From NCBI GenBank assembly GCA_964019425.1, contig OZ025804.1:806001-870000 (forward strand): a DNA stretch of 64,000 bases, in the 5' to 3' direction. Below, in pieces: positions 1 through 64,000 of this stretch. Position numbers and translations under genes: made by a program. Below the pieces are notes generated by a model. That model was not told the origin of the DNA. It made no database searches and saw only the letters and a program-made list of their open reading frames with translations. Each line of letters opens with the position of its first letter. Within the stretch, counting starts at the first letter, position 1. This DNA comes from Flectonema sp. DT1601. Taxonomy: Eukaryota.

Positions 1-2
1 TT

Positions 3-3000
3 TCGAATTTGATTGCGTTTGTTGTTGGAGAGGAAGTGGGTGATTGGGCGGTTCCAAAACGATCATATCTTCCAATAAAACATCGGGTGTCAGCAAAGAT
101 GGCAAGCGAATCGTTCAAGCAAACACTTCCTCCTCAACGTGAATTTCAAAAAATGCTTCTCGAGCAGGACATTCAATACCACGTAATCAGACTTCTGAGA
201 GCTAGTTTCGTCTTAAAGGGTGAGAAGGAAGGATTATCAGGTGGATTACACATAAGTGAAATAAACGAAGTTAGATACCAAGTTCTTCATCGAATACTGA
301 CTTTAGGTTACAGATTGGTTATGAAGAGTGTGGTTGGGGCACCTGATTTGGCAGTCAATTTAACACATTTTTTAAATTTTTTTGAATCTCAATCTGGATA
401 CAGACTAAACACTACTGACACCATCCACGCTATAGTCCACAACAACGACAGGATTCTGAGAGATTTAACTGACGAAATGATATTAAAATTAATCGAACTG
501 CTGCACAATTTTGGTCGCAGTCCAAGTTACTTAAATCTACTAGCAGCGTTGTGTGTTTGTAATGGAAATGGTCAACTACGATCACAACACATTATATGTG
601 AACGGTTATTGGAGTGTGGTGATGCACCAGACATCGAAAGGACTCCTTTATTATATAGCACTCGTTTAAAAGACGGTGGGTTGTGGATTCAAATATTACC
701 ATCTCACCACAGGGAAGCAACACTTAGTTGTAATGATCCAGAGACTTTGTCTTGGGAAAATTTTCCAGTTTTGCTTCGTGATGATGCTAGTCCTTCTGCT
801 AGTCAAACAGACGTCATCAGTAGGTGGGTCACTCTGGGTGACTTTGTAGCGAAGGAGTCGAGTACCACCATTCGGTATTTCGAAAAACAACTTCACTTGT
901 TTGCCTGCATCGCTACAGGAAATGACGATTGCGCGATGAAAGTGTCAGCAAAGATACCAAAAAGTCATATTCTTGCTGCACTCGCAAAGACAAAATGGAC
1001 CGAAGATGCAGATGCTGTCCGCACTGGTTTCTTAGAATTAGCTAGAGTAGTTCACTTACATCCAGCAGCTGTTGATTTTGATGACTGTGATGCCGACGTT
1101 CACGAATTCATCGAAAACATAAAAGACTTACTAACACGAGATCTATCTGTTTCCACTAGATTGATAGTTCCTCAAATACAAAAGAATCGACTGGTTTGTG
1201 AGATGTTAAACTGTACGATGTTCTTAACACAAAATGATTTTTTTACTTCTAAAGAATTACAAAATCTCGTACCAGTTCTTTGTAAGGTGCTTGACCCTTC
1301 TGATGATGTTAAAAAAACACTTATTGGAGGTGCTGTTGGGAGAGAAGCAAAGGCTCGACGGGATAGTTTTTGCAACTTAGATCCTGACAGTTGGTCTTTC
1401 CTAGTGAGAGCTATTGAAGAAAGCTTGACTGAAGTCAATCACGCTGACAGTCGTTTCGAAGCTACTGAAGAAAATAAGGTAGTCATGTCTTGTAAGCTAG
1501 TTTGTTGTCTTATATTAGAAACACTTTATAAACAAAAACAACCAATCGGAGATTGGGTTCTATCATCACTATCAGTAAGAGGTCCTTATGGATCCGTCCT
1601 AACTGGAAGACGAGCACTCGTTAAGATATTAATTTGCATTACATTATATAAAGGAAATCAGAAATTGTTTCATGTTGCTTTTCAACTGCTATGTAGATGT
1701 TTAAGTGAAGAAGAAGATGGTTTTATTGAGTGTACAGGAACCTTTGAGGATCCCTCGACTGAACAAGATTCAGAACATCCGGCTATCATTGCATTCGCTG
1801 AATTATTATCACAAGACGTAGCTCATCAAAAGGAACAATTACTCGCAGATGACATGTCAATTGGTGGTAAGCTCACCAGACATTTAGTAAACCATTTCAA
1901 AGAAAACCCATACGATGATACGACAAGTGTTTCACTAGCTCTCAGAGTACTCCGCAGAGTTATCTATTCAGCTAAGAATAGAGATGGTGAAACAGGAATG
2001 GTCGCTATGCAAGATATTTTAAACTCATTGGGATGCACAGAATTGGTAACAACTCTCATTCAGGCACCAGGATCAGAAGATGTTGTTCATCAGGCATTGT
2101 TGTTTGGAATTGCTCTCCTTGAAGAGGGTAATTTACAAGTTCAAGGCTGCTTAATGAAATATTTTGAAACACTAAACGATGAATCGTTCTTCGCATCATT
2201 ACGAAGTAGAATGCAAAGGGGGTTAGCATTGACTAAGGAAGCTCAAATGCGTGAAAAGAGACGAGCAATGGAAACATCAAATATAGGAACACCGATGCAT
2301 CCAACAAGCGCAGCTGGTGGAAGTGACGGACCTGGGTCACCATCATCAACAAGAGATGTTTTAGTACCTTTTTACCTTGAAACTAATTTATGGCATGTAA
2401 AAGACGTTCTTAGATTACTTCAGTTATTCTGTGAAGGACATAATCTTGATCTTCAGAACTATATTCATTCTCAACCTGACAATCTTCATTCTATGGACTT
2501 AGTGAAGGAAAGCATTTTATTATTGAAAGCTATTCTCGGATTACGACTATCACACATGGACAGTTACTTAATGGAAATAGTTCTTCAAGGTTTCAACTCT
2601 CTAACTGAATATTGTCAAGGTCCCTGCAAGGATAATCAAACAGCTATTGTTCATTCTCATGTAGCAAATGAGGTAACAATTGTACTAAGTACTGAGTACA
2701 CGGAACTAACTGGAGGTAGAATCAGTCAAGAAGAAGCTGATCAAGTAAGAAACGCTGCGACAATAACACTGTTGGCATTACTCGAGGGATGTCAAGAAAG
2801 AGATCATCCAAAAACCATACTTCGAACTCTTGATTTAGGTTTAATTGGTGTAGCCTTAGACGATTGTTGGGCAAATCGAAAATCCACAAATCACGACGGG
2901 GAAGACTCTGCTTTAATCCTGGGATTTAATTTATTTATTTTTATGGAAACGATGTCCGCCTTCGATGATCGAGGATACCTCGAAAACAACAAGTTCTTCA

Positions 3001-5753
3001 TGAGAAGTGATGCCGGGTTTACTTATTTCACGGCAATGACGGGGAGAATTGAGATCAGCAGGGATTCGAACTTGGAGAGAGTTTATTTTAGGATTCCGGA
3101 AATTTGTTTGAATTTGAGCGAGGCAACTAAAAAGCAAGTTCTCTGGACTGTTGACAGAGACACTCCGGCTGCTAGAATCTCATCGTTTTTTAGCATGGCT
3201 GACGACGTTTTATTTGAGATGAAATACAGCGATCTTCACTTCTCTGAGAGGGTACTACGTGATGCAAAGAGAACCCTCGCAACATCCTATGTCAGTGAAG
3301 TCGGAGCCCTTATTCCAGCGACATTTGACATACTAAAAGTAATTATTCATCGTAACGTAACAAAGATAGAATCTCACACAATATCATTGGCTCTATTTAC
3401 AAACATGTTGGTATTAGTTTGTCATCCTTATGGTCCCTTTTCATCAATCACATTGGGTCTACTCGGTATCGTACAGTGCTGTCTAACATTGGCGTGTCTG
3501 ATTCATACTATGATTGCGTTGGGACCTATCCTTGCGCATAAAAAGAAAAAAAAAGCAGCTGACGTGAAATGGTCGAGATTTCATGCGGAGTTGGGAACAC
3601 AACAAATACTTGCGTTAAGGGATCACGTCACGGAGTGTAATGAGGCGATTGGTTTGGAAAAAACAGGAAGAGGAAACACATTCAGAGCAAAGAGGGAGCA
3701 TAATCCGGAATGGGGAATATTTAGACAAAGTCCTCAACTTCCTGCAGCAACACCTCATCTAAGTCCAAGTCCTACTGGGAGTGGATTCCTTGATGGGTTT
3801 GTAGCAGAGCGAACTGTTATGAATTCAAACGATCCAGAAGACGATGGCTATGAAACAGATCCTGGTATTCAACAACTTACTGTTCGTAAAGGTACTGGTA
3901 GAGTTAGAGGTGCCAGTACTATGAGAACACCCAGTGGTGTTGGTAAGAATCTTGGTACTAATCAAGGAAAGTGGCTTGGTGGCGGACTCGATCCTCTACC
4001 AACATCACCATCAGTAAGTCGATGGGTTAAGAAACAAGCACTTGAATCGAATCTTCAGGATATTGTATTAGAGGAATCATTTCATGCTGTCTCAGAAGAG
4101 GATGAGATTGGAGGCGTCGGATCATTTCGAGTAAAGAAACAAAAGCGACTAACTGGAAAGAATTCAGTAAATCGACCGCATCGTCGTAGACGTCGATCAT
4201 CAAGTCACGGTCAGGTCGATCTTAAGAAAGAAAAAGATGAACCATTAACACCTCTACTCAGCGTTACTCGAATGCAAACATCACAGTCACCGAGACACTC
4301 ATTTAATGAAAGAGGAACAGTTAAAAGTGATTCTAATCAACATTTGAGTATAACAAAATCAAATACCACTTCAATCAAAAGTATGGGAAGCAGTAGAAAT
4401 GTATCTCCTCACCAAAGTCCCCTACCAGCAAGAAGTGGAAGCTCTGGCAGTACGATGAATGCGGTCAGTCCTTCAGCTCGTCGAGGTAAGGAAGGGATTC
4501 ATACCCCTACTGTGGTACCTGCTCCATCACCAGCACCAGCAGCAGCTTATGAGGGATTAACTGGTACGACTGCAATGTCTACAAAGCATTACTGGTTTAT
4601 TCTACTGTGTTTGGTTTCAGAACCGTCTTTTTTAGCATTGTTGGGTATGGTGATTACATCTATACTTGGAGTTGTTGTGTCTCCACTGTTTCTGACTGTC
4701 CATTTATTTTCAATCGTTTCTGGATCGACTGTATTGCAATCTGTAATTCGAAGCATAACCAAGAATGGAAAATCTCTATTGCTCACAGGTCTACTGGCAG
4801 TGTTTGTTATTTACATGTTTAGTGTGATTGGATTTTTATTTTTTCAAGATTCTTTTGATAATCCTGAAACTACTTGTGGAACACTTTTACGATGCTTTGC
4901 CCACTCTCTATTCAACGGTATCAGAGCAGGTGGTGGAATTGGTGACCTGATGGAAGCACCCACTACAACTCTTGATGTAATTTTTGATGCAGGATATGGA
5001 GCAAGAGCTACTTATGATTTTTTATTTTTCGTGATCGTGATCGTCATCTTGTTGAATATTATTTTTGGTATTATCATCGATACTTTTGCTGAACTTAGAT
5101 CGGAAAAACAAAAAATCGACGATGATATTAAAACAAAATGCTTCATTTGCGGCATTGAATCATCAGAATTCGAAAGACACGCTGACGGTTTCGACTACCA
5201 CATCAAACGTGATCACAATATGTGGCTTTATATTTATTTTATTCATCATTTACGTACAAAGGAGGCATCTGAGTTTACTGGACAAGAGTCTCACGTGTAC
5301 GATAGAATGACGGAGCATGATTTATCTTTTTTCCCTACCAATAGGGCAATCTGTCTTCAAAATAAAGCTTCTCAGGGTCAAGATTCAACTTCTGACAGAC
5401 TCCTCTTTCAGCCATCACAGAAATTTGCAACTCGTCAGTTAGAAGCGATTGAAACGAAACTTGCTGACGTTAAAAATGAGTCGAAGACTCAGTATAAGAA
5501 AATGGAAATGTTGGAGCGTCGTTCGCGTGAAATGACACAATTACTGCAATCGGTTTTAACAGAAGTTCAGAGAGCATCTCACAATAACAACCAAGACGTT
5601 GATAGCCCAGTTCAAACAAACCACAGCCCAGCATCTCAAAGAGCGAGAAGAAGTACTGCTCACGATGTCTCTGATCCTGGTGCTGTACGAAGATCGAGAA
5701 GTACTTCTGTCTTTACCAGCGCTAAAAGTTTTATCGGTAGGCCTCATGCTTAG
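3..5753 (+). CDS. ITPR: Inositol 1,4,5-trisphosphate receptor-like Ca2+ release channel (5' end upstream of window)
   Basis: Frame is open from the window start. RIH-like region, RIH-associated motif (LRLLQLFCEGHNLDLQNY; SLTEYCQGPCKDNQ), pore GIRAGGGIGD, S6 LNIIFGIIIDTFAELR and C-terminal KCFICG...HNMW zinc motif are present. Confidence 0.93.
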   Translation, partial: SNLIAFVVGEEVGDWAVPKRSYLPIKHRVSAKMASESFKQTLPPQREFQKMLLEQDIQYHVIRLLRASFVLKGEKEGLSGGLHISEINEVRYQVLHRILTLGYRLVMKSVVGAPDLAVNLTHFLNFFESQSGYRLNTTDTIHAIVHNNDRILRDLTDEMILKLIELLHNFGRSPSYLNLLAALCVCNGNGQLRSQHIICERLLECGDAPDIERTPLLYSTRLKDGGLWIQILPSHHREATLSCNDPETLSWENFPVLLRDDASPSASQTDVISRWVTLGDFVAKESSTTIRYFEKQLHLFACIATGNDDCAMKVSAKIPKSHILAALAKTKWTEDADAVRTGFLELARVVHLHPAAVDFDDCDADVHEFIENIKDLLTRDLSVSTRLIVPQIQKNRLVCEMLNCTMFLTQNDFFTSKELQNLVPVLCKVLDPSDDVKKTLIGGAVGREAKARRDSFCNLDPDSWSFLVRAIEESLTEVNHADSRFEATEENKVVMSCKLVCCLILETLYKQKQPIGDWVLSSLSVRGPYGSVLTGRRALVKILICITLYKGNQKLFHVAFQLLCRCLSEEEDGFIECTGTFEDPSTEQDSEHPAIIAFAELLSQDVAHQKEQLLADDMSIGGKLTRHLVNHFKENPYDDTTSVSLALRVLRRVIYSAKNRDGETGMVAMQDILNSLGCTELVTTLIQAPGSEDVVHQALLFGIALLEEGNLQVQGCLMKYFETLNDESFFASLRSRMQRGLALTKEAQMREKRRAMETSNIGTPMHPTSAAGGSDGPGSPSSTRDVLVPFYLETNLWHVKDVLRLLQLFCEGHNLDLQNYIHSQPDNLHSMDLVKESILLLKAILGLRLSHMDSYLMEIVLQGFNSLTEYCQGPCKDNQTAIVHSHVANEVTIVLSTEYTELTGGRISQEEADQVRNAATITLLALLEGCQERDHPKTILRTLDLGLIGVALDDCWANRKSTNHDGEDSALILGFNLFIFMETMSAFDDRGYLENNKFFMRSDAGFTYFTAMTGRIEISRDSNLERVYFRIPEICLNLSEATKKQVLWTVDRDTPAARISSFFSMADDVLFEMKYSDLHFSERVLRDAKRTLATSYVSEVGALIPATFDILKVIIHRNVTKIESHTISLALFTNMLVLVCHPYGPFSSITLGLLGIVQCCLTLACLIHTMIALGPILAHKKKKKAADVKWSRFHAELGTQQILALRDHVTECNEAIGLEKTGRGNTFRAKREHNPEWGIFRQSPQLPAATPHLSPSPTGSGFLDGFVAERTVMNSNDPEDDGYETDPGIQQLTVRKGTGRVRGASTMRTPSGVGKNLGTNQGKWLGGGLDPLPTSPSVSRWVKKQALESNLQDIVLEESFHAVSEEDEIGGVGSFRVKKQKRLTGKNSVNRPHRRRRRSSSHGQVDLKKEKDEPLTPLLSVTRMQTSQSPRHSFNERGTVKSDSNQHLSITKSNTTSIKSMGSSRNVSPHQSPLPARSGSSGSTMNAVSPSARRGKEGIHTPTVVPAPSPAPAAAYEGLTGTTAMSTKHYWFILLCLVSEPSFLALLGMVITSILGVVVSPLFLTVHLFSIVSGSTVLQSVIRSITKNGKSLLLTGLLAVFVIYMFSVIGFLFFQDSFDNPETTCGTLLRCFAHSLFNGIRAGGGIGDLMEAPTTTLDVIFDAGYGARATYDFLFFVIVIVILLNIIFGIIIDTFAELRSEKQKIDDDIKTKCFICGIESSEFERHADGFDYHIKRDHNMWLYIYFIHHLRTKEASEFTGQESHVYDRMTEHDLSFFPTNRAICLQNKASQGQDSTSDRLLFQPSQKFATRQLEAIETKLADVKNESKTQYKKMEMLERRSREMTQLLQSVLTEVQRASHNNNQDVDSPVQTNHSPASQRARRSTAHDVSDPGAVRRSRSTSVFTSAKSFIGRPHA

Positions 5754-6456
5754 TGACTTTTCTCTTTTTTCTTTTTTTTTAAAAAAAGTTATATTTTTTT
5801 TAGTACCTGCTATTTGTTAACATTTTTCAGTTGCGTTCGTTATTACTTTTCTTTTGTGAGATGCAACTTTTGACTAGTGCCCTTCACTGGGCTACAGTAA
5901 AAAGGAGAAATGTACAACTGGCAACAGTTAACCTGAAACGAGGACGAAGATCAGACGTTGGGTACTTTGCGTCACTTACTACCTGGTTTTTACGTTTTTT
6001 TGAATTGTTTAATTTTAGTCGCATTGTCTTCAGATGTCATTAAATGATTACGTTGGATTGATGCCTCACCGCCACACTTTTTTTTTTTTTTTTATTCTTC
6101 GTTGGCCATTCTTTATCCCCCCCAAAGTGAAAAGACGAATTACTTGTCTTTCTTTTTCCACCTTTGTTACCTTACGGGCACATATGTGAAAAATAGATTT
6201 TGAAAAAAAGAAAAATAAATAAAAAAAGGAACCAATTCTTCGTTGTCTGAACCAAAGCCGATTGAATTGTATTTTAGTTCCTTTTTTTTCTTTTTCTTTT
6301 CTTCTATTTTACATACAGCCATAGATAGATTGGGGGACAAAGTGCTTCTCCTCTTAGGGAAATTTTAACGAAAAAAAAAAAAACGTGAAATAAAATAAAA
6401 TAAAAGTAAAATAGAGTTATTAGGTGGAAATAATATAAGCAAAGGGGGGTTGATTG

Positions 6457-6496
<40 letters not shown>

Positions 6497-6965
6497 ATTT
6501 CTACGTGTAAATTTTTATATGTGACCTGACCACTATGGAAAAAAAAAAGAAAAGCTTGGGCGGCAGGTTACATAAGTTCATTGTACGAACCGAAATAGTT
6601 CATCGCAAAAAAAGAAAAGAAAAGAAAGAAAAAATGAGCTAGTAGTGTTCATGACTCTAACAAAGAGTAACCTTGTTGGCATATTTCTCTTAATGTGTGT
6701 TCTGCGAAATTGAGATTTTTTTGCCTTGTTTTTTTTTTTTTTTTGGTGTTATTGCGAAGTGCATTTCCCGTTTTTTTTTTTTTTGTTATAGTTATCTTTT
6801 TTGTATAACCTTAGTTCTTTTAAGTAATGACCAATTAAATGACGTTCAAAACAGAATGTATTAGGAGACTTTATTGATTGGTTGGTGAAGCAGCTTAGTA
6901 ATGTAATTGGTTTTATTTTTTATCATCTTTGTGTTATTTCAGCTTACCAAGTCACCTAACAAACA

Positions 6966-7446
6966 ATGGGAAAGGTTCGTACAAAGACCGTTAAGAAGGC
7001 TGCTCGTCTCATCGTTGAGAAGTACTACACTAAGTTGACTCGTGACTTCCATACCAACAAGAAGGTTATCGTTGAAGTTAGTATGATCCCATCAAAGAGA
7101 TTGAGGAACAAGATCAGTGGATTCACTACCCACTTGATGAAGAGAATCGCACGTGGACCAGTTCGTGGAATCTCTTTGAAGCTTCAGGAGGAAGAGCGTG
7201 AGAGAAGAATGGACTTCGTTCCAGAGGTTTGTTTTTTTAAAATAATGTTTCAGAACCAAGTCTTCTCATGTTGATATCATTACAAAATATTGTGAAGTTC
7301 TTCTCAATTCAAACAAAACACACAAACAGGTCTCTGTTGTCGACCAGACCATCGCTGACGGTATCGAAGTCGATGACGTCGTCTTCCAGATGTTGAAGGA
7401 CATGAACATGGGAGACCTCAACAACTTGAAGAAGGTCAGAGCCTAA
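6966..7446 (+). CDS. RPS17: 40S ribosomal protein S17 (eS17), copy 1; exons 6966-7226, 7330-7446
   Basis: [14 protein letters not shown]...[20 protein letters not shown]...ACAG intron 7227-7329 restores C-terminus VSVVDQ...KVRA*. Confidence 0.96.
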
Positions 7447-7808
7447 AATTCACATCCAATGTTTTTTAATTGAGTACCCTATTCTGGTTAGAAACTAAGG
7501 CAAGGAATCAAAATAAAGGAATTACAAAAGGCGCTATTTTATGCAATCCTAAGTGTAGTCAAATCAGTATCGCGATGGTTTCCTTCGTGTAGACTTGGAA
7601 GGGCAATCCTTACAACACATCTTTGATTGAATAATTATTATTATTACTAAACAGGTAGTCTCTCATGGATATGTGACATTTAAGTTTTCAAATGTAAGTA
7701 GGGGCAGGTTGCGGGTGATTCAACTTTCCTTTTCACAAATGGAGTGTTAAAAAGAATGATTGATTATTATTATTATTATTATCTCCGCTTAATAGCACCT
7801 AACAAACA

Positions 7809-8690
7809 ATGGGAAAGGTTCGTACAAAGACCGTTAAGAAGGCTGCTCGTCTCATCGTTGAGAAGTACTACACTAAGTTGACTCGTGACTTCCATACCAA
7901 CAAGAAGGTTATCGTTGAAGTTAGTATGATCCCATCAAAGAGATTGAGGAACAAGATCAGTGGATTCACTACCCACTTGATGAAGAGAATCGCACGTGGA
8001 CCAGTTCGTGGAATCTCTTTGAAGCTTCAGGAGGAAGAGCGTGAGAGAAGAATGGACTTCGTTCCAGAGGTTTGTTTTTTAATTATTTTTAATTAGATGA
8101 CGAGGCGCTGGTTCGGCAAACCTATGTCAACCCTTGTTTCCTCTGCTTTTGGTATCATTTGTTAATTTGTTTTGTGAAACCTAATTTGAGAAGCGATGTG
8201 CTGGTTTGCACAGCACGTCGAGTTCATCGTTCCTTGTCCTTCCGCGATGTCCGGTCTCTTGACGGCCTCGGGTGGCGTGTCGGTCCTTGCTCGCAGAGTT
8301 CCCTTGTACATCTTTTTCCCAGTTCAGGTCGAAACACTTCTTGAAGTCCGTGCGTTGTGGTCACTTCACCGAGGTCAATCCCTTCGGTAACCGTACTGCC
8401 CGTCGTGTGCCCATTTCTCTTGCCATTCCGTTACGTCCTTCTCTATACGTACACAAGCCCCATAGCCTGTACAGTGCGGATGCTACCGTTGTCTATTGCA
8501 TCATGTTGATTGTGTTGTGTCTCCATGAGAGAATAAAAACTTTCATAACTTATTAACCTTACAATTCAAACAGGTCTCTGTTGTCGACCAGACCATCGCT
8601 GACGGTATCGAAGTCGATGACGTCGTCTTCCAGATGTTGAAGGACATGAACATGGGAGACCTCAACAACTTGAAGAAGGTCAGAGCCTAA
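7809..8690 (+). CDS. RPS17: 40S ribosomal protein S17, copy 2; exons 7809-8069, 8574-8690
   Basis: Coding sequence appears identical to copy 1; intron at the same position but a different 504-nt sequence. Confidence 0.95.
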
Positions 8691-9076
8691 AATTCAAAGT
8701 GCTGACAGAGATGTTCCGCTCAGACAGTAGACAGCTGGTGTTGTGAAGGATCTGCTTTCAGTCCGATACCGTGCGGTGGTTGAATGAGAAAGTTCACTTC
8801 ATTCAATTTCGGTATCCTGTTTACGTCTTGGAAAAGAGAAAGAAAAACATTACGCCCGTCATGAATTACTTCAGAGAGGAATCCCTGTCACTTAACAACT
8901 TTACTCTACTTACAAACAGCTCTTTACTTTTATTATGTTGTTTAGAGAGATTAATAATCCTTAAGATACTAAAGGAAACATGTCATATCGTCTGAATGGT
9001 CTTTATCATCGTCTTGATGGTTTTCTGATGTGACAGATTTATTTTTTTCACAGCTACTTTAGACACCTAACAAACA

Positions 9077-9557
9077 ATGGGAAAGGTTCGTACAAAGACC
9101 GTTAAGAAGGCTGCTCGTCTCATCGTTGAGAAGTACTACACTAAGTTGACTCGTGACTTCCATACCAACAAGAAGGTTATCGTTGAAGTTAGTATGATCC
9201 CATCAAAGAGATTGAGGAACAAGATCAGTGGATTCACTACCCACTTGATGAAGAGAATCGCACGTGGACCAGTTCGTGGAATCTCTTTGAAGCTTCAGGA
9301 GGAAGAGCGTGAGAGAAGAATGGACTTCGTTCCAGAGGTTTGTTTTTTTAAAATAATGTTTCAGAACCAAGTCTTCTCATGTTGATATCATTACAAAATA
9401 TTGTGAAGTTCTTCTCAATTCAAACAAAACACACAAACAGGTCTCTGTTGTCGACCAGACCATCGCTGACGGTATCGAAGTCGATGACGTCGTCTTCCAG
9501 ATGTTGAAGGACATGAACATGGGAGACCTCAACAACTTGAAGAAGGTCAGAGCCTAA
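9077..9557 (+). CDS. RPS17: 40S ribosomal protein S17, copy 3; exons 9077-9337, 9441-9557
   Basis: Exons and intron appear identical to copy 1. Confidence 0.96.
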
Positions 9558-9874
9558 AATTCACTTCCAATGTTTTTTAATTGAGTACCCTGTTCTAGTT
9601 GGAAGGTGAATGGGATTAGGTGGAAAAAAAAAAAAAAAAAAAAGAAATCAATCGCAGCGAGTACTCATCTGTGACAGCAGAAGAAGCTTTTGAGTACTAA
9701 AGCTGTCTAGTGGAATGGTGTCGTTTTATTGCTATTACTCACTATGTTTATCGTCTATTTTCATTTACAGCAACCAATGTCGTTTTTTTTAAAAATTTTA
9801 AAAAGAAAATGTATAAATTAAGGTGACCACCCCCTGCAGCTATTTTACTCATCATATTCAGCAGTACCTCAGAA

Positions 9875-12800
9875 ATGACTTCCTGGTCGGGGGTATTTCC
9901 CCATGAAATGCCAACCCGTCTACCAGAGCTTTATAACAGCAATAGGGGGTATAATGCTGTTCAATCAGTCAGTCCGAGTGTCGATATTGATGAAATGATT
10001 AGAATGATGAATCGAGAGGGAATCGAACTATGTGGAGCTAAGATGCTATCGGAAGCGGAAAATGTCTTGCTAAAAGCGTCGGAATTAGCAAAAGAAGTTA
10101 AAGATAAGCAACAACGACTAACTTTGATAAGCATAACTAATAACAATATAGGATACGTAATGAAGCTGAAGGGGTCATTGGATGCTGCAGCAGGCTATGT
10201 TGAATCTGCTTTGAAAATTGAATACCAATTAAATAAACCTTCAGCGTCAACGACCCTCAATCTAACTGCTGTTTTAAATGCTAAAGGTCTTTATAATAAG
10301 GCAAGAGACTTAGCTAAATTAACACTAGATCTACTCAATGAAGAGGAAGCCAATGGATCACCTGCATCAACTGAGTTGTGGGTCGCGGCATGGCATAACA
10401 TAGCAGTAGCACAGTTGCATGCGACTACTGGAGTTTTGAGTGCTGAAGTCGTGTGGAATCAGTTCGCGACAGGTCAGAAGATTGCTCTTAAAGGACTCGG
10501 TAAGAATCACCCTCTCACTAAGGCCATAACAGAATCATATAAATCAGCAAAAGCAAGTTGGTTGCGTACAAAACTTAATAAAGGAAAGCGACGAGAGGTA
10601 CCACAACAATCTAAAAACATCCCTCACAGATCCCCATCACTTCCTCGTAAGAAAAAGCTTGGCAACAGACCAATGTTCCCTTCAACAGTTCATTCACTAA
10701 ATCCTGAACCACCATCACGTCATAAAAATAATAAATCTCGTGCACCAAATCGACACCAACAACAGTCTCTTCAGAGTAGTTTAAATCCAACAGAAGCACT
10801 GCTAGAATACAGTGGCATTGATCCTTACAGCGGTATGCATGGTGGATGGGGTGCTGATGTTTCGGAAGCTTGGGTTCCTTCAACAAAAAAGAAATCTCCT
10901 GCTCCGCCAACTGTACCGCCGCCAGTGAAATCGCAGAGGAATGCGACTGTGAATGCAAAACCTCAACCGATTCAAAGACCGAAGAAGAATGAAATGAATG
11001 ATCATTCTGAGTTAGTTCAATTGAGAAAGAAGATTGAACACTTAGACACTCAACCACTACCTCCTTTGAGTGCACCTGTTGCTCAGGATATTGAAGCTCC
11101 TCAAGCTCCAAATGTACCTCGGCAAGCAGTGGCTCCAGAACCTGTTAACTTTACTGGTTTTGAAGACTGCAGTGGTATAGTTACTGTTCCTTCTTCATTG
11201 AATTGTGAATTAAGAAATGATGACTCTGCTTTGAGATTACTTGAAGAAGCTTCTCCATATGAAGGTACTCTCGGAGGTCTTTGGTTGTTAAAACAAGTCT
11301 GTGCCATGGACGAAGAAGAACCAGATTGTTCTTATATCGACTTGTTGATGGCTTCTCCGTCACATAGTCAAAACCGTCACAGTGATGAAGACATCGAAAA
11401 TGATGGTTTCCCTCGAACTACACAACAGCTCCTAAATTATTTACCTGACAGCAGTGAACATAGCGCTCTTAGATTTCTCGTTGACTGTGAAACAAATGAG
11501 GCGAATCAAATTCCTCGACGAAGACCAAATCAACTAAATAGCGTTATGTATTTATTAAACGCTGCTATGCTTGATGATGAGGACTATAACGGTCTGGCAA
11601 TGCTTACGAATTCTATAAGTGAAGTTGATTGTGGCATTCAATACTCTTCGTTCTTTAAGGATACTCAAAGTTCTAATACAGCCCAGTTGTTAGATATCCC
11701 TGGTCACAAGCTTGAGTATGTTACCTTTTTGTTTATTTTATTGAGGAGGGAGAATTCATTTTTTCCTTTCCCCCTTATTCACACCTCGTTCTGACTACTA
11801 TTTACAGAGTCACCGCAACTAGGCAAGGGAGTCGGTGCAGTCATCCTGACAAATCCCTAGTCAATGTGGTGTAGATTTCTTGTTTTGCCTCGCCTGAGTT
11901 GCTCTGTGAGTTGTTTTGTGGAAATATTGTTTAGAGTAAAGGTTCTGATCGAAGCCATGTTTGCTTTTTCCGACCCCATCTTAGCGGCAATCATGGTCAA
12001 TACGGTACCGAGATCTGAGTTGGCTTTCTAAACTTAGGCAAGTGAGTGAGTGTGTTGATTGTTACTTCTTGACAGACATCACCGCAACTAGGCAAGGGAG
12101 TCGGTGCAGTCATCCTGACAAATCCCTAGTCAATGTAGTGTAGATTTCTTGTTTTGCCTCAACTCGATAACTCGAACTGCTGTCATCTGCTGTTGCTGTC
12201 GCTCTCTCAGTGTTGTCTGTTTTTATTTCAGTGCCTTTAATATTTCATGATGATACAGAAATTACCAATAGATCTCGTTCGTATGAAAATATTTTTATTG
12301 ATTTCAAGTAATTTCGGCCTTCAAGCTGATCTTTGTGTTGCCATGTTCAGGAACACACTCTGTGAGGTTTACTGTGGAGAACATCTTTATTGATCACTAC
12401 AACTAGGCAAGGGAGTCGGTGCAGTCATCCTGACAAATCCCTAGTCAATGTGGTGTAGATTTCTTGTTTTGCCTCGCCTGAGTTGCTCTGTGAGTTGTTT
12501 TGTGGAAATATTGTTTAGAGTAAAGGTTCTGATCGAAGCCATGTTTGCTTTTTCCGACCCCATCTTAGCGGCAATCATGGTCAATACGGTACCGAGATCT
12601 GAGTTGGCTTTCTAAACTTAGGCAAGTGAGTGAGTGTGTTGATTGTTACTTCTTGACAGACATCACCGCAACTAGGCAAGGGAGTCGGTGCAGTCATCCT
12701 GACAAATCCCTAGTCAATGTGGTGTAGATTTCTTGTTTTGCCTCAACTCGATAACTCGAACTGCTGTCGTCTGCTGTTGCTGTCGCTCTCTCAGTGTTGT

Positions 12801-14478
12801 CTGTTTTTATTTCAGTGCCTTTAATATTTCATGATGATACAGAAATTACCAATAGATCTCGTTCGTATGAAAATATTTTTATTGATTTCAAGTAATTTCG
12901 GCCTTCAAGCTGATCTTTGTGTTGCCATGTTCAGGAACACACTCTGTGAGGTTCACTGTGGAGAACATCTTTATTGATCACTACAACTAGGCAAGGGAGT
13001 CGGTGCAGTCATCCTGACAAATCCCTAGTCAATGTGGTGTAGATTTCTTGTTTTGCCTCAACTCGATAACTCGAACTGCTGTCGTCTGCTGTTGCTGTCG
13101 CTCTCTCGGTGTTGTCTGTTTTTATTTCAGTGCCTTTAATATTTCATGATGATACAGAAATTACCAATAGATCTCGTTCGTATGAAAATATTTTTATTGA
13201 TTTCAAGTAATTTCGGCCTTCAAGCTGATCTTTGTGTTGCCATGTTCAGGAACACACTCTGTGAGGTTTACTGTGGAGAACATCTTTATTGATCACTACA
13301 ACTAGGCAAGGGAGTCGGTGCAGTCATCCTGACAAATCCCTAGTCAATGTGGTGTAGATTTCTTTTCGTGCCTCTCTGTATTTGAGGAAGAGAGTCACTA
13401 ACTCTGAAGTTCACTGTGGAGAACGTCTTTATTGATCACTACAACTAGGCAAGGGAGTCGGTGCAGTCATCCTGGCAAATCCCTAGTCAATGTGGTGTAG
13501 ATTTCTTGTTTTGCCTGAGTTGCTCTGTGAGTTGTTTTGTGGAAATATTGTTTGGAGTAAGGGTTCTGATCGAAGCCATGTTTGCTTTTTCCGACCCCAT
13601 CTTAGCGGCAATCATGGTCAATACGGTACCGAGATCTGAGTTGGCTTTCTAAACTTAGGCAAGTGAGTGAGTGTGTTGATTGTTACTTCTTGACAGACAT
13701 CACCGCAACTAGGCAAGGGAGTCGGTGCAGTCATCCTGACAAATCCCTAGTCAATGTGGTGTAGATTTCTTGTTTTGCCTCAACTCGATAACTCGAACTG
13801 CTGTCGTCTGCTGTTGCTGTCGCTCTCTCAGTGTCGTCTGTTTTTATTTCAGTGCCTTTAATATTTCATGATGATACAGAAATTACCAATAGATCTCGTT
13901 CGTATGAAAATATTTTTATTGATTTCAAGTAATTTCGGCCTTCAAGCTGATCTTTGTGTTGCCATGTTCAGGAACACACTCTGTGAGGTTTACTGTGGAG
14001 AACATCTTTATTGATCACTACAACTAGGCAAGGGAGTCGGTGCAGTCATCCTGACAAATCCCTAGTCAAATTAGTTTAGATTGGCATATTGCTCCCTGAT
14101 TCCGTGTACCAGAGCCTCGGTCTTTCCGGAACCCATTGCTGCCCACTTTTTGATATCTCTAGATGCAGATGGGTCGGACCTTCTGAGTTGCTACTTCGTC
14201 TTGTGCTGGAGGTACTGCTCCCCCTACTGGCCCTTGCTGAGTCGTAGTAGACCTCTTCTTCAGACCCTCTAATTCCTTCATGATACTTTGTATTACGGCT
14301 GTCTGTTGTTGCTGATCAACCTGCTCCGTCCGACGATCTCTTTTCCTTGAAATATTTACTTGATCGTATTGGGCTTTGAACTGCTTTCTTCGTTCTATGT
14401 GTTTATAACTTCAAATTAACGAAAAACTAAAACAGGGCTCTTCACTTAGTTTGCATGTCTTCAATACTTGAACCGTAA
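9875..14478 (+). CDS. TPR-containing protein; proposed exons 9875-11715 and 14436-14478 (intron hosts snoRNA array 1)
   Basis: TPR-like helices at N-terminus (ITNNNIGYVMKLKGSLDAAAGYVESAL). GTATGT donor at 11716; A-rich acceptor AACTAAAACAG ending 14435 gives in-frame ...KLEALHLVCMSSILEP*. An alternative acceptor at 11807 is possible. Confidence 0.6.
11811..11878 (+). ncRNA. Single-hairpin box AGA (H/ACA-like) RNA H1, representative copy
   Basis: Basal stem CACCGCA (or CACTACA)/TGTGGTG, internal loop, upper stem GGGA..GTC/GAC..TCCC, then T-AGA-TTT at the 3' end; about 68 nt. Confidence 0.72.
11941..12016 (+). ncRNA. Single-hairpin box AGA snoRNA H2, predicted pseudouridine guide for LSU peptidyl-transferase loop
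   Basis: Stem GGTTCTG/CGGTACC then G-AGA-TCT. Pocket strands ATCGAAG and TCAA are complementary to rRNA UUGA-(UC)-CUUCGAU; upper stem CCATG/CATGG. Confidence 0.85.
12242..12334 (+). ncRNA. Double-guide box C/D snoRNA, representative copy
   Basis: C box ATGATGA 12247-12253, D' ATGA preceded by ATCTCGTTCGT (antisense to SSU ACGAACGAGA), D box CTGA 12326-12329 preceded by TTCGGCCTTCAAG (antisense to LSU UUGAAGGCCGAA). Confidence 0.88.
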
Positions 14479-15475
14479 TCTCTGTTACTCAAGTGAAACT
14501 TTTGTTAGTAATGATTCGGTTTGCTTATTATGGTGCGGCAGTCTGATTTCTTCAAGACATTTATTATTTGTTTCATTCCTTTCTTAGCTCTTTGCTACCG
14601 CAATTGCGCTGGGAAAGTAAAAGTTTTGTGTTCCTCATTTCAGTGGATTAGTTCTACTGGTGTTGGATGGTTTTTGTTTTGTTGATCATTTTGTTTATCT
14701 GTTTGGTGTGGTCAAGAATCTATTAACACACTTCACCAAATCAACTAGTCTTTGAATTGTGTCCATCATTGTGACTGTATTGTATGTCTGTAGTCTACTG
14801 TTAGTCATCTTTGGTTGGTTTCTTTATTTTATTGTTTTGCGAACATTACTTTTTTGTTTTTAAAAACCCCCTTGAGAAGGTTTCAACAATTTGCTGAATT
14901 ATTTTGACATCCTTCTCAAGAATCAATCTAATTGTTGTTAACAGAATATGACTTTGAGAGTATAAATAGACCTTCGCATCTTAGGCACTGCCGTGACTTC
15001 AGATCTCGCTCTCTTATGGTTATTACACAACTGTTATTACCATATCTTGCTTTTAATTGGAGCTAGCCCGTTTCTCATACATTCGTTTTGCTTTTTATTT
15101 TTTATTTTTTATTTTTTTTATATTATTATTTTTTGTTTCTTATTGACCTGGTTTCTTGTTGAGGATGCGATGCCGTATCTATTTCAGTTTCTTAGAGAGG
15201 TACTTTATTCTTGTTCTTAACACTGTTTTTTAGTTTTACGGTAACAATGACCATTTGAATGAAAAGTCTCTTGACCCGTTGATTTGATGACTATCTGGCC
15301 TCTACTGCCTGTGGGCTAAATTGCTTCGAAGGCTGCATTCTCTTCCTCGGCGACATGGAAGCGTTCCAACTGCACCAGCTGATTAGAATACTCGGTATTG
15401 ATTTAGATTGTGATTTAAGTTATCTGTTATTGTAGTTTACTCATTCAGGTACACAATAATAATAAAAATAAAAAT

Positions 15476-16939
15476 ATGGAGCTTGGCAAGGTAGTGTTTT
15501 TAATAATAGTAAATGTTTCCTTGTTAGTATGCTGGACAACATTCTCAAATGCTGGTTGCGTCACAGTAGTGGTTAAGAGAAATGCAAATGAAGCATTACT
15601 TCTAAAGACTCTGACTCAACAAAAGGATCCTGTGGTCCACTACTCCATACCTCAGGCAACAGTAATTAGAAAAGATAGTTCTGGTCAGGAAGTAGTGTTC
15701 TACAAGTATCAAGAAAAGCAATGTCTCGGAGGTACTGATCTGGACCCCGTCGATTCTCTGGAAGAAGCGTTTGAGATGTGTGCGAAGAAGAAAGTCTGCC
15801 AATCGATTAGTTGTCATAACATCACCTCTTGTAGGATCACATCTCCGTCATGTATTTTACAGACATCAGAGAAGGATAAGTATTACGCTTATGTTATTAT
15901 TGCTAGAACTCCTAATAGGCTTCACTTGTATGAGAAACTTCTTCAAGACCTTCCTCCTACTGAGGTCTTGAAGAACCAAACTGGTCGTCGTTTAGCATCT
16001 GGTGAAAAACACGTGAAGAACATAACGTGGAATCCTCAAAGCAGTGTTTGGCAGAATGGAAACTTTCAGCGGAATTATTCGGAACTTCCTTACGTTGAAG
16101 TGACGAGATTGGATCACTTCACAATGGGACCACTTGTTAGCGTAGACCCGATTCATAAAATTATCTTTTTCAGAATGCCGAAGGTTCAGTCCTCAAATAT
16201 TTACAGATTATACGACAGACTTGTTGGTCACACGGACATTATTAATGATGAAAATGGTCATATTTGGATGCATGAACGGTTCAGAGAGAATGATCCCCAC
16301 CGTGAGCGCATATCATTCAAAGATTTAGACAAGGATATGTGTAATCGTATTATGAATGACCCTTCTTATAGAAAAGTTGTGTTTTTCAGAGATCCTGTTG
16401 ATCGTGTTGTCTCTTGCTACCTCGATAAGTTCAAGCGTCGTCATTATTCGACCTTCTTTGGTCAAGAAGAGGGCACGACGACCTTCAGTGAGCTTATGAG
16501 CTACATTGATACAGATGGTCCTCCACCATACGGAGTTGGCCCTGGAGTGAATTATCACTATCAAGCTCAGGTACTTACTTCGAATTTGTTCAAATTTCTC
16601 CCTCTCTTCGACTTCATCGGTTGGGGGAATAATGCTCACACGAAACTGATGTTAGAGAAGTATGGTCTGTGGGATGACTTTGGTAAGAAGACTTGGCCTC
16701 ATGGCTTTATGAGATCGGGAGACAATCACTCCACTGGATCTAAAGATAAGAAAGCAACGTACCTTAACGATTCGACAATTAAAATAGCAAAACATGCTTA
16801 CGATATTGATTATCATTTCTTTCGTCACATCGGACTTGAGAAAGGAGGTCCCCCTGTTGATGGCAGTCGTTTGGTTCCATTCTTCTCTCATTGTAATAAT
16901 AAGAATAAAGTCTGTTGGCCTGCTTATCCTGACGCTTAA
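15476..16939 (+). CDS. Golgi-type carbohydrate sulfotransferase (Sulfotransfer_2 family)
   Basis: N-terminal TM anchor; 5'-PSB motif MPKVQSSN; 3'-PB motif FRDPVDRVVSCY. Confidence 0.85.
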   Translation: MELGKVVFLIIVNVSLLVCWTTFSNAGCVTVVVKRNANEALLLKTLTQQKDPVVHYSIPQATVIRKDSSGQEVVFYKYQEKQCLGGTDLDPVDSLEEAFEMCAKKKVCQSISCHNITSCRITSPSCILQTSEKDKYYAYVIIARTPNRLHLYEKLLQDLPPTEVLKNQTGRRLASGEKHVKNITWNPQSSVWQNGNFQRNYSELPYVEVTRLDHFTMGPLVSVDPIHKIIFFRMPKVQSSNIYRLYDRLVGHTDIINDENGHIWMHERFRENDPHRERISFKDLDKDMCNRIMNDPSYRKVVFFRDPVDRVVSCYLDKFKRRHYSTFFGQEEGTTTFSELMSYIDTDGPPPYGVGPGVNYHYQAQVLTSNLFKFLPLFDFIGWGNNAHTKLMLEKYGLWDDFGKKTWPHGFMRSGDNHSTGSKDKKATYLNDSTIKIAKHAYDIDYHFFRHIGLEKGGPPVDGSRLVPFFSHCNNKNKVCWPAYPDA

Positions 16940-17617
16940 AATAATGTGTTAACGCATCCGACTCACTCTACGTAAAGAGTCGACCTGCAAGTGGGAGCTT
17001 TCTAGTTACACCCCCTAGAGTTCTCCACTTGTGTACTCGGCTTCGTAAGTAGGAGACGGTGTTCCCTGTCGAGTGATGTCAGGGCGTTGACCCCCCTGGA
17101 CATAGTGCTGTGTAATATCAAATTACTTCATGCGAATTATATCATTTTGTTAACAACTTGAATCGCATTCCCCTGCTGCTTACTTTTTTAATTCCCCTCT
17201 CCTCCTTTTTGTTTTTCTCCCAATTATTTACTCATAGTAGTGTTATTGGCTGCGTGAGTGACAGATCACAAGGTGAAGCTTTCTTTTTTTGGGAGCCTCC
17301 GTTAGTATTCTATCACGCATACAGCGCCAACAATACTCGTTTCTTGTTCTCTTGTTCCTCTCTTATTAATATTTTTAATTAGTTTGTAAGACTTAAGTAA
17401 CCAAAAATAATAATTACACTGTTAATGTGTATTTGGAAAAATAATAATAACAGTAATTTCTTTTTTTTTTTTTTTTTTTTTTTTCAGTGACTTATCACAT
17501 AGAATTCTATATACACGATTGGTTAGTGAGAAAAACCTCTAATAATATTATTATAATTTTTTTATGATGGTAATGAATAAAAATATCTTTCTTAAACAGG
17601 TCTATTTAGCTGGTTCA

Positions 17618-18448
17618 ATGTCAGTCCTCAGAAAGGTAAAATGTAACTCTCGTGAAGTTGAGAGATTCTTTGATACGCTCATGAAGTATAAAACAGAACC
17701 AGATGAGAGCAGCACAAGAATGATATCAATTGTGAAAAATAAATGCCCAGAACTCTTCGTTAGGGAAACTTCAGAGACTAAACGGAATATCAGGATATGT
17801 GACGTTGGTTGCGGAGATGGATCAGTTTTAAGAGATATACAAACTACGTCTCCACACGACCTCCAATTGGAGGGGGTCGATATAAGTGGTAGAGCAATAG
17901 ACTACTGTAGAGAACACAGCAATGGTGATTTAGTATTTCACCATGCGGATATTTGTCCATTTGAACTTCATGATCAAGAAACCCTCTTTGATAAAGACAC
18001 TGTAGAACATTGCAAACCTGAACTAAACCCTGAAGCAATACTCCATTGGGGAACATTTGATTATGTTTTATCACTCGACACGATGTTCTTAATGCCTGAT
18101 GTGTATGAAGCAATGAGTCAACATTGTCGCTTATTATCTGAAGGAGGAAAACTTATAATTTGCTTATCAGTCTTTACCGAAAGTAATTCAACCCTAGAAA
18201 ACCTCACTAATCACAAAGGGGTTTCTGAGAAGTTCATTCAAGAATACCTAAGCATACATACTTGGAAATCAATTATAAGAGGAGCTGGTCTTCATCTTGA
18301 TGATGTCGCTATTAAAGTCATATCAGGTAATGAATATCTCACCTTTATTACTAGCCTGAAACCCGTAACACCTATACCAACACCATCCGACACACTCGGG
18401 AAGAACTACCCGAGTGCAAGGCCTCTCAATTCGATACTGACTGCGTAG
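17618..18448 (+). CDS. Class I SAM-dependent methyltransferase
   Basis: Motif I ICDVGCGDG, GVDIS, FDYVLS, RLLSEGGKL; start uncertain (17564 or 17618). Confidence 0.85.
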   Translation: MSVLRKVKCNSREVERFFDTLMKYKTEPDESSTRMISIVKNKCPELFVRETSETKRNIRICDVGCGDGSVLRDIQTTSPHDLQLEGVDISGRAIDYCREHSNGDLVFHHADICPFELHDQETLFDKDTVEHCKPELNPEAILHWGTFDYVLSLDTMFLMPDVYEAMSQHCRLLSEGGKLIICLSVFTESNSTLENLTNHKGVSEKFIQEYLSIHTWKSIIRGAGLHLDDVAIKVISGNEYLTFITSLKPVTPIPTPSDTLGKNYPSARPLNSILTA

Positions 18449-18652
18449 ATAGTACTGGAGGGCAGTTTTTGAAGTGTTAGTGATTCAAGGTGTCTACAAA
18501 AAAAAAATATTTAATTTTTTTTTTTCTCTCTCCTCTCTCTTCGACAGCACACATAACTCACAATGAGATGTAAAAATTTCTTTTTTTGAAAAAAAAATAA
18601 TTTTAAGTTAATGAAATAACTTTGGATTTAATTTATTTTTTTCAGGTAGGAG

Positions 18653-21477
18653 ATGCGGCTGCGAGGCCGAAGATGGTCGCGCACCTGGCTTCGGTCACTT
18701 GGTCGACAGGTAGGACTTCGGCTGTCATGGGCGACATGCTTTGTGATACTGTGGATGTTCGTATCAAAGGCACAAGCTAGTACATCTGATGAGATCGTTG
18801 AAGCACTACCACCAACTGACATGACAAGAAAGATAACAAAGTTCTCAGGAGGTAAACTATTAATAGAATACTATCCAAAAGATCACGCGGTCTGCAATAG
18901 CTGGATACTCGTACCTGCTGAAAATATCTGGCCAATGGGGTTACGTATTGTACTCTACTTCACTGGATTGGTATACGTGTTTCTAGGTGTCGCAATTATC
19001 AGTGATATATTCATGTCTGGAATAGAGAAAATTACATCTGCTAAGGAAAGAGTAAAAGTTGATTCTGAGACTGGAGAGAAAAAAGTAGTTGTGGTGGAAG
19101 TATGGAATGAAACTGTAGCGAACTTAACGTTGTTAGCTCTTGGTTCTTCAGCTCCAGAAATACTACTGTCAGTTATTGAAACACTAAGCACTCTGGATAG
19201 CACTCCTGGTGAGTTGGGCCCATCGACTATTGTTGGTTCAGCAGCCTTTAACTTACTTTGTATATCTGCTGTTTGCATGTATGTTTCTGAAGAAGTTAAA
19301 AAAGTAAAGGAATTCGGAGTATTTGTTATCACAACGGTTGCCTCATTCTTTGCTTACGTATGGATGATAATAGTTTTATTGATTACTTCAGAATGTGAAG
19401 TCACAATAGCGGAGGGGATCGCAACCTTATTGTTCTTTCCTTCTTTAGTTCTCATTGCGTGGTTACAAGACAAAAGTTGGTTCTGTTTTAGATCAACTGT
19501 AGAACAACGAATCCTTTCAGTTGATGTTCCCGGTGCGAGCAGTCAACAACAAGTCCAAGAAATTTGGAAAAAAATAAAGAAAGACAAACAGTCTTCTCAT
19601 TTGAACGATGCTGAAGCAGAAGCAAAACTTGCAATCATGGCAGACAAGGAAATCAAATCTGGTAAGTTTGGTAGAGCCGTCTATAGAATGAACGCAGTTA
19701 GACAAGCTGTAACGAAAGCAAAGAGATTATTACCATCCAGGAAAGATCATCAGGAGCCAAGCCAATCCATTGAGAATACTGGACCACAAACAACAGCTTG
19801 GGGGAACAGCGCCATGCCAAACAGTAAAACAGCTCCTCGAAAAGACAACAGTCTCATGGCTGAATTATCTCCTGTGACTAGCAGTAATGTTAAAGGAATC
19901 TTACAATGGTCTTCTTCATCTTATACTGTTTTAGAGAATGAAGGACACGTTAGACTGACAATTAAAAGATACTCTGGTTCTGAAGACACTGTCACTGTAA
20001 AATACATGACTCAAGACGGTACTGCTGTATCAGGTCTTAGATACGATTCATGTTCTGGTCATATCGTTTTAGAGAAAGGAGAAGTAGTTCAACACGTTTT
20101 GATTCCAATAATCGATGATAAACAGTACCAAGATAATGAGATATTTTATGTGATCTTACAAGAGGCTGGAGGTGGTGCAGAGTTAGGACCACTCGTCAAA
20201 GCAGCTGTCACAATCATTGACGATGATCAGCCTGGCGACATCGAATTCTCAGAAATAGCACATAAACTACAATCATCAACTATTGATAATAACAAATTAA
20301 GAATAACAGTTCCAGAATCAAGAGGTTTCGTTGCACTTGATATTTCTCGTAAGTCTGGTTCAGATGGTAAGGTCTCAGTTGTACTTAAAACTGCAAGCAA
20401 TTCAAGTGCAATACCAGGAACTGACTACACTCCATTGGAAACAGTACTCGATTTTGATCACACGGAGACGTCAAAATTCATTAAAATAGAACTCAACGAC
20501 CAAATGGAATATCAAAAACTAAAAACATTTACGGTCGAGTTACAACAACCTCTTGGGGGTTGCTCAATTGGTGCAGTTTCTGAAGCAATCATCACCATCG
20601 TTGAAGACGAAGCCGTGAAGTTACTCATTGATAAGGTGGTCACAATGAACGATGAAAAAAATGGAAAAATTAGAGAAAAAATCGAAACAAAATCCTGGGG
20701 ACAACAAATCAAAGACGCTATGACTTTGGAAGAAGAAGACGAAGAACTGACTTTTTCTGACTACGCAATGCACTTTTTGACTATGCTGTGGAAGATAATA
20801 TTTTCAACAGTTCCTCCAACGTGCTATGCTGGTGGATGGGCTACGTTTGCAGTGGCATTAATGTACATCGCGTTAGTTACTGCGTTGGTTGCTGAGTTGG
20901 CATCACTATTTGGTTGTGTTGTTGGTCTTGAAGACTCAGTTACTGCAATCACCTTCGTAGCTCTCGGCACATCTCTCCCAGACACTTTCGCTTCGAAAAC
21001 TGCTATCGAAGAAGAGGAGTTCGCCGATGCAGCAATTGGTAACGTCATGGGATCTAACTCTGTAAACGTGTTCCTCGGCCTTGGTCTCCCTTGGACCATT
21101 GCCTCGATATACAAAGAAGTTAAGGGAGAAACTTATTTCTATCCTTCTGCAGGGTTAGTCTTTTCTGTTATTATCTTCCTCATCTGTGCTGTTTGCGGTG
21201 TTTGTGTCCTTCTTATTAATAAAAGACTCTACGGAGGTGAATTGGGAGGTCCAATGCGCCGGCCATTCGCAGCCGTCCTGTTCTGCCTGTGGGTATGAAT
21301 TTATTTTATTAGGAGTGGGTTTCAAAATAAAAATATCGACAACAACAACAACAACCACAGCTCGTGTATATTATTTTGGTATCCATCAATTCTGGAAGCG
21401 CTGATTTATCTTCGGCCTTTGCGGAAGACAAATGTTCAACACCAAAGACTGCACTCACCACCACAGCTCCACTGTAG
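18653..21477 (+). CDS. NCX: Na+/Ca2+ exchanger (NCX/SLC8) with two Calx-beta domains; exons 18653-21292, 21361-21477
   Basis: Alpha-1 LLALGSSAPE and alpha-2 ALGTSLPDTFAS...GSNSVNVFLG repeats; Calx-beta (VTIIDDD). The intron 21293-21360 joins CLW to LVYIILVS. Confidence 0.93.
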
Positions 21478-21575
21478 TACGAGATGTGTAGATGTATGTT
21501 TTCATTTATTTTAATAAAAGAAAACATTTCACTGACTCCATTCCAATCATTTTTTGTTTTTTCTTTTAAAGCTAA

Positions 21576-24500
21576 GGTTCTGATCGAAGCTATGTTTGCT
21601 TTTTCCGACCCCATCTTAGCGGCAATCATGGTCAATACAGTACCGAGATTTGAGTTGACTTTCTAAACTTAGGCAAGTGAGTGAGTGTGTTGATTGTTAC
21701 TTCTTGACAGACATCACCGCAACTAGGCAAGGGAGTCGGTGCAGTCATCCTGACAAATCCCTAGTCAATGTGGTGTAGATTTCTTGTTTTGCCTCAACTC
21801 GATAACTCGAACTGCTGTCATCTGCTGTTGCTGTCGCTCTCTCGGTGTTGTCTGTTTTTATTTCAGTGCCTTTAATATTTCATGATGATACAGAAATTAC
21901 CAATAGATCTCGTTCGTATGAAAATATTTTTATTGATTTCAAGTAATTTCGGCCTTCAAGCTGATCTTTGTGTTGCCATGTTCAGGAACACACTCTGTGA
22001 GGTTTACTGTGGAGAACATCTTTATTGATCACTACAACTAGGCAAGGGAGTCGGTGCAGTCATCCTGACAAATCCCTAGTCAATGTGGTGTAGATTTCTT
22101 GTTTTGCCTCGCCTGAGTTGCTCTGTGAGTTGTTTTGTGGAAATATTGTTTGGAGTAAAGGTTCTGATCGAAGCCATGTTTGCTTATTCCGACCCCATCT
22201 TAGCGGCAATCATGGTCAATACAGTACCGAGATTTGAGTTGACTTTCTAAACTTAGGCAAGTGAGTGAGTGTGTTGATTGTTACTTCTTGACAGACATCA
22301 CCGCAACTAGGCAAGGGAGTCGGTGCAGTCATCCTGACAAATCCCTAGTCAATGTGGTGTAGATTTCTTGTTTTGCCTCAACTCGATAACTCGAACTGCT
22401 GTCGTCTGCTGTTGCTGTCGCTCTCTCAGTGTTGTCTGTTTTTATTTCAGTGCCTTTAATATTTCATGATGATACAGAAATTACCAATAGATCTCGTTCG
22501 TATGAAAATATTTTTATTGATTTCAAGTAATTTCGGCCTTCAAGCTGATCTTTGTGTTGCCATGTTCAGGAACACACTCTGTGAGGTTTACTGTGGAGAA
22601 CATCTTTATTGATCACTACAACTAGGCAAGGGAGTCGGTGCAGTCATCCTGACAAATCCCTAGTCAATGTGGTGTAGATTTCTTTTCGTGCCTCTCTGTA
22701 TTTGAGGAAGAGAGTCACTAACTCTGAAGTTCACTGTGGAGAACGTCTTTATTGATCACTACAACTAGGCAAGGGAGTCGGTGCAGTCATCCTGGCAAAT
22801 CCCTAGTCAATGTGGTGTAGATTTCTTTTCGTGCCTCTCTGTATTTGAGGAAGAGAGTCACTTACTCTGAAGTTCACTGTGGAGAACGTCTTTATTGATC
22901 ACTACAACTAGGCAAGGGAGTCGGTGCAGTCATCCTGGCAAATCCCTAGTCAATGTGGTGTAGATTTCTTGTTTTGCCTCAACTTGATAACTCGAACTGC
23001 TGTCGTCTGCTGTTGCTGTCGCTCTCTCGGTGTTGTCTGTTTTTATTTCAGTGCCTTTAATATTTCATGATGATACAGAAATTACCAATAGATCTCGTTC
23101 GTATGAAAATATTTTTATTGATTTCAAGTAATTTCGGCCTTCAAGCTGATCTTTGTGTTGCCATGTTCAGGAACACACTCTGTGAGGTTTACTGTGGAGA
23201 ACATCTTTATTGATCACTACAACTAGGCAAGGGAGTCGGTGCAGTCATCCTGGCAAATCCCTAGTCAATGTGGTGTAGATTTCTTGTTTTGCCTCAACTC
23301 GATAACTCGAACTGCTGTCATCTGCTGTTGCTGTCGCTCTCTCGGTGTTGTCTGTTTTTATTTCAGTGCCTTTAATATTTCATGATGATACAGAAATTAC
23401 CAATAGATCTCGTTCGTATGAAAATATTTTTATTGATTTCAAGTAATTTCGGCCTTCAAGCTGATCTTTGTGTTGCCATGTTCAGGAACACACTCTGTGA
23501 GGTTTACTGTGGAGAACATCTTTATTGATCACTACAACTAGGCAAGGGAGTCGGTGCAGTCATCCTGGCAAATCCCTAGTCAATGTGGTGTAGATTTCTT
23601 GTTTTGCCTCAACTCGATAACTCGAACTGCTGTCATCTGCTGTTGCTGTCGCTCTCTCGGTGTTGTCTGTTTTTATTTCAGTGCCTTTAATATTTCATGA
23701 TGATACAGAAATTACCAATAGATCTCGTTCGTATGAAAATATTTTTATTGATTTCAAGTAATTTCGGCCTTCAAGCTGATCTTTGTGTTGCCATGTTCAG
23801 GAACACACTCTGTGAGGTTTACTGTGGAGAACATCTTTATTGATCACTACAACTAGGCAAGGGAGTCGGTGCAGTCATCCTGGCAAATCCCTAGTCAATG
23901 TGGTGTAGATTTCTTGTTTTGCCTCAACTCGATAACTCGAACTGCTGTCATCTGCTGTTGCTGTCGCTCTCTCGGTGTTGTCTGTTTTTATTTCAGTGCC
24001 TTTAATATTTCATGATGATACAGAAATTACCAATAGATCTCGTTCGTATGAAAATATTTTTATTGATTTCAAGTAATTTCGGCCTTCAAGCTGATCTTTG
24101 TGTTGCCATGTTCAGGAACACACTCTGTGAGGTTTACTGTGGAGAACATCTTTATTGATCACTACAACTAGGCAAGGGAGTCGGTGCAGTCATCCTGGCA
24201 AATCCCTAGTCAATGTGGTGTAGATTTCTTTTCGTGCCTCTCTGTATTTGAGGAAGAGTCACTTACTCTGAAGTTTGCTGTGGAGAACGTCTTTATTGAT
24301 CACTACAACTAGGCAAGGGAGTCGGTGCAGTCATCCTGACAAATCCCTAGTCAATGTGGTGTAGATTTCTTTTCGTGCCTCTCTGTATTTGAGGAAGAGA
24401 GTCACTTACTCTGAAGTTCACTGTGGAGAACGTCATTATTGATCACTACAACTAGGCAAGGGAGTCGGTGCAGTCATCCTGACAAATCCCTAGTCAATGT

Positions 24501-26523
24501 GGTGTAGATTTCTTGTTTTGCCTCAACTTGATAACTCGAACTGCTGTCGTCTGCTGTTGCTGTCGCTCTCTCAGTGTTGTCTGTTTTTATTTCAGTGCCT
24601 TTAATATTTCATGATGATACAGAAATTACCAATAGATCTCGTTCGTATGAAAATCTTTTTATTGATTTCAAGTAATTTCGGCCTTCAAGCTGATCTTTGT
24701 GTTGCCATGTTCAGGAACACACTCTGTGAGGTTTACTGTGGAGAACATCTTTATTGATCACTACAACTAGGCAAGGGAGTCGGTGCAGTCATCCTGACAA
24801 ATCCCTAGTCAATGTGGTGTAGATTTCTTTTCGTGCCTCTCTGTATTTGAGGAAGAGAGTCACTAACTCTGAAGTTCACTGTGGAGAACGTCTTTATTGA
24901 TCACTACAACTAGGCAAGGGAGTCGGTGCAGTCATCCTGGCAAATCCCTAGTCAATGTGGTGTAGATTTCTTTTCGTGCCTCTCTGTATTTGAGGAAGAG
25001 AGTCACTTACTCTGAAGTTCATTGTGGAGAACGTCTTTATTGATCACTACAACTAGGCAAGGGAGTCGGTGCAGTCATCCTGGCAAATCCCTAGTCAATG
25101 TGGTGTAGATTTCTTTTCGTGCCTCTCTGTATTTGAGGAAGAGAGTCACTAACTCTGAAGTTCACTGTGGAGAACGTCTTTATTGATCACTACAACTAGG
25201 CAAGGGAGTCGGTGCAGTCATCCTGGCAAATCCCTAGTCAATGTGGTGTAGATTTCTTTTCGTGCCTCTCTGTATTTGAGGAAGAGAGTCACTAACTCTG
25301 AAGTTCACTGTGGAGAACGTCTTTATTGATCACTACAACTAGGCAAGGGAGTCGGTGCAGTCATCCTGGCAAATCCCTAGTCAATGTGGTGTAGATTTCT
25401 TTTCGTGCCTCTCTGTATTTGAGGAAGAGAGTCACTTACTCTGAAGTTCATTGTGGAGAACGTCTTTATTGATCACTACAACTAGGCAAGGGAGTCGGTG
25501 CAGTCATCCTGACAAATCCCTAGTCAATGTGGTGTAGATTTCTTGTTTTGCCTCGCCTGAGTTGCTCTGTGAGTTGTTTTGTGGAAATATTATTTGGAGT
25601 AAAGGTTCTGATCGAAGCCATGTTTGCTTATTCCGACCCCATCTTAGCGGCAATCATGGTCAATACGGTACCGAGATCTGAGTTGACTTTCTAAACTTAG
25701 GCAAGTGAGTGAGTGTGTTGATTGTTACTTCTTGACAGACATCACCGCAACTAGGCAAGGGAGTCGGTGCAGTCATCCTGACAAATCCCTAGTCAATGTG
25801 GTGTAGATTTCTTGTTTTGCCTCAACTCGATAACTCGAACTGCTGTCGTCTGCTGTTGCTGTCGCTCTCTCAGTGTTGTCTGTTTTTATTTCAGTGCCTT
25901 TAATATTTCATGATGATACAGAAATTACCAATAGATCTCGTTCGTATGAAAATCTTTTTATTGATTTCAAGTAATTTCGGCCTTCAAGCTGATCTTTGTG
26001 TTGCTATGTTCAGGAACACACTCTGTGAGGTTTACTGTGGAGATCGTCTTTATTGATCACTACAACTAGGCAAGGGAGTCGGTGCAGTCATCCTGACAAA
26101 TCCCTAGTCAATGTGGTGTAGATTTCTTGTTTTGCCTGAGTTGCTCTGTGAGTTGTCTTGTGGAAATATTGTTTGGAGTAAGGGTTCTGATCGAAGCTAT
26201 GTTTGCTTTTTCCGACCCCATCTTAGCGGCAATCATGGTCAATACGGTACCGAGAATTGAGTTGACTTTCTAAACTTAGGCAAGTGAGTGAGTGTGTTGA
26301 TTGTTACTTCTTGACAGACATCACCGCAACTAGGCAAGGGAGTCGGTGCAGTCATCCTGGCAAATCCCTAGTCAATGTGGTGTAGATTACCCGTGTTAGT
26401 TTCAGCCCTAAAAAAATCTTTGTTAGTTTTTTTAAATTAAGACTTAAGGTTCTGATCGAAGCCATGTTTGCCTTTTCCGACCCCATCTTAGCGGCAATCA
26501 TGGTCAATACAGTACCGAGATAA
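21576..26523 (+). ncRNA. snoRNA cluster/array 2: 21 copies H1, 5 copies H2, 8 copies box C/D RNA
   Basis: Same modules as array 1 in a different order. H2 starts 21576, 22160, 25604, 26183, 26448; C boxes at 21882, 22466, 23067, 23382, 23697, 24012, 24611, 25910; H1 from 21715 to 26322. Confidence 0.85.
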
Positions 26524-27613
26524 AATTTAGTTTTCCTGGGATTAAATTCATATTTGGATGAAGAAAAGAAGTTGCTTTTTTTTCTTTTTTAGACAGAAAA
26601 AGGAGATTTGATAAATGTAATAAACAAAAAAAAACAAACAAACAAACAGACGCAGTAGTGCCAAGCTGACTTCTTCCGAAGCTGTGGTGAGGGATTTGTT
26701 GCATTCTTGCTGTACTCTACTGGAGTACTTACCCTTCCTATATTACAAGTTGTAAGGCATATATTAATTAGTTGTACAACTCGAACCACTTTTTGGTGTT
26801 TTAATTTTCTTTTTCTTTTTTTTTCCTCTCTCGCGTGCATTAAGCACACAATTCATATTCTTCCTCGCGTTTCTAATTTGCGTCATGAGATTGGGAGCAT
26901 TGGTTACCTTAGCTATAGTGAGATTTTTCTTAGAAAAGTATGTCTGGTGCGGAATGATATTATTTTTTCTGAGCTTGGCTTTACGGAAATAAAGCTGCCA
27001 TGCCACTGAAACAAATTGGAGGCAATTTTTGGCCGATTTTAAGCTGAGGATTTTGAATTACGAACTACACTTTTGCATCAACGCAATTAAAAAAAAAAAA
27101 AAAAAAAAAAATACACTTAGTTATGTCCTCCCTTTCGAAAAAGTAATTTTCCAATTAACTCATCTTGAGGGGAGGAAAGTCCTTTTTTTCCTGAAGCGAT
27201 ATTCCTTGATTTTTCCCCACCCTTTTTTTTTTTTTTAAATTTCATTTTTTTTATTTCTCTTTTTTCTCTCGCTCTCTCTCTCTATCTCTCTCTCTCTCCA
27301 CATTAATCACGTTGCTGAGCGGTTAGTAGTATTTAGGGTATAGAGTCCTGATGGTAATAAGAAACTTAAGAACGTATTCATTACACCACACACAAGGCGT
27401 GAGTACCTCTTATACAACAGTAGCCTGCAATCTTGACAGATTGGTTGGTTGTTGTTATTTTTTTTTTTCTCTTCTCTCGTTTTATCCGCTTTTTTTGTGT
27501 GAAGCTTGTTTGTATTGTTTTTTGTGGTGTTCAAAAAAAAAAAAAAAAAAAAAATAATAATAATAATAAAAATATTATAAAACTTTCATTTAAATAAGAT
27601 TTACACAACAGAG

Positions 27614-27817
27614 ATGTCAATAATGAATCCGATGAAGAAGAACGCAGACCTGAAGGCGGCAGACGAAGAATCCAACCCCTGCGATAGCTATCGGTCAAAG
27701 TACGCTTGTGAAGTTGCGAGTAAAGGAACTTGTTCATGGAATGCCCACTACGGAGATTGCAATAAAAAGAAAATTATACCAATCGTACAAAAGCCATGTT
27801 CGTGTGAAGTAATGTAA
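27614..27817 (+). CDS. Small Cys-rich protein with C-terminal CaaX-like motif
   Basis: 67-aa ORF after an ACAACAG acceptor, normal coding composition, ends KPCSCEVM*. Confidence 0.5.
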   Translation: MSIMNPMKKNADLKAADEESNPCDSYRSKYACEVASKGTCSWNAHYGDCNKKKIIPIVQKPCSCEVM

Positions 27818-27928
27818 TCATTGTTTAATTTACACTTGGTGTCCCAGTCTGTCCATCAATTTAGTCGAAGCTGTTTCACTCAGATATTTTTTTCATTCAT
27901 AGGTTGTACACTCTGAACATCATAAAAG

Positions 27929-28417
27929 ATGTTTTTAAAATGTTTTTTTGGTTCTATATTCGCAAGTGTAATAGCGGAGACTGAATTCTCACTGAGCTAT
28001 ACTGATAAGGGAAGTGTCCTTCAATCAGTTTCTATTGGGCCTGATGACTGGGCTGAAATTGAAGAAAGCATTATAACGCTTCATCATAAAGCAAGTGGAG
28101 GTGGGGAGATCTTTGATGGATTAGTAGCAACGTGCATAGCAATGACACCAGCTGGACAAGACACAAACAATACCAGAGGTTGGTGCAACTTTGAGTCGCC
28201 TAACAAAGAACATTCACTCGTAGAGTATTACGAAGGTAGTTTAACTGATAATGGTGGTCGTGGTACTGCCGTCTTCAAGAATGGAAAAGGGAAGTTTACA
28301 GGACTTCGGGCATCCCACACCTGGACATACAGATTTACTTCTAAATCAGAAGACAGATACGAAGGGATAGGTGATAAACATGGACATTATTACTTTGAAA
28401 ATGATGAAGAGTTGTAA
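27929..28417 (+). CDS. Secretory-pathway beta-strand-rich protein with ER-retention-like end (DEEL)
   Basis: Signal peptide-like N-terminus, Gly-rich beta motifs (GKGKFTGL), terminal DEEL. Confidence 0.7.
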   Translation: MFLKCFFGSIFASVIAETEFSLSYTDKGSVLQSVSIGPDDWAEIEESIITLHHKASGGGEIFDGLVATCIAMTPAGQDTNNTRGWCNFESPNKEHSLVEYYEGSLTDNGGRGTAVFKNGKGKFTGLRASHTWTYRFTSKSEDRYEGIGDKHGHYYFENDEEL

Positions 28418-28567
28418 TTAGATTCCAACGTGCTTGTTATTTAAAGATAGTCGTCCTGTGATACCAATTATCTAAACAAATTTACTTCTTTTACAGTTTT
28501 AAATAGCTTTTGATGTTCTGACAAAGTCGTGTAAAAACTAATTCTACTCCACAGACATTATCAACAT

Positions 28568-29790
<1,223 letters not shown>

Positions 29791-30382
29791 AGCTCTCTGT
29801 CATTGATGATCGACAGACAGTTGGCTTCGTTTCTAACTTAACGAAGATTTTCATCCTTAGTGTCTATTTACTTATTGGTTATCAGCTTTATTGCCCGTTC
29901 TCGTTATCTCCCCACCTGCCCCTTGCCTGTCCCTTGAGCACCAAGTAAGTGATTATATTTAGATCTACCCCACCCCCCCACCAGACTCCGGGCGCTGGCA
30001 ACTACGTTTTGCTTTATTCAGAAACTTAGCAATGGCATTGGCAAAGTCTGCTTCACATGTGTATGCTGCTTGCACAATAGTAAGGAAGAAACAAAACCCA
30101 AAGAAGAAGAAAAAAAAAAACTTGAAAAGAAAAGGTTTAAAAAAAAAAAGAAGAAAAATCCATACGACAGCTTGCTTTTTAAAAAAAAAATAGTGGAAAG
30201 AAGAAAAAGAAAAATAACGACGTGGAAAAAAAAAAAAAAAAAAAAAAAAATCAAGAACGAATTCGATCTCGTAGATCCATAGAAGAAGAGTTGCATTGTT
30301 TTTAAAAAAAAAAACAGACCTTTTAATAAAAAGTTTCTTTTAATAATAATTCCTCAACAAGCACACCGCGGCATGCACATGA

Positions 30383-32485
30383 ATGCGAGCCCTCGTAGGG
30401 ATATCTTTGTCGCCTCGTTATCGAGTTGGAGATCATGCCGAGGTAACAACCATTTATTGTGATGAAATATACGATAGAAAAGCTTCAGAACCAGATGTTG
30501 AGGTCTGTTGGTTTGCAGTACTCGCTAACGGAAACTCTGAAGTATTATCTGAAAAAGGAAGAAAAATAATCATCCCAACAGGAGTTGGAGGCAAGAGATT
30601 ACGCGCCACAGCATCTATCAGAAGAACAAGAACTCATGATGCACAAGAGTTGTCTGCTGAGACAGAGTACACAGTTCATCATCCCATTCCAGTAGTTGCT
30701 TCAATTCAGTTGATAAGAGTAGAGGAATCAGAGATAATCACCGACACTGACAATATCATGATAGGAGACAAACTGTCATTTCGTTATCAATTAGTTGATG
30801 GAAAGATTAGTGAAGGAATTCCTCGAATCAAATGGTTTCGTCAGGGAGTTGAATGCACTTCTAACAACAATCAAATATATTTCACAGCGAGTGATGAGGA
30901 TCTTCATCATCCTATTCAAGTACAGCTGACGGTTACTTCTGTTGATGACTTTCCAGGTATTCCTGTGATATCAACATCAGGACTTGTCAAACCCCTCTCA
31001 CCAGTTCTTGATAATGTCACTATATCTGGTGTCTTAAGATCTGGTAAGACATTGTCTCTAAACTATGAAGGTAGAAGCGTATCGATTCTCTATGACATCA
31101 TTCCGGATCATTTTATTGAATGGAAGTCTTCAAAAGCAAACAGAATATCATCTGGATATTCATTTGATCTACTTACCTCAGATGTTGGAAGTTCTATTTC
31201 AGTCACAATTTGTGTACCTGAAGGAGTGATATGTCATTCAGGTGATCGACTGACATCTAAACCAATCGGACCAGTTCAACGATCGCCTGTATTCGATCCT
31301 GAGAATCCCATTGAAGATATAACTGTTCACATTACAGACCTTCCTTATAATTGTAAAAAACAAGACCTTCGTTGGCTAACCCGACTCAATAACAGCAGCA
31401 GTTGGTCAATAGCAGCTGTAGGCTCAGTATTCACTCCAACAGTAAATGATATTGGAAAACAAATTAAAGTCATTAGTGACGTGACGAGAGAAGTGTTAGC
31501 AGAAGCTCAGTCAGAAGTCGCAGCTCATCCAAGTCGGATAAAAGGATCATTTACAGTTGGTGACTTTATTCAAATGGAGAGCAGTTCGGAGATGGTATGG
31601 CAACGGAAGCTGCCGAAGGACAATAATTATTGTGACATCTCTTCAAACGAAACGATATTACTGTTACCTGAAGATGAGGGATACGAAGTCAGACTTGTTT
31701 GTCTGTCTCCGATGAGGTTTTTATTTCCAGAAAGAGTTGTTTCTGCTGCACCGACAACACGCATCTCATCCGATGGTGAATCTCCACTACCAACACTGAG
31801 TGTTGTCATTGAATCTGGTCCATTCTGTTGGTTTGTTGGTAGTACTGTATTTGGTTGGAGTACGCTATCTCAAGCTGAGTCTTTCAAACCAAGTGTAGAT
31901 TATATTTTACAAAGTGTTACTGTTTGCAGACTTTCATCATTGCCTCCAGATAGATGTTTTCCTGATCTACAATTCGGATCCTTTCGACTACTGTGTCCAC
32001 CACAAATAGTGAGAGAATTAGAAACCCTCGTAATGAAGGGCATCAGCGGACACGCATGTCAGCTTAATAAAGATAAAGTTATCGTTGTATTGTCATCAAG
32101 TGGTATTAAGATTTCAAGTTTGTCTACAGAAAAAGTAATTCAAAAGTTAGAATGGGAATCATCTGAGGTGCTTTCAACTCAAAGTGGTGAAGTCACAATA
32201 CGAAGTGGGTCTTCTGACGTACACTTAATTCTTCTTAGTGGATTGTCGGAGATGTTTTTATTAATTTTTAGATTGTTTCAGGCTCTAAGCACTGATCCAA
32301 TAGTACCATTGGCTGTATCACATCCTTGGAGAAAAGGTTTAACAAGACCTGGGAAGAAATGCAATACCTCGAAAGTATTGGAACTTTCAACGTTCATAAA
32401 ATCAAAACAAAGTCCGAGACACCTCATTCCAGAAGTAGGAAATCCCGTCAGAAACACGCTGCTTGGTGTGATAATGAGGTCCTGA
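30383..32485 (+). CDS. Protein with Ig-like A9/AIR9-type repeats
   Basis: Recurring W-x-R...(Y/F)...D(I/V)G..I.V pattern (FTPTVNDIGKQIKV; LLTSDVGSSISVTI). Confidence 0.65.
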   Translation: MRALVGISLSPRYRVGDHAEVTTIYCDEIYDRKASEPDVEVCWFAVLANGNSEVLSEKGRKIIIPTGVGGKRLRATASIRRTRTHDAQELSAETEYTVHHPIPVVASIQLIRVEESEIITDTDNIMIGDKLSFRYQLVDGKISEGIPRIKWFRQGVECTSNNNQIYFTASDEDLHHPIQVQLTVTSVDDFPGIPVISTSGLVKPLSPVLDNVTISGVLRSGKTLSLNYEGRSVSILYDIIPDHFIEWKSSKANRISSGYSFDLLTSDVGSSISVTICVPEGVICHSGDRLTSKPIGPVQRSPVFDPENPIEDITVHITDLPYNCKKQDLRWLTRLNNSSSWSIAAVGSVFTPTVNDIGKQIKVISDVTREVLAEAQSEVAAHPSRIKGSFTVGDFIQMESSSEMVWQRKLPKDNNYCDISSNETILLLPEDEGYEVRLVCLSPMRFLFPERVVSAAPTTRISSDGESPLPTLSVVIESGPFCWFVGSTVFGWSTLSQAESFKPSVDYILQSVTVCRLSSLPPDRCFPDLQFGSFRLLCPPQIVRELETLVMKGISGHACQLNKDKVIVVLSSSGIKISSLSTEKVIQKLEWESSEVLSTQSGEVTIRSGSSDVHLILLSGLSEMFLLIFRLFQALSTDPIVPLAVSHPWRKGLTRPGKKCNTSKVLELSTFIKSKQSPRHLIPEVGNPVRNTLLGVIMRS

Positions 32486-32834
32486 TTTATGAATCCATAC
32501 ACCTCGTTCATAGTATCCGTTCTGTTTGTTTTCTTTTTCTTTTTTTGTTTTCTATAAATTACCAACCTGTACGCTCTATTCATGCAAACCTCTGACTGCC
32601 AGTAATAGTTGTGAGTTCAATCTCCAGCTTTTTTATAAGAACGTCAGTTCGTCACCCTTTTCCCCAATTGAGGTTTTATCGCTGTGCAAAATGCACTGCA
32701 GCTAACGGATTTCAATGTGTTGGTTTACTCTTCCTGCTTTGTAGGAATTCAAAGTACAAACATGTGATTGGTTGATGTGACGCTGTCAAGTTGTGTTAAA
32801 TTCATAAAATAATATTTTCTTTCAGGTCTTCTGC

Positions 32835-34483
32835 ATGAAGATGACTCGTTATACAAATGGAGGGGATGAGGAGAGTTTGGAAAGTGTTGTAAAGCAGTTG
32901 GGACAAGGTATGTGATCAACCTCTTATTATTATCAAGTTACCCCCCTCTTTGAGACAATTATCTTATTTCAGTATATTAAGAAGAAATCCACACACCAAC
33001 CACACAGGAATTAATAGTCTTCTGTCTATGGTTGATCGCGGACTCTGTGGCGAACCTTTAGAAACCCCACGCGCAGCTGTAGTTGCACACACTGAGATAC
33101 CAATAACTAATAATCCAGCTTATTACAGTGCTGCTGCTGTGATGAAGAGAAAACGGTCTTCAGCAATTCCCAAGTCGAGAGATGGAAGAAGTAAGAGTCC
33201 CGGATCCCTACCAAGAAAACAATCTTCTTACCACAGTCAAAACTTTGATGCTTTGGCACAAACAACGTGGAAGAAGAATATTAAATCATTGTCGCCATCG
33301 AGAGGAACAAAGTCTGTTGTTCGAAGTCTCTCTGCTGAGACGAGTGAAAGACGTCCACCAGCATATGATAAAAACAGAAAGAGATCACCAACAGTATCAC
33401 CGCCAGTAGCAATGAGAATGACGCCATCAAATACTCATAAGGGAAGTGTTCCAAAAGCAATAAAGGATGCGAAGAAGGCAGGTGTCTCAATACCAGTATC
33501 TGCTTCTGCTACTCCTCCCACGATAAAGGATTTGAGAGCACCAAAGAGAAGTGTTCCAGTTGTATCCCCAGCAGCACACACTTTAAAAAGTGAAACAAGA
33601 CAACCATCTCCCTGGAGATTACTAAACAATACTAATAATGTTGAAAAACCTTCTGAACCAGAACTTATTGTGGGCTCAGTAAAGGACTCATCGACACCAG
33701 CATCAAAACCATCACCTCTACCAGTACTTAATGGTACTCAAGAGATTCGTGAGATCCACAACATGCATGATATGATTGAAGAGAAAGACAAACCAGTGAG
33801 AACTACTAGTGCTGAGCAACCTCCTCCAGTTCAACCAGACGAATTGAAGGTCAGCTCAGAACCTCCTCTAGTGAAAGCCCCTCTAAAGGGAGTTCCTAAA
33901 CTTTCTCTTGGACGTGTTATTGAGAAGAAACAAACCGATCCATCTTTCACTTATGAAAAATTCCTCACTCAACTCACTGGAGAGGAAGACATTAGAGCCG
34001 CTCCAGTTATCGAAATTCCTGTTTTGAAGAAGACCGTCGACGAGCCTGCAAATGGCACCCACGAAACCAACAACTTGAACCCAAAAGTCACTGATGGTAT
34101 GTTTTGTTAATTTAAGAATTAAGACAAAAAAAACTTACCGGTTTTCTCAGATAGAATTCCAGCAGACAAGGAAAAGTAAAATAACTGTACTAGCATGTGG
34201 TTTCTTCCCGGCATTTTAAAAAAAAAAAAAAAAAAAAAAAATAACAGATTCACCACCCCCATATGAAACTATCAAGCACTCTCCTACATCTGTGACTACG
34301 GCAGCTCCAGTTGTACCTCCGATGAAAGGACCTTTGAAATGTGTTCCTAAGCTCTCTCTTGGAACTGTGATTGAGAAAAAGGCGACTGATCCATCGTTTA
34401 CGTACGAGAAGTTCCTTACTATTACAACTGGTGAGGAAGATATCAGGGCTTGTCCTATTATTGATATCTCGGCTAAAGGATGA
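32835..34483 (+). CDS. Hypothetical Ser/Pro-rich protein with duplicated C-terminal motif; exons 32835-32907, 33008-34096, 34248-34483
   Basis: Phase-compatible GTATGT...CAG introns; motif PLKxVPKLSLGxVIEKKxTDPSFTYEKFLT occurs twice. Confidence 0.7.
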
Positions 34484-34600
34484 ATATTAAAATTACCTTT
34501 CTAGAAACCGCTTCGATAACTGTTACTAGTTGAAATCACGGACCAAAATAGCAATACTGGTGTCGACCGATAATAAGTTCGGTGGGGGAATTTAGTTCTC

Positions 34601-34638
<38 letters not shown>

Positions 34639-59553: not shown

Positions 59554-62445
59554 ATGAATTCGATTAGAGGAATCCACAGAAAATTAATATCCAACGAAAC
59601 ATACTGCTTCATAGTAGGAAGAGATTATGATACTTTTGCTCTCCGAAGAACTAAGACACATTCAAAACAAAGGATTAGTAAAGGTGATGACGAAGCCCGC
59701 ATTGGATTCGAAGTTGGTACTCTCATGGGAGGTCTGATGGGTGTTGGTGTTATATTTTATTTTATTGACTCAGCAAGTGCTGCTAGAGCAAGACTAACAG
59801 GACAAGGAGCATCCTATGGTCAGATCATTTGGCCTAACCTCGTTGATACACTAAAAGACAGTATAGGAGATGACGAAGAGACAAGACAACGACTCCAATC
59901 GGTGAAATTCACAAACGAGAAACTCGCCTTTGCATGTCTAATGGCCTTCAGCATGTTTAGATCAAGCCGAGTATATTGGAATCGCAGATGGGGAGACATA
60001 GAGTGGCAACGTTCTGTTATATACATGCCTTGGTATTCATGTGTTGGTTTAGCATTATACGTACCTGCTGCAGCCTCTGGTCTTCCAAGCATAGCAGCGT
60101 ATGCCTACAGTAATAGAGAATACGCATCTGAGTATCTACCTCTTCTTCTTAGTCCAAAAGAATTACTTTCTCGGTCATTAGATTCAGTAAAGGTATTGTT
60201 TTTTTTTTTTTTTTTAAATTATCTAGAATTCTTATTCTAGAATCTTGTTCTGATTCAGTTCTTGAGAAGAGCCTGCTGTCGCACTCAAAAGGGAGGTCTA
60301 TAACACATCTGACTTGTCTTGTACTCTCAGATGACACCTACTTGCCCAAGACATTCACATTAGTGTACGTTACTGACTGCCTGATTCAGTTCTTTGGAAG
60401 AGCCTGCTGTCACACTCAAAAGGGAGGTCTATAACACATCTGACTTGTCTTGTACTCTCAGATGACACCTACTTGCCCAAGACATTCACATTATTGTACG
60501 TTACTGACTGCCTGATTCAGTTCTTTGGAAGAGCCTGCTGTCACACCCAAAAGGGAGGTCTATAACACATCTGACTTGTCTTGTACTCTCAGATGACACC
60601 TACTTGCCCAAGACATTCACATTAGTGTACGTTACTGACTGCCTGATTCGGTTCTTTGGAAGAGCCTACTGTCACACTCGAAAGGGAGGTCTATAACACA
60701 TCTGACTTGTCTTGTACTCTCAGATGACACCTACTTGCCCAAGACATTCGCATTATTGTACGTTACTGACTGCCTGATTCAGTTCTTTGGAAGAGCCTGC
60801 TGTCACACTCAAAAGGGAGGTCTATAACACATCTGACTTGTCTTGTACTCTCAGATGACACCTACTTGCCCAAGACATTCGCATTATTGTACGTTACTGA
60901 CTGCCTGATTCAGTTCTTTGGAAGAGCCTACTGTCACACTCAAAAGGGAGGTCTATAACACATCTGACTTGTCTTGTACTCTCAGATGACACCTACTTGC
61001 CCAAGACATTCACATTATTGTACGTTACTGACTGCCTGATTCAGTTCTTTGGAAGAGCCTACTGTCACACCCAAAAGGGAGGTCTATAACACATCTGACT
61101 TGTCTTGTACTCTCAGATGACACCTACTTGCCCAAGACATTCACATTATTGTACGTTACTGACTGCCTGATTCAGTTCTTTGGAAGAGCCTACTGTCACA
61201 CTCGAAAGGGAGGTCTATAACACATCTGACTTGTCTTGTACTCTCAGATGACACCTACTTGCCCAAGACATTCACATTATTGTACGTTACTGACTGCCTG
61301 ATTCAGTTCTTTGGAAGAGCCTACTGTCACACCCAAAAGGGAGGTCTATAACACATCTGACTTGTCTTGTACTCTCAGATGACACCTACTTGCCCAAGAC
61401 ATTCACATTAGTGTACGTTACTGACTGCCTGATTCAGTTCTTTGGAAGAGCCTACTGTCACACTCGAAAGGGAGGTCTATAACACATCTGACTTGTCTTG
61501 TACTCTCAGATGACACCTACTTGCCCGAGACATTCGCATTATTGTACGTTACTGACTGCCTGATTCAGTTCTTTGGAAGAGCCTACTGTCACACTCGAAA
61601 GGGAGGTCTATAACACATCTGACTTGTCTTGTACTCTCAGATGACACCTACTTGCCCAAGACATTCGCATTATTGTACGTTACTGACTGCCTGATTCAGT
61701 TCTTTGGAAGAGCCTACTGTCACACTCGAAAGGGAGGTCTATAACACATCTGACTTGTCTTGTACTCTCAGATGACACCTACTTGCCCAAGACATTCACA
61801 TTAGTGTACGTTACTGACTGCCTGATTCAGTTCTTTGGAAGAGCCTACTGTCACACTCGAAAGGGAGGTCTATAACACATCTGACTTGTCTTGTACTCTC
61901 AGATGACACCTACTTGCCCAAGACATTCACATTATTGTACGTTACTGACTGCCTGATTCAGTTCTTTGGAAGAGCCTACTGTCACACCCAAAAGGGAGGT
62001 CTATAACACATCTGACTTGTCTTGTACTCTCAGATGACACCTACTTGCCCAAGACATTCACATTAGTGTACGTTACTGACTGCCTGATTCAGTTCTTTGG
62101 AAGAGCCTACTGTCACACTCGAAAGGGAGGTCTATAACACATCTGACTTGTCTTGTACTCTCAGATGACACCTACTTGCCCGAGACATTCATACTAGTGT
62201 ACGTTACTGACTGCCTTGTTGTTGCCGGTTCTTTGTTCTAATTCAAGTCTTTAATATGTTTAACTTCACCGCCTAGTACTATTTAGTTTAAAATAAGACA
62301 CAAAAAAAAAAAAAAAAAAATACAGCATGCCTTTCTGACGTGGATGTTAAGTGTATTTGCTATTAGTTATGCATTGTTGCCTGTTATGGTGTTGGGCTCT
62401 AGAACTTCTATGTGGTGGGCAGCAAGAAGAGCTTCTGGGATATGA
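59554..62445 (+). CDS. Multi-pass membrane protein; exons 59554-60192, 62326-62445 (intron hosts array 3)
   Basis: Donor AAG|GTATTG at 60193, acceptor TACAG ending 62325; phase 0 join gives DSVK-HAFLTWMLSVFAISYALLP...GI*. Confidence 0.72.
60250..62215 (+). ncRNA. Array 3: 15 x 131-bp tandem repeat, each with a candidate single-hairpin box AGA RNA (H3, first copy about 60291-60354)
   Basis: GGGAGGT/ACTT(G)CCC basal stem, pocket, CATCTGA/TCAGATG upper stem, AGA 15 nt from the upper-stem base. The tandem repeat is certain; the RNA call is inferred. Confidence 0.7.
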
Positions 62446-62635
62446 TGATGTTGTTTATTTGATACGATCTGTTGGTCAACCATCTGATATTTCTTTTTAT
62501 AGAACTGATATTCACGTTGAAAAAAAAAAAAAAAAAAACTGTGATCTATATTACGTTGTTATTCTTCTATGTTCTGTTGATCTGTCGTATTATCATATGA
62601 TTAATATAGAAGGGGGGAAAAAAAAGAAGAAAAAA

Positions 62636-63667
62636 ATGTCTTTTCCAATTTACATAAGACATCTCGATGGTGAAACAAAGTCATTTAATATACAAGTTGG
62701 TTGTGATGTAGAAACCGTTAAAAACCTTCTTGAAGAAGAGAATGCTTCGTTTGATCTATTGCACGCGGGAGAACTATTGTGTGAAAGTGACTTGGAACCA
62801 AATGTCGAACTAGATATGGTCGTTAATAGATTGTACTTGGCAGAAAAACGAGTTGAAAGTCTTATTTATTATGAAGGAAGCGGGTATTGGGAACAGGGAC
62901 ACGCTCTTCCTGATAATCAGCAATCACAGGTGGGTTGCGGATGTGTCGAATTCCCATCTCCGACAGACATCAATATAAATATGATGCCATTCATATTCGG
63001 TGATGATACAACAATACCAGAACAGTACAGAGGATATATTCCTTTGATATATAACTGTTGGAACGTAACAAACGGCTCCATATGTTATCTAACCATCGAA
63101 GAATCGTTAGTTAAATCAGGTCTTTCGCAACGAAGACCAGGTCTTCACATTGAAACCCCAGGAAACATTCAAAATATACATCCAAAACACAGACTAGGAG
63201 GCGGAAGTAATCCAAGACTATGTTGGGGTGAAGGTTACATGCAAGACCACTGTTATGATGGAATTTACATGGCGTCTTCCGTATCAGACTCTTGTAAATT
63301 ATATAATGTTGTTATTCGGAATGAAGAATTAACAAAGTCGGGTGTTATTGGCCAACACGGCGACGTTTCTCATATATCTCATGAGATTAACTTAGCTTGT
63401 AAGAAACGTGATGAATTAGTAGAAGATTATCGGTCTTACTGTGAAACTGATTCAATAATTGTAACTAAATCTAATAAATTATATTGGCTCACTGATCGAA
63501 CTCCCCACGAGTCCCTTCCTCTAAAGGAGGATACGTATCGACAGTTCTTCAGACTTGTTACGCAAAATATCTCTGTTTGGTTTGAAGACCACAGTACTGC
63601 GAATCCTCTGGGAATTAAACCGCCACCTGAAGTTATTATTTTAAAGGGTGACAAATTCGTTGAATAA
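62636..63667 (+). CDS. Ubiquitin-like N-terminus plus possible 2OG-Fe(II) oxygenase-like domain
   Basis: MSFPIYIRHLDGET Ubl-like start; RRPGLHIE ... TPHES ... RQFFRL resembles HxE...H...R ligands. Confidence 0.55.
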   Translation: MSFPIYIRHLDGETKSFNIQVGCDVETVKNLLEEENASFDLLHAGELLCESDLEPNVELDMVVNRLYLAEKRVESLIYYEGSGYWEQGHALPDNQQSQVGCGCVEFPSPTDININMMPFIFGDDTTIPEQYRGYIPLIYNCWNVTNGSICYLTIEESLVKSGLSQRRPGLHIETPGNIQNIHPKHRLGGGSNPRLCWGEGYMQDHCYDGIYMASSVSDSCKLYNVVIRNEELTKSGVIGQHGDVSHISHEINLACKKRDELVEDYRSYCETDSIIVTKSNKLYWLTDRTPHESLPLKEDTYRQFFRLVTQNISVWFEDHSTANPLGIKPPPEVIILKGDKFVE

Positions 63668-64000
63668 TCAAAGGTGGTCATTTTATTAAAAACTAAGCAA
63701 GCATGCGTCATTAACGTGTCACTAACATCGCCATGTCACAAAAAAAAAATTGAGGATGTGTACACGGTTAAACTTCAGAGTAATCTTTCTTAGTTATTAT
63801 TATTTTCTTTACAGGTTTCAGGGAACCCTTTTTTTTTCTTTTAAAATGTTAATTCAAAAGCAGCACCGTTGCTTCAGCCAAACGGCTGTTGCACTCAACA
63901 CTCATTGCAGAAGGTATACGCCTATGGTATGTTTTCTGTTTCGTGTTTAATTACTTACTTGAGGGTGAAACACAAAATAACCACAAATAACCACAGAAAG

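What the first reader, a model, noticed from the sequence alone, without database searches (positions are those of the whole stretch)
11811..26523. CRISPR-looking arrays are a shuffled, amplified polycistron of three guide snoRNAs present at two loci
Seen: a constant 68-nt unit (H1, about 30 copies) alternates with three recurring linkers of periods about 269, 315 and 143 bp. The order is irregular and differs between 11811-14069 and 21576-26523, which are separated by three unrelated genes. The 269-bp module carries AGA hairpin H2 (8 copies), the 315-bp module carries a C/D RNA (12 copies), and the 143-bp module has no recognisable extra RNA. Known: trypanosomatids and Euglena use single-hairpin AGA guides and clustered, repeated snoRNA genes. 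Inference: H1 acts as the recombination hub for unequal exchange, giving a modular system with unequal guide dosage. This is probably unannotated because it would be masked as satellite.
Basis: partly seen in the sequence, partly recalled or inferred. Interest (0 to 1): 0.88.

Follow-up and report, generated by a model that had tools for sequence, protein, structure and literature searches.

The report
Intron-hosted shuffled snoRNA arrays in diplonemid
Two repeat arrays in a marine diplonemid protist carry 50 near-identical copies of three small RNA genes whose sequences match ribosomal RNA exactly where modification guides should pair, so they are likely guide snoRNAs, and they likely sit inside introns of ordinary genes, unlike the mostly intergenic clusters of trypanosomes.

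Summary
In detail: 30 H1 copies joined by three recurring modules, with 8 H2 and 12 C/D copies, in two arrays. The host is a diplonemid. Against an environmental diplonemid-type rDNA, H1 and H2 fold as single-hairpin AGA guides. Their pockets match the LSU uridines equivalent to yeast Psi2191 and Psi2865. The C/D RNA has two guides. One matches the SSU site equivalent to human Am1383. The other gives 14 bp to an LSU site found in 5 of 5 diplonemid-type rDNAs and none of 18 others. At the array edges, identity stops at the predicted RNA ends.

New here: array 1 lies in an intron (11716-14435), supported by a transcriptome homolog's C-terminus. Array 2 probably lies in a 3'-UTR intron (splice motifs only). 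Exchange in or beside H1 is supported, but the order is not free: A is followed by B in 6 of 6 junctions. Adaptive dosage is unsupported. Expression is untested, and this organism's own rRNA was unavailable.

Verdict: a new variant of a known kind, i.e. trypanosome-type repeated snoRNA clusters in an intronic setting.

The parts
9875..11715 (+). Large coding exon of host gene 1 (uncharacterised diplonemid protein; no Pfam hit, distant homolog P0125 carries TPR families)
   Evidence: 53% identity to transcriptome protein P0122, with similarity ending at 11713
11716..14435 (+). GT-AG intron (2720 nt) holding array 1
   Evidence: donor GTATGT at 11716; the only A/C-rich CAG (14 or more of 18) inside the interval is at 14435; downstream exon matches the homolog's tail
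11811..14083 (+). Array 1: 9 H1, 3 H2, 4 C/D; order ABABBCAB
11811..11878 (+). H1 (first of 30): 68-nt single hairpin with AGA box 3 nt from the predicted 3' end; pocket predicted to target the LSU uridine equivalent to yeast Psi2191
11941..12016 (+). H2 (first of 8): 76-nt AGA hairpin; pocket predicted to target the LSU uridine equivalent to yeast Psi2865
12243..12332 (+). C/D RNA (first of 12, about 90 nt, ends inferred): C box 12247-12253, D' guide 12270-12282, D' 12283-12286, D guide 12311-12324, D box 12326-12329
13294..13436 (+). Module C example: H1 plus a spacer homologous to the 3' spacer of module B; no extra RNA found
14016..14083 (+). Edge copy of H1: AGA box in place, 3' strand of lower stem diverged and no longer matching its 5' strand; probably impaired
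14436..14478 (+). Last coding exon of host gene 1 (14 codons plus stop)
   Evidence: best of 192 AG sites against the last 20 residues of P0122, score 40 vs next 19; 0 of 5000 shuffles as high
18650..21477 (+). Na/Ca exchanger (Calx-beta) gene with a 68-nt intron at 21293-21360; probable host of array 2
21494..26649 (+). Probable 3'-UTR intron holding array 2 (motifs only)
   Evidence: GTATGT 16 nt after the stop; the next A/C-rich CAG is at 26649, 18 of 18, one of 4 top-scoring among 1022 CAG sites
21576..26523 (+). Array 2: 21 H1, 5 H2, 8 C/D; starts at the 5' end of an H2 and ends at the 3' end of an H2
26322..26523 (+). Edge H1-H2 pair: RNA bodies 66/68 and 71/76 identical to internal copies; 58-nt spacer unrelated to the internal 62-nt spacer

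Best explanation
[quoted passage not shown] SHOWN in sequence: the copies, boxes, pocket geometry (14 nt to AGA), complementarity to diplonemid-type rRNA, identity ending at RNA ends, and shared variants between arrays. STRONGLY INFERRED: H1 guides Psi at the LSU position equivalent to yeast 2191; H2 guides Psi at yeast 2865, near the peptidyl transferase centre; the C/D RNA guides 2'-O-methylation of SSU A (yeast 1326, human 1383) and LSU A (yeast 1474); array 1 is intronic. INFERRED: array 2 is in a 3'-UTR intron; RNAs are released by endo- and exonucleolytic trimming protected by Cbf5 or fibrillarin RNPs; a founding H1-H2-H1-C/D unit (A+B, 584 bp) and an H1-only unit (C) were multiplied and reshuffled by unequal exchange or gene conversion in the shared spacer-plus-H1 block, including between the two arrays. 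The 30:12:8 ratio is most likely a by-product of that turnover, not a tuned dosage.
For: Fixed-geometry pocket matches: H1 12 of 14 (2 of 1000 shuffled rRNAs and 5 of 1000 shuffled pockets as good), H2 12 of 13 (0 of 1000 and 0 of 1000), over 1332 uridines. A uniform scan of the whole window (both strands, AGA and ACA, 743 hairpin candidates) returned 29 of 30 H1, 8 of 8 H2 and one weaker A/T-rich hit. C/D guides: 13 Watson-Crick bp (3 of 300 shuffles) and 14 bp with one G-U (0 of 300), each ending at a D or D' box. D-guide site: 14 bp in 5 of 5 diplonemid-type loci that reach it, 6 bp or less in 18 of 18 others. Register check: 13 of 13 and 10 of 10 yeast modified residues fall on the right base when H1 and H2 targets are set to 2191 and 2865 (table from PMC5699541). 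The SSU site is Am1383/SNORD30 in human (PMC11550049) and Am1330/snoR32 in Arabidopsis (PMC8053127 supplement), by 57-nt offsets from neighbouring sites. Edge copies keep the RNA body and lose the spacer. Intron 1. Exchange: all four marker combinations occur between H1 nt 4-5 and nt 39, and each nt-39 allele precedes all three module types. B modules differ by 3.15 nt within arrays and 3.19 nt between them.
Against: No expression data. The rRNA tested (L047) is an unnamed environmental sequence, not this organism's, and its diplonemid label is inferred from a tree without named references. The H1 geometry was fixed after a looser scan found a different, non-significant best site (118 of 200); with six geometries allowed the right site reached only 61 of 500. 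The H1 duplex has one mismatch. Single C/D-type matches of similar score occur elsewhere in the window: the two guides rank 2nd and 3rd of 21 rows. H2 does not fold better than shuffles (z 0.23 and -0.95) and H1 only modestly (z -2.4 and -1.9). No covariation above control among paralogs. The C' box is degenerate and there is no terminal stem. One of the four marker combinations rests on one copy (26322). Array 2's intron rests on motifs only.
Confidence: 0.72

Rival explanations
1. Same three guides, but made trypanosome-style: the arrays form their own precursor, trans-spliced at a T-rich AG just upstream (11807 and 21571) and polyadenylated, so the intron location is incidental.
For: Both arrays begin 3-4 nt after an AG preceded by a T-rich stretch. 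In T. brucei snoRNA precursors are trans-spliced and polyadenylated (PMC6562600; PMC3273796). D. papillatum mRNAs carry a spliced leader (PMC10161547).
Against: Array 1 is still flanked by coding exons of one gene, so the host intron must be spliced out in at least some transcripts. Splicing to 11808 gives a poor match to the homolog's tail (score 8 vs 40).
Confidence: 0.13
2. One reading: H1 is a free recombination hub and selection tunes the ratio of the three guides.
For: Unequal copy numbers 30:12:8; an H1-only module exists; recombinant marker combinations.
Against: A is followed by B in 6 of 6 internal junctions (P 0.014 by shuffling), and exchange also marks the spacer shared by B and C. 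A 131-bp x15 array with no clear guide also sits in a probable intron of this window, and gene-adjacent tandem repeats in introns and UTRs are described for D. papillatum (PMC10161547), so amplification may be a general trait. snoRNA levels vary widely within one T. brucei cluster.
Confidence: 0.08
3. The guides are real but the irregular order or copy number is partly an assembly artefact.
For: No reads or genome could be examined; the copies are about 99% identical.
Against: Variants occur in runs and as shared haplotypes, the 5-bp deletion form of A occurs in both arrays, and the edges have unique diverged copies.
Confidence: 0.04
4. A non-functional satellite or a CRISPR-like array.
For: A constant unit alternates with linkers; no Rfam hit.
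Against: The linkers recur instead of being unique; no Cas family among 23 ORF translations scanned with Pfam (not every ORF); four rRNA matches at rule-conforming positions; the host is a eukaryote.
Confidence: 0.03

Closest known systems
Trypanosomatid snoRNA clusters (T. brucei, L. major): mixed C/D and single-hairpin AGA RNAs
   Same: Single hairpin, AGA box, clusters mixing both classes, repeated several times and sometimes at a second site on the same chromosome (PMC2613932 passages; PMC3273796 passages).
   Different: There most loci are intergenic, a few in 3' UTRs, and precursors are trans-spliced; cis introns are nearly absent (PMC11613528). Here the arrays lie in a protein-supported intron and a probable 3'-UTR intron, and repeat as variable-order modules around one recurring gene rather than as whole-cluster repeats.
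Euglena gracilis clustered, multi-copy guide snoRNA genes
   Same: Single-hairpin Psi guides and multi-copy linked snoRNA genes (reported in PMC2613932, PMC2784804 and PMC7671301 passages).
   Different: The primary papers (Moore and Russell 2012; Moore et al. 2018) were not held, so whether Euglena has intronic clusters or variable-order arrays could not be checked.
Intronic polycistronic snoRNA clusters of plants, Chlamydomonas and Ostreococcus
   Same: Several snoRNAs in one host intron, processed from a polycistronic precursor (PMC7671301 passages).
   Different: Those lineages use the standard two-hairpin H/ACA form (recalled). I saw no report there of 16-34 near-identical genes in one intron, but did not search that exhaustively.
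Yeast snR32 (Psi2191) and snR46 (Psi2865); human SNORD30 and Arabidopsis snoR32 (SSU Am)
   Same: Same predicted target positions: functional counterparts.
   Different: No sequence match to their Rfam families. The second C/D target (yeast LSU 1474) is not listed as modified in yeast, human (passage shown) or Arabidopsis (A1484 'No').

Membership tests
Single-hairpin AGA-box (H/ACA-like) Psi-guide RNA | One hairpin with lower stem, pocket and upper stem | tested here: met
   MFE folds; 29 of 30 H1 and 8 of 8 H2 pass the geometry scan. Fold energy alone is weak for H2.
Single-hairpin AGA-box (H/ACA-like) Psi-guide RNA | AGA box 3 nt from the 3' end, 14-15 nt from the target U | tested here: met
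   AGA in all 38 copies at 14 nt; edge identity ends 2 nt after AGA. The true 3' end is not mapped.
Single-hairpin AGA-box (H/ACA-like) Psi-guide RNA | Bipartite complementarity around an unpaired U-N in rRNA | tested here: met
   12 of 14 and 12 of 13 on L047 LSU; 0-5 of 1000 controls; relative's rRNA, not the organism's own
Single-hairpin AGA-box (H/ACA-like) Psi-guide RNA | Stable RNA that depends on Cbf5; Psi at the target | not testable with these tools
   no RNA run was listed
Box C/D methylation-guide snoRNA | C (RUGAUGA) and D (CUGA) boxes, internal D' and C' | tested here: met
   C, D' and D read directly from the sequence; C' is degenerate
Box C/D methylation-guide snoRNA | 10-21 nt antisense element just upstream of D or D', target 5 nt from the box | tested here: met
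   13 and 14 bp; the D' target falls on a site methylated in human and Arabidopsis
Box C/D methylation-guide snoRNA | Terminal stem or k-turn support | tested here: inconclusive
   no terminal or flanking stem above chance
Box C/D methylation-guide snoRNA | Fibrillarin/Nop58 binding and Nm at the target | not testable with these tools
   needs RIP and RiboMeth-seq
Trypanosomatid-type snoRNA cluster | Mixed C/D and AGA genes in repeated clusters | tested here: met
Trypanosomatid-type snoRNA cluster | Mostly intergenic location | tested here: not met
   array 1 lies between two coding exons of one gene
Intronic polycistronic snoRNA cluster | Cluster on the sense strand inside a spliced intron | tested here: met
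   array 1 by protein homology; array 2 by splice motifs only
CRISPR array | Unique spacers and nearby cas genes | tested here: not met
   three recurring linkers; no Cas family in 23 ORF translations scanned

The most novel reading that the evidence does not exclude
Diplonemids combine trypanosome-type AGA guides with intron hosting, and their intronic snoRNA arrays act as copy-number-variable cassettes that spread between neighbouring host introns, so that the level of specific rRNA modifications, including a diplonemid-specific LSU methylation, is set by array make-up and host-gene splicing.
Probability: 0.15. Interest if true: 0.75.

Novelty: new variant of a known kind. Interest (0 to 1): 0.5.

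Why it matters
My searches of the held library found no description of guide snoRNAs in diplonemids, an abundant marine group and the sister of kinetoplastids. These three RNAs predict four testable rRNA modifications and show that the single-hairpin AGA form extends to this lineage. Intron hosting bears on how trypanosomes, which lost nearly all cis introns, came to use trans-spliced snoRNA precursors: intron-hosted clusters may be the older state or a diplonemid invention. In practice, repeats like these would be masked as satellite, so the motif pattern gives a way to find the rest of the diplonemid snoRNA set.

Tried and rejected
No whole genome was held, so genome-wide copy number and the organism's own rRNA are unknown. 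No RNA holder was listed among sequencing runs; this is no evidence on expression. Rfam: 0 hits at gathering over the window and 2 chance-level hits over 11700-13600. No tRNA. An rRNA pattern found nothing in viral contigs. A scan of prokaryote genomes for H1 got no answer. My first guess for the H1 target, an SSU site, was not above chance (118 of 200) and was dropped. The H2 scan used a wrong box index and is disregarded; one search stopped on an error before H2. Flanking 'processing' stems around the RNAs: none of 13 above shuffles (94-484 of 500). Covariation among H1 paralogs: not above control (367 of 500). Runs of identical modules: not above chance (10 observed, P 0.40). An extra RNA in module C or in other spacers: none found. 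More diverged H1 paralogs in the window: none below E 2. Alternative C-termini for host gene 1 (read-through, score 4; splice to 11808, score 8) lost to 14436 (score 40). A published diplonemid primer to name the rDNA group was not found. Three look-ups in earlier findings returned nothing. The 37 of 38 count for the D' site in the diplonemid-like group is circular, because that motif was part of my group label; the D-guide, H1 and H2 tests are not.
Full report
OBSERVATION. A 20-nt anchor finds 30 H1 copies, all on the + strand. A covariance model built from six of them finds the same 30 and nothing else below E 2. Between consecutive copies lie modules of 269/264 bp (A, 6 copies), 315 bp (B, 12) and 143/141 bp (C, 10). 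H2 has 8 copies and the C/D RNA 12. Orders are ABABBCAB and (A)BABCCBBBBCCBCCCCCABA. Rfam gives no hit.

ORGANISM. The window's RPS17 exon is 100% identical to a transcriptome protein that its source labels Flectonema neradi, and 90% identical to Diplonema papillatum. The second exon is 89% identical and the array's host protein 53%. The window is therefore from a related diplonemid. No genome was held.

rRNA FOR TESTING. I scanned metagenome contigs with an SSU pattern that contains none of the guide targets and got 99 loci, of about 150 estimated. By motif they fall into 38 diplonemid-like, 26 kinetoplastid-like, 19 euglenid-like and 16 other. In a tree of 65 rows (those long enough), kinetoplastid-like and euglenid-like rows each form one group. 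Of 26 diplonemid-like rows, 23 lie apart from both and 3 join the kinetoplastid side. The names are my inference; no named reference was available. L047 is one of the 23 and holds full SSU, 5.8S and LSU.

C/D RNA. It has a C box, D', a degenerate C' and a D box. The element before D' pairs with SSU over 13 Watson-Crick bp (3 of 300 shuffled guides as good). The element before D pairs with LSU over 14 bp with one G-U (0 of 300). The D site gives 14 bp in 5 of 5 diplonemid-like loci that reach it and at most 6 bp in 18 others, so this guide fits lineage-specific rRNA. By the five-nucleotide rule (recalled) the targets are SSU A1535 and LSU A1537 of L047. Counting from yeast Um1269, Gm1271, ac4C1280 and Psi1290 (PMC5699541 passages) on the sequence printed, the first is yeast 1326. 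That equals human Am1383/SNORD30 (PMC11550049 passages) and Arabidopsis Am1330/snoR32 (PMC8053127 supplement rows), assuming no indels over 57 nt. The second is yeast 1474 (3 of 3 anchors), not listed as modified in yeast, human or Arabidopsis. Against: in a window-wide scan the two guides rank 2nd and 3rd of 21 rows, so the strength lies in both being in one C/D frame. Ten of 12 copies are identical over 83 nt, and the other two differ outside the guides.

H1 AND H2. Both fold as one hairpin with an internal loop and AGA 14 nt from the base of the upper stem. A loose scan gave H2 its LSU site (9 and 16 of 200 controls) but gave H1 a non-significant SSU site (118 of 200). Requiring the pocket arms to abut the upper stem moved H1 to LSU U2261. 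With six geometries allowed this reached 61 of 500. With the one canonical geometry, chosen after those results, it reached 2 and 5 of 1000, and H2 0 and 0 of 1000. A uniform scan of both strands of the window, with thresholds I set knowing H1 and H2, passed 29 of 30 H1, 8 of 8 H2 and one weaker hit among 743 candidates. Setting the targets to yeast 2191 and 2865 puts 13 of 13 and 10 of 10 listed yeast modified residues on the right base; shifted registers reach at most 5. These are Psi2191 (snR32) and Psi2865 (snR46). The H1 pocket is fully Watson-Crick on its 3' arm in 2 of 2 diplonemid-like loci, where 12 of 12 kinetoplastid-like loci would give a G-U.

EDGES. At 26322-26523 the H1 and H2 bodies are 66/68 and 71/76 identical to internal copies, the spacer between them is unrelated, and identity stops 2 nt after each AGA. 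Array 1 starts at the predicted 5' end of H1 and array 2 at that of H2. The last H1 of array 1 keeps AGA in place with a diverged stem strand. Conserved blocks thus match predicted RNA ends, which fits selection or conversion limited to the RNAs.

LOCATION. Similarity of host gene 1 to P0122 stops at 11713, next to GTATGT at 11716. Of 192 AG sites up to 15420, the one at 14435 gives the best match to the homolog's last 20 residues (40 vs 19; 0 of 5000 shuffles). Introns in this window end in an A/C-rich tract plus CAG, as in RPS17 and the exchanger gene, and 14435 is the only such site in the interval. So array 1 is intronic. Array 2 follows GTATGT 16 nt after the exchanger's stop codon, and the next A/C-rich CAG is at 26649, just past the array: a probable 3'-UTR intron, not provable by protein. 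Both arrays also start 3-4 nt after a T-rich AG, which keeps a trans-spliced precursor open as a rival.

TURNOVER. The H1 5' variant always follows its upstream module type. All four combinations of that variant with the nt-39 SNP occur (7, 1, 11, 11), and both alleles precede A, B and C, so exchange happens in or beside H1. The spacer before H1 in B and C is homologous (0 of 300 shuffles) and so is the spacer before H2 in A (2 of 300), so C is an H1-only unit and the exchange block is wider than H1. A is followed by B in 6 of 6 internal junctions (P 0.014), while runs of the same module are not in excess (P 0.40). B modules differ no more between arrays than within them, meaning recent duplication or continuing conversion. 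Nothing here shows that dosage is selected.

LITERATURE. Repeated mixed clusters with AGA RNAs, also at a second site on a chromosome, are known in trypanosomes (PMC2613932 passages). Most are intergenic, a few in 3' UTRs, and levels vary widely within clusters (PMC3273796 passages and section 16); precursors are trans-spliced (PMC6562600 passages). Intronic clusters are known in plants and green algae (PMC7671301 passages). For diplonemids, searches (listings only) showed no snoRNA study. The D. papillatum genome paper has no 'small nucleolar' in its main text and no 'snoRNA' in the 7 supplementary files held (passages, section 7, supplement search); I did not check that its Additional file 1 on structural RNAs was among them. 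The Euglena and Chlamydomonas primary papers were not held, and most subscription journals are outside the library, so absence from print is not established. PMC4855143 supplements gave no target sequences; PMC5062969 had none of the terms; PMC2784804, PMC11613528, PMC6366073 and PMC13598402 were seen as passages only.

VERDICT. Real feature. About 0.9 that the three RNAs are guides, 0.9 that array 1 is intronic, 0.7 for array 2. It works like a trypanosomatid snoRNA cluster but does not share its usual intergenic setting. New variant of a known kind; interest 0.5.

Noticed in passing
window 60250-62216: A third tandem array (131 bp x15, 97% identical) also lies in a probable intron (donor 60193, A-rich CAG at 62325, frame continues). 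No AGA-guide geometry and no Rfam hit; its best rRNA match is 13 nt to the 5' part of 5.8S (14 of 200 shuffles as good). Either an unknown intronic RNA or a neutral repeat.
   Followed up: partly
window, many introns (e.g. ends at 7329, 21360, 33007, 43869, 52878): Introns and intron-like segments end in an A/C-rich tract plus CAG instead of a polypyrimidine tract; donors are GTATG or GTTTG.
   Followed up: partly
window 6966-9551: Three tandem copies of the RPS17 gene; the middle one has its two exons about 500 nt apart instead of about 100.
   Followed up: no
window 28678-29256: (AAC) x193 tract inside a probable intron (donor 28652, acceptor 29265) of a prefoldin-subunit gene.
   Followed up: partly
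window 39405-40458: 75-bp x14 coding repeat in a BspA-type leucine-rich-repeat ORF that also has a RINT1/TIP1 match.
   Followed up: no
window 12080-12147: One H1 copy carries a 3'-stem base that would be the Watson-Crick partner of the other 5' variant but mismatches its own; possibly a recombinant of two older compensated alleles.
   Followed up: partly
window 12281, 12865 and each C/D copy: The D' guide end plus D' box reads GTATGA, a splice-donor-like motif, 12 times inside the host introns; a possible source of cryptic splicing.
   Followed up: no
L079:2292-2619: Group I intron in the LSU of a kinetoplastid-like environmental rDNA.
   Followed up: no
window 1-6900: No ORF of 100 aa or more on either strand.
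   Followed up: no

What the first reader, a model, noticed from the sequence alone, without database searches (positions are those of the whole stretch)
11941..12016. H2: single-hairpin AGA RNA predicted to pseudouridylate the peptidyl-transferase loop
Seen: the pocket strands ATCGAAG and TCAA can clamp 5'-UUGA-UC-CUUCGAU-3', leaving the UC unpaired 14 nt from the AGA box. Copies vary CGGTACC/CAGTACC (U-G versus U-A, pairing kept). Known (from memory): this is the conserved LSU GAUCCUUCGAUGUCGG segment, and the U matches yeast 25S Psi2865, guided by snR46. Terminal copies (21576, 26448) lose homology within a few nt of the hairpin start, and the 26448 copy loses it just after AGA, marking the RNA ends.
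Basis: partly seen in the sequence, partly recalled or inferred. Interest (0 to 1): 0.75.

Follow-up and report, generated by a model that had tools for sequence, protein, structure and literature searches.

The report
Diplonemid ribosomal pseudouridine guide RNA
Eight tandem copies of a 76-base hairpin in a diplonemid protist likely encode a small guide RNA predicted to convert one uridine beside the ribosome's catalytic centre into pseudouridine; it is an expected kind of gene, likely the counterpart of a known trypanosome guide.

Summary
H2 (11941-12016) occurs in 8 copies in two tandem arrays, with a second AGA hairpin (30 copies) and a C/D-box RNA (12 copies). The host is a diplonemid (SerRS tree, 100/98). 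The pockets pair 4+7 bases around one large-subunit uridine, 14 nt from AGA. In Trypanosoma brucei this uridine (LSU-beta 1318) is 100% pseudouridine by mass spectrometry and is assigned to TB11Cs5H3. Its spacing to neighbouring modifications matches yeast Psi2865 (snR46). The published TB11Cs5H3 has the same layout by eye: same pocket register, same three outer stem pairs, compensated inner pairs. H2 is therefore a likely orthologue. The neighbouring hairpin resembles TB11Cs5H1, which also follows H3 in T. brucei, so the linkage may be ancient. Limits: the species' own rRNA, expression and modification were not tested; the fold alone is no better than shuffles for this copy; stem I has a U-U mismatch; Rfam gives no hit. 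Splice-site-like signals lie 3-6 nt upstream of most hairpins (post hoc lead). Verdict: new member of a known kind; my searches found no diplonemid guide in print.

The parts
11941..12016 (+). H2 guide RNA, copy 1 (predicted 5' end 1-3 nt upstream of 11941; predicted 3' end 12016)
11941..11947 (+). stem I, 5' strand (6 pairs and one U-U mismatch with 12003-12009)
11948..11954 (+). 5' pocket strand; pairs 7 bp with the rRNA 3' of the target U
11955..11996 (+). stem II (5 perfect pairs, U-U, 5 pairs) and 20-nt apical loop
11997..12002 (+). 3' pocket strand; first 4 nt pair with the rRNA 5' of the target U
12003..12009 (+). stem I, 3' strand (G/A variant at 12004-equivalent)
12011..12013 (+). AGA box, invariant in 8 of 8 copies
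12525..12600 (+). H2 copy 2 (identical to copy 1)
13562..13637 (+). H2 copy 3 (identical; G instead of A just upstream)
21576..21651 (+). H2 copy 4, first element of array 2, unique 5' flank
22160..22235 (+). H2 copy 5
25604..25679 (+). H2 copy 6
26183..26258 (+). H2 copy 7 (G just upstream; weakest fold)
26448..26523 (+). H2 copy 8, last element of array 2, unique flanks on both sides, best fold
12080..12147 (+). H1, second single-hairpin AGA RNA (30 copies); follows 7 of 7 non-terminal H2 copies; resembles T. brucei TB11Cs5H1 by eye
12243..12333 (+). C/D-box RNA candidate (C box 12247-12253, D box 12326-12329), 12 copies
11811..14081 (+). array 1: 9 H1 (last one with altered 3' stem), 3 H2, 4 C/D
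21576..26523 (+). array 2: 21 H1, 5 H2, 8 C/D; starts about 100 nt after the inferred stop of a Na/Ca exchanger gene
11906..11934 (+). donor-like GTGAGT to AG, ending 6 nt upstream of H2 copy 1 (untested splice-like signal)
12042..12075 (+). donor-like GTGAGT to CAG between H2 and H1, ending 4 nt upstream of H1 (untested)
21494..21571 (+). GTATGT ... CTGAC ... AG, intron-like, ending 4 nt upstream of H2 copy 4 (untested)
11716..11807 (+). GTATGT ... CTGAC ... CAG, likely last intron of the upstream gene, ending 3 nt upstream of the first H1

Best explanation
H2 is an eight-copy hairpin in a diplonemid tandem cluster that likely encodes a single-hairpin AGA-box guide RNA, predicted to direct pseudouridine at the large-subunit uridine equivalent to T. 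brucei LSU-beta 1318 and yeast 25S 2865, and is likely orthologous to T. brucei TB11Cs5H3. Shown: the copies, the hairpin layout, the 4+7 bp complementarity to the T. brucei and L004 rRNA segment, the 14-nt ruler. Inferred from established H/ACA biology: co-transcription in a polycistronic + strand precursor, release as a 76-79 nt RNA ending 3 nt after AGA, binding by Cbf5, Nop10, Nhp2 and Gar1, clamping of pre-rRNA with UC left unpaired, and isomerisation of that U. Inferred: the arrays grew by recent unequal exchange between near-identical copies.
For: Target U is measured pseudouridine at 100% in T. brucei with guide TB11Cs5H3 and maps to yeast Psi2865 by modification spacing. TB11Cs5H3 sequence (compared by eye) shares the A before stem I, 7-position stem I with the same three outer pairs (GGU/ACC), the pocket hexamer UCGAAG and tetramer UCAA in the same register, a 2-nt linker, 1-nt gap, AGA and a 14-nt ruler; three of the four inner stem I pairs differ on both sides and still pair. 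One single bipartite site in 1,103 nt of L004; 2 of 20,000 shuffled pockets reach 11 bp in its 420-nt core. Pockets and AGA invariant in 8 of 8 copies, 3 of 3 stem changes keep pairing. Cluster with a boxed C/D RNA and a second AGA hairpin, repeated at two places, as described for trypanosomes. Host is a diplonemid. Constrained folds -13.0 to -18.5 kcal/mol.
Against: The species' rRNA was not available (no genome; diplonemid rDNA supplement held no sequence). No expression data. Fold z-score not significant for 2 of 3 copies tested on the + strand. Stem I has a U-U mismatch, whereas trypanosomatid stem I is usually perfect. Two of 8 copies have G just upstream of stem I, never seen in 100 trypanosomatid guides. 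Copy 26183 folds differently without constraints. No Rfam hit at E up to 10. Four non-H2 sites among 2,790 AGA sites pass the same model with 11 bp or more. The 3' 20 nt match the T. brucei RNA at only 12-14 of 20, a level reached at 47 places in the window at 13 or more, H2 copies included, so common descent rests on layout, not on identity score. Variation inside H2 (4 of 73 sites) is not clearly below that of shared flanks (4 of 40 upstream, 3 of 60 downstream).
Confidence: 0.88

Rival explanations
1. H2 descends from a guide RNA but these copies, or some of them, are unexpressed or unstable passengers of a repeat expansion, and another locus supplies the modification.
For: U-U mismatch in stem I; G upstream of stem I in 2 of 8 copies; alternative fold of copy 26183; no clear drop in variation inside the RNA among recent copies; repeat-bounded, untranscribed tandem copies are reported in D. 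papillatum.
Against: Pockets and AGA intact in 8 of 8; copies with unrelated flanks (21576, 26448) keep the whole hairpin; all stem changes keep pairing.
Confidence: 0.05
2. H2 is an expressed hairpin RNA with another job: a Cbf5-independent 'AGA-like' RNA, a pre-rRNA folding chaperone, or a guide for another target in RNAs I could not scan.
For: Trypanosomes have AGA-like RNAs that are not destabilised by CBF5 knockdown and single hairpins with several targets. Only 1.1 kb of one LSU fragment was scanned by script.
Against: Perfect 11-bp fit at the canonical 14-nt distance to a site known to be modified, and the same register as TB11Cs5H3.
Confidence: 0.04
3. The hairpin and the rRNA match are chance features inside a tandem repeat.
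For: Fold energy at shuffle level for copy 11941; model scans give false hits (4 in this window; over a million crude candidates per trypanosomatid genome); a 26-base pattern from H2 hit a bacterial gene by chance in metagenomes.
Against: The match falls on a measured pseudouridine; the T. brucei guide for that site has the same layout; homology breaks coincide with the expected RNA ends; neighbours are a C/D RNA and a second AGA hairpin.
Confidence: 0.03

Closest known systems
T. brucei TB11Cs5H3 (Myslyuk et al. 2008, PMC2613932; sequence in supplement of PMC3273796; target in supplement of PMC10662448)
   Same: Single hairpin, AGA box, same target uridine, same pocket motifs and register, same outer stem I pairs, 14-nt ruler, followed directly by a similar-looking AGA hairpin (TB11Cs5H1 / window H1).
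   Different: 71 nt and one copy in T. brucei versus 76 nt and 8 copies here; 5' pocket 6 versus 7 nt; perfect versus mismatched stem I; upper stem and loop not alike by eye; the window's C/D RNA shows no likeness by eye to TB11Cs5C1 or C2; no counterpart of TB11Cs5H2 seen in the arrays.
Trypanosomatid H/ACA-like and Euglena AGA-box single-hairpin guide RNAs (class)
   Same: Size, one hairpin, AGA, pocket geometry, mixed and repeated clusters with C/D RNAs.
   Different: Host is a diplonemid, with an unfragmented 28S rRNA and many cis-introns; arrays are mosaics of up to 34 RNA genes; splice-like signals sit just upstream of the hairpins. Euglena guide sequences were not seen, so no Euglena comparison was made.
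Saccharomyces cerevisiae snR46
   Same: Guides the equivalent site, 25S Psi2865; its loss causes sparsomycin hypersensitivity, more nonsense suppression and tighter aa-tRNA binding.
   Different: Two-hairpin RNA with H and ACA boxes (recalled); functional analogue only, no sequence comparison made.

Membership tests
Euglenozoan single-hairpin AGA (H/ACA-like) guide RNAs | One hairpin of 57-91 nt | tested here: met
   76 nt from stem I to AGA+3; single hairpin in 8 of 8 constrained folds and 7 of 8 free folds (range)
Euglenozoan single-hairpin AGA (H/ACA-like) guide RNAs | AGA box 1-3 nt after stem I | tested here: met
   AGA in 8 of 8, 1 nt after stem I
Euglenozoan single-hairpin AGA (H/ACA-like) guide RNAs | 3' end 3 nt after AGA | not testable with these tools
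   No RNA run listed; homology of copy 26448 ends 1 nt after AGA, which is compatible only
Euglenozoan single-hairpin AGA (H/ACA-like) guide RNAs | Stem I of 5-8 bp, usually perfect; A usually just upstream | tested here: inconclusive
   6 pairs with one U-U mismatch; A upstream in 6 of 8, G in 2 of 8; imperfect stem I exists in TB8C4H1
Euglenozoan single-hairpin AGA (H/ACA-like) guide RNAs | Perfect stem II of 3-7 bp above the pocket; loop of 5 nt or more; energy below -5 kcal/mol | tested here: met
   5 bp, 20-nt loop, -13.0 to -18.5 kcal/mol
Euglenozoan single-hairpin AGA (H/ACA-like) guide RNAs | Bipartite target pairing of 3-9 bp per side, target U 13-16 nt from AGA | tested here: met
   4+7 bp, 14 nt, against T. 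brucei LSU-beta and L004; stand-in rRNAs, not the species' own
Euglenozoan single-hairpin AGA (H/ACA-like) guide RNAs | Pairing with the host species' own rRNA and modification of that U | not testable with these tools
   No genome held; no diplonemid rRNA sequence obtained
Euglenozoan single-hairpin AGA (H/ACA-like) guide RNAs | Genes in repeated clusters mixed with C/D RNAs | tested here: met
   Two arrays with 30 H1, 8 H2, 12 C/D
Euglenozoan single-hairpin AGA (H/ACA-like) guide RNAs | Destabilised by Cbf5 depletion (separates H/ACA-like from AGA-like) | not testable with these tools
   Definition; needs an experiment
Any Rfam 15 family (trypanosomatid snoRNA models are recalled to be among them) | Covariance-model match | tested here: not met
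   No gathering hit in the window; only unrelated chance hits at E up to 10. Not filed under an Rfam family
TB11Cs5H3 orthologous group | Same target, same pocket register and sequence likeness beyond what the target forces | tested here: inconclusive
   Target and register the same; 12-14 of 20 identities at the 3' end, 7 of them forced by target and box; rest compared by eye
Canonical two-hairpin H/ACA RNAs (snR46 type) | Two hairpins with a hinge H box and a terminal ACA | tested here: not met
   One hairpin ending in AGA; copy 26448 stands alone between unrelated flanks

The most novel reading that the evidence does not exclude
H2 and H1 are the diplonemid orthologues of TB11Cs5H3 and TB11Cs5H1, kept side by side in the same order since diplonemids and kinetoplastids split, and diplonemids release these guides by splicing: an acceptor 3-6 nt upstream of each hairpin (cis, or spliced-leader trans) cuts the polycistronic array into single pre-RNAs. 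The linkage alone I put near 0.5; the splicing route is the unlikely half.
Probability: 0.15. Interest if true: 0.6.

Novelty: new member of a known kind. Interest (0 to 1): 0.3.

Why it matters
It fills the missing branch: single-hairpin AGA guides are described from kinetoplastids and Euglena, and my searches (main text of the D. papillatum genome paper) found none from diplonemids. It indicates that the minimal guide design does not depend on a fragmented 28S rRNA, and that a helix 89 pseudouridine with a fidelity phenotype in yeast is probably made by a guide shared with trypanosomes. It gives a seed for finding diplonemid snoRNAs that Rfam misses. None of this changes the known mechanism.

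Tried and rejected
Whole genome: none held. Sequencing runs: no RNA holder listed, so no reads were laid; this is no evidence on expression. Rfam: window at gathering score, 0 hits; three short stretches at E up to 10 gave only unrelated chance hits. Metagenome pattern scan for H2 relatives: 1 hit, inside a 148-aa bacterial-looking reading frame, no hairpin homology, rejected as chance; the pair count on that alignment is uninformative. Viral-contig scan for the target motif: 3 hits, 2 not rRNA, 1 a eukaryote LSU fragment (L004) used as stand-in. Euglena modification table could not be read. Diplonemid rDNA supplements held none of five motifs. 'TB11Cs5H3' is in no main text of the library. 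Earlier findings by place, words and sequence: nothing on this locus. Minus-strand reading of H2: fold z +0.43, and cluster boxes are on the + strand. The first spliced translations were off by one base and were redone. H1 as guide for the TB11Cs5H1 site: pockets fit by eye but lie 11 nt from AGA, outside 13-16, so its target is left open.

Full report
Observation. It folds as one hairpin: stem I of six pairs with a U-U mismatch, an open pocket, stem II of five perfect pairs plus five more, a 20-nt loop, and AGA one base after stem I. There are 8 copies in two arrays, 11811-14081 and 21576-26523, interleaved with a second AGA hairpin (H1, 30 copies) and a C/D-box RNA candidate (12 copies). Of positions 1-73, four vary: three in stems, all keeping a pair, and one in the loop. 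Pockets and AGA never vary; the three bases after AGA do. Copies 21576 and 26448 have unrelated 5' flanks, and 26448 stops matching one base after AGA.

Chance. Folding energy does not single H2 out: z -0.53 for 11941, -0.73 for 21576, -2.38 for 26448 (3 of 8 copies tested). The pair-keeping changes are all transitions, of which 18 of 32 possible would keep a pair (p about 0.18 for 3 of 3). Variation inside H2 (4 of 73) is not clearly below that in shared flanks (4 of 40, 3 of 60). Against 1,103 nt of a eukaryote LSU fragment (L004) the pockets have a single bipartite site, 4+7 bp, and 2 of 20,000 shuffled pockets reach 11 bp in its 420-nt core. A scan of all 2,790 AGA sites with a Psiscan-like model gave the 8 H2 copies and 4 other sites at 11 bp or more. 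So model and pairing are suggestive; the case rests on which site is hit and on the known guide for it.

Host. Seryl-tRNA synthetase (54008 onward) groups with Lacrimia lanifica, Diplonema ambulator and three unnamed records at 100/98, apart from euglenids and kinetoplastids (22 of 120 listed hits, first 300 residues). Broken reading frames show GTATG-type donors, the commonest donor in three diplonemids (PMC12621601, passages). No genome and no RNA run were available.

Target. T. brucei LSU-beta 1314-1326 carries the predicted segment exactly; U1318 is pseudouridine at 100% in both stages by mass spectrometry and is assigned to TB11Cs5H3 (PMC10662448, supplement file 5, parts 1, 3, 32, 33). 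An earlier study lists that RNA as 3.1-fold up in the bloodstream form with a Psi ratio of 1.4 (PMC4855143, supplement rows and results section). Yeast has Psi2865 (snR46), m5C2870 and Psi2880 (PMC5699541, passages); T. brucei has Psi1318, m5C1323 and Psi1333, the same +5 and +15 spacing, which fixes the equivalence without the yeast sequence. Loss of snR46 gives sparsomycin hypersensitivity, more nonsense suppression and tighter aa-tRNA binding (PMC1766470, passages). That the site closes helix 89 beside the central loop is recalled.

Relation to TB11Cs5H3. The T. brucei locus is printed in the supplement of PMC3273796 (rows seen; 71 nt, one copy, 44 and 186 reads). By eye it shares with H2 the A before stem I, a 7-position stem I with the same three outer pairs, the pocket motifs UCGAAG and UCAA in the same register, a 2-nt linker, a 1-nt gap, AGA and the 14-nt ruler. 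Of the four inner stem I pairs, three differ on both sides and still pair; one is the U-U mismatch. The upper stem and loop are unlike, as reported even among trypanosomatid orthologues (PMC2613932, passages and section 26). Against orthology: the 3' 20 nt match at 12-14 of 20, seven of them forced by target and box, and 47 window positions reach 13 or more; Rfam finds nothing. I therefore call it a likely orthologue and do not file it under an Rfam family.

Neighbours. In T. brucei the order is C1-H1-H2-C2-H3-H1-H2. Window H1 resembles TB11Cs5H1 at both ends by eye and follows 7 of 7 non-terminal H2 copies at 63 nt, as TB11Cs5H1 follows H3 at about 70 nt. This suggests an old linkage, but H1 was compared by eye with this one cluster only, has no Rfam hit, and would hold the TB11Cs5H1 target 11 nt from AGA, outside the 13-16 rule.

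How it likely works. Shown: layout and complementarity. Inferred from trypanosome work and from polycistronic, spliced-leader-processed transcription in D. papillatum (PMC10161547, passages): the arrays are co-transcribed with upstream + strand genes, cut into single RNAs, bound by the Cbf5 complex (protein partners recalled), and clamp pre-28S rRNA so that the unpaired U is isomerised. Array 2 starts about 100 nt after the inferred stop of a Na/Ca exchanger gene; array 1 starts at the likely last intron acceptor of a 639-aa frame without Pfam hit. In 5 of 6 distinct 5' contexts of H1 and H2 an AG ends 3-6 nt before stem I (background 0.20), and in 4 a GTATGT or GTGAGT donor lies 29-92 nt upstream with no RNA gene between (background 0.056; nominal p 0.002 and 0.0001). 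The window and motifs were chosen after seeing the data, the commonest H1 context (23 of 30 copies) and the C/D RNA lack the signal, and several internal H2 copies have GAG rather than YAG there. It is a lead only; H2 could equally sit inside an intron from 11906 to 12075.

Novelty. Single-hairpin AGA guides in repeated mixed clusters are known from trypanosomatids and Euglena. Four library searches (listings and abstracts only) and the main text of the D. papillatum genome paper (0 occurrences of snoRNA) showed no diplonemid example; the library lacks most subscription papers, and that paper's supplements and the Euglena table (PMC7672448, passages seen, supplement unreadable) may bear on this. 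Diplonemid 28S is unfragmented (PMC9082867, abstract and passages). Verdict: real, ordinary in mechanism, a new member of a known kind with a named likely orthologue. Interest 0.3.

Noticed in passing
window 12080-12147 and 29 further copies: H1, a second single-hairpin AGA RNA, resembles T. brucei TB11Cs5H1 at both ends but is shorter around stem I; its target is unclear (the TB11Cs5H1 site would be 11 nt from AGA). The last copy of array 1 (14016-14081) has lost its 3' stem strand.
   Followed up: partly
window 12243-12333 and 11 further copies: C/D-box RNA candidate with C, D' and D boxes; the element before the D' box is antisense to a conserved rRNA motif (8-nt match at the cut start of L004; a small-subunit site is recalled as an alternative). 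No Rfam hit.
   Followed up: partly
window 11716-11874: If the intron 11716-11807 is spliced, the last coding exon of the 639-aa upstream frame runs through the first H1 copy and stops at its TAG, so one H1 copy would overlap coding sequence.
   Followed up: partly
window 11807, 11934, 12075, 21571, 26441: AG acceptor-like sites 3-6 nt upstream of the hairpins, four with a donor-like hexamer upstream and two with a CTGAC branch-like motif; both arrays begin right after such a site.
   Followed up: partly
window 11811-14081 and 21576-26523: The arrays are mosaics of 143-, 269- and 315-nt modules joined at H1 copies, as if H1 is the recombination anchor; assembly of such arrays could not be checked against reads.
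   Followed up: partly
window about 14160-14430, minus strand: An open, protein-like reading frame of about 85 codons on the minus strand ends just right of array 1, against the + strand direction of most genes here.
   Followed up: no
window 28680-29250: About 190 perfect CAA repeats, apparently inside an intron ahead of a prefoldin-like exon (label by eye, not from a call).
   Followed up: no
window 60119-62252: Tandem array with a 131-nt period, 95-98% identical units, beginning at the end of a reading frame.
   Followed up: no
window 39330-40526: 75-nt (25-residue) coding repeats of leucine-rich-repeat type inside the 1147-aa frame 38961-42404 (label by eye).
   Followed up: no
L004 1-1103: A eukaryote large-subunit rRNA fragment held in the viral contig collection; organism not identified.
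   Followed up: partly
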